Below are positions 1 to 64,000 of a stretch of DNA of 64,000 nucleotides, piece by piece. Each line of letters opens with the position of its first letter. Position 1 is the stretch's first letter. The position numbers were made by a program, and so were the translations under genes. The stretch covers positions 18,071 to 82,070 of the forward strand of contig JAFZKY010000037.1 in NCBI GenBank assembly GCA_017551725.1, in the 5' to 3' direction. Below the pieces are notes generated by a model. It was not told the DNA's origin and did not search any database. It saw only the letters and a program-made list of their open reading frames with translations. This DNA is from Bacteroidales bacterium (lineage in GTDB: Bacteria; Bacteroidota; Bacteroidia; Bacteroidales; WCHB1-69).

Positions 1-1
1 T

Positions 2-862
2 TTTATTCTTTTCGGGGAGATAGGGATCGACCGATCTGGGAAACTCGGAGCCGTGCAGGGGATCCTGTTTTCACCGGCACCAACCACCCGGTTGGGACTG
101 CTCTTCCGGCATTACGACCGGGATTTCAAGGCTCCGCTGGGCAACGCTTTCGGGGCGGCAAGCACCAACCAAGGCGAAAGCGGCATCTACCTCTCAATCC
201 AGCACATCTTCGGCCGTCGAATAACTTCGAACGCCTATTTCGACTACTATCACCTGACCACCCCCTCTTATCGCTGCGATGCCCCGACAGCGTGTTTGGC
301 ACTGGGCAGCACCACCACGTGCCAACTCACCCGCAACAGCCAATTTGCTCTCCGTTACACGTTTTTACAAAAATCCGAAAACGGACAGGCCGACCATTAT
401 CATTGCATTGTAGCGTATAATCGGCATAAACTTCGGCTGCTTTGGACCAACTCGCCCCATCCCATCCTTCAGCTTAAAACGGGCGTTGAGGGCATTTTAA
501 ATCATTATCCAAAAGAGAAAAATCTGTATAAGGGCATACTGCTGTTCCAAGATGTTGCGGTAACCTTGGAGAAGCCCGACCTCAGCATCCGAGCGCGGTT
601 CGCCTTCTTTGACACCGACCGTTACGACGAAAGGCTATATGCCTATGAAGATGATGTTTACTATGCTTTTACCGTCGGAAGCTATTATTACAAAGGGATT
701 AGAGGATATGTTGTGCTACGTTACAAATATAAATGGCTAAGCGTTTGGCTTCGCGTATCGCGAACCGAATATCTGGACCGTAAGGTCATCAGTAGTGGCA
801 TGAATCAGATTGACAAGCCGCACAAATCCGAAGTGAAGGCTCAACTTATGTTCAGTCTGTAA
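2..862 (+). CDS. Hypothetical protein, C-terminal part (5' end lies outside the window); possibly an outer-membrane beta-barrel-like domain
   Basis: The frame is open from the window edge to TAA at 860-862 (ORF track 53..862 begins at an internal GTG). The sequence is rich in aromatic/alternating residues and ends in ...QLMFSL. No catalytic motif recognised. Confidence 0.4.
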   Translation, partial: FILFGEIGIDRSGKLGAVQGILFSPAPTTRLGLLFRHYDRDFKAPLGNAFGAASTNQGESGIYLSIQHIFGRRITSNAYFDYYHLTTPSYRCDAPTACLALGSTTTCQLTRNSQFALRYTFLQKSENGQADHYHCIVAYNRHKLRLLWTNSPHPILQLKTGVEGILNHYPKEKNLYKGILLFQDVAVTLEKPDLSIRARFAFFDTDRYDERLYAYEDDVYYAFTVGSYYYKGIRGYVVLRYKYKWLSVWLRVSRTEYLDRKVISSGMNQIDKPHKSEVKAQLMFSL

Positions 863-1777
863 CAGATTCTTCATTCATCCTGTCACAAAGGAACTTTATT
901 TTCAACAAGTCCAGCGAAAAAAGAGATGATTTCTTCAGAACTGAATGTCGTAACGGTTTTTCAGTGACATTCAATAAGTTGTGTACCAATGCAAGCAGAT
1001 GATAGTGTTTGCATTTGGCATAGGTTCGCATCAGTCGGCTGTTTTGGATGAAGCTGTCCGGCAGTTTGTGACTCCGGTAAAGGTGCACCAGATTGTTGAT
1101 TGACGTTTCCACCTTCTTCAGAAAGACATCGTTCGCATCGATGCCGTCGTGATAGAGCTCATTGTCAACATGTTCCAGCGGAATATTGGCCAATTGCAAT
1201 TGGATGCCGAAGAGTGTGTCCTCAAAACCATACGAGGAGATGGACTCATCGAATCGGCAAATCTGGAACAGATTCTTGGTTGTGAGCATGTTAAACGGTG
1301 TAAAGGCGGCGTAAGGTTTCATGTTGCGGCGGGCAGCGGTGCGCACCTCACGGCGCACGCCATATTTCCACCGCAAACGATGGTCGTCTTCCGGCACCTG
1401 TTCGCGGTAGGCCAGTCCGCCCGACACCACGAACGGTTTGCTCTCCGCCGAACGGCTGCGGATGCACTGCAGATAGTGGGAGATGTAGTCCGGTTTCTTC
1501 ACATTCGCATCGCAATCCATGAAGAGCAGATAGGGATAGCGTGCGGTGTCGGCCAGATGATTGCGGACCTTGGAGCGGCCGTGATTCTCCTCGTTAGTCA
1601 TCAACGTGACTTCCGGCTCGTGGGCAACATCCTCATAGAAGCGATGATATGCGGCGTCAGAGGCATCATCCTCCACCAGCACCTCGAACGTAAGGCCCAG
1701 CTGGCGGCATTGGCGCAGCAGGTCGCGCACCAGATGACGCAAGTCCACGTTATAGGCCGGAATCAGGATGGAGAGCA

Positions 1778-1778
<1 letters not shown>
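852..1778 (-). CDS. Glycosyltransferase family 2
   Basis: N-terminus [11 protein letters not shown]...VEDDASD...FMDCD is the typical GT2 fold signature. The ATG overlaps the ftsE stop (ATGA at 1776-1780). Confidence 0.8.
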
Positions 1779-4547
<2,769 letters not shown>

Positions 4548-4574
4548 TCACTTTTATTAATTCTATAAAACGAG

Positions 4575-4582
4575 CAAAGATA
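4575..4582 (-). promoter_or_regulatory. Bacteroidota -7 box (TATCTTTG on the minus strand) upstream of gyrB
   Basis: The plus strand reads CAAAGATA, which is TAnnTTTG on the coding strand, about 28 nt upstream of the gyrB ATG. Confidence 0.5.
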
Positions 4583-4687
4583 CGAAAAAAATTGGTTTTT
4601 CCGTATCTTTACCAGTATAAAAAATGCTGTCTTAAAACTTGTCCGGACAAGTGTCCAAACGGGAGTGTGGACAAGGCTTTTGCGGGC

Positions 4688-5476
4688 TTATGCGTGCATT
4701 CTGCGATCCATTTCCTGGGCCAGGTAGGAGGCCACGTCATCGGCGTAGGTGTTCATGCCGAAGCCGGCGTCGAAGCCAAGCTCCTGGGCCAACTCGTGCG
4801 TGATACGCGGGCCGCCGGCGCAGACGATGAGCTTGTCGCGCAGGCCTTCCGCCTCTAACATCTCGATGAGCTCAGTCATGTTTTTGATGTGGACATCCTT
4901 CTGCGTCACGGTCTGCGATACCAGGAGGGCATCGGCGTGCATCTCGACAGCCTTGGCGATGAACTCTTCGTTGGGTACCTGGCTGCCCATGTTCAGGGCC
5001 TCGAACATGTCGTAACGCTCAATGCCATAGTGGCCGGCGTAACCTTTCATGTTCATGATGGCGTCAATGCCCACTGTATGGGCATCCGTGCCGGTGCTGG
5101 CACCTACTACAATGATCTTCCGCCCGATATGCTCGCGGATGAACTGGTCGGTTTCCTGCATGGACCAGACCGTGGACTCAACCTTGGGCACATGGATGGT
5201 GGTGTAATCCACCGTGTGCGTGCAGGAACCGTAGCAGTTCACGAAAGTGAAACCGTTGGTGAGTTCCTTGTAATAGACCACCTGGGGATTGTCGAAGCCC
5301 AGTTTCTTAAGCAACTGCTTGGCTGCCTCCACCGCCTCGTCGCCGCAGGGCACCGGCAGCGTGAAGCTCAGCTGCGTCTTGCCATCGTTCATCGTGTCGC
5401 CGTAAGGCCTAACCCGGGTTAAATCTAACGTCTGATCAAAATCCTTTTGATCCATCGAATACAAACCGCCACTCAT
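4688..5476 (-). CDS. kamE: Lysine 5,6-aminomutase beta subunit (B12-binding subunit)
   Basis: 262 aa. RPYGDTMNDGKTQLSFTLPV is followed by a Rossmann-like B12-binding domain (VVGASTGTDAHTVG). Matches my memory of KamE/OraE-type small subunits. Confidence 0.8.
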   Translation of the reverse strand: MSGGLYSMDQKDFDQTLDLTRVRPYGDTMNDGKTQLSFTLPVPCGDEAVEAAKQLLKKLGFDNPQVVYYKELTNGFTFVNCYGSCTHTVDYTTIHVPKVESTVWSMQETDQFIREHIGRKIIVVGASTGTDAHTVGIDAIMNMKGYAGHYGIERYDMFEALNMGSQVPNEEFIAKAVEMHADALLVSQTVTQKDVHIKNMTELIEMLEAEGLRDKLIVCAGGPRITHELAQELGFDAGFGMNTYADDVASYLAQEMDRRMHA

Positions 5477-5536
5477 TGCTTTGTTATTTAGAGGATGATT
5501 GTTTTATATTTTTTTCAGATTCAGTTTTAAAATCGG

Positions 5537-5544
5537 CAAAAATA
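5537..5544 (-). promoter_or_regulatory. Candidate -7 box (TATTTTTG) upstream of kamE
   Basis: CAAAAATA on the plus strand, about 60 nt upstream of the kamE ATG at 5476. Confidence 0.4.
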
Positions 5545-5578
5545 CGAAATATTCTTATATGTGTAAAAAAATGACGCC

Positions 5579-6130
5579 TTACGCATTCGCCGTGCCCACG
5601 AAATAATCCTCTTTGTTCTCGAAGAGCACGTTGAAAGAGGTCATGCTGCCGTAGATGCGGGAGATGTACTGCTGCAGGTTGACTTTTTCCTCGTCGGACA
5701 GCGAGCTGCTGCTGTTGATGTTCTGCTCGAGCACACGCAGACGGTCGCGCATCATCACGATTTTGTGGAAGAAGGTCTCGATGGGCATGTCCTTGGGCTT
5801 GAGCTCCTTGTTGGCAGGCTGGAGCGTCATGGTGCCGCCCTGCCACTTCTTGCCGAGTTCCACCTTGTGCTCGATGCCGTTGTACTTGGTGAGGAGATGA
5901 GTAAGCACCCGCTCAAATTCCTTGAGGTTGAGCTTGGGCTGGTTGTCGTCAGCCGCTTCCACAGATTCGATGACATCCAACTGTACGCTCATCTTTGAGA
6001 ATTCCACCTCGCCACCCCGCACAAAGATGACCTTGTACGTCAATGCACCGTTCATGCTGATAATGCCTTCACCGTATTTCTCGTGGGCGACGCGAGTTCC
6101 TACCGGGAGATTGTCTTTATCCATAATCAA
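5579..6130 (-). CDS. Hypothetical protein with an N-terminal Tudor/SH3-like motif
   Basis: 183-aa ORF packed 6 nt after the upstream gene. The N-terminus GTRVAHEKYGEGIISMNG..YKVIFVRGGEVEFS resembles the small beta-barrel at the C-terminus of UvrD/PcrA (DUF3553-like). The rest looks helical. Confidence 0.55.
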   Translation of the reverse strand: MIMDKDNLPVGTRVAHEKYGEGIISMNGALTYKVIFVRGGEVEFSKMSVQLDVIESVEAADDNQPKLNLKEFERVLTHLLTKYNGIEHKVELGKKWQGGTMTLQPANKELKPKDMPIETFFHKIVMMRDRLRVLEQNINSSSSLSDEEKVNLQQYISRIYGSMTSFNVLFENKEDYFVGTANA

Positions 6131-6136
6131 TTGATG

Positions 6137-7339
6137 TTATTTCTGTTCTTGTTTTTCTTTTTCTTTTTGTTTCTCTTCTTCTTTCTTTTCAGTTTGTTTC
6201 ACCGCCTCATCCAAGGTGATGCGTTGGCCTGTGGCCACATCAATGAGGATGTATTTGGTGCTGCCCATGCCCAGTTTCTCGGCATATTTCAATTGCTCAA
6301 TGCCGCTCACGTGGTTCACTTTCTCAAACACATGTTCGCAGCCGTATGCTTTGGAAGTCAGGTCCTGGCAGGCCTGGTCGATGGCCACAATGTCGGTGGA
6401 GGCCACCGCGCCGATGTCGCGCATGAAAGGCTTGGGAGCCTTGGCGGAACAGTCGCAGGTGGTGGAGATGTTGGCCATCACGTTGATGAAGACCATCGGA
6501 CGACGGTCGGCCAGCACCTTGGTGTACTCCACAAGCTTGTCGAGGAAGCGTGTTTCGTCGTAGCCGCTGTTGTCGGGCGAGAAGAGCTTGAGGGGACACT
6601 CCGCGATGCACTTGGCACAACCGATGCACTTGGTGGTGTCGATGACGGGTCCATGGTTATCCACGGAGATGGCCACGGCCGGGCACTGGCTGGCGCAACG
6701 GTTGCACTGGAAGCACTTCTCGGGCGTGTTCACCTTGGGGTAGTTGTTGGCGTGGATGGCCATCTTGCCGCCCGGGGAAGCCATGCCCATACCCACATTC
6801 TTGATGGCCCCGCCGAAACCGGAGGATCCATGCCCTTTGAAATGGGAGTAGATGATGTAGAAATCGTAGTTCTCGAAATGATCACCGGTGCGCACCGTTT
6901 TGCAGAATTGGAAATTCGTGTCACCAGGATAGATGGTCTCTCCGTTCGCATCCAGAATGTCGATGGGAGCAAAGGTAAAGCCGTGTTCTTCCGCCAACGC
7001 AATGTGAGATTTTGTGAAACGGCGGTCGCTGACATACAACACGTTGGTTTCCACAAAGGTGGGGTGAACCTTGTCCACCAGCGGGTGTAACAGTTCCGGA
7101 TTGAGGAAATTCTGGTTGCCGCGCTCTCCGAAATGCACCTTCAGACCAACATTTTTATAAGCATTAATGTCCACTCCAAGAGCATCATAGAGCTTCAGTA
7201 TGTTTTCCGGGGTAATTTCGCTACAAAAATAAACTATAGTTTCCTTTTCGGGAACTATCTCCATCGTCGGGCGCTTGTGCTGGGCCATCAGGCTGCTCAC
7301 CAACAGGAGCAAACCCATGACCAAAAACGTCTTTTTCAT
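6137..7339 (-). CDS. DUF362-family protein with a 2x[4Fe-4S] ferredoxin insert
   Basis: 400 aa. Two CxxCxxCxxxCP motifs (CFQCNRCASQCP, CIGCAKCIAECP). Hydrophobic N-terminus MKKTFLVMGLLLLVSSLMAQ. Lys/Glu-rich C-terminal tail. Confidence 0.75.
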   Translation of the reverse strand: MKKTFLVMGLLLLVSSLMAQHKRPTMEIVPEKETIVYFCSEITPENILKLYDALGVDINAYKNVGLKVHFGERGNQNFLNPELLHPLVDKVHPTFVETNVLYVSDRRFTKSHIALAEEHGFTFAPIDILDANGETIYPGDTNFQFCKTVRTGDHFENYDFYIIYSHFKGHGSSGFGGAIKNVGMGMASPGGKMAIHANNYPKVNTPEKCFQCNRCASQCPAVAISVDNHGPVIDTTKCIGCAKCIAECPLKLFSPDNSGYDETRFLDKLVEYTKVLADRRPMVFINVMANISTTCDCSAKAPKPFMRDIGAVASTDIVAIDQACQDLTSKAYGCEHVFEKVNHVSGIEQLKYAEKLGMGSTKYILIDVATGQRITLDEAVKQTEKKEEEKQKEKEKQEQK

Positions 7340-7362
7340 CTAAAAACTTTTAATTATTAACT

Positions 7363-8920
7363 CTATTTTCTGTTCTTCATCAACTCTATAAAGGGATTGA
7401 AATAATTCTCGCCCTTGGTGACCACGCCGGCAAGACCCTTGCCACCGTTCATCGGACGCTTCACGTCGCCGAAGATACCCTTCTCCAATGCGGAGAACAA
7501 GCCTTCTTCCACAATCTGCTGCAGCAGCTCGATGGCATTGTTGAGTACCGTTTTGGCGCGTTCGCGGCAGATACCTCCCTCACGAAATTCCATCTCCTCG
7601 CCAATGCTCCGCATGTCGTTGAAGATGTATCGGGCGTTCTCGATGGAGAGGTAGCGGTCGCTCATGAACGGAGTGTGGATGGCCTCGGTGGGCATACCGA
7701 GCAGTTGGATGCCCTGGTGGGTCCAGATGCCGATCATGTTGAACAGGGCGTCCTGGATATGGCCGCGGAAGATGTTTCCGGTCATGAATTTCGTGGGCGG
7801 CATGTATTTGAGCGTAGCTTTCGGGAATATCTCGCGGGTCATCTGCGCCTGTGCAAGTTCGAGTAGGAAGCCGTTTTCGAGCATCGGGTCCATCTCAAAG
7901 GCGTGACCGAGGCCCATCTGCTCTTCGGGCAGGGCGGCCAAAAGGGCCAGCTGCTCGTTGATGAGGTCGGAGGCGAGCACCGTGTGGGCGGCCTCCACGG
8001 CATCGGCGGTGGTCAGGTAGTTGTCCTCGCCAGTGTTGATGATGACGCCGGCATAGCCGTTGATGACGCGGGAGAAGTACTGGTCGATGAGGGTGCGCTG
8101 CGGGTTGATGTCGCGGAAGAGGATGCCGTAAAGGGCGTCGTTGAGCATTACATCGAGGCGTTCGAGGGCGCCCATGGCGGCGATTTCAGGCATACAGAGG
8201 CCGGAGCAGTAGTTGCATAGGCGGATGTAGCGACCCACCTCTTCGCCCACCTCATCGAGGGCCTTGCGCATGATTCGGAAGTTCTCCTGCGTGGCGAACG
8301 TGCCGCCGAAGCCCTCGGTGGTCGCGCCGTAGGGCACGTAGTCGAGGAGGCTCTGGCCCGTGGTACGGATCACAGCGATGATGTCGGCACCCTGGCGCGC
8401 GCCGGCCTGCGCCTGCACCACGTCCTCGTAGATGTTGCCAGTAGCCACGATGATGTAGAGGTACGGCTTCGGGCCCATCGCCGATGGTATTCAAATACTC
8501 GTTACGCTTGGCCACATTGCCTTTGATGCGGGTTAGGCAGGCTTCCACAAAAGGATAAACGGCCGCCTGTATCTTGTCTATTGTGTTCAGCTTCAAGGTG
8601 GTGATGTCCCAGTTCTCAGCAGCAATCTTCTCGGCAATCTCCTGCGGACCCATGCCCGTTTCCAGAATGGCATTGCCGATGAAGTAGAGTACACCCTGGT
8701 TCAACACGCCCTTCTCCAGGATAGAGTCCACCACACGGTTGGGAAGGGGCACGCCGTTTTCGTCCACGCCGTCAATGCCGATCAAGCGGCACAAGGTGCG
8801 CTCCACCGTGACGGTGGTGTAGGCATCCACAAATTCCTGAACCTGGTTGGCAATGTTCTTTGCTAATTGTTTGGCCGCATCTACTTGTGCGAAATCCAAT
8901 CCGAGTTTACTTTTTCTCAT
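7363..8920 (-). pseudogene. kamD: Lysine 5,6-aminomutase alpha subunit, interrupted by a +1 frameshift near 8470
   Basis: ORF 8252..8920 gives a KamD-like N-terminus (LDF..V...TTVTVERTLCRLIGIDGVD) up to ...NTIGDGP. ORF 7363..8478 continues in another frame as KPYLYIIVATGNIYEDV... The junction lies in the run GGGCCCG at about 8468-8476. Confidence 0.8.
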
Positions 8921-8925
8921 ATAAT

Positions 8926-8975
8926 GGGTTTGTAGGGTTTGTAATGTTTATAATGTTCGTAAGGTTTGTAAGGTT
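8926..8975. repeat. 9-nt-period degenerate tandem repeat (GGGTTTGTA-like, about 5.5 copies)
   Basis: Reads GGGTTTGTA GGGTTTGTA ATGTTTATA ATGTTCGTA AGGTTTGTA AGGTT, directly upstream of the kamD start (8920). Confidence 0.8.
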
Positions 8976-9038
8976 AAAGTGGGAAGGTATAAAAGTTATA
9001 AAGTAAAAAGGTTCATAGTCATTGTTCAAAGTTCACCG

Positions 9039-9782
9039 TCATTGTTCAAAGATCTTAAAGTGCGCGAGGTGCCATTTCTGAAGCCGGTATTGCAGGGCGG
9101 TCCAGAGCACACCCCAGCCATACTTGGAGCTGCGGCGGAAGTTGATGGAAGAGGCCTCCGGGAAATATTTCGTGGGACAGGTAATCTCGGCAATCTCATA
9201 GCCGGCGTAGAAAATCTGCGCCAGCATCTGGTTGTCGAAGACGAAGTCGTCGGAATTGTCCATGAAGTGGATTTTCTTCAGGACCTCTGCGGAAAAGGCG
9301 CGGTAACCCGTGTGGTATTCGGAGAGTTTCTCGTTCATCAGTACATTCTGGATAAACGTCAGGCAGCGGTTGAAGATGTACTTGTACAGAGGCATTCCTC
9401 CTCGCAGGGCACCTTTCCCGAGGATACGAGAACCCAGTACTACGGGATACAGCTCATTGACAATGACATACGACATTGACTCAATCAGCTTCGGGGTGTA
9501 CTGGTAGTCGGGATGCAACATGATGACCACATCGGCACCGAGTTCGAGGGCTTTGGAATAACAGGACTTCTGGTTGCCGCCATAGCCCTTGTTGACGTCA
9601 TGGCGGATGATATGGTGGATGCCGAGGGCCTGCCCAACTTCCACGGTGGCGTCTTGTGAACAATCGTCCACGAGGATCACCTCATCCACAATGTCGAATG
9701 GGATCTCCTCGTATGTCTGCCGCAACGTTGATTCCGCGTTATAGGCGGGCAAAACCACACATATTTTCTTGTTTTTCAGCAT
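9039..9782 (-). CDS. Glycosyltransferase family 2 (polyprenyl-phosphate sugar transferase-like)
   Basis: MLKNKKICVVLPAYNAE...VDDCSQD...MLHPDYQY. The start was chosen at ATG 9782 (the ORF track extends to 9917). Confidence 0.8.
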   Translation of the reverse strand: MLKNKKICVVLPAYNAESTLRQTYEEIPFDIVDEVILVDDCSQDATVEVGQALGIHHIIRHDVNKGYGGNQKSCYSKALELGADVVIMLHPDYQYTPKLIESMSYVIVNELYPVVLGSRILGKGALRGGMPLYKYIFNRCLTFIQNVLMNEKLSEYHTGYRAFSAEVLKKIHFMDNSDDFVFDNQMLAQIFYAGYEIAEITCPTKYFPEASSINFRRSSKYGWGVLWTALQYRLQKWHLAHFKIFEQ

Positions 9783-9811
9783 ACCTTTTCGTAAAATCCT
9801 AAAAAAACGTG

Positions 9812-9819
9812 CAAAGATA
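9812..9819 (-). promoter_or_regulatory. -7 box (TATCTTTG) upstream of the GT2 gene
   Basis: CAAAGATA on the plus strand, 30 nt upstream of ATG 9782, in the same GTGCAAAGATAC context as the gyrB box. Confidence 0.45.
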
Positions 9820-10000
9820 CAAAAAAAGACGACACCCAACGTATGTTGGGTTCTTAAAGATTGGCTGTTTTGCAAGATTACATATCTCTGCACTGCCGTA
9901 GGCGTCCTGGCAAACAAAAAGGCCTATGCTTCGCAAGGCTCCTAATTGTTTACCGTCTGTCTTGCGTCTGCAAGCAGACGACGACTTCCGATAAACAATT

Positions 10001-10024
10001 AAGGCAACGTTTTCACGTTGCCTT
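10001..10024 (-). terminator. Hairpin downstream of tRNA-Ser
   Basis: AAGGCAACG / CGTTGCCTT forms a 9-bp stem with a 6-nt loop, flanked by T/A runs, 10 nt after the tRNA 3' end. Confidence 0.5.
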
Positions 10025-10033
10025 TTTAGTTTG

Positions 10034-10120
10034 CGGAGAGGGCGAGATTCGAACTCGCGGATAGGTTTCCCCATCGACAGTTTAGCAAACTGTTGGTTTC
10101 AGCCACTCACCCACCTCTCC
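10034..10120 (-). tRNA. tRNA-Ser (anticodon GCU)
   Basis: Hand-folded cloverleaf. Acceptor GGAGAGG/CCTCTCC; anticodon arm ACAGT-TTGCTAA-ACTGT; long variable arm GATGGG-GAAA-CCTATC; T arm GCGAG-TTCGAAT-CTCGC. CCA is not encoded. Confidence 0.9.
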
Positions 10121-10144
10121 GGGTTTCGTTTTTGAAATCGGCGG

Positions 10145-10152
10145 CAAAAATA
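10145..10152 (-). promoter_or_regulatory. -7 box (TATTTTTG) upstream of tRNA-Ser
   Basis: CAAAAATA on the plus strand, 25 nt upstream of the mature tRNA 5' end. Confidence 0.45.
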
Positions 10153-10211
10153 CACTTTTTTTCAAATCACCGCCATACAAAATGTCATTTTTTATTTCCG
10201 AAGACCACAGA

Positions 10212-11375
10212 CTACCGCTCCCGGCGGATGAACATGGTGTGCGGATCGACCTTGGCGTTGTCGTCCAGGTTCTTACGACTCACGCTCAACAGCAGTCCCA
10301 TCGCACATCCCGACACAAAAAGGGAGGCACCGCCGCTGCTGATGAAGGGCAGCGTCTGCCCTGTGGCCGGCAGCAATTCGCAATTCACCCCGATGTGGAC
10401 CAGCGCCTGGCACGTAAACCAGAACCCCAACCCAAAGGAGAGCAGCGCCCCCAGCGCGTTTTTCGACTCCCTCGAAATCTTCCACGAACGGTAAAAAATC
10501 ATCATGTATATGGCAATCACCAGAATACCCACCAACAAGCCCGTCTCCTCAAAAAGCGATGCGTATGCATAGTCGGTGTCGTTTTCCGGCAAACGGTTCT
10601 TTATCACCCCCTTGCCCGGGCCTGCGGGACTAAGCCCCGAACGCGCAATCGCCGTCCGCGCAAGGATCATCTGGTCGCCGTAGCCGTTGTCGTTCTCCTT
10701 GGTGAAATAGTATTCCAACCGGTTGACGAACGTGCCCATACGCCCGATCTTGGAGGAGCCGTCCTCCGCCCCATGCCATACCACCAGTGCAAGCAATCCC
10801 ACCACAACCACCACCAACGCCATCACGGCAGCCAAGCGGCTCTTCTTGAAATTGCCCGTGAAGAAAATCACCATCCCCGTGGCAAACAGAATGATGGCAG
10901 TGGACATGTTCAACGCGGCAATACCCACACAAAAAACAAGCAAGTATATTATGCACGTATTCATCTGCTTGCTGGTCAGTTCTATCTGCCCGCTGTTATA
11001 ACGACGACCGATATAGTTGGTCAGGAATATGATGACCAGCAACCCGATCAGATAAAAGGTCTGCACGTCGTGTCCGAACAAGGTCACGCCACGCACCGCC
11101 TTCGAGAGTATTGTTACAACAAGCAGAAAAATAGCCACCAACAACCCGAAGAAAGCGAAGTTGGAGACCACCTTACGGTAATCCAGGATATAGAAAATGA
11201 AGAGACCCGCATAGCAAACCGCCACGTGCATCAGATGATGGAGTACCTTGGTGCCGCCCGTGCTGTACACCATGATAATGGATATCACAGAGAGCAATCC
11301 GACCAAGATCAGGATGGTCAGATCGCCTTTGAAGCGGAATTTCGCCTTGCTGATATCTTGATTCACTGTATCCAT
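10212..11375 (-). CDS. ftsW: FtsW/RodA/SpoVE-family peptidoglycan glycosyltransferase
   Basis: 387-aa polytopic membrane protein in dcw context. The C-terminal motif region LLPATGQTLPFISSGGAS is typical of SEDS proteins. Confidence 0.85.
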   Translation of the reverse strand: MDTVNQDISKAKFRFKGDLTILILVGLLSVISIIMVYSTGGTKVLHHLMHVAVCYAGLFIFYILDYRKVVSNFAFFGLLVAIFLLVVTILSKAVRGVTLFGHDVQTFYLIGLLVIIFLTNYIGRRYNSGQIELTSKQMNTCIIYLLVFCVGIAALNMSTAIILFATGMVIFFTGNFKKSRLAAVMALVVVVVGLLALVVWHGAEDGSSKIGRMGTFVNRLEYYFTKENDNGYGDQMILARTAIARSGLSPAGPGKGVIKNRLPENDTDYAYASLFEETGLLVGILVIAIYMMIFYRSWKISRESKNALGALLSFGLGFWFTCQALVHIGVNCELLPATGQTLPFISSGGASLFVSGCAMGLLLSVSRKNLDDNAKVDPHTMFIRRER

Positions 11376-11382
11376 TTTAAAA

Positions 11383-11940
11383 CTATAATTGAGCTACTGC
11401 ATTCTGAAACTGTTCCCCTTTTTCACGATAAGAGAGTCCGTTGGTGCCAGCCGAACCCGGAGCATAGAGTACAACATACCCTTTGTCGCATGCATAATAG
11501 GCCTGGCTGACAGCATCTTCCATGTTCATTTCCACATACACCGGAATTCCTACTTCCGCAAAACGATCGTAAACATCCGTGTTGTAAACGCCTTGCAGCA
11601 CCACGCATTTGACCTTCTCCCCTATCTCGTTGATAAGGTCGTTGGTGATCTTCTCCACATTGTCCACATTGGTCACCCACACGACGGGCTTGGTCATGCT
11701 TTGCAACGAATACCAAACGGAGTTCACATTCGTGGAACGCGCGTCATCAATGAAATCAATCTGATTCAACGTCTTCACCTTCTGCAACTTGTGGGCACTA
11801 CCCTCAAAGTCGGACAAGGAAGCCGCGATGTTTTTCTTGCGGATATTAATCAGACGGTCGGCCAACGTAGCCACCATGGGATTTGCATATTCTCTTTCCT
11901 GTTCAAATAATCTGAAACTGTTATTTTTATTGGATGCCAT
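11383..11940 (-). CDS. MurD-like protein consisting only of the Mur-ligase C-terminal domain
   Basis: 185 aa, sitting in the murD slot between mraY and ftsW. GSAHKLQKV...IDFIDDARSTNVNS and VVLYAPGSAGTNGLSYREKGEQF align with MurD domain 3 as I remember it. There is no GxxGK[ST] P-loop and no N-terminal Rossmann domain. Confidence 0.6.
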   Translation of the reverse strand: MASNKNNSFRLFEQEREYANPMVATLADRLINIRKKNIAASLSDFEGSAHKLQKVKTLNQIDFIDDARSTNVNSVWYSLQSMTKPVVWVTNVDNVEKITNDLINEIGEKVKCVVLQGVYNTDVYDRFAEVGIPVYVEMNMEDAVSQAYYACDKGYVVLYAPGSAGTNGLSYREKGEQFQNAVAQL

Positions 11941-11999
11941 ATTGTAAAATTTAGGTAATGGTTTGACTATTAATGATTTTTTCTTTTATAAAAACATGA

Positions 12000-13259
12000 C
12001 TAACGTACTTTCAGCGTGGCCACGGTCAGCACGGCGAGCAGCAGACTGATGACGATGAAACGCTGCACGATCTTGGCTTCATGCATCCCTTTCTTTTGGA
12101 AATGGTGATGCAGCGGAGCCATCAAGAAGATTCGGCGACCCTCCCCATATTTCTTCTTCGTGTATTTGAAGTAGGAGCGCTGCATGATAACGGAAACGGC
12201 CTCAGCCAGATAGATGCCGCACAGGATGGGGAGCAGCAGTTCCTTGCGGATGATGACGCACGACACAGCCACGATGCCGCCCAACGTCAGGCTGCCGGTG
12301 TCGCCCATGAAGACCTGCGCCGGATAGCAGTTCCACCAGTAGAAGCCCAAACACGCCCCAACCACAGCGGAAATGAAGATCACCAACTCACCGCTGTTTG
12401 GTATATACATTATATTCAAATAGTTGGCAAAAATCACGTTACCCGACACATAGCCCAAGATGGCAATGCCCACCGCCACCACCGAGGTAGTGCCGGTGGC
12501 CAGTCCGTCCAACCCGTCGGTCAGATTGGCCCCATTGGAGACAGCAGCAATGATGAAGACCACTATCAGGATATAGATGATGCAGGACCACTTGCCCGTT
12601 TCATCGCCCAACCAGCGCGTAAACCACGAGTAGTCGAACTCGTTGTCCTTGACAAACGGGATGGTGGTCTTGGTGGAGTGGTGCGGTTCCCCGAAAATCT
12701 TGGGGGTCTGGGCCGCCTCTTGGTTTTCCACCTGCAAGGCCGTCACCACAGGAGTATAGACGTTATCTGCGGTTTTGTTTTTCTCACAAATCTTGGCATC
12801 GGGATGGAAATAGACCACCACGCCCACCAACACGCCGAGGATAATCTGCCCAATCAGCTTTTTGCGAGGCGACAGGCCTTCCTTGTTGTGTTTGAAGACT
12901 TTGATATAATCATCGGCGAAGCCCAACATGCCGAGCCACACGGTGGTGAAGAGCATGAGCAACACATACACATTGCGCAACTCGCACACCAGCAACACGG
13001 GAATCAGGATGGCGGCAATGATGATGAGACCGCCCATCGTGGGGGTGCCGGCCTTCTCGTTCTGACCGGCCAGTCCCAAATCACGCACCTCCTCGCCAAT
13101 CTGCTTGCGACGAAGAAAACGGATGAAGCCCCTCCCGATGAACATCGAGATGAGGACAGAGAGCACGAACGCCGCCGCCGACCGGAACGAAATGTACTGG
13201 AACACACCCGAGCCGGGAAGACCAATGCTGTGCAGCCATTTGAAAAGATAGTATAACAT
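12000..13259 (-). CDS. mraY: Phospho-N-acetylmuramoyl-pentapeptide transferase
   Basis: 419-aa polytopic protein with GTPTMGG, NLTDGLDGLA, FMGDTGSL and HHHF motifs, in dcw context. Confidence 0.95.
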   Translation of the reverse strand: MLYYLFKWLHSIGLPGSGVFQYISFRSAAAFVLSVLISMFIGRGFIRFLRRKQIGEEVRDLGLAGQNEKAGTPTMGGLIIIAAILIPVLLVCELRNVYVLLMLFTTVWLGMLGFADDYIKVFKHNKEGLSPRKKLIGQIILGVLVGVVVYFHPDAKICEKNKTADNVYTPVVTALQVENQEAAQTPKIFGEPHHSTKTTIPFVKDNEFDYSWFTRWLGDETGKWSCIIYILIVVFIIAAVSNGANLTDGLDGLATGTTSVVAVGIAILGYVSGNVIFANYLNIMYIPNSGELVIFISAVVGACLGFYWWNCYPAQVFMGDTGSLTLGGIVAVSCVIIRKELLLPILCGIYLAEAVSVIMQRSYFKYTKKKYGEGRRIFLMAPLHHHFQKKGMHEAKIVQRFIVISLLLAVLTVATLKVR

Positions 13260-13267
13260 TATTTATG

Positions 13268-13331
13268 GGTTATTGGTTAATTGGTTATTGGTTGTTGGTT
13301 ATTGGTTAATTGGTTGTTGGTTGTTGGTTAA
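13268..13331. repeat. 7-8-nt-period tandem repeat TGGTT(A/G)(A)T, about 9 copies, with a 29-nt higher-order unit x2
   Basis: GGTTATTGGTTAATTGGTTATTGGTTGTTGGTTATTGGTTAATTGGTTGTTGGTTGTTGGTTAA fills most of the murE-mraY spacer. Confidence 0.85.
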
Positions 13332-13376
13332 AAGTATTAAAGTGTTTTGGTTAGAGAGTGTGAAAACTGTTGGGCG

Positions 13377-14852
13377 TTACTCTTCTGCAAATGCCTTACG
13401 GATTTCTTCGGTGTCGTCGAAATGATGTTTCACGTGATTGACCTCCTGGTAGGTCTCATGGCCTTTGCCTGCCACCAGCAGCACGCCGTCGGCAGGCAGC
13501 AGCATACTGGCGGTCTTGATGGCCTCGCGGCGGTTCTCGATAACCAGCACGTTTTTCTTCTTGCCCGCGGGCACGCCGGCCACCATATCGTTGAGGATGT
13601 CGGCGGGCTCCTCCGTGCGGGGGTTGTCGGATGTGAGGATGACGCGGCTGCTGAGTTTGCAGGCTATCTCCGCCATCTCCGGACGTTTGGTCTTGTCGCG
13701 GTCGCCACCACAGCCCACCACGGTGATGACCTCTGTGCCGCCCTTCGTGATTTCGCGGATGGTGGAAAGCACATTCTGGAGGGCGTCGGGCGTATGCGCG
13801 TAATCGACGATGGCCGTGGCGCCGTCCTTCCGATAGATCATCTGGAATCTTCCGGCAGCACTGTTCAGCGTGCTCATGCCCACCAGAACCTCCTCTTCGG
13901 GAGCGCCCAGCAGTACAGCCGCACCATAGATGGCCAGCAAGTTGTAGGCGTTGAATTTTCCACAAAGTTTGAAATAGACCTCATGGTCGTTGATGCGCAT
14001 CTGCAAGCCTCGGAAGCTGTCGTCCAGAACCTTGCCCTTGAAAGTAGCCGCCGTCAGCAAACTGTACGTGCTGACCTTGGCTTTGCTGTTCTGCACCATC
14101 ACCATGCCGTTCTTGTCGTCCACATTCGTGAGCGCGAAGGCCGCTTTTGGCAAACCATCGAAGAAAGCCTTCTTGGCCGCGATGTAGTTGGCAAACGTCT
14201 TATGGAAATCGAGGTGGTCGTGCGTGATGTTACTGAAAATGGCTCCCGTAAACTGCAGGCCTGCAATACGATGCTGGCATACGGCATGGGAGCTGACCTC
14301 CATGAAGCAATATTGGCAACCGGCCTCCACCATGCGGTGCAGCAAACTGTTCAGTTCCACCGCGTCGGGCGTGGTGTGCGTGGACGGCACCTCCTCCTCC
14401 CCTATCCTGTTCACAATCGTGGAGAGCATTCCGGTGGTATGGCCCATGTCGGTAAACAGGCGGTGCAGCAGCGTGACGGTGGTGGTCTTGCCGTTGGTGC
14501 CGGTGATGCCCACCAGCTTCAGCTTGCGGCTGGGGTGGTCGTAGAAGGCTGACGCCATCAAGCCCAGTGCCACGGTGCTGTCGGGCACCTGCACGAAGGT
14601 TACCTCCGCCGGCAGGTTCTCGGGCAGTTCCTCACACACAATCACACGGCAGCCCTTTTCGATGGCCTGCGGGATGTAGAGATGCCCGTCGGTGAGCGTG
14701 CCGCGCTGCGCCACGTAAATCTGGGTGATACCCGGAACGCCAGCGGCCTCGACCTTACGCGAGTCGAAGGTGACGCCGGAGATCTCCCAATCCGGGCTAC
14801 CGGTGAGTTCGTACCGTTTAACGGCTTTCAGCAATGTGGTTAATGGTTTCAA
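13377..14852 (-). CDS. murE: UDP-N-acetylmuramoyl-L-alanyl-D-glutamate--2,6-diaminopimelate ligase
   Basis: 491 aa. P-loop GITGTNGKTTT and Mur-ligase middle and C-terminal domains (DYAHTPDAL). The DNPR motif supports meso-DAP specificity. The apparent start codon is TTG. Confidence 0.93.
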   Translation of the reverse strand: MKPLTTLLKAVKRYELTGSPDWEISGVTFDSRKVEAAGVPGITQIYVAQRGTLTDGHLYIPQAIEKGCRVIVCEELPENLPAEVTFVQVPDSTVALGLMASAFYDHPSRKLKLVGITGTNGKTTTVTLLHRLFTDMGHTTGMLSTIVNRIGEEEVPSTHTTPDAVELNSLLHRMVEAGCQYCFMEVSSHAVCQHRIAGLQFTGAIFSNITHDHLDFHKTFANYIAAKKAFFDGLPKAAFALTNVDDKNGMVMVQNSKAKVSTYSLLTAATFKGKVLDDSFRGLQMRINDHEVYFKLCGKFNAYNLLAIYGAAVLLGAPEEEVLVGMSTLNSAAGRFQMIYRKDGATAIVDYAHTPDALQNVLSTIREITKGGTEVITVVGCGGDRDKTKRPEMAEIACKLSSRVILTSDNPRTEEPADILNDMVAGVPAGKKKNVLVIENRREAIKTASMLLPADGVLLVAGKGHETYQEVNHVKHHFDDTEEIRKAFAEE

Positions 14853-14892
14853 GGTAATGGTTTTATTAAAAGTTAATGTTAAACAATCGATT

Positions 14893-17157
14893 CTATGGCT
14901 CCAAATACAGTCTCACCGTCTTCGCAGACGCGTCCACCGTCTGGTTTTTCACCCGTCCCCGGCCCTGTATCTGTACACGGTAGCCGGCCCGCGTCAGCTC
15001 GGCCACGGCATCGGAGGCCAGCATATTGCGCACATCCGGCATCTTGTCCTGCTGCTTAAATGCCCATCCTTGCAGTTGGGGCTGCGGCTCGCCCTTGGTT
15101 TTCACGGAGATCATGTAGCGGCTTTGCGCATCCGTGACCGTGGTATCGTACCCCATCTCATGCAGCAACACGTTGAAATAGCGTTTCTCCACCGGCTCAA
15201 TCCTGGGAATGGGCTGCCGTTCGAACTTGGTGATGGAACGGGTGGCTCCGAAATTATGGCTGTTCATGATGCCCCGGGCGATTTTCCCAAACAGATCCAC
15301 CGCCACCTCACTGTGTTGCAACACATTATACATATATATGACAGCCGTGTATTTGGGATTCTCCTTCGGAAAATAGCCACAGAAGGAAACGGCGTTGCGG
15401 TCATATACATACTGGCCTGTCTTTTCGTCCCACACGTCGCGGGTACCCGTCTTGCCGGCAAACGGGCAGGTGGAGTCCTTGTAGCGGCGTCCCGTACCGT
15501 AACGTCCCCACACCACGCTGTCCAGATATGCCCTGGCCTTCTGCACGATCGTGTCCGAGACAAATTGTTCCATCACGACCTCCGGCTCAAACGTGCGGAC
15601 CGTATCGTACGTGTTAGTGATGTATTTCACAATGAAAGGCTTCATCATCTTGCCGTTGTTGGCGATGGCGTTGTAGTACATCAGCGTACGCAGCACCGGC
15701 ATGGTGAATCCGGCTCCGAAGCACACGGCATAGTAGTTGTCGAAACGCCCGTCGTTGCGGATGGCTGCCGGCAGGATCGGGCCGAGTTGTGTCTGCACTG
15801 TGTCGAAGAAGCCGAACTTGGCGAGCTGCTTGCGGTATTCGGAGAAATGGCCCATCCCATACGCCTTGAAAATCATCGAAGCCACCCCGATGTTGGAGGA
15901 GCGCTGGAAGATCTCATTCGAGAGGCCCGGGGTCTCACCGTGAACCTTGCTGTCGCTCTTGGCTTTTTCGATATATCTGCCCGACTTCGTCGGAACCCGG
16001 AACGTGTGGTTGAACATGGGAAAATGCGCGGTGTCAACAGGCGTCCGCTCAAAGTAGGCCAGCAGCGAGGCCAGTTTGAACGTGGAGCCCGGCTCCACCT
16101 TGGCATTGAGGGCATACTCCATGCTCTCGGTGTAAGTCTGCCCGTCGGAGGAGGCGCGGCGCAGGTTGGAGATGGCCTTGATGGCGCCCGTCTCCGTCTC
16201 CATGACGATGACACAACCCCAGTCGGCACCCAGTTCTACCAACTTGCGGTGCAGCTCGTTATGCACCACATTCTGGATATCCAGGTTCAGCGTGGTGTGG
16301 ATATTCATGCCGTCCACGGGTTCAATCTGCTCGTTGAAAGGCACTTTGGCCTTGTTGATTTCAAGATATTTCTTACTACCCTGCACACCGCCCAGGATGC
16401 TGTCCATAATATATTCCAACCCGTAGGCGTTCCCCACCGCATTCATGCCCAAGGTGCGGCGAGCCATCTCCCCATACGGGTTCACCCGCACGGAGGTGGG
16501 CACGCAGTTCAGATAACCGTAGTACTTCTTCGGACGTAGCTGCTCGGTCTCCTTGTCCATCACCTTGCGGGTCAAAAACGGGAGATTGCGTATGTATGAC
16601 GTGTCGAAGGAGGTCACCCAGCTCTTCTCATCGCGCAGATTGACCGTCAGGAGGGAGGCATACTGCTGCTTGCGGTAGTTGTTCTTGAAGAATGCGTAAT
16701 ACTCTTGCTCGGTTTTGGGGTAACGGTCGTGGAAGCGCTGATAGAAGCTCTTCGCCAGATTGTGCAACAGCGTTTCCACTTCCTCCTTGGTGTAACGATT
16801 GGTGTTGTCGTACTCCTTCGCGAACTTCTTCCCGTCGAAGGCCACCTCAAACACCGTGTAGTTGCCCATCAGGAGGCGGCCCTGGTCGTCCAGGATGTCG
16901 CCCCGCTCAGGCTGCAGCGGGTTGGCCAGGATGTAGCAGCGGCAGTCCGACTCTTCCTTCTCCTTCCAATTCGGATCCGTCGTGTCCACGCATTTTGACG
17001 ATTTACCCGTGCTGATACCCCTCTCGAAAAACGAAAGGTAGCATATCTGCCCGAGGCAGAATATGCCGAACAACAGCATCAGAAAGAACACGACCGCCAT
17101 TCTGACTCTGCTCACACCGCCCTCGCGGCTCTTCTTATTCTTCTGAGTGGTCTGCAT
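14893..17157 (-). CDS. ftsI: Penicillin-binding protein, class B transpeptidase (FtsI/PBP3-like)
   Basis: 754 aa with an N-terminal membrane anchor and the transpeptidase motifs STFK, SSN and KTGT, in dcw context. Confidence 0.9.
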   Translation of the reverse strand: MQTTQKNKKSREGGVSRVRMAVVFFLMLLFGIFCLGQICYLSFFERGISTGKSSKCVDTTDPNWKEKEESDCRCYILANPLQPERGDILDDQGRLLMGNYTVFEVAFDGKKFAKEYDNTNRYTKEEVETLLHNLAKSFYQRFHDRYPKTEQEYYAFFKNNYRKQQYASLLTVNLRDEKSWVTSFDTSYIRNLPFLTRKVMDKETEQLRPKKYYGYLNCVPTSVRVNPYGEMARRTLGMNAVGNAYGLEYIMDSILGGVQGSKKYLEINKAKVPFNEQIEPVDGMNIHTTLNLDIQNVVHNELHRKLVELGADWGCVIVMETETGAIKAISNLRRASSDGQTYTESMEYALNAKVEPGSTFKLASLLAYFERTPVDTAHFPMFNHTFRVPTKSGRYIEKAKSDSKVHGETPGLSNEIFQRSSNIGVASMIFKAYGMGHFSEYRKQLAKFGFFDTVQTQLGPILPAAIRNDGRFDNYYAVCFGAGFTMPVLRTLMYYNAIANNGKMMKPFIVKYITNTYDTVRTFEPEVVMEQFVSDTIVQKARAYLDSVVWGRYGTGRRYKDSTCPFAGKTGTRDVWDEKTGQYVYDRNAVSFCGYFPKENPKYTAVIYMYNVLQHSEVAVDLFGKIARGIMNSHNFGATRSITKFERQPIPRIEPVEKRYFNVLLHEMGYDTTVTDAQSRYMISVKTKGEPQPQLQGWAFKQQDKMPDVRNMLASDAVAELTRAGYRVQIQGRGRVKNQTVDASAKTVRLYLEP

Positions 17158-17575
17158 CTTTATAATTGTCCTTTTTTTCTTTCTTTTTGAACAAATGACG
17201 TTTGCGGGTATCCGCCGGCTTCTTCATCCGGATGGTGAAATTATGGTTGTTGTCAAACACAAAACCTCTATCCAACAGCTTCTGGATGAGAACTTTATTC
17301 TCCTCATAGGGGATATACTGGTTGTTGGCCTTCAGCTTGCTGACCTCCTGGCGATAGACGCTTTCGAGGCGCGCCACCTTCTTCTTCTTATTGGAGATGC
17401 TCTGCTCGCTGACCACCAGGGCGGTGACCAGCACGAGCACGAACAGGACATACAGGTACCACGGACGCATCTGCCGGCTGAGCAGGAACTCGCCGCCAAA
17501 CACGTTCTTCAAGGTTGAGAGCACCCGTTTCGAATTCCGGCTCTCAGGGTTTTCGATATTCGTCGTGGTATCCAT
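17135..17575 (-). CDS. FtsL-like small bitopic division protein
   Basis: 146 aa with a single TM helix (WYLYVLFVLVLVTALVV) followed by a coiled-coil-like segment. Sits between rsmH and ftsI. Confidence 0.5.
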   Translation of the reverse strand: MDTTTNIENPESRNSKRVLSTLKNVFGGEFLLSRQMRPWYLYVLFVLVLVTALVVSEQSISNKKKKVARLESVYRQEVSKLKANNQYIPYEENKVLIQKLLDRGFVFDNNHNFTIRMKKPADTRKRHLFKKKEKKDNYKDADHSEE

Positions 17576-18485
17576 GGGGTGTTACAATTATCTTTTCGGC
17601 GACGCGCAGTTTGGCGCTGCGGGCGCGGGGGTTAATGGCTATTTCTTCGAGGTCCGGGACGATGGCTTTGCGGGTGACGGCCTTGAACGGCGAGAGCGGG
17701 TTCCCGTAGAAATCCTTCTCCACCTCGCCCGACAGGTTGCCCGAGCGCATCACATTCTTCACCATCCTGTCTTCCAGGGAATGGTAGGCGATGACGACCA
17801 GCCGCCCGCCTTCTTTGAGCGCCTCGGCGGTCTGGCCCAGCATGATTTCCAGGACTTCCATCTCCTTGTTGACCTCGATACGGAGAGCCTGGAAAATCTT
17901 GGAAAGGTATTTGTTCTCCCGTCCGTGGGGAAGGCAAGGCTTCAACGCCTCCGCCAGCTGGAAGGTGGTCTCGATGGCGGCATCTTCGCGCGCCCGCACA
18001 ATCTGGCGGGCCAGGCGGCGGCCTTCCGACAACTCCCCGTATGTAAAGAAGATACGGCTGAGTTGTGCTTCATCGTAACGGTTCACCACATCATGGGCCG
18101 ACAGGTCCGAGTCCATGTTCATGCGCATATCCAAAACGCCGTCGCGGCTGTATGAGAAGCCCCGGTCGGCGGTGTCGATCTGATGGGAGGAGATGCCCAG
18201 GTCGGCCAAAATGCCGTCCACGGGATAGGCTTTGTGATATTTGAGGAAGCGGGTGAGATTCTTGAAGTTGGATGGCACGAAGCAGAAGCGCGGATCGTCG
18301 ATGAGGTTCGCCTTGCTGTCCGCGTCCTGGTCGAAGGCAATCAGGCGGCCTTCGGGCGAAAGCCGTTCCAGAATGGCCCGCGAGTGCCCGCCCCCGCCGA
18401 AGGTCACATCTACATACGTGCCCGCCGGGTTGGTCACCAGGTAGTCCACCGAAGTCTGCAGCAGCACCGGGTTATGATACTCCAT
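17544..18485 (-). CDS. rsmH: 16S rRNA (cytosine1402-N4)-methyltransferase
   Basis: HNPVLL...DVTFGGGGHS...DLGISSHQID are the canonical RsmH/MraW motifs. Confidence 0.95.
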   Translation of the reverse strand: MEYHNPVLLQTSVDYLVTNPAGTYVDVTFGGGGHSRAILERLSPEGRLIAFDQDADSKANLIDDPRFCFVPSNFKNLTRFLKYHKAYPVDGILADLGISSHQIDTADRGFSYSRDGVLDMRMNMDSDLSAHDVVNRYDEAQLSRIFFTYGELSEGRRLARQIVRAREDAAIETTFQLAEALKPCLPHGRENKYLSKIFQALRIEVNKEMEVLEIMLGQTAEALKEGGRLVVIAYHSLEDRMVKNVMRSGNLSGEVEKDFYGNPLSPFKAVTRKAIVPDLEEIAINPRARSAKLRVAEKIIVTPHGYHDEYRKP

Positions 18486-18957
18486 TCCCGTCCTCCTTTC
18501 CTTCGTTGAGCTGGCCGAGATGGATTTCCTCGTTCAGTTTCTCCAAATCCTCCGGCTCCATGTCGAACTTCTCATGGTAACGGGAGCTGTTCCAAATCTC
18601 GATCTGTCCGTTGTCCAGCAGCAGAACAATCTCCTTGCTGATCTTGTACTGATCCATCATGGGCCTGGGCACCACGATTCTGTCCTGAGCGTCGCACTCC
18701 ACACAGGCCGTGTTGCGCAGGAAGGCGTTGCGATAACGCTTCACCCGGGTGAGGTTACGGTCAAGGGAATTCAGGAAGTCCATCTGCTCCTGGTAGGCCT
18801 TCACCGACCAGAGCGTGATGTACTCGCCAAAGCCGTGCGTGACGTAGAATACGCGACGCTCGTCCTCCGGCAGGGCACGCAAAAGCGCCGTCGGCAACTT
18901 CAGCCGTCCGCTCTTCTCGATGGACACTTCCCAATATCCGTAATCCTGACTTGGCAT
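18472..18957 (-). CDS. mraZ: Transcriptional regulator MraZ
   Basis: 162 aa from ATG 18957, with duplicated SpoVT/AbrB-like halves (GRLKLP ... DRIVVPRPM). First gene of the dcw cluster. Confidence 0.88.
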   Translation of the reverse strand: MPSQDYGYWEVSIEKSGRLKLPTALLRALPEDERRVFYVTHGFGEYITLWSVKAYQEQMDFLNSLDRNLTRVKRYRNAFLRNTACVECDAQDRIVVPRPMMDQYKISKEIVLLLDNGQIEIWNSSRYHEKFDMEPEDLEKLNEEIHLGQLNEGKEDGNGVS

Positions 18958-18978
18958 TTTTTCACTCTTTAGATGTGC

Positions 18979-18986
18979 CAAAAATA
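18979..18986 (-). promoter_or_regulatory. -7 box (TATTTTTG) upstream of mraZ
   Basis: CAAAAATA on the plus strand, 22 nt upstream of the mraZ ATG. Confidence 0.45.
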
Positions 18987-19054
18987 TATTTTTTTCAAAT
19001 TCTTTTCCATAAAACCGATAGAAAAAGTTATTAACATCCTTATTTTTACATAAA

Positions 19055-19071
19055 ATACTGATTATCAGTAT
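19055..19071. promoter_or_regulatory. Perfect 8-1-8 palindrome ATACTGAT-T-ATCAGTAT (candidate operator)
   Basis: Lies in the mraZ / plug-gene divergent region. Its half-site ATTATCAGTAT recurs at 19177-19187, and AATTATC(A/G) recurs at about 19133 and 19206. Confidence 0.3.
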
Positions 19072-19294
19072 GGAAATTTTTGGAAACAATCATATCACTA
19101 CACTATTTATAAACATTAAAATATTGATAAACCGATAATTAGAATAAAGATACATAGTATAAAAATCAACTTGTTAATTATCAGTATTTTAAAATAAAAG
19201 ATATGAATTATCATTGTTCATAAACCTATTTTCAAGGGTATTATTTCGGAGTTTTTTGGAAAAAAATGGAAAACCGTGGATAATCTTTTAATAT

Positions 19295-19302
19295 TATCTT
19301 TG
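19295..19302 (+). promoter_or_regulatory. -7 box TATCTTTG upstream of the DUF5103 gene
   Basis: Lies in the context TTATCTTTGCACC, 19 nt upstream of ATG 19321. Confidence 0.5.
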
Positions 19303-19320
19303 CACCACATAATACACACG

Positions 19321-20592
19321 ATGATGAAACGAGTACTTTTCCCCATCCTGATGACGGTCGTATGCCTCGCCACCTTTGCCCAGCCGGACCTGACGCAGAT
19401 CCGCATGGAGGACTGGGTTTACGTAAAGGGTATCAAAAGCGTCACGATACAGGCCACCGACCTGCCGCTGAGCGATCCTATCATGGAGTTGAACGGCGGG
19501 GGCATCACGCTCACCTTCGATGACCTTGAGGAGGAGTCCCGCTACCTGAAATACACCATCATCCACTGCACGCACGACTGGAAGCCGTCGGACATGAACC
19601 CGATCGAGTACATTGACGGTTTCCTGGAGGACAACATTGAGACCTACAACTACTCTTTCAACACGGTGACCCACTACATGCAGTACCGACTGGATTTTCC
19701 CACCGAGAACATGCGTCCCACCCGCTCGGGCAACTACATCCTGTTCGTGTATGACGACTCGCCCGAACAGCCCATCCTCACGCGGCGTTTCATGGTGGCG
19801 GAAAACAATCCCGCCGGCATCCACGGCAACGTACACTCCTCGTCCGTCATCAACGACCGCTTCACCCACCAGGAGGTGGACTTCACTGTGACCACAGGCT
19901 CGTATGTCATCCGCGACCCCATCATGACCGTCCACGCCACCATCAAGCAGAACGGGCGCTGGGACAACGCCATCTACAGCCTCACCTACCGGTCGGGGTT
20001 CCCCGGCGAGCTCAACTTCGACTTTGACGACGGGCGCAACACCTTCCCCGGCGGAGCCGAGTTCCGCACATTCGACATCAGCACCCTCCGTTCCAACGCC
20101 GACCGCATCGTGGGCATCACCTACGAACACCACCAGAACCAGGCCTACGTGCTGCAGGACGATGCCCGTCCCTTCGGGGCCTACGAGTCGCGCAACACGC
20201 TGAACGGCGCCTGCCTCTACCACAACGCCGACATGCGCAACGACTTCTCGGAAGACTACGTGAACACCCATTTCACCCTCAAGAGCAACTTCCCGTTCCA
20301 GGATGGCGACGTGTATGTCTTCGGCCAGCTCACCGATTGGCGCATCCTCCCCGAAGCGAAACTCCACTTCAACGCGGACTACAACTTCTGGGAAACGGAC
20401 TTCTTCATCAAGCAGGGCTTATACAATTATCAATATGTATATGTGCCGAAAGGCAAAAACACCATCGACGCCACCTACATCGAGGGCAGCCATTTCGAGA
20501 CCCGCAACCAATACACCATCCTGCTCTATTTCCACGAAGAGGGCACCTCCTACGACAAGCTCATCGGTGTGGGCCATGTGAAAATGCTGTAA
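19321..20592 (+). CDS. DUF5103 / type IX secretion system plug-like protein
   Basis: 423 aa from ATG 19321 with a signal peptide (MMKRVLFPILMTVVCLATFAQ). The family assignment is from memory of T9SS_plug_1st/DUF5103 proteins and was not verified. Confidence 0.5.
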   Translation: MMKRVLFPILMTVVCLATFAQPDLTQIRMEDWVYVKGIKSVTIQATDLPLSDPIMELNGGGITLTFDDLEEESRYLKYTIIHCTHDWKPSDMNPIEYIDGFLEDNIETYNYSFNTVTHYMQYRLDFPTENMRPTRSGNYILFVYDDSPEQPILTRRFMVAENNPAGIHGNVHSSSVINDRFTHQEVDFTVTTGSYVIRDPIMTVHATIKQNGRWDNAIYSLTYRSGFPGELNFDFDDGRNTFPGGAEFRTFDISTLRSNADRIVGITYEHHQNQAYVLQDDARPFGAYESRNTLNGACLYHNADMRNDFSEDYVNTHFTLKSNFPFQDGDVYVFGQLTDWRILPEAKLHFNADYNFWETDFFIKQGLYNYQYVYVPKGKNTIDATYIEGSHFETRNQYTILLYFHEEGTSYDKLIGVGHVKML

Positions 20593-20630
20593 CAGGATGT
20601 GTTTCAGTCTCCCTTTTCCCATAAAAAGCG

Positions 20631-20638
20631 TATTTTTG
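20631..20638 (+). promoter_or_regulatory. -7 box TATTTTTG upstream of the S9 peptidase gene
   Basis: GTATTTTTGCC, 57 nt upstream of ATG 20695. Confidence 0.4.
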
Positions 20639-20694
20639 CCGCATCATCAAACACAACGTATATTCAAATAACACAACAAATAACATCTTTTTAC

Positions 20695-22875
20695 ATGAAA
20701 AAAATACTCTTGCTCACCCTCATGCTGACCGCCACCATACTCTCTTTCGGTCAGGCCAAGAAAATCACCATTGAAGAAATCTGGGACAAATACTACTTCA
20801 CCCCCAGAGGCGTGCCGGGCTACACGGCCATGCCCAACAGCGACTATTACACCACCGTCTCGCGGGCCGGCATCGAGCGCTACAGCTTCGCCACCGGCGA
20901 GCAGGTGGACATGATCCTGACCAACGCCGACCTCAATCGTCTCAGCGGAGGCTCCGTCAACATCAGCAAGGTAAGCGGCTATGAGTTTTCCTCTGACGAG
21001 AAGAAGATGATGATTGCCGTGGACGAGGAGAGCATCTGGCGCCGCTCCACCCTGGCCTTCTACTATGTTTATGATAGAGAAAACAAGACCCTGCAACTGG
21101 TGGCTGACACCAACACCAAGCTGCATTTCGCCTTCCTCTCCGAAGATGGCCAGAAGGTGCTCTTCGCCCGCGACTGCGACCTCTTCTACCAGGACATGGC
21201 CACCGGCAAGATCACGCAGATCACCCGCGACGGACAGGAAAACGCCATCCTCAACGGCTATGCCGACTGGGTGTATGAAGAGGAACTGGACATGTCGAGT
21301 GCCGCCTCCTGGTCGCCCGACGGCAGCAAGATCGCCTTCCTGCGCTTCGACCAGCGCCGTGTGAAGGAGTACAACTTCGCCCTCTATGACAACCTCTACC
21401 CCACCGACTTCAAATACAAATACCCGAAGGCCGGCGAGGACAACTCCCTGGTGGACGTTTACATCTACGACCTCGCCGCCCAGCAGCTCACCAAAGTGGA
21501 TTTGGGTGACAACAGCAACTGCTACTTCCCGCGTGTCTATTGGATGCCCAACAGCCAGGAGGCCGTCATCCTCAAGCTCAACCGCCACCAGAACCAGCTG
21601 GATTTCATCCGTTACAACACCGTCACCAAGCAGCAGGACATCGTCTATACCGACAAGAACGACAAATGGCTGGACGTGACCGACAACTACTATTTCCTGA
21701 AAGACGGCAAGACGATGATCGTGACCTCCGAGCGCGACGGTTTCAACCATATATATAAGGTAACGTTCGGCGGCGAGATCAAGCAGCTGACCTCCGGCAA
21801 CTGGGAAGTGAACGAGATCCAGTATGTGAACGAAGCCAAGAAACAGATTTACTACCTCTCGAACGAGAGCGGCGTGCTGAACCGCGACCTCTACGTCATC
21901 AACTTCGACGGCAAGAAGAAGGCGCTCATCAGCAGCGGCGACGGCTGGAACCAGACCTCGTTCAGTCCCAACGGCAACTTCTACCGCAACCAGTACTCCA
22001 ACCTCAACACGCTGCCGATTTACACCATCCGCGACGCCAAGGGCAAGGAGCTGCGCGTGCTCAACGACAACAAGAACGTGAAAGAGACGATGGGCAAATA
22101 CGGCTTCGTGGACCGCGAAATCATACACTTCACCACGGACGACGGCACCGAGCTGTACGGCTGGATGATGAAGCCGGCCAATTTCAACCCCAACAAGCGC
22201 TATCCGGTGATGATGACCTGCTACGGCGGTCCGGGCAGCCAGCAGGTGATGAACGCCTACAGCAGTGCGTACGACCTCGCCTTCTACCAGATGCTGGCGC
22301 AGCACGGCTACATCTGCGTGTGCGTGGACGGGCGCGGCACGGCCACGAGGGGCGACGCTTTCAAGAAGGTCATCTACCAGCAGATGGGCAAGTACGAGGC
22401 CATCGACCAGATTGCCGCCGCCAACTGGCTGAAGAAGCAATCGTACGTGGACGGCGACCGCATCGGCATCTGGGGCTGGAGCTTCGGCGGCTATCTCTCC
22501 GCATTGTCGCTGTTCCGCGGCGAAGGCGCCTTCAAGATGGCCATCTCCGTGGCACCGGTCACCAACTGGCGCTACTACGACAACATCTACACCGAGCGGT
22601 TCATGCGCACCCCGCAGGAGAACCCCGACGGCTACGACCTCAACTCGCCCACCACGTATGCCAAGGACCTCAAGGGCAAATACTTGCTCATCCACGGCAC
22701 TGCCGACGACAACGTGCACTTCCAGAACGCCATGGAGTTGGTGAAGGCGCTGAACGAGGCCGGCGTGGAATACGACCAGTTCTTCTTCCCCAACAAGAAC
22801 CACTTCATCATGGGCGGCAACACCCGCACATATCTGTACAACAAGCTGGCGAAGTATATTTTGGAGAATTTGTAA
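20695..22875 (+). CDS. S9B-family dipeptidyl-peptidase IV-like serine peptidase
   Basis: 726 aa from ATG 20695 with a signal peptide and a DPPIV N-terminal propeller region. Has the nucleophile elbow GWSFGGY, and Asp (HGTADDNVH) and His (NKNHF) in catalytic-triad-like positions. Confidence 0.85.
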   Translation: MKKILLLTLMLTATILSFGQAKKITIEEIWDKYYFTPRGVPGYTAMPNSDYYTTVSRAGIERYSFATGEQVDMILTNADLNRLSGGSVNISKVSGYEFSSDEKKMMIAVDEESIWRRSTLAFYYVYDRENKTLQLVADTNTKLHFAFLSEDGQKVLFARDCDLFYQDMATGKITQITRDGQENAILNGYADWVYEEELDMSSAASWSPDGSKIAFLRFDQRRVKEYNFALYDNLYPTDFKYKYPKAGEDNSLVDVYIYDLAAQQLTKVDLGDNSNCYFPRVYWMPNSQEAVILKLNRHQNQLDFIRYNTVTKQQDIVYTDKNDKWLDVTDNYYFLKDGKTMIVTSERDGFNHIYKVTFGGEIKQLTSGNWEVNEIQYVNEAKKQIYYLSNESGVLNRDLYVINFDGKKKALISSGDGWNQTSFSPNGNFYRNQYSNLNTLPIYTIRDAKGKELRVLNDNKNVKETMGKYGFVDREIIHFTTDDGTELYGWMMKPANFNPNKRYPVMMTCYGGPGSQQVMNAYSSAYDLAFYQMLAQHGYICVCVDGRGTATRGDAFKKVIYQQMGKYEAIDQIAAANWLKKQSYVDGDRIGIWGWSFGGYLSALSLFRGEGAFKMAISVAPVTNWRYYDNIYTERFMRTPQENPDGYDLNSPTTYAKDLKGKYLLIHGTADDNVHFQNAMELVKALNEAGVEYDQFFFPNKNHFIMGGNTRTYLYNKLAKYILENL

Positions 22876-23203
22876 AAGTAAATTATTTCCATTGCAGCTG
22901 ACCATAGGTCGCCACAACCAACGGTCTACAACCAAAAAGTGTTGGCCAGATCAGACAACAGTATCGTTTATTATAGTAGCACCTCCGCGCCGCAAGGGAC
23001 TTGTTCCCCTTCTATTGTAGGGGTGGCTGCAAGCCAGGGTAGTATTAAGGTATTTTATTCCTTATACATCTACCCCGCCCTTCGGGCACCCCTTCTTAAA
23101 AAAAGAAGGGGAATATTGGGGATGCCCGCACAGGTGTGCGGACAACGGGTCAACTACTATATCATTACCTTTTTATTAGAACTTATGATGAGAAATTATA
23201 TTA
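22844..23203 (+). repeat. Left copy of a ~360-nt direct repeat (last 32 nt of the peptidase CDS plus 328 nt non-coding)
   Basis: Hand alignment to 27645-28003 gives 14 substitutions and 2 small indels. Confidence 0.9.
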
Positions 23204-23408
23204 TAGACAGGAAGCAAATTCATCTATCATTAATTTCGACTCGAGAAGGAATTATAACCTGATCAATTGCCAAAATTCCTACCTCCCGTAACCAGTTTTC
23301 TGATAACGCCTATCAACAAACAGTATAAAAATATTCCACTCACCCTTCATTTTTTTATGTTATTTAAAACAAAACTCTCATCAGCATCAACTACATTTTT
23401 TAATATAG

Positions 23409-25640
23409 TCACTTCCTCCAGTGTCTTATTATAGCAACATCTTTAACGACAGAGGCCTCACCCTTGTAGATAATATCAATGCGATAATCAGCGGCATCAG
23501 TGTATATATATAGTGGAATGACTTCTTCATTTCTGGGTTTGTAATCAAAATGCAGATGAATAGATGTGCCTGAGAGGTAATTGTCGGTGGGTAACAATGC
23601 ATCAGGTTTATCCAAGGGATAGATAGAAAACACAGGGTCTGCCATTACCAAGGTACGTGGCAAATCAATGCTAAGCGTGTTATCAGACTTTCGAATCCTT
23701 TGGATCAAACGTTTCCACCACGATGCTTGCTCGGCTGGATTATTTTTGAGTGGCGACACGCTGACGCCCTGGCGCAGAGTTCTTTGTAACTGTGCCGGTT
23801 CAAGTGAATACCTATTGAGATACTCTTTAAGTGCCTGTTTCTGTTGCTGGTTAAGCACTTCACATTCTCCTCGTTTTTTAGAAAGAGCGTGGTTCTTCTT
23901 ATAATCCACAGCATCAATCCAGCAAATGCGGTCGTCGGTCATAGCGATAGCACGGATGCGGGTGATGTCTTTATAGTTCTTGTCGGGATAACTCAATTCT
24001 ATGGTTCCTAAATCTGCTGTGGAATGAGGTTCGATAATGTTTGAGGCTTTGGGCACCTTGACCACATCATATTCATCCTTGTACATGTCCGTATAATGGA
24101 TGCAGAGGAAGACTCGTACATTCTCGAATCTCAAGTCGGAACGGTTATTGATGCTCACACGTACTGTGTAATTATCGTCCCAGAAAAGCCATTTCGATTT
24201 CGGGTCGACTAATACATCCAAATATGATTGTTCGAGTAATAGACTTTTAAAAGGTCCAAAGAGGTGTTCTTCGCAAAATTGCATATCAGAGAGCAACTCA
24301 TCATAAACACCTTGATTACCGCGGCGAAAGAAATGATTGTATATTTCTTTTTGACTCTCATCCAATTTACCTTTTTGGTTATAGTAAATTGCCTTTAAGA
24401 GATTGGGACTGAAGAGTCCATACCCTTCCATGGTGGAGGCATAGAGACGACGTAGATATTGTCCTTCCGGGGTTTTGGTTAGGTAATAGCGCATATTATA
24501 TGCATCAAGCATATCAGTGAGGTGTTCGGCTTGACGGGGGTACTCCACCGCAGCTTGATTGAACTTGAGGAGTGCGCTCCGCTCGTCGCCAAGTTGCTGA
24601 CAGATCAAGCCTTCAAGAACCAATGCAGGCGCAGTCCTATCAGGATAAAGTTTGTTATATTGTTGCAGGATATCAATAGCTGCCTTTTGATTGCTGTTCA
24701 AGGAATACATTCCATATAAAGTGTCATTGAGCAATTCGTCATGTATGTTATGGGACTCCGTTACAATATGATTTATACTGATGGTATTCATTGGTTGTGT
24801 CCCAGACACACTTCCGAGAATGAGTCCCAATGACTGCAGAAGCATAGCCTCTGAATTAGTGGGATATTTCTTTAAGATATTTTGGGTGTGGATGATGGCT
24901 TTGACAATATCTCCGGCATAGAGATCAAAGTATGCCTGATCTTTTTCGACACAAAGGCCATCATATTCCTGCATATATTTCTTGTAGATAGGAACATAGT
25001 ACTCTAAAAAATTGCGATACGCGAACCGTAATTTTTCAAGGTCTTCTCGTATCTTACCTTTCAATTCCCTATCCTTCTCGTAACTGGCAAAAGCTTCGTC
25101 TATGGTTTTATTGGCATCACTGCCGGCTGCAATCTCGAACAAAGCAAAGGGGGCTTCATTCATCATGAGAGCGAGCCTCCCCCAATTAATATCCTTGGAC
25201 AAACTCTCACAACCTTGTGCCAAACTGCTCAACAACAACCATGTGTTGTCCATCTGCTCATACTGTTGCTGCAACTTGTAGGTGTATTCCAGAAGAGGGA
25301 ACAGTTTACATTTGGCTTCCAACACTTCTGGAGCAACACCGCTGTAATCTTGTCCTGCCATGTAGTCCAAAAAGTCGTCATAGTTTTCCGACCTCACTTG
25401 CGCTAATTCCATAGCATTAATGATTCGGATTGTTTGTTCAATGTCGTACGTAGTATTGGTTTGTTTATGGCTGCTAATCGCATTGTAGGCAGCAACAAAC
25501 TCCTCCATGGGCTTATATTGCTCTATATTGACATTGAGTAAATCATTAACAATGGATTGACGGCAACCACTAACGAGAACCACTAACAACAACAGAGTTG
25601 TAGTCAGCCAAAGAGTTGACGATTGAAAAACACGTTTCAT
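23409..25640 (-). CDS. Large lipoprotein of unknown function (helical/TPR-like N-terminal part, beta-rich C-terminal part)
   Basis: 743 aa with a lipoprotein signal LLLVVLVSG-C. No nucleotide-binding or catalytic motif recognised. Confidence 0.65.
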   Translation of the reverse strand: MKRVFQSSTLWLTTTLLLLVVLVSGCRQSIVNDLLNVNIEQYKPMEEFVAAYNAISSHKQTNTTYDIEQTIRIINAMELAQVRSENYDDFLDYMAGQDYSGVAPEVLEAKCKLFPLLEYTYKLQQQYEQMDNTWLLLSSLAQGCESLSKDINWGRLALMMNEAPFALFEIAAGSDANKTIDEAFASYEKDRELKGKIREDLEKLRFAYRNFLEYYVPIYKKYMQEYDGLCVEKDQAYFDLYAGDIVKAIIHTQNILKKYPTNSEAMLLQSLGLILGSVSGTQPMNTISINHIVTESHNIHDELLNDTLYGMYSLNSNQKAAIDILQQYNKLYPDRTAPALVLEGLICQQLGDERSALLKFNQAAVEYPRQAEHLTDMLDAYNMRYYLTKTPEGQYLRRLYASTMEGYGLFSPNLLKAIYYNQKGKLDESQKEIYNHFFRRGNQGVYDELLSDMQFCEEHLFGPFKSLLLEQSYLDVLVDPKSKWLFWDDNYTVRVSINNRSDLRFENVRVFLCIHYTDMYKDEYDVVKVPKASNIIEPHSTADLGTIELSYPDKNYKDITRIRAIAMTDDRICWIDAVDYKKNHALSKKRGECEVLNQQQKQALKEYLNRYSLEPAQLQRTLRQGVSVSPLKNNPAEQASWWKRLIQRIRKSDNTLSIDLPRTLVMADPVFSIYPLDKPDALLPTDNYLSGTSIHLHFDYKPRNEEVIPLYIYTDAADYRIDIIYKGEASVVKDVAIIRHWRK

Positions 25641-25740
25641 AACACAACCTGAAGTATTATTTCTTCCACAAAAGATTACTTTTATCTTGATAATTATTAA
25701 ATATAACAGTGAAAAAACTTATTGTAACAATACTATTTTG

Positions 25741-26496
25741 TTATTTTGATTCCACAGCATCTAACTTGTCCACAAATCGCATAAACATAAAAATAAACAC
25801 TATTTGCCAAATGTCAAGTAACGCATAAAATATTTGTCCAAGCACTGGTAATCCAAGTGCTAATAGTAACGAACACATAATAACAGATACGGCACCAACA
25901 AGCAAAAGTCCTGAAACATATACTTTCAAATAAGTTCCTAATGCTTGCACTTTTTTCCAAAGATCAAAATTGTGTATTTGAAATGCCGACCATTTTTTCT
26001 CCATTTCTTTTGCCATTACAAAAGAGCATACGATACAGGCAACAAAAAGAAATAACCCAATCACCCCTATTATATAAAACACTATCGATTCCGTAGGCAA
26101 GAAATCTAATAAGAAACGAATAATAGTCGCCGAAGTCAGCAAACACATTAATGCTTTGGACGTCACAATTCTCGCTTCATCAGGCAAATAATCATTGAAC
26201 TTGTTCAACTTAAACAATACAAGTATGTATAATATTCCAACAAATTCATCCGCGAATAGACCAAGGAAAGACCAGGAATGAAATTGTATTTTATTACCAT
26301 AAATGAAATCGTTTAATGTTATGATATCACCATTGGCAATATTCAATATGATTTGGCATATAAGAAAAAATATACCTAAACCGCAACAAATGGAAATCAG
26401 CGTTCCATCAAAAACATCCTTTACAAAACAGTGCCCACATTCAGGGCAATTAAGAGAGTATTCAGGGGCCTCCGTCCCACATTTTTGACATTTCAT
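25741..26496 (-). CDS. Zinc-ribbon-fused polytopic membrane protein
   Basis: 251 aa. N-terminal CxxC...CxxC (MKCQKCGTEAPEYSLNCPECGHCF) is followed by about 6 hydrophobic helices. Confidence 0.65.
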   Translation of the reverse strand: MKCQKCGTEAPEYSLNCPECGHCFVKDVFDGTLISICCGLGIFFLICQIILNIANGDIITLNDFIYGNKIQFHSWSFLGLFADEFVGILYILVLFKLNKFNDYLPDEARIVTSKALMCLLTSATIIRFLLDFLPTESIVFYIIGVIGLFLFVACIVCSFVMAKEMEKKWSAFQIHNFDLWKKVQALGTYLKVYVSGLLLVGAVSVIMCSLLLALGLPVLGQIFYALLDIWQIVFIFMFMRFVDKLDAVESK

Positions 26497-26546
26497 AATA
26501 TTTATCTTTTAAAAAAAATACTGACACTTGATGACTTCATCTCACA

Positions 26547-26930
26547 CTAAAGTCCTTTATAAATATTCCAAAACCAATTCACTATAATGACTAGAATGAT
26601 GAAAAACGTTATTATAGGATGTGCTATTTTCGCCATGATATTATGCATCATGTGTGTGTTTTTAAAATAGTCCACCCACGAAAGGATAAGGAAAACCGGA
26701 ATTAGGATACATAATATGACAGAAAGTGGGTTAATGTTCAATGCTCCCTTGATATCCATAGCCATTAATGCATGAATAACCCGCACCCCGCCACAACCAG
26801 GACAAGGTAATCCAGTAATGCGATGAAACGGGCAAAAAGGGTGGAGAGGAATCTTGCTCTCCACCTTTATCCAAAAAAAAGAGAAAACAATAATTACTGT
26901 AAATAATAATTGTTTACGACATTCCTTCAT
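26547..26930 (-). CDS. DUF2752-family membrane protein
   Basis: 127 aa with CPFHRITGLPCPGCGGVR, the DUF2752 signature as I remember it. Its ATG overlaps the TM2 gene stop (TAATG). Confidence 0.7.
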   Translation of the reverse strand: MKECRKQLLFTVIIVFSFFWIKVESKIPLHPFCPFHRITGLPCPGCGGVRVIHALMAMDIKGALNINPLSVILCILIPVFLILSWVDYFKNTHMMHNIMAKIAHPIITFFIILVIIVNWFWNIYKGL

Positions 26931-27271
26931 TAAAACATCAGAGATTCGTTAAACAATTTGAAATTATAATCATAGGTTTTTTGTTTTATTGAGCACCAAT
27001 CAATAATGGTCCAAATGCCGCATCCACCACAAGTCAGTAGCTTAGCAACACCAAGTCCTGTATCCCCTAACATAAAACGATCCACCCCATAACTCCCTAA
27101 AAAAATAGAAACAATAAGCATGGTTGTTGGATTCTTGAACGATGTGGATGCGACTTGTACATCTTTCCCTTCAGGCAAGGAGGCGAGCTTCTCTTTGATC
27201 ATAACCCATTGTTGAACTGTAAAGCATTCTTTGTTTGCCATCACAAACATGTCAATTTTTGATTGATCCAT
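26930..27271 (-). CDS. TM2-domain membrane protein
   Basis: [36 protein letters not shown] is a typical TM2 domain. The start was chosen at ATG 27271 ([15 protein letters not shown]); an in-frame ATG at 27394 would add 41 aa. Confidence 0.75.
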
Positions 27272-27579
27272 ACAAAATCCCTTATCCGTGTCGGGCACAA
27301 CTTTTAGTTGCACGGCTCGATGCTGAAAGACACTCACGAAAAAGTGGAGCCATCCTTTTCGCCTCATCCTCAATGGTTGGGCTTGGACTCCCATGTATAA
27401 ACAAGATAAGGACTATGAATTGACCCCACCTGTAGTATGTCGTATTTAACGAATACATATCAAGTGAGCCACTATTCCCTATTCTGTGTTTATACTATAG
27501 CGAAGTGTCCAAGTTCACCATTGACAGAATAAACGAAAAGCACTCTTTTCGGCAAACCAATACTTTTGGTTTACGAGTG

Positions 27580-27587
27580 CAAAAATA
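27580..27587 (-). promoter_or_regulatory. -7 box (TATTTTTG) for the island operon
   Basis: GTGCAAAAATACC on the plus strand, about 300 nt upstream of ATG 27271. Confidence 0.35.
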
Positions 27588-27644
27588 CCATTTTTTCTTT
27601 AAAAGAATACAAAAAAATGTCTTTTTTAGTAAAATTACAGATTC

Positions 27645-28003
27645 AGCTGGCGAAGTACATTTTGGAGAATTTGTAAAAGTAAATTATTTCCATTGCAGCT
27701 GACCATAGGTCGCCACAGCCAACGGCCTACAACCAAAAAGTGTTGGCCTGATCAGACAACAGTATCGTTTATTATAGTGGCACCTCCGCGCCGCAAGGGG
27801 ACTTGTTCCCCTTCTATTGTAGGGGTGGCTGCAAGCCAGGGTAGTAATATGGTTTTTTATTCCTTATACATCTACCCCGCCCTTCGGGCACCCCTTCTTT
27901 AAAAGAAGGGGAATTTTGGGGATGCCCGCACGGATGTGCGGACAGTGGGTCAACTACTATATCATTACCTTTTTATTAGAACTTATGATGAGAAATTATA
28001 TTA
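27645..28003 (+). repeat. Right copy of the ~360-nt direct repeat, carrying an orphan 3' tail of the peptidase gene
   Basis: It starts AGCTGGCGAAGTACATTTTGGAGAATTTGTAA (LAKYILENL*), and no upstream coding sequence is attached. Confidence 0.9.
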
Positions 28004-28014
28004 CTCACAATAAA

Positions 28015-28061
28015 TAAAAAAAGCTATCAGCCAATGACAAGTAGCCAATAGCTAATAGCTT
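28015..28061 (-). terminator. Intrinsic terminator of the 201-aa gene
   Basis: On the minus strand, AAGCTATTAGC ... GCTGATAGCTT forms a roughly 11-bp stem followed by TTTTTTTATTT. Confidence 0.5.
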
Positions 28062-28085
28062 ATTTGTAACGAGTAAAATTGTGAA

Positions 28086-28691
28086 TTACTCCTTTTTCGG
28101 CAGTCTTTCGCGAACTTCCGCCAAGAATTCTTCCGTATCGATGCCGATAGCCTTGGCCTCCTCCACGAGAACAGCCTCCTCTTCGGGCGTGATGACTCCG
28201 TCTTCCAGGATGGCGGCCACTTTCGTGTCGAGCGTGTTGAGCAGGCTCTCTTTCTCGGTAGTGTCTTCCGGAGACTCCTGAAGTTTCTTGCCCATCTTGA
28301 TCAGCACCGGGAGGTTGGCCAGCGTGCCGAGCTTCTCAAGTGCTTTGCCGCTCATCTCCTTCGCCTTGTCGGCGGCATCGCCCACCTTTTCAGCGAATTT
28401 GCTGTCCTTGATGTCCTCCACCATGTCTTTGGCTTTGTCGCGGACATTACCGGCCACATCCGCCACCTTCCCGCCAAACTCGGAGTTCTTGACATCTTCC
28501 ACCATGTCTTTGGCCTTGTCGCGGACATTACCGGCCACATCCGCCACCTTTCCGCCAAATTCGGAGTTCTTGACATCTTCCACGGTGTCTTGCACTTTTT
28601 CTTTAACCTCTTTCGAAGTTTTTCTGAACAAATCCAAAAACTTTTGGACGCAAGATTTCTTTTCAGAATCTGAATTGTAATTTTCTGCCAT
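28086..28691 (-). CDS. Hydrophilic repeat protein (LEA/CsbD/YtxH-like stress-protein flavour), function unknown
   Basis: 201 aa, highly charged, with 27-aa tandem repeats DVKNSEFGGKVADVAGNVRDKAKDMVE. Confidence 0.65.
   Translation of the reverse strand: MAENYNSDSEKKSCVQKFLDLFRKTSKEVKEKVQDTVEDVKNSEFGGKVADVAGNVRDKAKDMVEDVKNSEFGGKVADVAGNVRDKAKDMVEDIKDSKFAEKVGDAADKAKEMSGKALEKLGTLANLPVLIKMGKKLQESPEDTTEKESLLNTLDTKVAAILEDGVITPEEEAVLVEEAKAIGIDTEEFLAEVRERLPKKE
28407..28595. repeat. 81-bp in-frame tandem repeat, about 2.3 copies
   Basis: Units at 28407-28487 and 28488-28568, with a partial unit at 28569-28595 and a few substitutions between units. Confidence 0.85.
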
Positions 28692-28716
28692 AATTTTGAA
28701 GTTTTAATTTGAAAAG

Positions 28717-28724
28717 CAAAAATA
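28717..28724 (-). promoter_or_regulatory. -7 box (TATTTTTG) upstream of the 201-aa gene
   Basis: GCAAAAATAC on the plus strand, 26 nt upstream of ATG 28691. Confidence 0.45.
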
Positions 28725-28780
28725 CATTTTTTTCAGAAATAAAGAAGCCATCACCCCATACGCAGGTTAATAAAAAAGAT

Positions 28781-28788
28781 TATCTTTG
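28781..28788 (+). promoter_or_regulatory. -7 box TATCTTTG upstream of the S46 peptidase gene
   Basis: TTATCTTTGCACC, 26 nt upstream of ATG 28814. Confidence 0.5.
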
Positions 28789-28813
28789 CACCTCACAAAC
28801 TAACATCATCAAT

Positions 28814-30982
28814 ATGCGAAAATCTATACTTCTTACCCTTTTGTTCGCAGCCATTTTCAGCATCGCCCGCGCCGACGGCGGCATGTGGCTGCCCCTGTTC
28901 CTGAACTACAACGAGGCTGAAATGCAGTCGCTTGGCTTTAAACTGACCGCCGAGGACGTCTATAGCGTGAACCACCACAGCATGAAGGATGCCGTGATGC
29001 TGTTCGGCGGCGGCTGCACCGGCGAGCTCATCTCCTCCCAAGGCCTGGTGCTCACCAACCACCACTGCGGCTACTCCTACGTGCAGTCGCACAGCACCAT
29101 GGAGCAGAACCACCTGCAGAACGGTTTCTGGGCCAAGGACAAAAGCGAGGAAATCCCCATGAAGGGCCTCACCGTCACCTTCCTGGTCTATATGAAGGAC
29201 GTTACCGAGCAGGTGCTGGAGGATGTCAACGACGACATTGAAGAGGCCGAGCGAGCCATCATGGTGAAAAACAGCATGGAAAAGGTGATCAAGGAGGCCA
29301 CCAAAGGCACGCACTACAAAGCCACCATCAAGCCCTTCTACTACGGCAACCAGTATTTCATGTTCGTCACGGAGACCTACAGCGATGTGCGTCTGGTGGG
29401 CGTGCCGCCCGAGAGCATCGGCAAGTTTGGCGGCGACAGCGACAACTGGATGTGGCCGCGCCACACGGGCGACTTCTCCCTCTGGCGCATCTACACCGAC
29501 AAGGATGGCAACCCGGCCCAGTATTCAGCAGACAACATCCCGATGAGACCGAAGAAATACTTCCCCATCTCCATCAAGGGCATTGAGGAGAACGACTTCA
29601 CCCTGGTATTCGGCTATCCCGGCTCCACGCAGCAGTTCCTGCTCTCCGACGGCGTGGATGTGGTGGCCAACGTGCAGAACCCCATCGCCATCGACGCTCG
29701 CACCATCCGCCTCGACGCCATGAAGCGCCAGATGAACCTCGACCCGCGCATCCGCCTCATGTACTCCGCCAAGGCCAACAGCATCTCCAACGGCTGGAAG
29801 AAATGGCAGGGCGAGAGCAAGGGCATCCGCGAGTGCAACGTCATCGCCAAGAAACAGGCCCAGGAGGCCGATTTCCAACAATGGGTCAACGCCACCCCCG
29901 AACGTCAGATGAAATACGGCAACCTCCTCAACGACATGCACCGCGTGTATGAGCGCTACGCCGAGCATGTCAACGCGAGCACCTTCATCAGCGAATGTAT
30001 CTTCGGCCCTGAAATCATCGGCAACGTGCTCCATCCCTACTATCGGCTGCTCGCGTATCCGGCAATGCAGGGCGAGAACGGCACGGTAGAGAACAACCGC
30101 GAGAAACTGCTCCAGAGCAACCAATCGTTCCGCAACAGCTATTGCCCGGCCATCGACAAGGAGGCCTTTATAGAATTGTTTACCTATTATTTCACCAAAG
30201 AGAAAAAAGAGCTCATCCCCGGCGAACTGCACAAATACGTGCTGGACGAGGCCACCGTGCGGCAGATGATGACCGACCTCTGGGACAAGCAGGCCACCAC
30301 CGCGCCCTATATCACCGACAATGATAAATTCATCCAGTTTGTCAAGAAGGCGAAACCCAGCCAGATAGCGAAAACCGCCAACTCAGAGCTGGCCAAGATC
30401 TACCGTGCCGTTTACGACCAATATGCTCAGGTGCGGAACCAATATTCGGTGGAGCACAGCCAGCTGAACGGCTACTACCGCACCTACGTCAAGGCCCTGA
30501 TGGAGAAGGACACCGCCCGCGTGTTCTATCCGGACGCCAACCTGACGCTGCGCGTGACCTACGGCCAGGTGAAGGGCTTTGAGCCCGCCGACGGCGTACA
30601 ATACAACTATTACACCACCTTGGACGGCATCATCCAGAAGGAGGATCCGGACGTGTATGACTACAAGGTGGATCCGAAGCTGAAACAGTTGTGGGAAGCA
30701 AAGGACTACGGGCGCTACGCCAACAAGAACGGCGAGTTGCCGGTGGCCTTCATCGCCAGCAACCACACCACGGGCGGCAACTCGGGCAGCCCGGTCATCA
30801 ACGCCAACGGCGAGCTCATCGGCACCAACTTCGACCGCGTGTGGGAAGGCACCATGAGCGACATCAACTACGACGTGAGCCGCTGCCGCAACATCAGCCT
30901 CGACGCACGCTATTTTCTGTTCATCGTCGATAAGTTCGCCAACGCGCACAACCTGATCGAAGAGATGGACATTGTGGAATAA
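28814..30982 (+). CDS. S46-family dipeptidyl-peptidase (DPP7/DPP11 type)
   Basis: 722 aa from ATG 28814. After the signal peptide it reads DGGMWLP, then CTGELISSQGLVLTNHHCG (His), then TTGGNSGSPV (Ser). The NFDRVWEG motif suggests the Arg-containing, acidic-P1 DPP11 type. Confidence 0.88.
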   Translation: MRKSILLTLLFAAIFSIARADGGMWLPLFLNYNEAEMQSLGFKLTAEDVYSVNHHSMKDAVMLFGGGCTGELISSQGLVLTNHHCGYSYVQSHSTMEQNHLQNGFWAKDKSEEIPMKGLTVTFLVYMKDVTEQVLEDVNDDIEEAERAIMVKNSMEKVIKEATKGTHYKATIKPFYYGNQYFMFVTETYSDVRLVGVPPESIGKFGGDSDNWMWPRHTGDFSLWRIYTDKDGNPAQYSADNIPMRPKKYFPISIKGIEENDFTLVFGYPGSTQQFLLSDGVDVVANVQNPIAIDARTIRLDAMKRQMNLDPRIRLMYSAKANSISNGWKKWQGESKGIRECNVIAKKQAQEADFQQWVNATPERQMKYGNLLNDMHRVYERYAEHVNASTFISECIFGPEIIGNVLHPYYRLLAYPAMQGENGTVENNREKLLQSNQSFRNSYCPAIDKEAFIELFTYYFTKEKKELIPGELHKYVLDEATVRQMMTDLWDKQATTAPYITDNDKFIQFVKKAKPSQIAKTANSELAKIYRAVYDQYAQVRNQYSVEHSQLNGYYRTYVKALMEKDTARVFYPDANLTLRVTYGQVKGFEPADGVQYNYYTTLDGIIQKEDPDVYDYKVDPKLKQLWEAKDYGRYANKNGELPVAFIASNHTTGGNSGSPVINANGELIGTNFDRVWEGTMSDINYDVSRCRNISLDARYFLFIVDKFANAHNLIEEMDIVE

Positions 30983-30996
30983 GCCGCTCACGCCCT

Positions 30997-32361
30997 ATGA
31001 TTTCCTTTGACAAAATAGACCAATACGACTGGCTGTACGACCTGTACATGAATTACTTGTGCGTGGCGCACAACTATATCTACTATCGTCATTTCTACAT
31101 TTTAAACAAGGAAAACATCCCGCCCAAAGGGCAGCCCACCATCGTCATCGCCAACCACCAGAACGGCCTCATGGACGCGCTGGCCATCCTCCACACCATG
31201 TTCCAGGACCGGCGACAGCCCGTCTTCATCGCGCGCGGCGACATCTTCAAGAAAGACGGCGTGGCCCGCATCCTGCGGTTCCTGAAAATCATGCCCACGT
31301 TCCGCTCGCGCGACGGCAACCGCGACGACATCCGCAGCAACCTGGCCCTCTACAACCGCGCCGCCAAGGTGCTCAAATCGGGCGGCACCCTCGTCATCTT
31401 CCCGGAGGCCACCCACCAGCACGGCCATTACATGAACACCTTCAAAAAAGGGTTCTGCCGCATCGCCTTCTCGGCGGAGGAGATCAACGACTTCAAACTC
31501 GGCGTGCAGGTGCTGCCGCTCAACATCCATTATTCCAACTACTTCAACTTCCGCAGCGACCTGATGGTCACCGTGGGGAAGCCCTTCACCTTCGAGGAGT
31601 TTTTCGAGATGTACAAGGAATCGCCCAACGAGGCATACCTGGCCCTCAACGAGAAGGCCCGTGCCCGCGTCAAGGAACTCACCCCCGACATTGACATCCC
31701 GGAGTACCTCAACGAAATCGAAGACCTCACCCAGATGATGAGCCGGCCCTACCTGAAGCGGAAAGGGCTCCGCCCGAACTTCCTCCCCAACCAGAAGGAT
31801 GCGGCCATGACCATCATCGCCAACCTGAAGCAGTTCCAAGCGGAGGATCCGGAGGCGTTCACCCAGCTGATGGACGACACGCACGAATACCACCGCCTGC
31901 TGCACGAGAACGGCCTCACCCACTGGGTCATCAACCGGAAGCCCTCCATCGTGCGACTGACGCTCCGCATCCTGGGCCTCGTGCTCCTGCTCCCGTTGTT
32001 CCTGTTCGGACTCATCAACAACTACATACCCCGCCGCCTCACCAAGATGTTCACCGACAAGGCCAAGGACCCGATGCTCACCTCCTCGTTCCAATACGTG
32101 ACGGGCACCGTCTTCACCTTCCCCATCTTTTACCTCATCCTTTTCGCCGTGGTCTGGATTGTGTCGCACAAGTTCTGGATTGCCCTTCTCTACATCCTGC
32201 TCACCTTCGCCACCGCATTCCTGGTGCATTATTACAGGATCTGGTGCCACAGACTCATCACCTTCTTCCGCGCCATGCACCTGCGCAAGACGGAAGTCTA
32301 TCAGAGGCTGTGCCGGCTCAACCGTCAGATTGTCGGCACAATGGAAAGCATTTTGCATTGA
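30997..32361 (+). CDS. Lysophospholipid/glycerol-phosphate acyltransferase (PlsC-like) with a C-terminal membrane domain
   Basis: HX4D motif NHQNGLMD, an FPEATH motif, and C-terminal TM helices. Confidence 0.78.
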   Translation: MISFDKIDQYDWLYDLYMNYLCVAHNYIYYRHFYILNKENIPPKGQPTIVIANHQNGLMDALAILHTMFQDRRQPVFIARGDIFKKDGVARILRFLKIMPTFRSRDGNRDDIRSNLALYNRAAKVLKSGGTLVIFPEATHQHGHYMNTFKKGFCRIAFSAEEINDFKLGVQVLPLNIHYSNYFNFRSDLMVTVGKPFTFEEFFEMYKESPNEAYLALNEKARARVKELTPDIDIPEYLNEIEDLTQMMSRPYLKRKGLRPNFLPNQKDAAMTIIANLKQFQAEDPEAFTQLMDDTHEYHRLLHENGLTHWVINRKPSIVRLTLRILGLVLLLPLFLFGLINNYIPRRLTKMFTDKAKDPMLTSSFQYVTGTVFTFPIFYLILFAVVWIVSHKFWIALLYILLTFATAFLVHYYRIWCHRLITFFRAMHLRKTEVYQRLCRLNRQIVGTMESILH

Positions 32362-32381
32362 TTCGCGCCCAACAGCCTCCC

Positions 32382-34304
32382 CTACTCGCTCAATTCCAGC
32401 CACTCCATTTCCTTCTCCTCCAGCTGCTGCTTGGCATCGTTGTATGCCTGATAGAGCGCACCTGAGGCAATCTCATCGGCGTAGCGGTCCGGCTGGACCA
32501 GCTTTTCTTCTATTTCAGCCACCTTCTGCTGCAACTGCTCTACCTCATCCTCCAGCTTGCGCAGACGGTTTTTCTTCTTGCGGTCGGCGGCCTCCTGTGC
32601 CTTGCGCTGCTCATAACTCTCCTTGTTGCTGGAAACAGCCTTCTCCCCATTACTGGAAGAGGCCGATGCATTGCGTTGCAACTCGTTGAGCGTCTCTATC
32701 TTGCGCTGCTGCAGAAAGTCATACACATCGCCCGTGTAGCCGCGCAGCTGCTTGTCTTTGAACTCGTAGGTCTTAGTGGAAAGCCCCTGCAGGAAATCAC
32801 GGTCGTGGGAGACCAGAATGAGACTTCCCTCATATTGCAACAAAGCGTTCTTGAGCACGTCTTTGGAGGGCATGTCCAAGTGGTTGGTAGGCTCGTCGAG
32901 GATGAGCAGGTTGAAGGGGGAAAGCAGCAGTTTCGCCAACGCCAGCCGCGCCTTCTCGCCGCCGGACAGCACCTTCACTTTCTTCTCCGTAGCCTCCGTG
33001 TCAAACAGGAAACTGCCCAGGATAGTCCGTATTTTGGGCCGGATGTCGCCCACCGCCACATCGTCAATCGTCTCAAAGACCGTCTTCTCCGGATCCAATA
33101 ACTTGGCCTGGTTTTGCGCATAATAGCCGATAACAACCTGATAGCCAAGCTCCAGTTGTCCGCCCTGCGGGGCCAGTTCGCCCACAATGGCTTTCACCAT
33201 GGTAGATTTGCCCTCACCGTTGCGACCTACAAATGCTACGCGCTCGCCACGCTCCAGATGGAAGTCAATCTTGTCCAACACATTCAACGTGCCATACCCC
33301 AGCGAGAGCTGTTTGGCATCCACTACCATACGGCCTGAGTGCGGCGCTGGCGGAAAGCGGAAAGTGATGGAGCTGCTGTCGTAGTCGTCAATCTCCACCC
33401 TATCCATCTTCTCCAGCATCTTGATACGGCTCTGCACCTGCCGGGCCTTGGTGGCCTTGTAGCGGAAACGCTCTATAAAACGCTCAATCTGCGCAATTTG
33501 CTGTTGCTGGTTTTCGTATGCAGCCTGCTGATGCTCAATGCGTTCCAAACGCTGCTCCACATATTGCGAATAGCTGCACTTGTAATCCTGGATGGTGCCG
33601 CAGGTGATCTCCACCGTGCGGTTGGTCACGCGGTCAAGGAAAGCACGGTCGTGCGAGACAAGGATAACACAGCCGTCGTAGTTGGCCAGATAATCCTCCA
33701 GCCACTGGATGGATTCAATGTCGAGATGGTTGGTGGGCTCGTCGAGGAGCACGATTTCCGGCCGCTGGAGCAGGATCTTGCTCAGGCACACGCGCATCTG
33801 CCAACCGTTGCTGAACTCGGCCATCGGACGCTGGAAGTCGCTCCGTTTGAAGCCCATGCCCACCAGCACTTTTTCCGCCTCGCCCTCCATGGTATTGCCC
33901 CCCAGATGCTGGAAGCGGTCGTTGGCGTCCGACAGTTGCTGCGCCAGCAGCGCGTACTCCTCCGACTCGTAGTCAGTGCGCACGGACAGCTCGTTGGTAA
34001 GGCGCTGTATCTTGCTTTCCAGCTGTTTCACCTCCACAAAGGCCGACATGGTCTCTTCCCACACCGTCTTATAGGAGGTTTCGGCCAGCTCCTGCGGCAG
34101 GTAGCCGGTCTTGAAGCCGGAGGTGATCACCATCGTGCCGGAGGCAGGTTCCATCTCGCGGTGGATGATTTTCAACAAGGTGGATTTGCCGGCGCCATTG
34201 TGCCCCACCAAGCCGATGCGGTCGCGGTCGCCGGCCACGAAGGATATGTCGCGGAACAGGAAGTCGCCGGTGAAATTTACAGACAGTTTATTCAGTTGGA
34301 TCAT
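32382..34304 (-). CDS. ABC-F family ATPase (two ABC cassettes, no TM domain, C-terminal coiled coil)
   Basis: Walker A motifs GHNGAGKST and GRNGEGKST; signatures FSNGWQMR and LSGGEKAR; charged C-terminal helix. Confidence 0.9.
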   Translation of the reverse strand: MIQLNKLSVNFTGDFLFRDISFVAGDRDRIGLVGHNGAGKSTLLKIIHREMEPASGTMVITSGFKTGYLPQELAETSYKTVWEETMSAFVEVKQLESKIQRLTNELSVRTDYESEEYALLAQQLSDANDRFQHLGGNTMEGEAEKVLVGMGFKRSDFQRPMAEFSNGWQMRVCLSKILLQRPEIVLLDEPTNHLDIESIQWLEDYLANYDGCVILVSHDRAFLDRVTNRTVEITCGTIQDYKCSYSQYVEQRLERIEHQQAAYENQQQQIAQIERFIERFRYKATKARQVQSRIKMLEKMDRVEIDDYDSSSITFRFPPAPHSGRMVVDAKQLSLGYGTLNVLDKIDFHLERGERVAFVGRNGEGKSTMVKAIVGELAPQGGQLELGYQVVIGYYAQNQAKLLDPEKTVFETIDDVAVGDIRPKIRTILGSFLFDTEATEKKVKVLSGGEKARLALAKLLLSPFNLLILDEPTNHLDMPSKDVLKNALLQYEGSLILVSHDRDFLQGLSTKTYEFKDKQLRGYTGDVYDFLQQRKIETLNELQRNASASSSNGEKAVSSNKESYEQRKAQEAADRKKKNRLRKLEDEVEQLQQKVAEIEEKLVQPDRYADEIASGALYQAYNDAKQQLEEKEMEWLELSE

Positions 34305-34375
34305 CTTTCTCAGTCATTTCAAAAAGCCGTCGCACCCAACAGGCCTATTCTGCGACGGGGTTCAAAAAGAGCGTG

Positions 34376-34383
34376 CAAAAGTA
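34376..34383 (-). promoter_or_regulatory. -7 box (TACTTTTG) upstream of the ABC-F gene
   Basis: GTGCAAAAGTAC on the plus strand, 72 nt upstream of ATG 34304. Confidence 0.4.
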
Positions 34384-34451
34384 CAACAAAAAGGGTGATG
34401 CCGGAGCAATCACCCTATCATTATCATAGAAAAATTTGAACGTTTCTACTG

Positions 34452-34745
34452 TTAGGCCATGCCGCCACCGCCCATCATCGGGGGCAGCGTCTGCTGGTTG
34501 TCCTCAATCATGCCGTTCTGGCTCTCAAACTTGGCCACATTGTCGGCCAAGGCATTCAGGAGACGTTTCGTGTTCTGGGGGGTCATAATAATCCTTGAGC
34601 GCACCTGACCCTTCTGCACACCGGGCATCATGGACACGAAATCCACGATAAACTCGCTGTTGGAATGGGATATGATGGCCAGATTGGAATAAACACCCTG
34701 GGAAACCTCTTCGGGCAGATTGATATCGATTTTCTGTTCAGGCAT
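34452..34745 (-). CDS. DUF3467-family small protein
   Basis: 97 aa (YSNLAIISHSNSEFIVDFVSMMPG). It starts 11 nt after the rpoC stop. Confidence 0.7.
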   Translation of the reverse strand: MPEQKIDINLPEEVSQGVYSNLAIISHSNSEFIVDFVSMMPGVQKGQVRSRIIMTPQNTKRLLNALADNVAKFESQNGMIEDNQQTLPPMMGGGGMA

Positions 34746-34756
34746 AGTTTCAAAAT

Positions 34757-37700
34757 TTACTGGTTAACACCTTCCATCAGTTCTTCCAGCTTGGAAGCCA
34801 TGAGGGATTCGTACTCTTCGCGGGAGCCAACCTCCACCGTCTGGAAGGAGCGGATACCGGTACCGGCCGGAATCTTCTGGCCCACGATAACGTTCTCCTT
34901 CATACCGATCAGGTCGTCGCTCTTCGCATTGATGGCAGCCTCCGTGAGCACCTTGGTGGTCTCCTGGAACGACGCAGCGGAAATAAAGCTGTGCGTTTGC
35001 AGAGAGGCGCGGGTGATACCTTGCAAGATGGGCTTGCCGGTAGCCGGACGCGCGTCACGCACCTGCACGAGCTTCATATCCTTACGTTTGAGGATGGAGT
35101 TGACATCACGCAACTTCTTGGCCGTGATAATCTGACCTTGGCGCACCTCTTCCGACTCGCCCGGATCTTCCACCACCTTCTTGTCCCAAATCATGTCGTT
35201 CTCATCCTGGAAGTCAATCTTGTTGATCAACTCGCCCTGGAGGAACTTGGTATCACCGGGATCCTCGATTTCCATCTTGCGCATCATCTGGCGGACAATG
35301 ACCTCGAAGTGTTTGTCATTGATCTTCACACCTTGCAGACGATACACCTCCTGGATTTCGTTGATGATGTACTCTTGCACCTTCTGGGCACCCTTGATGT
35401 TGAGGATGTCAACCGGCGTGAGTGAACCCTCGGAAAGCGGCGTACCTGCTTTCACAAAGTCGTTCTCCTGTGCCAGAATCTGTTTGGAGGTCGGGATGAG
35501 ATAGGTCTTGGCACCTTCGCCGTCGTCGTTTCTCGGCGTGATCTTCACCACACGGTTACCACGTTTGAGTTTCTTCTCGAAGGAAACCACACCGTCGATT
35601 TCGGAAACCACAGCGGGATCGGAGGGGTTACGGGCCTCGAACAACTCGGTCACACGCGGCAGACCGCCCGTGATATCGCCAGACTTGCCGAAGGAACGCA
35701 GAATCTTGACAAGGATTTCACCAGAGTCAATCTCCTGACCCTCTTCCACAGCGAGACGGGCACCGACCGGCACGTCGAAACTCTTGATCACCTCACCATT
35801 CTTATCCACGATGGAGATGCTCGGGTTCTTGGTCTTCAGACGGCTTTCGATGATCACCTTGTCGTGGATGTTGGTCTGTTCGTCCGTTTCCACACGATAG
35901 GTGACACCTTCGATAATATCGTTATAGACAACCTTACCGGCCACATCGGAGAGGATGACGGCATTGAACGGATCCCAATCGGCAATCAGGTCGCCCTTCT
36001 TGATGGCATCGCCATGTTTGAAGTAGAGATTGGAACCGTAGGGCACGTTGGAGGATGCCAACGCGATGCCGGTCTTGACATCGATAATCTTGATTTCAGC
36101 GGTACGGCCAATCACCTTGTAATAGGTCTTGCCCAGCGCGTCGGTCTTCTCCAAGGCACGAAGCTCGTCGATGCTCAACACACCGTCGTAGGATGCCTGG
36201 ATGGAACTGTTGGCGGCCACGTTACCGGCCACACCACCGACGTGGAATGTACGAAGAGTCAGCTGCGTACCAGGCTCACCGATGGACTGTGCGGCGATGA
36301 CGCCCACAGCCTCACCGATCTGGACCATCTTGCCCGTGGCTAGGTTACGACCGTAGCACTTCTGGCAGATACCGTGCTTGGCCTCACACGTGGGCACTGA
36401 ACGGATTTCCACCTCCTCGATCGGAGACTCCTCGATAATCTTGCAATATTCCTCTGTCAGCTGCTCACCAGCCTTGATGATCAGCTCACCCGTCTGCGGA
36501 TGATACACATCGTGGAGGGTGACACGGCCCAACAAGCGGTCGTAGAGTGTCTCCACCACCTCTTCGTTGTTCTTCAGTGCGCTGACGGTCATGCCGCGCA
36601 ACGTGCCGCAGTCCTCTTCCGTGATAATGACATCATGGGAGACGTCCACCAGACGACGGGTCAGATAACCAGCGTCAGCGGTCTTCAAAGCGGTATCGGC
36701 CAAACCCTTACGGGCACCATGCGTGGAGATGAAGTACTCTTGCACGGAAAGACCCTCCTTGAAGTTGGACAAAATCGGGTTCTCGATAATCTCACCACCC
36801 GTGGAACCGGCTTTACTCGGCTTGGCCATCAAACCACGCATACCGGAAAGCTGACGGATCTGCTCGGCAGAACCACGAGCTCCAGAGTCGCGCATCATGT
36901 GTACCGGATTGAAGCCCTGACGGTCGGATTCGATTTCCTTCATCAAAATCTTGGACAGACGGGCGTTGCACTGCGACCACACGTCAATGACCTGGTTGTA
37001 ACGCTCGGTGTTGGTGATGAAACCCATGTTGTAATTCATCGTGATTTCATCCACCTGGGCGTTGGCCTCGGCAATCAACTTCGGCTTCTCGGCCGGGATG
37101 ATCACGTCGCCCAAGTTGAAGGACATACCACCCTCGAAAGCCATACGGTAACCAAGCGTCATGATGTCGTCCAGGAACTGGGCACAAGCCTTGTTACCGC
37201 ATTTCAACAGCACATCGCCGATGATGTCACGCAAGGCTTTCTTGGTCAACAGCATGTTCACATAGCCGTAGTCCTTGGGAACCACCTGGTTGAACATCAC
37301 ACGACCCACCGTGGTGTCGATGATCTTGACGGTGCCTTGACCGTCCACATCCACACGGCATTTGATTTTGGCGTTCAGATGGACTTTCTTCTCATTATAG
37401 GCAATCATAACCTCTTCCGGACCGTAGAAGATGCCGCCTTCGCCCTGAACCTTATGGTCGGGGGTGGAGGGCAGTTCCTTGGTGATGTAGTACAGACCCA
37501 ACACCATGTCCTGGGAAGGCACCGTGACGGGCGCACCGTTAGCCGGGTTGAGGATGTTGTGAGAGGCCATCATCAGCATCTGGGCTTCCATAATGGCGGC
37601 ATTGCCCAGGGGCACGTGCACAGCCATCTGGTCACCGTCGAAGTCGGCGTTGAAAGCCGTACAGCACAACGGGTGCAGACGGATAGCCTTACCTTCCACC

Positions 37701-39064
37701 AAACGAGGCTGGAAGGCCTGGATACCCAGGCGGTGCAGCGTAGGAGCACGGTTCAACAACACGGGATGACCCTTCAAAATGTTTTCCAGAATCTCCCATA
37801 CAACGGGATCCTTGCGGTCCACAATCTTCTTGGCAGATTTCACCGTCTTGACAATACCTCTTTCGAGGATCTTGCGGATGACAAACGGTTTGAATAGCTC
37901 GGCAGCCATATCCTTGGGCAGACCGCACTCGTTGAGGTGCAAGTCAGGACCGACCACGATAACGGAACGTCCGGAATAGTCCACACGTTTACCGAGAAGG
38001 TTCTGACGGAAACGACCCTGCTTGCCTTTCAAGCTGTCGGAAAGGGACTTGAGGGCACGGTTGGATTCCGTCTTCACCGCGCTGGATTTCTTAGAATTGT
38101 CGAAAAGGGAATCAACAGCTTCCTGAAGCATACGTTTCTCATTACGCATAATGACATCGGGAGCCTTGATTTCGATCAGTCGTTTCAGGCGGTTGTTGCG
38201 GATGATAACCCGACGATAGAGGTCGTTCAGGTCGGAGGTGGCGAAACGGCCACCATCCAATGGAACGAGCGGACGCAAATCGGGCGGAATCACCGGAACA
38301 GTCTTGATGATCATCCATTCCGGTCTGTTCTCGGCACGCTTGCGGCTGTCGCGGAATGCCTCGAAAACGTGCAGACGCTTCAGCAGGTCTTTCTTACGCT
38401 GCTGGGAAGTCTCGCGGTTGGCACGGTCGCGCAACTCGTAGGACTCGGCATCCAGATCCACCTTGCAGAGCAGATCATAGATAGCTTCCGCACCCATCTT
38501 GGCGATGAACTTGTTGGGATCGTTCTCGTCCAGCAGACGGTTGTCGGCGGGCAGGTTGTCCACAATGTCGAAATACTCCTCTTCGGTGAGCAACGTGCTC
38601 TTCTTCACCTTGTCGCTTTCCGCCACACCGGGTTGGATGACAATGTATTTTTCATAATAGATGATAGCGTCAATGTCCTTGGAAGCCAGTCCGAGGAGGG
38701 CGCCGATCTTGTTCGGAAGGGATTTGAAAAACCAAATGTGGGCCACGGGCACAACCAGCTGGATGTGTCCCATGCGCTCGCGACGCACCTTGCGTTCCGT
38801 GACTTCCACGCCGCAACGGTCGCAGATGATGCCTTTGTAGCGGATTCTCTTATACTTGCCACAATGACATTCCCAGTCTTTGGTGGGACCGAAAATCTTT
38901 TCGCAGAACAAACCATCACGCTCGGGCTTGTAGGTCCGGTAGTTGATGGTTTCCGGCTTCAGAACCTCACCATGAGATTGTTTCAGGATGGTTTCCGGGG
39001 AAGCCAGGCTGATGGTGATCTTTTGAAATTCTTTTCTTGTATTATTGTCTTTTCTAAAAGCCAT
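34757..39064 (-). CDS. rpoC: DNA-directed RNA polymerase subunit beta'
   Basis: 1435 aa with the zinc-binding [23 protein letters not shown] and the catalytic [12 protein letters not shown]. Confidence 0.98.
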
Positions 39065-39090
39065 AATATACGATATGATTTTTAATTGTC

Positions 39091-42000
39091 TTATTCAAAT
39101 TTAACATCCAAACCGAGACCGCGCAACTCGTTGACCAGCACGTTGAAAGACTCGGGAATGCCGGACTGCGGCATATTGTCGCCCTTCACGATGGCCTCGT
39201 ACGCCTTGGCTCTGCCGACCACGTCGTCGGACTTCACCGTCAGGATCTCCTGAAGCACGTTGGATGCACCATAGGCCTCGATAGCCCAGACCTCCATCTC
39301 ACCGAAACGCTGACCACCGAATTGGGCCTTACCGCCGAGCGGCTGTTGGGTGATGAGGGAGTACGGTCCAATGGAACGAGCGTGCATCTTGTCGTCCACC
39401 ATGTGATGCAATTTGAGATAATAGATGTAACCGACCGTAGCCTTCTGATGGAACGGCTCGCCCGTCTCGCCATCGTACAGCTGCGTGCTGCCGTTTTCGG
39501 GCAGGCCCGCCTGACGCATGTACTCGTTGATCTGGTCGATGGAGGCACCGTCGAAGATCGGGGTGGCGAACTTGACACCCAGCTTCTTGCCGGCCCAGCC
39601 GAGAACGGTCTCGTAAATCTGACCCAAGTTCATACGGGAAGGCACACCCAGCGGGTTCAGCACCACATCCACAGGACGACCGTCCGCAAGGAACGGGAGG
39701 TCTTCCTGCTTCACGATCTTGGCCACACAACCCTTGTTACCGTGACGACCGGCCATCTTGTCACCGATGCGCAGCTTGCGCTTGTTGGCGATATAGACCT
39801 TGGCCATTTGCACGATGCCGGCAGGCAGCTCCGTACCGATCGTTGCATCGAACACCTCGCGCGTCTTCCGTGCGGTGATGTCGCGAACCTTGACCAGGTA
39901 GTTGCGGATGATGTCGGCCACCAGACCGTTGACCTTGCTGTCGTTCGTCCACTTGGTGATGGCCACCGTGGTGAAATCGACCGTGTTCAACAGTTTCTGG
40001 GAGAACTTGGCACCCTTTTGGATGACCACATTCTTGGCATTGTCATGGATATTGTGGGCAATCTTGCCTTCCAGGATACGATACAGTTTGGAGACAGCCA
40101 CCTCATGCAACTTGTCGTATTCCACCTGGTATTTGTCCTCGATGGATTTGACCAGATCCTTGTCCTTGGCTTTGGACTTGCGGTCCTTCACCAAGCGGGA
40201 CAAAGACTTGGAACCGATCACCACGCCCTTCATACCCGGGGTGGCTTTCAGGGAAGCGTCCTTCACATCGCCGGCCTTATCGCCGAAGATAGCGCGAAGC
40301 AGCTTCTCTTCCGGAGTCGGATAGGACTCGCCCTTAGGCGTAATCTTACCGATGAGGATATCGCCCTCATTGACCTCGGCACCCACGCGGATAAGACCAT
40401 CCTCGTTCAAGTCCTTGGTAGCCTCGTTGGACACGTTGGGGATATCGTTGGTCAATTCCTCGATACCGCGCTTGGTGTCGCGCACCTCCAAAGTGAACGA
40501 CTCAATATGGATGGATGTATAAAGGTCGTCATTGACGGCTTTCTCGGAAATCACGACAGCATCCTCGAAGTTGTATCCCTTCCAAGGCATGAAGGCCACC
40601 ATCAGGTTGCGGCCCAAAGCCAACTCTCCGTTCTCCGTGGCATAGCCCTCGGTGAGAACATCGCCCTTCTGCACTTTCTGTCCTTTCACCACGATCGGAC
40701 GCATGTTGATACAAGAGTTCTGGTTGGTTCTGCGGAACTTGAGCAGCTCGTAATTCTTCACGTTGGAATCGAAGCTGACCAGACGCTCGGTTTCCAATTC
40801 TTCGTATTCGATTTCAATATGGGTGGCATCCACAGACTTCACCACGCCAGTGCCCTCGGCCACGAGGACCACGCGGGAATCAACAGCCACCTGGTGTTCC
40901 AGGCCCGTACCCACGATAGGAGCTTCCGGACGAAGCAAAGGCACGGCCTGGCGCATCATGTTGGAACCCATCAACGCACGGTTAGCGTCGTCGTTCTCCA
41001 GGAACGGGATCAAGGAGGCGGCGATGGAGGCAATCTGGTTCGGCGCAATGTCGATCATGTCGATTTCCTCACGCGGGAGGATCGGGTAATCGGCCAGACG
41101 ACGGGCTTTCACCTTCTCGCCTAGCAAGCCGTTCTCATCCATCGGCGTGTTGGCCTGTGCGATACGGAGGTTGTCCTCCTCCTCGGCAGTCAGGAACACG
41201 GGCGGTTCGTCGAAACGGACCTGACCGTTGACCACGCGACGATACGGCGTGGCGATGAAGCCGAGGTTGTTGATCTTGGCGAACACACAAAGGGAGGAGA
41301 TAAGACCGATGTTCGGGCCTTCAGGGGTCTCGATGGTACAAAGACGACCATAGTGCGTGTAGTGTACGTCACGGACCTCGAAGCCGGCACGCTCACGCGA
41401 CAGACCTCCAGGACCCAAAGCGGAAATCCTGCGCTTGTGGGTGATTTCAGACAGCGGATTCGTCTGGTCCATGAACTGGGACAGCTGGTTGGTTCCGAAG
41501 AAGGAATTCACCACAGACGAAAGCGTCTTGGCGTTGATCAAGTCCACCGGGGCGAACACTTCGTGGTCACGCACGTTCATCTTTTCACGGATGGTGCGGG
41601 CCATACGGTTCAAGCCCACGCTGAACTGGTTGTATAATTGTTCCCCGACGGTACGGATACGACGGTTGCTCAAGTGGTCGATATCGTCCACCTCAGTCTT
41701 CGAGTTGATCAACTCGATCAAATAGCGGATGATGGAGATGATGTCCTCGTTGGTGAGCACACCCGTTTCCATGGGGATGTTCAGATTCAGTTTCTTGTTG
41801 ATACGATAACGGCCAACTTCGCCGAGGTCGTAACGTTTGTCGGAGAAGAAGAGCTTGTCCAACGTGGCACGGGCCGTCTCCTCGTCGGGAGCTGCCGTGC
41901 TCTTCAGCTGCAGGTAGATGTAGTCGATAGCTTCACGGCCGGAGTTGGTCGGGTCCTTCTGCAACGTGTTGAAAATCACGGAGTAGTCAATCTGCTTCTC

Positions 42001-42891
42001 GTCTGTTTTATGGAAGAGCACCGTCTTGATGTTGGCATCCGTAATCATGTTGATATGTTGCTTCTCAAAAACGGTCTCGCGGTCGATGATCACCTCGGTA
42101 CGCTCGATGTTGACGACCTCACCGGTTTCGTCATCGACGAAGTCCTCGCACCACGTCTTGGTGACGGCGGCGGCGAATTTCTCGCCTAAGAACTTCTTCA
42201 GGTTTGCCTTGGTAGCCTTGACTTCATGGGCAATGTCGAAGATGCTCAAAATGTCCTTGTCGGTCTCATAACCGATGGCACGGAGCAACGTGGTCACCGG
42301 GAGTTTCTTCTTCCGGTCGATATAAGCGTACATCACGTTGTTGATGTCGGTGGTGAACTCCATCCAGGAACCCTTGAAGGGGATGATACGGGCGGAGTAC
42401 AACGGCGTTCCGTTGGTGTGGTAGGAGAATCCGAAGAACACACCTGGCGAACGGTGCAACTGCGACACGACCACACGCTCGGCGCCATTGATGATGAAGG
42501 TGCCGCGGGGGGTCATGTAGGGGATCATGCCCAGATAGACATCTTGGATGATGGTCTCGAAGTCCTCGTGCTCGACATCATTGCAGGAGAGCTTGAGTTT
42601 CGCCTTCAAGGGGACGCTGAACGTCAGGCCTCTTTCCAGGCATTCGTCCATGGTGTAACGAGGGGCGTCGATGGAGTAATCCAAGAACTCCAGGACGTAG
42701 CTGCCTCTCGCATCCGTGATGGGGAAATTTTCGGCAAACGCGCGGTACAGGCCCTCATTATGGCGACATTCGGCATCCGTGTCAATTTGGAAGAACTCCT
42801 CAAACGACTTGAGTTGGATATCCAGAAAATCCGGATAGGGCACCGGTCTCGTGGTTGCAAAGCTTATTCTGTTGTTATTATTAGTTGCCAA
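39091..42891 (-). CDS. rpoB: DNA-directed RNA polymerase subunit beta
   Basis: Conserved throughout ([18 protein letters not shown], etc.). There is no in-frame ATG upstream of the conserved N-terminus. The candidate starts are TTG at 42891 (preferred, giving [11 protein letters not shown]) and TTG at 42945. Confidence 0.97.
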
Positions 42892-42971
42892 GGCTTTTAG
42901 AATTAATTTTTGGAAAAAAATTCTCTGACTTTTCGGGAATACCAATCAGCGGGTATTTAAAACAACAATAA

Positions 42972-43006
42972 GTACAATCACTTCCACCGGAGTGGAAGTG
43001 TTGTAC
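42972..43006 (-). terminator. rplL-rpoB intergenic hairpin (attenuator/partial terminator)
   Basis: GTACAA.CACTTCCAC-(4 nt loop)-GTGGAAGTG.TTGTAC, followed on the coding strand by TTATTGTTGTTTT. Confidence 0.55.
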
Positions 43007-43029
43007 TATTGCAAAGATTATAGGGAAAA

Positions 43030-43407
43030 CTATTTAATTTCCACTTCGGCGCCGGCTTCTTCGAGAGATTTCTTCAAAGATTCGGCTTCGTCTTTGGAAA
43101 CGCCTTCCTTAACGGCCTTGGGAGCACCGTCAACCAATTCCTTGGCTTCTTTCAGACCGAGGCTGGTCAGTTCCTTCACCAGCTTGACGACCTGCAATTT
43201 CTGAGCGCCAGCGGCTTTCAGAATCACATCGAATTCGGTCTTCTCTTCAGCGGCGGCAGCGGCGCCAGCTGCGGGACCAGCGGCCACGGCGACTGCGGCG
43301 GCGGCGGGCTCGATACCGTATTCTTCTTTCAAAATCTGAGCTAACTCGTTAACTTCTTTAACGGTCAAGTTCACTAATTGTTCTGCAAATGCTTTCAAAT
43401 CTGCCAT
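43030..43407 (-). CDS. rplL: 50S ribosomal protein L7/L12
   Basis: 125 aa with an Ala-rich hinge and the C-terminal domain [19 protein letters not shown]. Confidence 0.97.
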
Positions 43408-43458
43408 AATTGTATTTTTTTAAATGTTTTTACTAAATGATTTTTTTATTGATTGTAA

Positions 43459-43980
43459 TTATTCTGCTCTTTCGGACAGTGTTTTGACGATGCCAGCGAG
43501 CTTGCCGCCACCAGACTGCAATGCGGAGATCACATTCTTGGCCGGTGACTGGAGCAAACCGATGATGTCGCCGATCAATTCCTCGCGGGACTTGATGTTG
43601 CACAGGGCTTCCAGGTTCTCATCGCCGATGTAGGCGGTTTCCTCGATGAACGCGGCCTTGATGATGGGCTTCGCATTCTTGGCGCGGAACTCCTTGATCA
43701 TCTTCGCAGGCACGTTGCCCGTGTTGCAAAGCATGATGGCGGTGGCACCGTTCAGCGTGGGATAGATTTCGGAATAGTCGGATGCGGACTGGTCCATGGC
43801 GCGCTTCAGAAGGGTGTTCTTCACCACTTTCAGCTTCACGTCGCGCTTGAAACACTGTCTGCGCAGCTGATTGACCGTACTAACTGTGAAACCGGAAATG
43901 TCTGTTACATATACGTTGGCATAGTTAGCTAAGTCCTGAGCTATTTCCTCAATGATTTGGCTTTTCTGTTCTTTTTTCAT
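43459..43980 (-). CDS. rplJ: 50S ribosomal protein L10
   Basis: 173 aa, located between rplA and rplL, with L10-like sequence. Confidence 0.93.
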   Translation of the reverse strand: MKKEQKSQIIEEIAQDLANYANVYVTDISGFTVSTVNQLRRQCFKRDVKLKVVKNTLLKRAMDQSASDYSEIYPTLNGATAIMLCNTGNVPAKMIKEFRAKNAKPIIKAAFIEETAYIGDENLEALCNIKSREELIGDIIGLLQSPAKNVISALQSGGGKLAGIVKTLSERAE

Positions 43981-43998
43981 ACTAACTAAACTTTAAGA

Positions 43999-44694
43999 TT
44001 ATAATGTAACGGATTTGGGATCCACTTGTACTCCGGGACTCATCGTCGTGGAGAGGTAGATGCTCTTGACATACGTACCCTTGGCGGAAGTCGGTTTCAG
44101 CTTGATGATCGTGCTCATCATTTCGCGCACGTTGTCCACCAACTGGTCAACTGTGAAGCGGTTCTTGCCGACGGACGAGTGGATGATACCATACTTGTCC
44201 ACCTTGAAGTCGATCTTACCGCCCTTCACCTCGGTAACGGCCTTGCCCACCTCCATGGTCACGGTGCCGGACTTGGGGTTCGGCATCAAGCCACGGGGAC
44301 CGAGAATACGGCCCAGGGCACCTATCTTCGGCATCACGCTCGGCATGGTGATGATCACATCGACGTCGGTCCAGCCTTGCTTGATCTTGTCAACGTATTC
44401 ATCCAGGCCCACGTAATCAGCTCCGGCGGCTTTCGCTTCTTCCTCCTTGTCGGGGGTGCAGAGGGCCAGCACACGGACCACCTTGCCTGTCCCGTGAGGG
44501 AGAGTCACGATACCACGCACCATCTGGTTGGCTTTTCGAGGGTCAACGCCCAAACGGACGTCAATGTCGAAAGACGCATCAAATTTGGTGTAGGTAAGGT
44601 CTTTCACCGTCTGGACAGCTTCCGGAAGGTTGTACACTTTACTCTTATCAAATTTAGCAAAAGCCTCTTTGCGTTTTTTTGATATTTTAGCCAT
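43999..44694 (-). CDS. rplA: 50S ribosomal protein L1
   Basis: 231 aa with typical L1 motifs such as [11 protein letters not shown]-like ([13 protein letters not shown]). Confidence 0.96.
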
Positions 44695-44715
44695 TTGATT
44701 GTGTTTTACTTGTTA

Positions 44716-45165
44716 TTAATTCTTTTCAAAAGGATTCTGGCCTCCCTTGACGTTGACACCCATGCTGCGGGCCGTGCCGGCCACCATAGACATGGCGGAC
44801 TCCAGCTCGAAACAGTTCAAATCCGGCATCTTCAGTTCGGCGATGCTGCGGACCTGGTCCCAAGTGATGGTACCCACCTTGTTGCGGTTGGGCTCTCCAG
44901 AACCTTTTTGAAGTTTTGCTGCTTCCTTAACTTGAACAGCTACAGGGGGGGTCTTCGTGATGAAATCGAATGACTTATCCTTGTAAACCGTAATCACCAC
45001 GGGGATGATCTTCCCAGCCAAATCCTGTGTACGGGAATTGAACTGTTTGCAGAACTCCATGATGTTCACGCCCTTGGAACCCAATGCGGGACCAACTGGC
45101 GGTGACGGATTGGCGGCACCTCCCTTGATTTGTAACTTAATTAATCCAGCTACTTCTTTTGCCAT
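44716..45165 (-). CDS. rplK: 50S ribosomal protein L11
   Basis: 149 aa; [20 protein letters not shown] is the L11 signature. Confidence 0.96.
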
Positions 45166-45205
45166 TTTTTTAATGAATTTTATTGTTTGTAACTATTCAG
45201 CCGCG

Positions 45206-45760
45206 TTATATTTTTTCAACCTGCATAAAACCCAGCTCCAGCGGGGTCTTACGGCCGAAGATTTTCACCATAATCTTCAGCTTCTTCTTCTCCGTATCAA
45301 TCTCTTCGATGATGCCGTTGAAGGTATTGAAAGGTCCGTCAATAACCTTGATCTCCTCACCCACCACGTAGGGCTGCATGAACGTCTCGTCTTGCGACAT
45401 GAGCTCATCCACCTTACCTAACAGGCGAGACACTTCGGCCGGACGCAGGGCCACCGGCGGGTCACTTTTGTGCTTGCAACCCACGAAGCCCAACACACCC
45501 GGAACGTCCAGCAGCGCCCCGGCAACCTCCCCCGTCATAGCTGCCTCCACAAAGATGTAGCTCGGGAAATAATTGCGCTCGGTCACCACCTTCTTACCGC
45601 TCTTCGTGCTATGGAAAACTTTCTCGGTCGGAATCAAGACTTTCGTCACATAGTCCTTCAGATGGGAAAGCTCAACCTCGGTCTCGATGTTCTGCTTCAC
45701 CTTCTTCTCGGTACCCGTGACCGCCTTGATCACATACCACTTGCGTTCAACTTCTGCCAT
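45206..45760 (-). CDS. nusG: Transcription termination/antitermination factor NusG
   Basis: KWYVIKAVTGTEKKV forms the NGN domain and a C-terminal KOW follows (GEEIKVIDGPFNTFNGII). The start was chosen at ATG 45760. Confidence 0.93.
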   Translation of the reverse strand: MAEVERKWYVIKAVTGTEKKVKQNIETEVELSHLKDYVTKVLIPTEKVFHSTKSGKKVVTERNYFPSYIFVEAAMTGEVAGALLDVPGVLGFVGCKHKSDPPVALRPAEVSRLLGKVDELMSQDETFMQPYVVGEEIKVIDGPFNTFNGIIEEIDTEKKKLKIMVKIFGRKTPLELGFMQVEKI

Positions 45761-45799
45761 GACTCGGTATTTAGGATATAACACTGACTATGAAGAAGA

Positions 45800-45994
45800 C
45801 TAAACAGCCGTGGCCGGGAACAACAATCCCATGCCGGCATTGAAGATGATGTCCATCAAAAACACGATTAACGCGATTATTAGGGAAGCAATAGACACCA
45901 CCACAACACTATTTCCAAGCTCCTGCATGGTGGGCCAACTCGTCTTGTGAACCAGCTCATCATACATTTCCTTAAAATAATTAACTATTTTCAT
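45800..45994 (-). CDS. secE: Preprotein translocase subunit SecE
   Basis: 64 aa with a single TM helix, immediately upstream of nusG. Confidence 0.85.
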   Translation of the reverse strand: MKIVNYFKEMYDELVHKTSWPTMQELGNSVVVVSIASLIIALIVFLMDIIFNAGMGLLFPATAV

Positions 45995-46179
45995 CTTCTT
46001 CTATTTTTTATATTATTCGAATTTTTAGAAACTTTTTTCGCACTTTATGCACCACACACTACTCCCCTACTAACCAACCATTGTTAAAAAATATCGTTTC
46101 AACTTGCCTTAAACCACATACTTACAAATCATATCCCCTCAAACACGCAAGGCCTTTTGCCGATTTTCTAACAAGTTGG

Positions 46180-46187
46180 CAAATATA
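46180..46187 (-). promoter_or_regulatory. Candidate -7 box (TATATTTG) for the secE-nusG-rpl operon
   Basis: CAAATATA on the plus strand with a TTTG element 15 nt upstream on the coding strand. It lies about 186 nt before the secE ATG. Confidence 0.3.
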
Positions 46188-46239
46188 GCATTTTTTTAAT
46201 TCCAAATGCCTTAAAAAAAAGTTTTTTTTATTTGTGGCA

Positions 46240-46932
46240 TTATTTTTGTTTGGAGGGCTCTCCGGCACCCCCGACAGCCAGCCGCACATACGAAATGGTG
46301 CGCCCTTCCGCCAGCCACATTTTCTCATAGAAAGTCTGTATCCCCGTCAATATGTCGGCACACGGCTGCGCATACACATCCTCCACATCTTCAAGAACTT
46401 GCCAGCCCGCCAACGGAGCCGTTTCCAACACGTACGCATACAGCATCCGACTGTCCGTCTTCAGATTCAAAATACCCCCCTCCGCCGGCAACACCGCCCG
46501 GTAATAGTCCACAAAGCGCGGCGACACCAGCCGCCTGCGCTCACTCTTCGGCTGCGGGTCCGGGAAAGTGACCCATATCTCGCTCACCTCGCCCGGCGCA
46601 AAATAATACCCAATATTGTCAATGGAAATACGCAGGAAAGCCACATTCTGCAACCCCTCTTCCAACGCATCCTTGCAGCCGCGCCACAACCGCGCCCCCT
46701 TGCGATCCACCCCTATGTAGTTCACATCCGGATTGCGGCGAGCCAACGCCAGCGTGTAGTCGCCCTTGCCACATCCCAACTCCACCACAATGGGATTGTC
46801 GTTGTGGAAATAGTCCCTACCCCACTGTCCCTTCAGCGGGAAGGGAATCCCCTGACGGTCGTAGTTCGTGTGCTGGAAAAGATTGCCGAAAGTCTCGTTC
46901 TCGGCGAAGCGTGCTAATTTGTGTTTTGCCAT
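46240..46932 (-). CDS. trmB: tRNA (guanine46-N7)-methyltransferase
   Basis: 230 aa with the SAM motif VELGCGKGDY, plus FPDPQPK. Confidence 0.88.
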   Translation of the reverse strand: MAKHKLARFAENETFGNLFQHTNYDRQGIPFPLKGQWGRDYFHNDNPIVVELGCGKGDYTLALARRNPDVNYIGVDRKGARLWRGCKDALEEGLQNVAFLRISIDNIGYYFAPGEVSEIWVTFPDPQPKSERRRLVSPRFVDYYRAVLPAEGGILNLKTDSRMLYAYVLETAPLAGWQVLEDVEDVYAQPCADILTGIQTFYEKMWLAEGRTISYVRLAVGGAGEPSKQK

Positions 46933-47068
46933 ATTTTGTGAACTTAGAAACTATGAACTTTAATTCTAATTATTTGCCACAGCACAATGGTGCCGGAACG
47001 GGAAAATTCCCCTTCCCAGGAAGGGGAGTTTGGCTTCCGCCTCTGCCGCCTGCAGCCGCAAATCAAAT

Positions 47069-47110
47069 AACCTTATAATCATCACAAACCTTATAATCAT
47101 TATAAACCTT
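47069..47110. repeat. 18-nt (9-nt sub-period) tandem repeat AACCTTATAATCAT(C/T)A(C/T)A, about 2.4 copies
   Basis: AACCTTATAATCATCACA AACCTTATAATCATTATA AACCTT, abutting the ABC exporter stop codon. It is the reverse-complement flavour of the 8926-8975 repeat (TAAGGTTTG). Confidence 0.75.
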
Positions 47111-48911
47111 ACGAGCCTCGAACACCTTCCCCGCTCTCTACCATACTCCTGTACACGCCTGCGCGCGCGAGCAGTTCTTCGTGTGTGCCCGTTTCCACCA
47201 CACGCCCGTTCTCCAAAACGATGATCCGGTCGGCGTGGCGGATGGTGCTGAGCCGGTGCGCGACCACCAGCACGGTGCGCTCCTTCATCACGCGGGCTAA
47301 GGCTTGCTGCACGCTCTTTTCCGATTCGGTGTCCATAGCCGAGGTGGCCTCGTCCAGAATCAGGATGGGCGCGTTGCGCACCACGGCACGCGCAATGCTG
47401 ATGCGCTGCCGCTGCCCGCCCGAAAGGTTGAGTCCCCGGTCGCCGATAGCATATTGCAGCCCGTTGGGAAGCGCGGCCACGAACTCTCCTAGATTGGCCA
47501 CCTCCAACGCCCGCATCACCTCTTCCTCCGGGATGTCTGTGCGCCCCATCGTCACGTTGCGGTACAGCGTGTCGTTGAACAGGACCACATCCTGCGACAC
47601 CAAAGCGAACAAGGAGCGGTAGTCGTGCAGCCGGTATTCCCGAATGTCAATCCCATCCAACAGAATTCGTCCGTCGGTCGGGTCGTAAAAGCGTTCCACA
47701 AGATCAGTCAGCGTGCTCTTGCCGGCTCCGGAGGGACCCACCAACGCCACCATCTCGCCCCGACGGATATCAAAGGTCACATCCTGAATTACTGGATTCT
47801 CGCCATAAGAGAAAGTCAGATGGTCGAAGCGCAGTGATTCGCGGAAGGCATCCACAGCAATCGGCTTTGCCGCCTCGGGAATCTGTTCTTCCGCCAAGAG
47901 CAGCTCACGCACACGGTCCAAAGCAGCCAAGCCACGACGGTAGTTGGCCCCTGCCGTAGAGAGCGACTTCAAGGGTTCTATAACCTGGGTAAACATCGCG
48001 ATGTAGGTGATGAACATCTCAGCGGTCAGGCTCATCTTGTTGGCCAGCACCATGTTGCCACCCACTACAAGTACAATCATCACAATGATGACACCCAAGA
48101 ACTCGCTCAACGGGGAAGCCAGGTCCGTGCGCCGGTATATGCGCGTCTGCACATCGGTAAAATCATCGTTCAGCCGCTCGAACACATCCTTCGCATTCCG
48201 CTGGGCGTTGAATCCCTTGATGATGCGCAACCCGCCGACACTCTCCTCCACATGCGAGAGCAACGAGCCAAGGCGTTCCTTCGAGGCGCGCGTCTGCCGG
48301 CGAAGCCGTTTCGACACCCGACTGATGATCAAGAAGGCCAACGGCATCAGCAAGAGGGAGAAGATCGTAAGCGGAGCGTCAATCATAAACAGGGCCACCA
48401 GGAAGATGAACAACGTCACCGGGTCCGTCATGAACGAGCGCAGCGAGGTGAGCGTTGTATGCTCTACCTCCTGGGTGTCGTTCACCGCGCGAGACACAAT
48501 ATCCCCCCGCTGACGGGCCGTGAAATAGCCCAAGGGCAGATCCAGGATTTTGTCATACACCTCGTTGCGGAGCGTCATCAGCAGATGGCTGCGCATGGAG
48601 GCCATCACCCATTGCGAAGCGTAGGCGAAGAAGTCCTTCAAGAAATAGAGCAGCAAAGCCAACAGCAGCAACCCCAAAAGGGGCAGCGCTCCCGAATCGA
48701 AATGCAGCCAAGGGAGCATGCGATTCATGAAAAACGAGGTTACAGGACTGAGGTCCTGCATGGAGACATGGAAGAGGATTTTACAAAAAGGCTCTATCAA
48801 AAGGAACACCAGAATGGTAAGCAAGACAGAGCATAGGTTGAGCAGAAAAACAACAAACAACCGTCCGGGATACCGGCGAAAGAGCGAAAGCATGAAGTTG
48901 TTGTTTTTCAT
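47109..48911 (-). CDS. ABC transporter, fused permease/ATPase (MsbA-like exporter)
   Basis: Six-TM N-terminal domain, then GPSGAGKST, LSGGQRQRISIAR and ILILDEATSAMD. The start was chosen at ATG 48911. Confidence 0.88.
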   Translation of the reverse strand: MKNNNFMLSLFRRYPGRLFVVFLLNLCSVLLTILVFLLIEPFCKILFHVSMQDLSPVTSFFMNRMLPWLHFDSGALPLLGLLLLALLLYFLKDFFAYASQWVMASMRSHLLMTLRNEVYDKILDLPLGYFTARQRGDIVSRAVNDTQEVEHTTLTSLRSFMTDPVTLFIFLVALFMIDAPLTIFSLLLMPLAFLIISRVSKRLRRQTRASKERLGSLLSHVEESVGGLRIIKGFNAQRNAKDVFERLNDDFTDVQTRIYRRTDLASPLSEFLGVIIVMIVLVVGGNMVLANKMSLTAEMFITYIAMFTQVIEPLKSLSTAGANYRRGLAALDRVRELLLAEEQIPEAAKPIAVDAFRESLRFDHLTFSYGENPVIQDVTFDIRRGEMVALVGPSGAGKSTLTDLVERFYDPTDGRILLDGIDIREYRLHDYRSLFALVSQDVVLFNDTLYRNVTMGRTDIPEEEVMRALEVANLGEFVAALPNGLQYAIGDRGLNLSGGQRQRISIARAVVRNAPILILDEATSAMDTESEKSVQQALARVMKERTVLVVAHRLSTIRHADRIIVLENGRVVETGTHEELLARAGVYRSMVESGEGVRGS

Positions 48912-48918
48912 AATGGGT

Positions 48919-48954
48919 AAAAAAAAGGGAGTTGTGTGTTGAGGCACAACTCCC
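48919..48954 (-). terminator. Intrinsic terminator of the giant adhesin gene
   Basis: On the coding strand, GGGAGTTGTG-(8 nt)-CACAACTCCC is followed by TTTTTTTT, 22 nt after the stop. Confidence 0.8.
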
Positions 48955-48975
48955 TGAAAAGTATGATGAATTACA

Positions 48976-51900
48976 TTATCTGGTCACAACGAGTTTCTTG
49001 GAGATCTTGGCCTCGCCGCTCTGGACGCTCAAGAAGTAAACGCCAGGAGTGAGGTCAGCCGTCTGACGGTGATACGTGTACGTAGCAGCCTTCGTAGCGG
49101 AGATAGTCTCCTCGGAAACAACCTTACCGGCCAGCGTCACGATTCTGACAACTGCAGCACCCTCGAAGCCTTCGATGTTAGCATAGACATCGCCGGAAGT
49201 CGGGTTCGGGTAAACCTTGACCGTAGGTTCGTCAACCACGTTGAAGATTGGTTCGGGTTCGGGCTCAACAGCCGGAGACGGCGTGTAGTGCAGATCCTCA
49301 CCAGTAACCGTGAACTTCAAAGTATCGACAACCAACTCGGTAAGATGAGAGCCCGATGCAATGGAGTTGTGACCACCAATTATAAAGTTATGATTTCCAG
49401 CTGCATTAGTGGTATCAGGATTATAGTACAGGTCACCATGCAAATTGTAATTGTCGGTGGAGTAGAGTCTGTAGATAATCTTATACTCACCAGATCTCAA
49501 AGCAGGAGAAACCGTCTTGCTCACCTCACGATTATTCAAGAAATGCAAGAACACATCATCATAGATAAAGTTACCACCGGCCAAATTCTTATACGGGAAG
49601 TGGTTACCCTCATTCAAAGTGCTACCGAAATTAGCCTGAGCATAATCATAATGCGTTTCAGCATTCATAGGATGAAGGTCATACGTCAACCATTCGATAT
49701 AGTCTGTTGACATCCACTTCTGATAATTGGAACCCATACCTTGTTCTTCTTCCTTGAAGTAAACACCGATGGAGTCATTCGGAATGAGCTGATCGTTGTG
49801 ATAGAAGTCGAAAGTGACGAATACAAGATCATTACCATTCGTACACGGAGCACTGATCATCCAAGTATAGTTGAACTTGTTAGCAAGATCTGCAGAAGTG
49901 GTAGCATCCGGCAGTCTGTGCGTAACCGTTCCGTTCACATCCTTGAAGATGAATCTCGGAGCGTCGGAAGCTTCAATCGTGACACTGTCAGACTTGAACA
50001 GCTTGGAGTCCTTATCGGAAGTACCATTGATGTTGTAGGTAGAGTAACAGCCATGGCCATCCTTAACACTGACCGTGAAGGTGAATGTGGAAACATTTGC
50101 TGTATCAACATTGAAAGTGTATGTCGGGTTGGTAGCACCCACAATCGTATCACCATTCATGAACCACTGATAGCTTGCATAACCCGTCTCCGTCACGGAA
50201 AGCGTGGTGGAACCTTGTTGACAAATCGTGGTGTCACCAAGGATCACAGGAACAGGCAGCGTGTCAACGCGGGCGAAAGCGAATACCGTGTCAGCACCGC
50301 ACTCGTTCACCACGATGTAACGGATAGTAGCATTGTTGTAGCTGGTGTCGTACGGCTGACCGAAGACCAGAGTCTCATCGTTCGTGGTACCGGCCTTGGT
50401 AATCGTCCAGAGCTCGGTGGTATCCTTAGCCACGTTGATGTAGTTCATCGTCTTGGAAGCGAACGTGTCGCCAGAGCAGATGGTAAACTCGGTAGTCAAC
50501 AGTGTATCCGTAATTTCAGGAAGCTTCGTCACAACAAGTCTGACGGCAGCACAAGTATCAGCGCCACAACGAGTAGCAGCATAGTACTTGACGTTCGTAT
50601 CTTGAGTGATAGGCGTCGTTTCAGAAACTGGCACATATTCACCAGAAGCATTCTCAATCAACCAGCCCTGAGCCGTGATTCTGGAGGACTTGGTCGGCAG
50701 CGTGACAACAGGAGCCGTCACGATGAAGTCTGACAGCGGAGAACCGATACAAGTGTCAGTAGCAACCGGAGCGGTAACCACCGGCTTGCCTTCCACCACA
50801 ACCAGGAGGCTGTCGTTGATGACAGACTCACCACAATGGTTGGTGATGGTGAAGGCAACCAAAGCGCTATCATGTTCAGCGGCAATCTTAGTAGGCAGAA
50901 TATCAGACCAAGAAGCAGCATAAGTATGCGTACCGAAATCGTAAGTCTTGATGTAGCCAGTCACGACAGAATCCTTCGTGTTGTAAGCATTCAAGTTAAC
51001 AACCTCACCAACCTTGAAGTTCGGAGTTTCATCAATGCAGTAGTCTTGCTGTGCATTGTTGAAGGTGATGGTCGGCAGAGAATCAACATAGATTTCGAAG
51101 GTGTGCGTCTTGTTCGTTGCCGGACAATATACACTCTTAGCATAAACCGTTGCAACATAGACACCGTGAGGAGCTCTGATACCCGTGTTACCTTCAATCG
51201 TATCCGTACCCATACCAAAGTCAAATCTAGAATCTAATGAATAAATTATACTACTCATTAAAGCACTGTGAAGCGGATAAGCATACTGATCCAGATCAGG
51301 ATTGATGACATAATACAGGGAGTCTTGGGAAACACCGGCAAATTCATACGTAAACTTACGACTCACAAGATCATTCCAGCAAATGGTATCCTTATCATCC
51401 GGTGCAGTGAAGGTCAGTTTCACTGTATCATACACAAACACCTGGATAGAATCGGAGTAGTTGTATCCACAACGGGTCTCCACAGCGTAACGCAGATACT
51501 TACCATAATAATCCTTGGTCATCGGAGTGTTCACATCGAATGTAGCCCAAGAACCATTAACGTTGCTCTGCCATTCCTCGTTCAAGACAGGAGCGTTCGG
51601 CGTGGTGTAAGAAGGAGCAACAACGGTGAAGGTAGTGCCTTCGCAAACCGTGTCAACCTTAGGAGCACTGGTGAAGTGAGCCGTGTCAGCAATCGTAAAG
51701 CGGATCGTGTCATACTTCTCGCGGTCGCAAGCGGCCACAGCAGACTCAACCTTAATATAGATTTCACTCAAAACACCATCCGTGGCAACCTTCGGTGTAA
51801 TCGTAACGGTCGTCTCTTTTGCAGTAGCCGTCACATTCGAAGTGGAAGCCAACTCGAAATCGGTGGTGCTAGAAGGTGTAACTGTCAGCACATTGGACTT

Positions 51901-54900
51901 GTGAGTCGTAACCTTGAAGCTCATTGTACTACCATCAACACAAATAGTGTCAACCAAAGCAGTTCTGTCAACAACCAAGGAAGCGGTATCGTTCACAACA
52001 ACCTTAATGGTGTCAGAAGTGTTCGTACCACACTTGTTAGTGACTTCATACCAAACATTCTTGTTGGAGTCAACCATCGTAAGAGCAGTACCTGCGGTAT
52101 AATCAACACCATCCAACTTCAACACCGGAGTAGCTGTCAGCGGAGCCGTCGGAGTAGTGGTAACCGTAAGATGGAGGTCGCTCGTAATGTGGATAGAGTC
52201 ACCAACGCAGTACGTAATAGTAGCCGGAGTGAGCGTAGCAAACGGAACCGTGTCAACCACAACAGGAACAGCGTTCGAGTAGGAGGTACCGCAACGGTTG
52301 GTCACCTGATACTTGATGGAGTCACCATGGTTAACAATGTACAGAATCGTGGTAGGATCGAAGTCCACATAGTTGCCCGTACCATGCTTGATGAGCCAGC
52401 CTTCAGAGAGGATCTCACCGTTCTTAGCGTTGTACGTCGGTATGTTAAGACCTGTGATGGCATTGCCAGCGCAGATGCTGTCCGGATTGGCAACCTCGGC
52501 AACCACCGGCTTGTCAACGATGTAGAACTCAACCGTCTTCTTCTCAAACTTACAATTGCCAACCAAGTCAGCAGGAACTGTAGGCTCCTGGAAGGAATAG
52601 ATGTCAACGGAGGAGACACCCACATTGGCAGAGTCAGGCGTGATGGTATAGGTGTTGCCACTCTTGGCCACCTTGAAGTACACGGAATTGAACACCAGCG
52701 TGTCGGAGTTACCCGTGTTCACCGTGAAGGTAATATCACCCGTAGTACCAACACAGAGAGAATCAAATGTGTAAGCAAGATCCAGCTTAGCTGTGTTGTA
52801 AACCGTAAGCGTCAACTCATTGGAGTAGGAGGTTCCGCAAGCATTGGTAACAGCGTAACGGATAACACCGTTATTCATGCCATAGACAAACTTGTCGATA
52901 ATCGTATCCACACCACCCAGCTGCCAGGTACCTGTACAGGTAACACCGTTGCAGGTGTAAGCAGGAACCGTCAAGTCAAACACCGTGCTGTCGCAATACG
53001 GACTATTGGTCGTGATATCCGGAACGATAGGCAGAGAATCGATATTCAATGTGTAAGGTCCGAAAACCACAGTGTCACAATTGTTCACAGCGTAAGCATA
53101 CACAGTCTTACCACTATCGGCAAAATTCAAATTAGCCGTAGGATCGAAAGCAGCATCTGCGGAGTTGTAGTCCGTACCAAACTTCCAACCATAGTCGCTC
53201 GTGTACTTCACCTTGAGCATATTGTCCGTATGAAGCGGGTTGCCGTGGCATACATGACGCTCAATGTAAGTAGCATCAGAATCAACCGTGAGAACCGGAC
53301 TACTATTAATAATGATGTTGACAGTAAGGAAGCTGTCGCAACCATTAACAGCACCGTTGGCGAAAGTGTCAATTAACGTATGAGAGTTCGGACCACCTTC
53401 CACGAAGTAGAACTTATGCTCAATACCCTTCTGATCTCTGTAGATAGTGCTGTCACAAACAACCTGAGTGATCTGGTGATTTGCAACCGGCTTGATATTG
53501 ACATTCATATAGTCATGAGCGATACAACCGTTGTGGTCAACCAAGTTCACGCAATAGGAAATCTCCGTCGGGGCAGTATAGGTGTTAGCCGCAACATCGA
53601 CATGAGTACCAGCAACGTAAACAGGCTGTGTCCAGAAGATGGAATCGTAATCGGCAATCGGATTCGTGACACCAACCGTATAATCATTGTTCTCGCAGTT
53701 ATAGGCAACACCGTGGCTCTGAACAAAGATACGGGTAGGATTCTCGAAATAGAAGTGGACAACAGGAGTCGTGTCAATGGTAACAGCAACCGTCTTGGTT
53801 GTCACACAACCGGTGGCAAGACTGGTCACTTCAACCGTATATTCGCAGTGGAGACGTTCAGCAGAGGTGATGACATCCACACAGCTGGAATCGGAAAGAA
53901 CCGTCCACGGGAAGCAGTTGCAGGACCACAGATATCCATAGCCAAGCGTGTCGCTAGCAACCTGAGCCGTTACCTCAGCACACAAGGTAGCATTAGAATT
54001 CGGACAGAAGTTATATTCGCTGACGTTATTGTAACCCGTAGGAATAATAGAATCGATGATCGGAGCATTGTCATTGACCGTGTTGACAGCAGCCACGAAA
54101 GGACCATAGATACAGGCAGTGGTGGTATCCTTAACCCAGATGTTGTAGGTGCCGGCACCGAGCTGCTCGTAAACCATTTCACCCGTGTAAGCCATCGTGT
54201 CAGGCTGTGTGCTAGGAGCATCGGAGAAGGCGAATTGATAAACCGGAGTCGGAATATCGCTCGTCAAGCTGTCAATATAGAGACCGATAGCACCGTTATA
54301 CGGAGCAACACAGTACTCATTATCCTTGACATACGGATTCAACGTAACGTTGTAGTCTTTCTTGTTGACCGTGATCTGCAGCGGACCGGCAACAGGATAG
54401 GTACAATTGGTCGTGGTATCCCAAATGAGCACTTCGTGAACACCTTCCTTCAGGCCTTCGAAGACATTGCTGACCTGGTATTCACCACCGTCGATCTTGT
54501 AACGATAAACACCGTCGATGTTCGGGTTAACCATGTTCACCGTAACCGTACCATTGTAAGGAGCAAGGCAACGATCGTTGTCGGTGGAGTCAGCCGTAAC
54601 AGTGATGTCATCGTGGTGCAAAAGCACGCTGATGGTATCCTCAGCAGAACACTTGGTAATCGTATCATTCACCACCACTCTGTAGAGCATGTCTTTCAAG
54701 TGGTACATGGTGTAGGAGTCAGGATTGAAGTAGTTCACATCGATCTGGGCACCGGCATTGTCATAGAAGGAATAGGTGTAATGACGTGCCTGCGGTTTTT
54801 CAACCACAATGGTACCGTTACCCGGATGTTCGAACGTAGGAACACACATCGTGTTCGGAGTCTGGGAGAGAAGGAGCTCATAGATGTGAGCGCTATCGGC

Positions 54901-57900
54901 AACATTAACCGTACCCTCTGCAGAAACACAACCCTTGTTGGTAATCACATAGAATTTATAATCACCGCTATCCAGGTTGTTGAAGGTAGGCGTAATGCTG
55001 GTCAAAGTATCAGGTACATTGGAAACCAAGTAGTAGGTTACGTCAGCCACAGAAGATGTGATCGTAACGGAACCGTTCTTCTCAGGTTTACAATTGTAGT
55101 TAGCAGCCTTGGAGGCAACCGTAGCTGTCGGGATAACAGGAACATGGTTGATTGTAACATCCGTCGTATCCGTACAACCCGTCAGCGTGTTGTAAGCAGC
55201 CAGTCTGTAATCAGCATCCTTAAGACCAGTGATCGTGGTGGTCGTGCCATAAACGCTGTCAGCAATAAAGAGCGTGTAGATGCAGTTGGCTTCCGGAGTG
55301 ATCGTCACCGTACCATCATGAATTGTATCCGTACAATAGGTGTTGGCCGTAGTGGACACCGTAAACTTAGGAAGCATGGTGGAATCACCAACCGTAATGG
55401 CCAACTGGCCCGGACACTGCGTAGCATTGTGTTTCACGCTGATCGTGTACGTGCCATCATGCAGGTTGCTGAACACATTGGAAGGATTGATAGCACCGTC
55501 GATGTAGAACGTGAAGTCGGAAGTGGAGAGGTTGGTCACCGTGATGGAACCCGTACCAACAAAGTTGGCATTGTCGCACACGATATCCTTCGTCATATTA
55601 AACTCAATCGTGTCATATCTTGCTCTGGCATCCTCAACCACAACAGTATCCTCGCGGAAGCAACCCGTGGTGACATTGTATTTAATAACATTGTACTTAC
55701 CAGCATCCAGACCGTTCGTTGTACCGGTAAGAGGCTGATTGGAAACCTGGCAAATGTAATAGTTGTATCCAGCAGCCGGGGCGATGGTGATAGAACCGTC
55801 ATAGACAGTACAGCTGGTACGCGGAGTAGAAGTGTACTCACCCGTAGCAATCGTAATCGCGGCAGGATCGTCAACAATCGTGCAATTCGTATCGCTTTCG
55901 CAACCCGTGGCAATGTCACGAACCGTGATGGTGTAGGTACCGGCAGCAAGTCCGGTGTAAGCATGACCGGAAGTCGGAAGGATTTCCGTGGTACCCTGCA
56001 TAACCTTGTAAGTATAATGGGTATCATCTGTGTTGGTCAAAGAAATCGTACCATTCACCGTCGGAGGAGTAGCAATGGAAACGCAAGTAGGAAGCGTAGC
56101 CGTGCAAACCGTATTGTTGGTGAAGGCGAAGGTGGCCTTGGCAGGATTGACGATGTTGGAAGTAACCTCGAAGGTGAAGTCCTTGGCACAACCGAGATCA
56201 GACGTAACCGTCATGATATGGCTATTAGCATCAATCAGATTCACAAACTTGATGATGTTCGTACCATCATACGTGTAGGTAGAATCACCCATCTTATAAG
56301 TAAAGCCGTTGATCGGGTTGGTCACCGTGATAGAACCGTTCGGAGTGATAGCCTGGTCGCAAACAGAGTTCGGAACAGAATCGATCAGAGGTCTATCAGG
56401 ATCCTGCGTGGTCGTAGGAACATTGATAGGAGCGAACTGCTGACTACAAGCCGTCACCGTAGAAACGATAGCCAAGGTATAGTCACCACCATTCAAGGCA
56501 GCAAATGTCAAGTCACCACCATTACCGGTAAGTGTAACACCATTCAACGTGTATTCGAAATCGGTTCTGGAGTTTTGAATCGTGATAGCACCATTCGGAG
56601 ACACACAGCTCGTCTTAGGCGTGGTAGCGTAAGTAGGCAGTTCCGGAAGTTTCGTGCTGTCAGCCACAATCGTATTGTAGATGCTGTACGGACAATACTT
56701 GTCAGAAACAACCTGGATGAGATAGTCACCATTACGCAGACCTTCATATTTCAAATCACCAGAGGTGTAAACACGCTCAGAGTTCGGAACATTGATAATC
56801 TCATACGTGTAGTTCACTTGAGGATTGTTCACCGTGATGGTACCATCGTACGGATCAGCACAACGATAGTTCGGCGTACCCGTAGCGGTGGAGATAACCA
56901 AATTGGACGTAGAGTCAGCATTAACCGTAACCGTGGTGGCGTTCAGCGTCTCGCAGTCGTGATCAGACAACAAGTCAACATTATAGGTACCATTGTTGAG
57001 ACCCGTGTAAACATAGCTTGCATCGCGCCAAGTGGTATCGGTAGAGAGTTTGTATTTGTAACCCGTCGTGATGTTCGTCACAGAAATCGTACCATTGTAT
57101 TCATTGTTGACATTGTAAACAGACTTACAGAACTCATTCGGAGTGGAAGCCATCGTTACATCTGCAGCTGCCGGCAACGGATAAACCGTGACGTTGGCAG
57201 ACTTGGTAGCTTCGCAATCCATGGAATCCACCACAGACAACATGTAGGTGTGAACACCGGCCGTGGTCGGGGTAACCGTCAGGACAGCAGTTGTAGCCAG
57301 CGTGTCAGATCCCTCTGTCCAGGCGTATTTGAAAGTACCAACACCATTTTGGGTGCTCGGTGTAAGCGTAGCCGTGCCATTCAGACAGAAAGCAGTGTCA
57401 ACCACAGCGATATTGGTAATCGTAATATTGTCGGCAGGCAGGTTAGCATTAATCGTGAATGTGCTGGAGTTACCGCAATGGTCAGTAAGGGTAATCGTGA
57501 CAGCCTTGTTCTCGGTAATTTCCAAACCGGGTTGAGGATCTTGCGTCAACGTCATCGCACCAACCTTGTAGCAGTTATCAGAAACATTATTATTATTGAA
57601 GAGCGGGGTGAAGTCCGGAAGGAAGAACTTACAACCCGGCTGGCGAACCAACGTGGTATCGCTAATGATAGCGGAAGCATCCACAACAGGAGCGGTGGTG
57701 TCAACCACATCGAACGGGAATTCAGCCTCGGCCACACAACCCTTAATGTTCACAACCTTAACATGCGGATAGTAGGTGTAGTTACAGCTGTCAGGCAGGA
57801 TGTAAACACCCGTCGTGTCATTGTGAGAGTAAACATTTACACTCTCGCCAGACCATTCATAGGTAACACTGTTGTCACCCGGGATTCTGCCAACGGCGAC

Positions 57901-60900
57901 AGCCTCAACGGTCAGCACACCGTAGTTCGGACAAAGCGGGAAGGTAGCACCGTTACGAATATCTTCGTGGATGTAAACGGTAGGCAGGTTCCAAACATGA
58001 ACAGGATCAGAAGAATCCTTAGCCACACAACCGTACTTGTCAGTAACGGTAACCGTATAGACAAAGTTGGTGTCAGGCAGAGCCGGAATACCGAGAGCAT
58101 TCTGCCAAGTGTGGTGGATAATCGTACCGTCGTTCGGTCTGCCCGTCCATACGAAGGAGTACGGAGCGTGATTGTAACCGGCGATGGAATCCGTAGAGAA
58201 ACTCAAGTTAACGGTATCATAGAGACAGAGCTCATTTCTGTCGATGGAGACAGAACCATGTTTGATGTACATCGGTTCAGGACGTGCGAGCGTGGCAATC
58301 TTAACCTTTTCAGACTTGTTACCACATCTGTCGGTAACCTGAGCATAGATATCAACGCTGAGGGAGTCGGCGAAGATGTTCGTATTGGCACTTGCGAGAT
58401 CAGTGTTCAAACCATTGAAGTATTTGACAGAAGCCTCCAGCACAGTATCCGGAGTGCAGTTGTCATGAGCATTACCTTTTACAATATTGAAGAAGACGCT
58501 GTCATCCGGCATAACGTATGTACAATTCATAGCCGGAACAGGATCCACCTGAGCAGGCGTAACCGTCAGCGTCGGTCTCGTGGTATCCGTCACCGTGTAG
58601 GTCTCCACGTAGGTGGAGGTGTTGTTACAGTGGTCAGAAATCGTATAGGTACGCACGAGTCTAGAGGTGCAGGAATCACCAGAAACTGCGTCGCTGTGAG
58701 TAACACTGGTTTCCAGTTTACCGCAAGCGTCGGTGACCGTGATGCCGGCACCGGAAGTGAGAGCGGAAAGCGTGGTGTAAGCAGCAGGAACAATCACCGT
58801 GTTGCAACCATAGAGGTTGAAAGACTTGGAAGGAACAGAGACAACCGGGTGGGTGTCATCTTTCACATTCACAACAGCGGTGTCCGTGTTGGATTTACAA
58901 CCGTTGGCATCGGTCACGAAAACCATAGCCTTGTAAACTTTGCCCGTGCAATCATTGTCGCTCGTGGTAATCGTGTTGGTGTTGGTGGTGACAGAAGTGG
59001 TCACATCACCAGACCAAGTATAAGTATAAGCAGCCTTGGATGTCGTGGTCAGGCTGGCGGTCAAATCAACAGAAACGCCCGGACATACCGTAGAGGTCTT
59101 CGGGGCAACAGCCAAAACAGGATATTTGTAGAAATCGAAGGTGAAGGCCAGTTTCTGGTCAGAAATACAGGTCGTGGTCGGATTGTAGGAAGCCACATAG
59201 TATTTCACCGTCTTATAAACATTGGTAGCCGGTTTGATGCTGTTCATATCCACCGTGTAGCTGTTGGCGGTGTCAAGAGGATTGCCAGCTTCGTCGAACC
59301 AAACACAAACAGCACCCGCAGGAGCCGTGGCGGTCAGCGTGTAGGTGGCAGGGATGGAATCATTCAAACAGTAGGATTTGGAAGTCGTGGCCGGAAGAGT
59401 CGGCTGAGCAGGGATAGGATAAATGGTGATGGTGACATCAGCCGTGCTGGTACAGGTGACAACCACAACATTGTTAACCTTATGGTCTTCACCCACCGTA
59501 ACCGTATAGGTGCTGTCGCCAGCAGCCGTCGGCGTAACCTTCAGAACGTTGGCGGTACCCAGCGTGGTGGTATTGCCTTTCTTCACCCAAGCGTAGCTGT
59601 CGAAGCCCGTCGTGGCGGTCAGCGTGAACTCGGTACCCAGACAAGCGGCCGTAGGAGCAGCGGTAGCCGTGACGGTCGGGTTGTCATAAACGGTAACCGT
59701 AACGATGTCAAAGCTGTCTTTCGAGAAGCAGCCTGTCAGCGTGTCACTCTGATAGACATAGAATGTCTGGACACCTGCGGCGGTTGTGGACGGAGTAAGG
59801 GCAGTGCCCGTGATTTCCGTGGCGAACGTGTTGTCCAAAGCCCAATGCAGTTTGCAATCCTGAGCGGCGGTCACATTCTCATCAACCGGCGTGGCCGTTG
59901 CGCCAACGCAGTAATAGTAATTCGGGGTTCCGATGGTCGGCTTGCCCGGAATTTCATGTACTATATAGGTAATGGTGTCAATCGGGCCATCACAAATCAC
60001 AGTGTCTTCATTGAAATTGGCGTAGTAGTTCACCTGACGCACATAATAATAATAGGTATCAACCACCGTGGATGGAGTCGGCACAATGGTGTCGAACGTC
60101 GTTCCGTCGGTTGACCATTGGATTTGTTTCCAAGAAAGACCGGTAGCATCCGGAGTGGGGGAAGAAGCCAAGGCACCCAATTGGTCTTTGCTCAGACCTT
60201 CGCCGAAACAATTGTCAATACGATGCTGGCTCACTTGGACAACAGGGTTCTCACGCACATAGAGGTGCAGGGTATCGATAGCCGTCACCACGCAGTGACC
60301 ACCGCAAAGGGTGTCGATGAAAGCACACACATAGTTGCCCGTGGCGTCGAAGGACTTGGCCGGTTTGCCATACTCAAAAGAAGAACCGTCGCAAATCTCT
60401 TTGTCGAAGGCACCGTAGTTTTCAAACGGAGCAATGGAATCCGTGGCAACAATACTGCCAGGAGTACTCATGTGACCACCGATGTATTTGTCTTGGGTAT
60501 CATTCCAATAGAGATTCTCATAATCAGAACCACCCGTACGTTCACGGATGCTAATCACCAAAGAATAGTCGCCAATTTGTTTCCAGTTGATAATGATAAT
60601 ATTTTCAGTTTGCTCAAAAAACTCAGCATTGAAATAATCAAGATGTTGGGAGTAGATACCGGTATAGCCTCCGGCATACTGGTAATCATTCGAGTAGGAG
60701 AAAGTAGTATCAGGCGACATGGCACCCGGATAACCTTCCTTGCAGGCTCTTGTCTGTATCTGAGCATCGTAGCAACGCACGCCCTCTACAGGGACACCGT
60801 GTCCATCCAGCACTTGGCCGCCAAGCCACGGAATAGGGGTGTTTTGGTTGAGACGATTGTAGAAGGTGTAGATGCTGAAGTCGGCGTATTTGGACAACCG

Positions 60901-61221
60901 ATGGAGGTCATCGCTGCCGTCCAGCAACTCGCCGTCGCGATACACTTTCCAATCAATAGACAGCCTTTGAATGTTGCAGCTGTTGATGAAATGGATCTTG
61001 TACACGTCCGTCTGGCTGTTCGGGGTATACAGGCCGATAGAACCTACAGGGTTCATGGCGTTGTTCAACACCAACTGCCCTCCAGGGACATTCGCGATGC
61101 CTGTCAGTGTGTCTGGATTCATGTTCTCCAGCCATACGCAGCAAGGCGACTGAGCTCGGGCCACAAAGCCCGCCAGCGTCAGTAAGATGCTTAAGAAGCA
61201 AATTGATAATAGTTTTTTCAT
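48976..61221 (-). CDS. Giant (4081 aa) T9SS-sorted cell-surface repeat protein with SprB-like and HYR-like modules
   Basis: Signal peptide MKKLLSICFLSILLTLAGFVARAQ. There are dozens of Cys-framed Ig-like modules. About 12 repeats of ~85 aa follow the pattern C..(Y/P).G(T/S)I(T/S)V...Y.Y...GL..G.Y.(I/V)...D..GC. The C-terminus VKVYPNPTSGDVYANIEG...GVYFLSVQSG...KKLVVTR matches a T9SS type A sorting domain. Confidence 0.85.
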   Translation of the reverse strand: MKKLLSICFLSILLTLAGFVARAQSPCCVWLENMNPDTLTGIANVPGGQLVLNNAMNPVGSIGLYTPNSQTDVYKIHFINSCNIQRLSIDWKVYRDGELLDGSDDLHRLSKYADFSIYTFYNRLNQNTPIPWLGGQVLDGHGVPVEGVRCYDAQIQTRACKEGYPGAMSPDTTFSYSNDYQYAGGYTGIYSQHLDYFNAEFFEQTENIIIINWKQIGDYSLVISIRERTGGSDYENLYWNDTQDKYIGGHMSTPGSIVATDSIAPFENYGAFDKEICDGSSFEYGKPAKSFDATGNYVCAFIDTLCGGHCVVTAIDTLHLYVRENPVVQVSQHRIDNCFGEGLSKDQLGALASSPTPDATGLSWKQIQWSTDGTTFDTIVPTPSTVVDTYYYYVRQVNYYANFNEDTVICDGPIDTITYIVHEIPGKPTIGTPNYYYCVGATATPVDENVTAAQDCKLHWALDNTFATEITGTALTPSTTAAGVQTFYVYQSDTLTGCFSKDSFDIVTVTVYDNPTVTATAAPTAACLGTEFTLTATTGFDSYAWVKKGNTTTLGTANVLKVTPTAAGDSTYTVTVGEDHKVNNVVVVTCTSTADVTITIYPIPAQPTLPATTSKSYCLNDSIPATYTLTATAPAGAVCVWFDEAGNPLDTANSYTVDMNSIKPATNVYKTVKYYVASYNPTTTCISDQKLAFTFDFYKYPVLAVAPKTSTVCPGVSVDLTASLTTTSKAAYTYTWSGDVTTSVTTNTNTITTSDNDCTGKVYKAMVFVTDANGCKSNTDTAVVNVKDDTHPVVSVPSKSFNLYGCNTVIVPAAYTTLSALTSGAGITVTDACGKLETSVTHSDAVSGDSCTSRLVRTYTISDHCNNTSTYVETYTVTDTTRPTLTVTPAQVDPVPAMNCTYVMPDDSVFFNIVKGNAHDNCTPDTVLEASVKYFNGLNTDLASANTNIFADSLSVDIYAQVTDRCGNKSEKVKIATLARPEPMYIKHGSVSIDRNELCLYDTVNLSFSTDSIAGYNHAPYSFVWTGRPNDGTIIHHTWQNALGIPALPDTNFVYTVTVTDKYGCVAKDSSDPVHVWNLPTVYIHEDIRNGATFPLCPNYGVLTVEAVAVGRIPGDNSVTYEWSGESVNVYSHNDTTGVYILPDSCNYTYYPHVKVVNIKGCVAEAEFPFDVVDTTAPVVDASAIISDTTLVRQPGCKFFLPDFTPLFNNNNVSDNCYKVGAMTLTQDPQPGLEITENKAVTITLTDHCGNSSTFTINANLPADNITITNIAVVDTAFCLNGTATLTPSTQNGVGTFKYAWTEGSDTLATTAVLTVTPTTAGVHTYMLSVVDSMDCEATKSANVTVYPLPAAADVTMASTPNEFCKSVYNVNNEYNGTISVTNITTGYKYKLSTDTTWRDASYVYTGLNNGTYNVDLLSDHDCETLNATTVTVNADSTSNLVISTATGTPNYRCADPYDGTITVNNPQVNYTYEIINVPNSERVYTSGDLKYEGLRNGDYLIQVVSDKYCPYSIYNTIVADSTKLPELPTYATTPKTSCVSPNGAITIQNSRTDFEYTLNGVTLTGNGGDLTFAALNGGDYTLAIVSTVTACSQQFAPINVPTTTQDPDRPLIDSVPNSVCDQAITPNGSITVTNPINGFTYKMGDSTYTYDGTNIIKFVNLIDANSHIMTVTSDLGCAKDFTFEVTSNIVNPAKATFAFTNNTVCTATLPTCVSIATPPTVNGTISLTNTDDTHYTYKVMQGTTEILPTSGHAYTGLAAGTYTITVRDIATGCESDTNCTIVDDPAAITIATGEYTSTPRTSCTVYDGSITIAPAAGYNYYICQVSNQPLTGTTNGLDAGKYNVIKYNVTTGCFREDTVVVEDARARYDTIEFNMTKDIVCDNANFVGTGSITVTNLSTSDFTFYIDGAINPSNVFSNLHDGTYTISVKHNATQCPGQLAITVGDSTMLPKFTVSTTANTYCTDTIHDGTVTITPEANCIYTLFIADSVYGTTTTITGLKDADYRLAAYNTLTGCTDTTDVTINHVPVIPTATVASKAANYNCKPEKNGSVTITSSVADVTYYLVSNVPDTLTSITPTFNNLDSGDYKFYVITNKGCVSAEGTVNVADSAHIYELLLSQTPNTMCVPTFEHPGNGTIVVEKPQARHYTYSFYDNAGAQIDVNYFNPDSYTMYHLKDMLYRVVVNDTITKCSAEDTISVLLHHDDITVTADSTDNDRCLAPYNGTVTVNMVNPNIDGVYRYKIDGGEYQVSNVFEGLKEGVHEVLIWDTTTNCTYPVAGPLQITVNKKDYNVTLNPYVKDNEYCVAPYNGAIGLYIDSLTSDIPTPVYQFAFSDAPSTQPDTMAYTGEMVYEQLGAGTYNIWVKDTTTACIYGPFVAAVNTVNDNAPIIDSIIPTGYNNVSEYNFCPNSNATLCAEVTAQVASDTLGYGYLWSCNCFPWTVLSDSSCVDVITSAERLHCEYTVEVTSLATGCVTTKTVAVTIDTTPVVHFYFENPTRIFVQSHGVAYNCENNDYTVGVTNPIADYDSIFWTQPVYVAGTHVDVAANTYTAPTEISYCVNLVDHNGCIAHDYMNVNIKPVANHQITQVVCDSTIYRDQKGIEHKFYFVEGGPNSHTLIDTFANGAVNGCDSFLTVNIIINSSPVLTVDSDATYIERHVCHGNPLHTDNMLKVKYTSDYGWKFGTDYNSADAAFDPTANLNFADSGKTVYAYAVNNCDTVVFGPYTLNIDSLPIVPDITTNSPYCDSTVFDLTVPAYTCNGVTCTGTWQLGGVDTIIDKFVYGMNNGVIRYAVTNACGTSYSNELTLTVYNTAKLDLAYTFDSLCVGTTGDITFTVNTGNSDTLVFNSVYFKVAKSGNTYTITPDSANVGVSSVDIYSFQEPTVPADLVGNCKFEKKTVEFYIVDKPVVAEVANPDSICAGNAITGLNIPTYNAKNGEILSEGWLIKHGTGNYVDFDPTTILYIVNHGDSIKYQVTNRCGTSYSNAVPVVVDTVPFATLTPATITYCVGDSIHITSDLHLTVTTTPTAPLTATPVLKLDGVDYTAGTALTMVDSNKNVWYEVTNKCGTNTSDTIKVVVNDTASLVVDRTALVDTICVDGSTMSFKVTTHKSNVLTVTPSSTTDFELASTSNVTATAKETTVTITPKVATDGVLSEIYIKVESAVAACDREKYDTIRFTIADTAHFTSAPKVDTVCEGTTFTVVAPSYTTPNAPVLNEEWQSNVNGSWATFDVNTPMTKDYYGKYLRYAVETRCGYNYSDSIQVFVYDTVKLTFTAPDDKDTICWNDLVSRKFTYEFAGVSQDSLYYVINPDLDQYAYPLHSALMSSIIYSLDSRFDFGMGTDTIEGNTGIRAPHGVYVATVYAKSVYCPATNKTHTFEIYVDSLPTITFNNAQQDYCIDETPNFKVGEVVNLNAYNTKDSVVTGYIKTYDFGTHTYAASWSDILPTKIAAEHDSALVAFTITNHCGESVINDSLLVVVEGKPVVTAPVATDTCIGSPLSDFIVTAPVVTLPTKSSRITAQGWLIENASGEYVPVSETTPITQDTNVKYYAATRCGADTCAAVRLVVTKLPEITDTLLTTEFTICSGDTFASKTMNYINVAKDTTELWTITKAGTTNDETLVFGQPYDTSYNNATIRYIVVNECGADTVFAFARVDTLPVPVILGDTTICQQGSTTLSVTETGYASYQWFMNGDTIVGATNPTYTFNVDTANVSTFTFTVSVKDGHGCYSTYNINGTSDKDSKLFKSDSVTIEASDAPRFIFKDVNGTVTHRLPDATTSADLANKFNYTWMISAPCTNGNDLVFVTFDFYHNDQLIPNDSIGVYFKEEEQGMGSNYQKWMSTDYIEWLTYDLHPMNAETHYDYAQANFGSTLNEGNHFPYKNLAGGNFIYDDVFLHFLNNREVSKTVSPALRSGEYKIIYRLYSTDNYNLHGDLYYNPDTTNAAGNHNFIIGGHNSIASGSHLTELVVDTLKFTVTGEDLHYTPSPAVEPEPEPIFNVVDEPTVKVYPNPTSGDVYANIEGFEGAAVVRIVTLAGKVVSEETISATKAATYTYHRQTADLTPGVYFLSVQSGEAKISKKLVVTR

Positions 61222-61322
61222 ACTTTTATTTTTTTGTTGTTATTAATTATATTATTTCTCTTCTATACTCGTTGTTTTATAGTACTATACACTATTATAC
61301 ATTTCACTAAAATTTCAACTTG

Positions 61323-61330
61323 CAAAAATA
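61323..61330 (-). promoter_or_regulatory. -7 box (TATTTTTG) upstream of the giant gene
   Basis: TTGCAAAAATAC on the plus strand, about 100 nt upstream of ATG 61221. Confidence 0.4.
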
Positions 61331-61552
61331 CATTTTTTTTGATTACTTATCTCCTCTGTATTTTTTTTTTTGAATTTTTTTCACCGAATTTCAGCGCAAA
61401 CCCGCCGCATTTATGCGGTATTCACGCTGGAATTATAGCACAAGAAATTGTTATATTACTATAAATCACTATGTTACATATAAATTCTTCTTTTAGTTTA
61501 TAAACATTTTTATATGGACTTTTTACCTTGATTTTTTTGAAATGTTACACAT

Positions 61553-61587
61553 AAAAAAGGGAATGTCCTTTAAAATCGGACATTCCC
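61553..61587 (-). terminator. Intrinsic terminator of the OmpA/PorE-like gene
   Basis: On the coding strand, GGGAATGTCC-(9 nt)-GGACATTCCC is followed by TTTTTTATG. Confidence 0.8.
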
Positions 61588-61615
61588 CAATATGATAATC
61601 TTGTTGTAAGAAGGT

Positions 61616-63544
61616 TTAACGACCCATTATGCGGAATTCTGTACGCCGGTTGGCCGCCCTACCCTCCTCGGTGGCATTGTCGGCGATGGGTTTCCGCTTG
61701 CCATAGCCACGGTACTCCATGCGGTCGGCCGAAACCCCCTTCGCCACCAAATAGTCATACACCGCCTTGGCCCTGCTTTGGGAAAGCTTGTCGTTATACT
61801 CATCCGAGCCCTGGTTGTCGGTGTGGCCGCCAATCTCAATGTTCACCTTATTATGCTGGAGGTAATCCGCCAGGCGGTCCAATTCCTCAAACGACTCAGC
61901 CTTCAACGTGCTCTCGTTGAAATCAAAGAAGATGTTCTTCAGCACCACCGTGGTTCCCACATCCGCCCGCTGCAATACAATATCTTTTATATAGGGCTCC
62001 AGCTCCGTATAGGATTTTTCAATCTGGAAGTTCTCGGAATAGAACGGGTAATTAGGGTTGGAAACATTCAGCATGACATTGCTGCCCGTATGGATACAAG
62101 CCAGGAAAGCGCCGGTTTGAGCATCCGAGGTGGTATGTGTCAGCACTTGGCGGGTGGCCAAATCCACCATCTCGATGTCCGCCGTGAGCGGAAGACCGTT
62201 TTCAGCATCCCGCACCACACCCTTGATATAGGTCACAGGGTTGGGGCGCAAGCTCTCGGCCAACTCGAAACTGTAGAGGTCGAGACCTCCAAAACCGCCA
62301 TCCTTGTCGGAGGCCATGTACGCCACCGTGCCCGAGGCGTCAATGAAGATGTTGATCTCATCGGCAGGCGTATTAATCGGATAACCCATGTTTTTCGGTT
62401 CGCTCCAGGAACCATCAGGCTGAAGTGTGGCATAATAAAGGTCGTAGCCGCCCATACCCACGCGCCCGTTCGAGGCAAAATAAAGCGTGCGCCCATCGCT
62501 GTGGATGAACGGAGCGGCATCATCGCCCGGCGTGTTGATAGTGGATCCGAGGTTTTCGGGAGCGGTGAAGGCACCCTCCGAAGTCATCGTCGTCTTCCAG
62601 ATGTCCATTCCGCCATAGCCGCCCGGCCGGTTGGAGACGAAATAGATGGTACGTCCATCCGCCGCCATCGAGGGCTGGCTCTCCCAGGCATTCGTGTTCA
62701 CCGGCGCTCCAAAATTGCGGGGCCGAGACCACTTGTCTCCTATCTTCTTCGACCAATAGAGGTCGCAACTGCCCATCCCGAAATCGGCATCGCACATGGT
62801 GTAAAGCAGATACACGCCGTCGGGGGAAATGGTCTGCGCACCTTCATTGTATCCGGTCTTGATCGGAGAAGCAAAGGGAGTGCGCGTCAGCCACTGTCCG
62901 TCCTTCTGGTCACAATAGTATAAATCCTCTTCATTCAAACAGAAGGCACAAACCGTCTTGCTGTCTTTCGGACGTTTCACCGTAAAAACCAGCCGAGAAT
63001 TGTCTGCTGTCATAGCGGCCAGCGACTCGTCCCACTCGGAATTGATGCTGCCACCCAGGTTCTGCAACTGGAACGGCACCGGATTCTTCATGGCCTCTAT
63101 TCCAAAACGGCAGTTGGCCATGCCCTTCTGTGCATCCGTCAGCACATCCGTATATTGGAGGCCGCGCTGCATGAAGGTCTCATAGTTTTTCAAAGCCGTT
63201 TCATAATGCCCGCACTTGGCACCCTCGGTGGCGGCAATGTAGTACAACAGCGGATCGGGATTGCCAATCAGGTCGATGGCACGGTTGTAGCACGCCTCCG
63301 CCGAATCGGATTTCAAGGTGAAATTGTAGAGGTCGCCCAACAGAATATAGGTGTCGGGAAACTGCGGATCCTTGACCCGGGCCTGCATCAGCAGATTTTT
63401 AGCTTTGTTGAAATCATGGGCATTAATGGCCGTTTTCGCCTTCTCGCACAAAGCAGCCGCCTTGCTAGGTTTCTGCGCCTGAAGTGAACCTGGCAGCAGA
63501 AGCGTAATATACAATAATACTATATATACAATTTTATAATACAT
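61616..63544 (-). CDS. TPR + PD40/WD40-like propeller + CarboxypepD_reg-like + OmpA_C protein (PorE-like architecture)
   Basis: 642 aa. An N-terminal TPR-like region is followed by repeated PD40-type motifs (SPDG..LYF.S.R.GG.GG.D(I/L)(W/Y)). Next comes IKGVVRDAENGLPL, and then the OmpA_C motif GHTDNQGSDEYNDKLSQSRA...NRRTEF. Confidence 0.7.
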   Translation of the reverse strand: MYYKIVYIVLLYITLLLPGSLQAQKPSKAAALCEKAKTAINAHDFNKAKNLLMQARVKDPQFPDTYILLGDLYNFTLKSDSAEACYNRAIDLIGNPDPLLYYIAATEGAKCGHYETALKNYETFMQRGLQYTDVLTDAQKGMANCRFGIEAMKNPVPFQLQNLGGSINSEWDESLAAMTADNSRLVFTVKRPKDSKTVCAFCLNEEDLYYCDQKDGQWLTRTPFASPIKTGYNEGAQTISPDGVYLLYTMCDADFGMGSCDLYWSKKIGDKWSRPRNFGAPVNTNAWESQPSMAADGRTIYFVSNRPGGYGGMDIWKTTMTSEGAFTAPENLGSTINTPGDDAAPFIHSDGRTLYFASNGRVGMGGYDLYYATLQPDGSWSEPKNMGYPINTPADEINIFIDASGTVAYMASDKDGGFGGLDLYSFELAESLRPNPVTYIKGVVRDAENGLPLTADIEMVDLATRQVLTHTTSDAQTGAFLACIHTGSNVMLNVSNPNYPFYSENFQIEKSYTELEPYIKDIVLQRADVGTTVVLKNIFFDFNESTLKAESFEELDRLADYLQHNKVNIEIGGHTDNQGSDEYNDKLSQSRAKAVYDYLVAKGVSADRMEYRGYGKRKPIADNATEEGRAANRRTEFRIMGR

Positions 63545-63557
63545 CTACAAAATGGTA

Positions 63558-64000
63558 TTATGAACGTTCTAGGTTTTTAGCTTGCTGCCAATACGCCTCC
63601 ATCTCATCCAACGAAAGGTCGGTAATCCGACGTCCCTCCGATTTGGATTTCTCCTCAATATAGTTAAAACGAGAGATGAATTTCTTGTTGGTTTTCTCCA
63701 ACGCATCATCGGGATTCACCTTGATGAAGCGAGCATAATTGACGATGGAAAACAGCACATCGCCCAGCTCATCCTCTTTTTTGTCGGAATCCTTCTCCAC
63801 TTCGGCCTTCAGCTCTGCAAGTTCTTCCTGCATTTTGTTCCAAACCTCCTGTGAATCAGACCAATCGAAGCCCACTCCGTTTGCCTTTTCCTGGATGCGG
63901 TATGCTTTCACCAACGACGGCACACTCTTCGGGACTCCGCCGAGCACGGTACGATTCCCCTCCTTCTGCAACTTGATCTTCTCCCAATTCTCGTGCACCT
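63558..64000 (-). CDS. mazG: Nucleoside triphosphate pyrophosphohydrolase MazG, C-terminal part (5' end outside the window)
   Basis: The EELGDVLF-type motif (EDELGDVLFSIVNYARF) and WEKIK are typical of MazG. The frame is open to the window edge. Confidence 0.8.
   Translation of the reverse strand, partial: VHENWEKIKLQKEGNRTVLGGVPKSVPSLVKAYRIQEKANGVGFDWSDSQEVWNKMQEELAELKAEVEKDSDKKEDELGDVLFSIVNYARFIKVNPDDALEKTNKKFISRFNYIEEKSKSEGRRITDLSLDEMEAYWQQAKNLERS

Follow-up and report, generated by a model that had tools for sequence, protein, structure and literature searches.

The locus described here lies in a 64-kb stretch of metagenome-derived DNA (the window; ENA ERZ28653494, scaffold_35) from an uncultured rumen Bacteroidales bacterium. 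Two core genes delimit it, a DPP-IV/S9 peptidase gene on the left, whose start is placed by gene callers at 20695 (726 aa), and an S46 peptidase gene on the right. Between the DPP-IV gene and p201, the right-hand neighbor of the site, two long direct repeats (in the following the left and the right copy) enclose a small low-GC island, the cargo. The features are listed in Table 1.

Table 1. Features of the DPP-IV/S46 interval. Positions are those of the 64-kb window; a dot stands for features given without a strand.
Feature	Position	Strand	Remarks
DPP-IV/S9 peptidase gene, core gene	20599..22875	+	Pfam DPPIV_N 9e-92, Peptidase_S9 3e-56
Left homologous-recombination breakpoint interval	22504..22667	.	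From four-way variant table
Left repeat copy (L)	22844..23203	.	DPP-IV tail and 328 nt of convergent intergenic region
Inverted REP-like hairpin pair, units of about 45 nt	23005..23115	.	Inside L
Cargo, 4441 bp, four minus-strand genes	23204..27644	-	GC 0.33-0.44
743-aa lipoprotein gene	23409..25640	-	Signal peptide, lipobox ...LVSGC
251-aa membrane protein gene, N-terminal zinc ribbon	25741..26496	-	Weak Pfam Zn_Ribbon_1 match
127-aa DUF2752 membrane protein gene	26547..26930	-	Pfam 4e-16
TM2-domain protein gene	26930..27271	-	Pfam 3e-18; ORF reaches 27394
Right repeat copy (R)	27645..28003	.	Orphan DPP-IV tail at 27645-27676; hybrid copy
Terminator-like hairpin of the 201-aa gene	28022..28053	-	Just beyond R
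p201, gene for a 201-aa YtxH/YjbJ-like repeat protein	28086..28691	-	Right-hand neighbor of the site
S46 (DPP7-type) peptidase gene, core gene right of the hot spot	28709..30982	+	Pfam Peptidase_S46 4e-219

The island is compositionally foreign. GC content is 0.54-0.62 in the flanks as against 0.32-0.44 over 23.0-28.0 kb, the lowest stretch of the window, and at third codon positions the four island genes have a GC content of 0.31-0.45 as against 0.82-0.87 in the genes for DPP-IV, S46, the T9SS plug and p454. The AT-rich step that had been proposed from spot counts in an earlier reading of the bare sequence (the sequence-only reading) is therefore real in both measures. Beyond the four genes the cargo contains no ORF of at least 100 aa.

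The N-terminal part of the 743-aa lipoprotein is helical and TPR-like, the C-terminal part β-rich. An AlphaFold2 model of it has low quality (pLDDT 62), and a Foldseek search of the PDB with this model gave generic TPR matches only, with TM-scores of at most 0.16 relative to the query; a sequence search of the PDB was negative. The best non-self homolog is 71-72% identical, and the protein is a xenolog of a family that is common, in single copy, among rumen Bacteroidales. The 251-aa protein is nearly an orphan: the single homolog found (49% identity) is encoded within an array of Zn-ribbon membrane proteins. The TM2 protein is 113 aa long going by its homologs, which have this length, are 79-88% identical and adjoin DUF2752 in ordinary chromosomal contexts; its ORF is longer. 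TM2-DUF2752 is a conserved two-gene unit in other genomes. The cargo genes are xenologs of ordinary chromosomal genes from lower-GC rumen Bacteroidales. To our knowledge, no function in bacteria is known for the TM2, DUF2752, Zn-ribbon membrane protein and TPR lipoprotein families. Most likely the cargo alters the cell envelope.

No integrase, transposase or relaxase domain was detected in any island ORF by searches against Pfam, NCBIfam, PHROGs and PADLOC, in agreement with the impression gained earlier from the ORFs alone, and no recombinase gene was found within about 10 kb on either side. An integrase-encoding genomic island, ICE, IME or prophage was rejected because the four ORFs contain neither a tyrosine or serine recombinase nor a DDE transposase. 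A transposon or IS-bounded unit was dismissed as terminal inverted repeats, a target-site duplication and a transposase are all absent. Insertion into a tRNA or tmRNA gene was rejected too, the sole tRNA gene of the window lying at 10033-10120 and none near the site. The cargo has no terminal direct repeats of its own, its end-to-end alignments score no higher than shuffled sequence, and microhomology is absent at the junctions. The direct repeats around it consist of 360 nt of resident sequence, unlike the short core repeats of att sites. By blastn the cargo DNA had no match in 50,697 phage and 72,556 plasmid records. Among its proteins only TM2 matched PHROGs, where the matched families are all of unknown function, and PADLOC gave no matches, so that none of the cargo proteins falls into a described anti-phage defense family. 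The island is best explained as a horizontally acquired accessory islet without mobility functions of its own, bringing four envelope-protein genes from lower-GC Bacteroidales.

Alignment of the two repeat copies reproduced the boundaries and the hand count of the sequence-only reading: 344 of 361 columns are identical (95.3%), with 14 substitutions and 2 indels. No third copy was found within the window. The final 32 nt of the DPP-IV gene, stop codon (22873-22875) included, belong to the left copy, which begins with them. The orphan tail (...LAKYILENL*) described for the right copy was confirmed as well. It has no reading frame upstream, and decayed homology extending upstream of the right copy is ruled out by stop codons and the absence of similarity. 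The REP-like hairpin pair is present in both copies (27807-27915 in the right one), and the majority of the changes specific to the left copy lie in or beside the hairpin region 23045-23146. The minus strand of the repeat folds with z=-4.8 because of these hairpins. An Rfam scan of 18-32 kb (E<=1) returned no match to a relevant family, so the repeat holds no known structured ncRNA. Reading the two copies as template and variable repeat of a DGR was rejected, as both a reverse transcriptase and an adenine bias are absent; differences of every kind occur, and they are found chiefly in non-coding DNA. The terminator-like hairpin of p201 lies outside the repeat, which places the boundary 28003/28004 in neutral space between convergent genes. 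Since the copies have kept identical runs of 59, 57, 49 and 45 nt, the island could still be deleted by RecA-type recombination between them. The prediction that this would leave the peptidase gene intact holds.

In a metagenome, two copies differing by 5% resemble strain variants, and the sequence-only reading had considered that the duplication might come from the assembly. Two variants of the intergenic region would then have been joined via an unrelated AT-rich contig. This is highly improbable. In a second, separately assembled sample (ERZ28653833) the left and the right junction were found at 100% identity on two separate contigs, one for each, and a Logan contig spans the entire cargo and enters both repeats. 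Moreover, the cargo ends and the flanks share no sequence able to cause a false join. Exact look-ups with DPP-IV and p201 reported five contigs each; those displayed contain the island, the others being given as similar places. Look-ups with three cargo proteins led to this locus only, and scanning metagenomes for the 743-aa protein yielded only relatives of at most 64% identity in housekeeping contexts. The Logan contig (L082) has right-copy alleles beside the left end of the cargo, perhaps because the assembler popped a bubble or because a real variant exists; this contig does not close a circle.

The predicted empty site with one repeat copy exists in related genomes. L001 and L180-L183 (the latter being eight contigs from several samples) have a single copy and no cargo, and both repeat copies of the island align end to end with it. 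In L184, the closest relative in the backbone (99-100% identical), a different low-GC cargo encoding AAA_14/DUF4143 follows directly after the DPP-IV stop codon. Other relatives carry TIR, SbcC and AbiEi, an RhuM array or an ECF sigma factor. The site thus holds defense-type genes in relatives, and the occurrence of TIR, SbcC/AbiEi or RhuM genes there identifies the DPP-IV/S46 interval as a cargo-swapping recombination hot spot. Duplications of the DPP-IV tail were also seen elsewhere. In L032 a duplication ending at the stop codon brackets a small cassette with a lipoprotein gene, and in the Saprospiraceae MAG L069 the tail occurs three times, the copies surrounding ParE and HigB toxin-antitoxin modules. 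A 418-nt repeat downstream of DPP-IV in L008 is a tandem paralog pair and hence no tail duplication.

Comparison with the empty-site alleles and with L184 revealed that the flanks and the right repeat are mosaics. The left breakpoint (Table 1) lies inside the DPP-IV gene. Upstream of it the alleles are of the L184 type: the window is 99-100% identical to L184 over 17.0-22.7 kb, compared with about 90% identity to L180 before 20.27 kb, and the roughly 70 informative sites up to 22503 are nearly all L184-like, with about ten exceptions. Downstream of it, the alleles are those of the empty-site lineage (L001-like), as seen at about twelve informative sites in 22668-22834. Alleles of a third type are confined to the segment from 22846 (nucleotide 3 of the left copy) through 27789 (nucleotide 145 of the right copy). 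Positions 22833-22836 are still of the resident type, 22846 being the first divergent site.

The left copy is of the third type over its entire length and 93.6% identical to the empty-site copy. The right copy shares seven states with the left one against both empty-site alleles in its nucleotides 1-145, and beyond nucleotide 145 it equals the empty-site allele at eleven columns where the left copy is unique. The switch takes place between 27789 and 27796 (Fisher p=0.0045, permutation p about 0.026). Since the third-type alleles end at nucleotide 145, the right copy is a hybrid. Unique changes are distributed 14:2 between the copies (binomial p=0.004), and within the first 147 nt these differ at five sites. 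Resident alleles are found in the 5' part of the left copy at 22948 and 22978 only, and the right copy keeps empty-site alleles at 22917 and 22925. Such a patchwork, with resident alleles surviving in both copies, is expected from heteroduplex repair. About 20 informative sites and two haplotypes of the empty site carry the allele argument. A simple reading of the repeats as foreign on the left and native on the right gave way to the mosaic when more empty-site alleles and L184 were compared.

Most likely the islet entered by homologous recombination. The favored history has two layers. In the older one, a circle would have entered a lineage related to the empty-site genomes, prior to the block import described below. 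This circle would have consisted of the cargo and of H', a diverged allele (about 360 nt) of the resident DPP-IV-tail/intergenic sequence H. A single recombination of the circle with H, with the crossover at about nucleotides 145-152 of H, would have duplicated H around the cargo and left DPP-IV intact, and heteroduplex repair may have turned most of the 5' part of the left copy into the H' type. In the second, recent layer, ordinary homologous recombination in the flanks would have carried the entire block into a backbone resembling L184, displacing the prior contents of the site in that lineage. The block, from roughly 22.6 kb to 32.36 kb or beyond, would comprise the last 200-370 nt or so of DPP-IV, both repeats, the cargo, p201, S46 and p454. 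We consider this explanation as a whole, with its foreign islet, older single-crossover insertion and later block import, moderately likely. H' adjoining the cargo without a duplication, which is the presumed source arrangement, was not found.

Campbell-type integration, as put forward in the sequence-only reading, is retained in this history in modified form. The hybrid right copy and the divergent alleles from nucleotide 3 of the left copy onwards fit it, but the present genome appears to have received the island not by a Campbell event but by import of the whole block through flanking recombination, the duplicative insertion having probably taken place earlier, in the lineage of the donor. 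The empty sites and the lack of a recombinase are likewise in line with a simple Campbell crossover, as is the 3' part of the left copy, which is of the donor type. The 5' part of this copy is not clean resident sequence: it is mostly of the H' type, whereas a clean Campbell event predicts the resident type, so that co-conversion must be added. From the sequences we thus infer a circular donor, a single crossover and co-conversion.

The same picture would be obtained from an older duplication of other origin and two tracts ending at 22844 and 27790. In that case an accident of replication or repair duplicated the repeat in place long ago, and the mosaic arose through later strain-to-strain homologous recombination that replaced the DNA left of 22844 and right of 27790. 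That recombination has made the flanks a mosaic is clear, four or five mutations together with two recombination tracts would suffice, and the copies differ at only five sites in their first 147 nt. Yet one tract must by chance end within 10 nt of the left edge of the repeat, the 14:2 asymmetry needs the right-hand tract as an extra assumption, and the duplication itself is left without a mechanism. We regard this course of events as rather unlikely. Homology-facilitated illegitimate recombination, in which a linear donor (the 3' part of DPP-IV, H' and the cargo) recombines homologously on the left and joins illegitimately on the right, immediately upstream of the resident tail, would push this tail and H downstream. 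It is the displacement mechanism put forward for orphan tails of rhs and T6SS effector genes. It accounts for an orphan tail downstream of incoming DNA that bears a replacement tail, and it requires no recombinase. With linear DNA the mechanism has been documented (PMC3240628), and for displaced 3' ends it has been suggested (PMC5361080, PMC2935791). However, it predicts a wholly resident right copy, in contrast to the seven non-resident states that this copy has in common with the left one, and it predicts donor alleles extending into DPP-IV, where divergence begins only within the repeat. Microhomology is also lacking on the inspectable side of the joint at 27644/27645. This explanation seems unlikely to us.

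Alternatively, the island could be a cis-mobilizable element, comparable to Streptococcus CIMEs, that uses a recombinase encoded elsewhere in the genome, the 360-nt repeats being long imperfect attL and attR sites. Long imperfect direct repeats flanking an island without recombinase, at the 3' end of a protein gene that is restored, are what such an element would show. The microcin H47 island of E.coli, which has imperfect repeats of 148 and 144 bp and no integrase, and which is excised independently of recA at several identity blocks (PMC3191183), is a precedent. The tail duplications in L032 and L069, with their ends at the stop codon and small cassettes between the copies, also agree with it. 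On the other hand, all 360 nt including the 328 non-coding ones are homologous to resident sequence, a length for which a site-specific system has no need. The limits of the tail duplications vary (-32 nt here, -112 nt in L069, -231 nt in L032) with no common core visible, the roughly 10 kb on either side contain no recombinase gene, and the cargo was found at this locus only. We therefore take mobilization in trans to be quite unlikely. Tail duplications bracketing small cassettes are not confined to our locus. The single-crossover insertion proposed above might also be an instance of a recurrent, recombinase-free movement of cassettes in Bacteroidota, in which circles of cargo and a landing pad, several hundred nucleotides from the 3' end of a conserved gene, insert by single crossover and are able to leave again, with the DPP-IV 3' end as a preferred pad. 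This generalization is speculative and, as it stands, quite improbable too.

For most hot-spot islands that lack an integrase, the presumed route is a double crossover within the core genes on either side, which leaves no scar. Here the 360-nt duplication and the hybrid distal copy appear to preserve the trace of a putative single-crossover insertion, on top of which a later block transfer took place. The locus would then be a rare natural record of the first entry of recombinase-less cargo into a hot spot, and would imply that uncultured rumen Bacteroidales are capable of homeologous recombination between sequences of about 94-95% identity. The DPP-IV/S46 interval can be useful as a marker locus, as its cargo is TIR, SbcC/AbiEi, RhuM, AAA_14 or envelope genes depending on the strain.

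The islet is a further case of an already known kind of system. Integration hot spots between core genes without genes of mobile elements were described by Oliveira et al. 2017 (PMC5635113). As there, a core-gene interval holds varying accessory or defense genes, or nothing, across related genomes, the flanks bear tracts of homologous recombination, and an integrase is absent. In contrast, a flanking double crossover leaves no 360-nt duplication, which here records an additional, probable single-crossover event. For the H47 island, a host site-specific function was proposed to account for its recA-independent mobility (PMC3191183). Both islands are small, have no integrase or excisionase and lie between imperfect direct repeats of unusual length; in relatives the empty site holds a hybrid or a single copy, and recombination is possible in several identity blocks. 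They differ in that our repeats consist of 360 nt of resident sequence, and in host phylum and cargo. Displacement of C-terminal regions leads to orphan tails at rhs and T6SS effector loci (PMC2935791, PMC5361080). There, too, incoming DNA supplies a replacement 3' end and the old tail is orphaned downstream. At our locus, only 32 nt are coding, the tail encodes the same peptide, so that neither a toxin tip nor an immunity gene is gained, and the right copy is a hybrid rather than purely resident.

Campbell integrants such as those of suicide plasmids in the laboratory differ from the islet in that it would stem from a natural event at a 95%-identical (homeologous) segment, that its proximal repeat is not a clean reciprocal hybrid, and that its circular donor is a putative one. 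In both, the flanking direct repeats equal the homology segment in extent, the target gene is intact, the distal repeat is a hybrid of donor and resident sequence, and the empty site has one copy. Neither needs a dedicated recombinase, and both are reversible by recombination between the repeats.

The four-gene island is bounded by two direct repeats, L on the left and R on the right, which are identical in 344 of 361 aligned columns (95.3%). They differ by 14 substitutions and two indels, as the sequence-only reading had counted by hand, and their longest identical runs measure 59, 57, 49 and 45 nt. No third copy was found within the 64-kb window. L takes in the last 32 nt of the DPP-IV/S9 peptidase gene, stop codon included, and thus R holds an orphan gene tail, as had been read from the sequence; no reading frame lies upstream of that tail. 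The repeated segment, called H where it is resident in single copy, is the natural intergenic region of the convergent DPP-IV and p201 genes (p201 encodes a 201-aa YtxH/YjbJ-like protein); the terminator-like hairpin of p201 lies just outside its right edge. Within H, two REP-like hairpin units, each of about 45 nt, are inverted relative to one another; such units recur at other Bacteroidales loci. The structured unit is also intergenic in other rumen Bacteroidales (contigs L022, L023, L028, L031 and L049), which suggests a REP-like element family; Rfam gave no match in H.

Between the repeats the GC content falls from 0.54-0.62 to 0.32-0.44, the strongest low-GC stretch of the 64 kb. The four enclosed genes have a GC3 of 0.31-0.45, the adjoining core genes one of 0.82-0.87. 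The AT-rich composition and the differing codon usage proposed earlier from spot counts and antisense frames are thereby borne out.

Features of the island, its surroundings and related loci (handles of the form L004 denote contigs of relatives and carry their own coordinates)
Feature	Position	Strand	Description
DPP-IV/S9 peptidase gene	20599-22875		
L	22844-23203		left repeat copy
R	27645-28003		right repeat copy
REP-like unit pair	23005-23049 and 23071-23115		CCCCTTCT-loop-AGAAGGGG, then second GC hairpin
Cargo	23204-27644	minus	four genes
743-aa lipoprotein		minus	lipobox LVSGC; N-terminal half helical, TPR-like; C-terminal part beta-rich
251-aa membrane protein		minus	zinc ribbon at N terminus
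DUF2752 protein		minus	127 aa
TM2-domain protein		minus	113 aa, judged from homologues
p201 internal repeats	28370-28612		three tandem 81-nt (27-aa) repeats, 64-78% identity; also most divergent right-flank stretch versus relatives
Giant ORF	48976-61221	minus	4081 aa
Second low-GC patch	60.5-62 kb		GC 0.42, at 5' end of giant ORF
Short low-GC stretch	18750-19500		GC 0.35-0.36, between divergent mraZ operon and T9SS-plug gene; probably shared promoter region
Alternative cargo	L184:12182-13701		low-GC 422-aa AAA_14/DUF4143 ATPase gene, directly after DPP-IV stop codon
DPP-IV/S46 interval	L038		TIR-domain protein
DPP-IV/S46 interval	L004		SbcC-like ATPase and AbiEi
DPP-IV/S46 interval	L041		four RhuM paralogues
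DPP-IV/S46 interval	L016		ECF sigma factor
DPP-IV duplication	L032:6723-8173		full DPP-IV, 156-aa lipoprotein gene, then two DPP-IV fragments (252 nt mid-gene; 231-nt tail), 86-91% identity
DPP-IV tail triplication	L069:6293-8935 (Saprospiraceae MAG)		last ~117 nt of DPP-IV three times, around ParE-type and HigB/HTH-IrrE toxin-antitoxin cassettes
Tail-plus-intergenic duplications	L021:18205-19547, L023:19221-20563, L031:19440-20683		~130-nt direct repeats in three related MAGs, taking in the final ~30 nt of a 192-194-aa gene and enclosing either this gene or the ~1.1 kb after it; locus ~7 kb downstream of DPP-IV

None of the four cargo proteins matched a recombinase, transposase, relaxase, phage structural or PADLOC defence family, in line with the earlier failure to see an integrase, transposase or relaxase frame, and the cargo has no additional ORF of at least 100 aa. 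Its ends show neither terminal inverted nor terminal direct repeats, nor microhomology with the flanks, and its DNA had no match in phage and plasmid collections. Members of the family of the 743-aa protein are common across rumen Bacteroidales, each encoded by a single gene amid housekeeping genes of varied kinds (best non-self relatives 71-72% identical, most at or below 64%). AlphaFold2 modelled the 743-aa protein poorly (pLDDT 62), and the model matches only generic TPR structures. TM2 and DUF2752 form a conserved gene pair that occurs in ordinary chromosomal surroundings in genomes with 38-43% GC; identity to these homologues is 79-88% for the TM2 protein and 43-54% for the DUF2752 protein. 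The single homologue of the 251-aa protein (49% identical) lies among arrayed Zn-ribbon membrane proteins. When three cargo proteins were looked up by exact sequence, only this locus was returned. The cargo has the look of envelope genes pieced together from lower-GC Bacteroidales rather than that of a dedicated mobile element.

That the repeat is an assembly duplication, a pitfall named in the sequence-only reading, is excluded in practice. The window is part of ENA ERZ28653494 scaffold_35 (272,682 bp); in a second sample, ERZ28653833, two separate contigs cover the left and the right junction, both at 100% identity, and a Logan assembly recovered the cargo with repeat sequence at each end. 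Thus the arrangement is real. In the Logan contig (L082:4472-4605, SRR12529216) the repeat beside the left end of the cargo carries R alleles where the window has L alleles. This could be due to assembler bubble popping or reflect a real variant with homogenised repeats.

The expected empty site with one repeat copy exists in relatives: the MAG contig L001 has the order DPP-IV, single H, p201 and S46 (a DPP7-type peptidase gene), as have L180-L183, which stand for eight contigs from several samples. The closest backbone, L184, is 99-100% identical over 17.0-22.7 kb (dcw cluster to DPP-IV) and carries at the same site an alternative cargo, 3' of which the last 40 nt of H alone remain, with no duplication. 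In more distant relatives the DPP-IV/S46 interval holds still other genes or no extra genes, a pattern that PMC5635113 describes for integration hot spots lying between core genes.

Allele mapping separates two layers. Up to 22503 nearly all informative DPP-IV sites of the window are of the L184 type, and over 22668-22836 its alleles are those of the empty-site lineage, nearest L001. On the right-hand side of the island, L001 and L180 match the window at 97-99% identity and L184 at only 90-93%. An L184-like backbone has therefore received, by flanking homologous recombination, a block that begins near 22.6 kb, extends to at least 32.36 kb and contains both repeats and the cargo. Against L180, identity rises in a step from about 90% over 14269-20265 (dcw cluster, T9SS-plug gene) to 96-98% beyond about 20266, and synteny with L001 and L180 stops after 32361, the end of an acyltransferase gene, which points to a recombination history of the region from DPP-IV to the right-flank gene p454 separate from that of the backbone.

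The older layer appears inside this block as a third allele type, which runs from 22846 (nt 3 of L) through L and the cargo to 27789 in R; just upstream, at 22833-22836, the alleles are resident. In repeat nt 1-145, L and R have 7 states in common against both empty-site alleles, and from nt 152 onwards there are 11 columns in which L is unique and R has the empty-site allele (switch point in R, Fisher p=0.0045; ~0.026 by permutation). Where L and R disagree within nt 1-145, one copy always has the resident allele, L at 22948 and 22978 and R at 22917 and 22925. This argument draws on some 20 informative sites and on three reference haplotypes.

A possible interpretation, and the one to which we incline with some reserve, is the insertion of a circle carrying the cargo and H', a diverged donor allele of H, which would recombine by a single crossover with resident H. 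Four predictions agree with the data: exactly the homology segment is duplicated, donor alleles stop at its edge, the distal copy is of donor type 5' and of resident type 3', and the 3' part of the proximal copy is of donor type. A fifth, a resident-type 5' part of the proximal copy, holds at two sites only, and thus conversion during heteroduplex repair is needed, by which the remaining sites would have become donor type. No source arrangement with H' adjoining the cargo was found. The Campbell-type integration proposed earlier would account for the duplication, the allele edge, the hybrid R and the 3' part of L. It does not account directly for the mostly donor-type 5' part of L, nor for the arrival in the L184-like backbone, which was due to flanking recombination.

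A duplication that arose long ago in place, with two later recombination tracts, could also give this picture, but one of the tracts would then end at the repeat edge only by coincidence, and we regard this as unlikely. Homology-facilitated illegitimate recombination, or displacement (PMC3240628, PMC5361080, PMC2935791), predicts a wholly resident R and donor alleles within DPP-IV; neither is seen, which makes it rather improbable. A site-specific recombinase acting in trans has a precedent in the microcin H47 island, which has 148/144-bp imperfect repeats, no integrase and recA independence (PMC3191183). Yet it leaves 328 nt of non-coding homology unexplained, a recombinase gene is absent within about 10 kb of the island, and we give this explanation little credence.

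DPP-IV tails are also duplicated in L032 and L069; the 9.9-kb L069 contig shows no integrase. These cases hint at a recurrent use of conserved gene tails as landing pads by small cassettes in Bacteroidota; since the duplication boundaries are not the same between cases, we consider this doubtful.

The defining features of an integrase-bearing island, ICE, prophage, transposon, DGR or known defence system were each looked for and are lacking, hence the island belongs to none of these classes. It would work like a Campbell integrant, sits in a typical integrase-free hot spot and has its nearest likeness among natural islands in the microcin H47 island.
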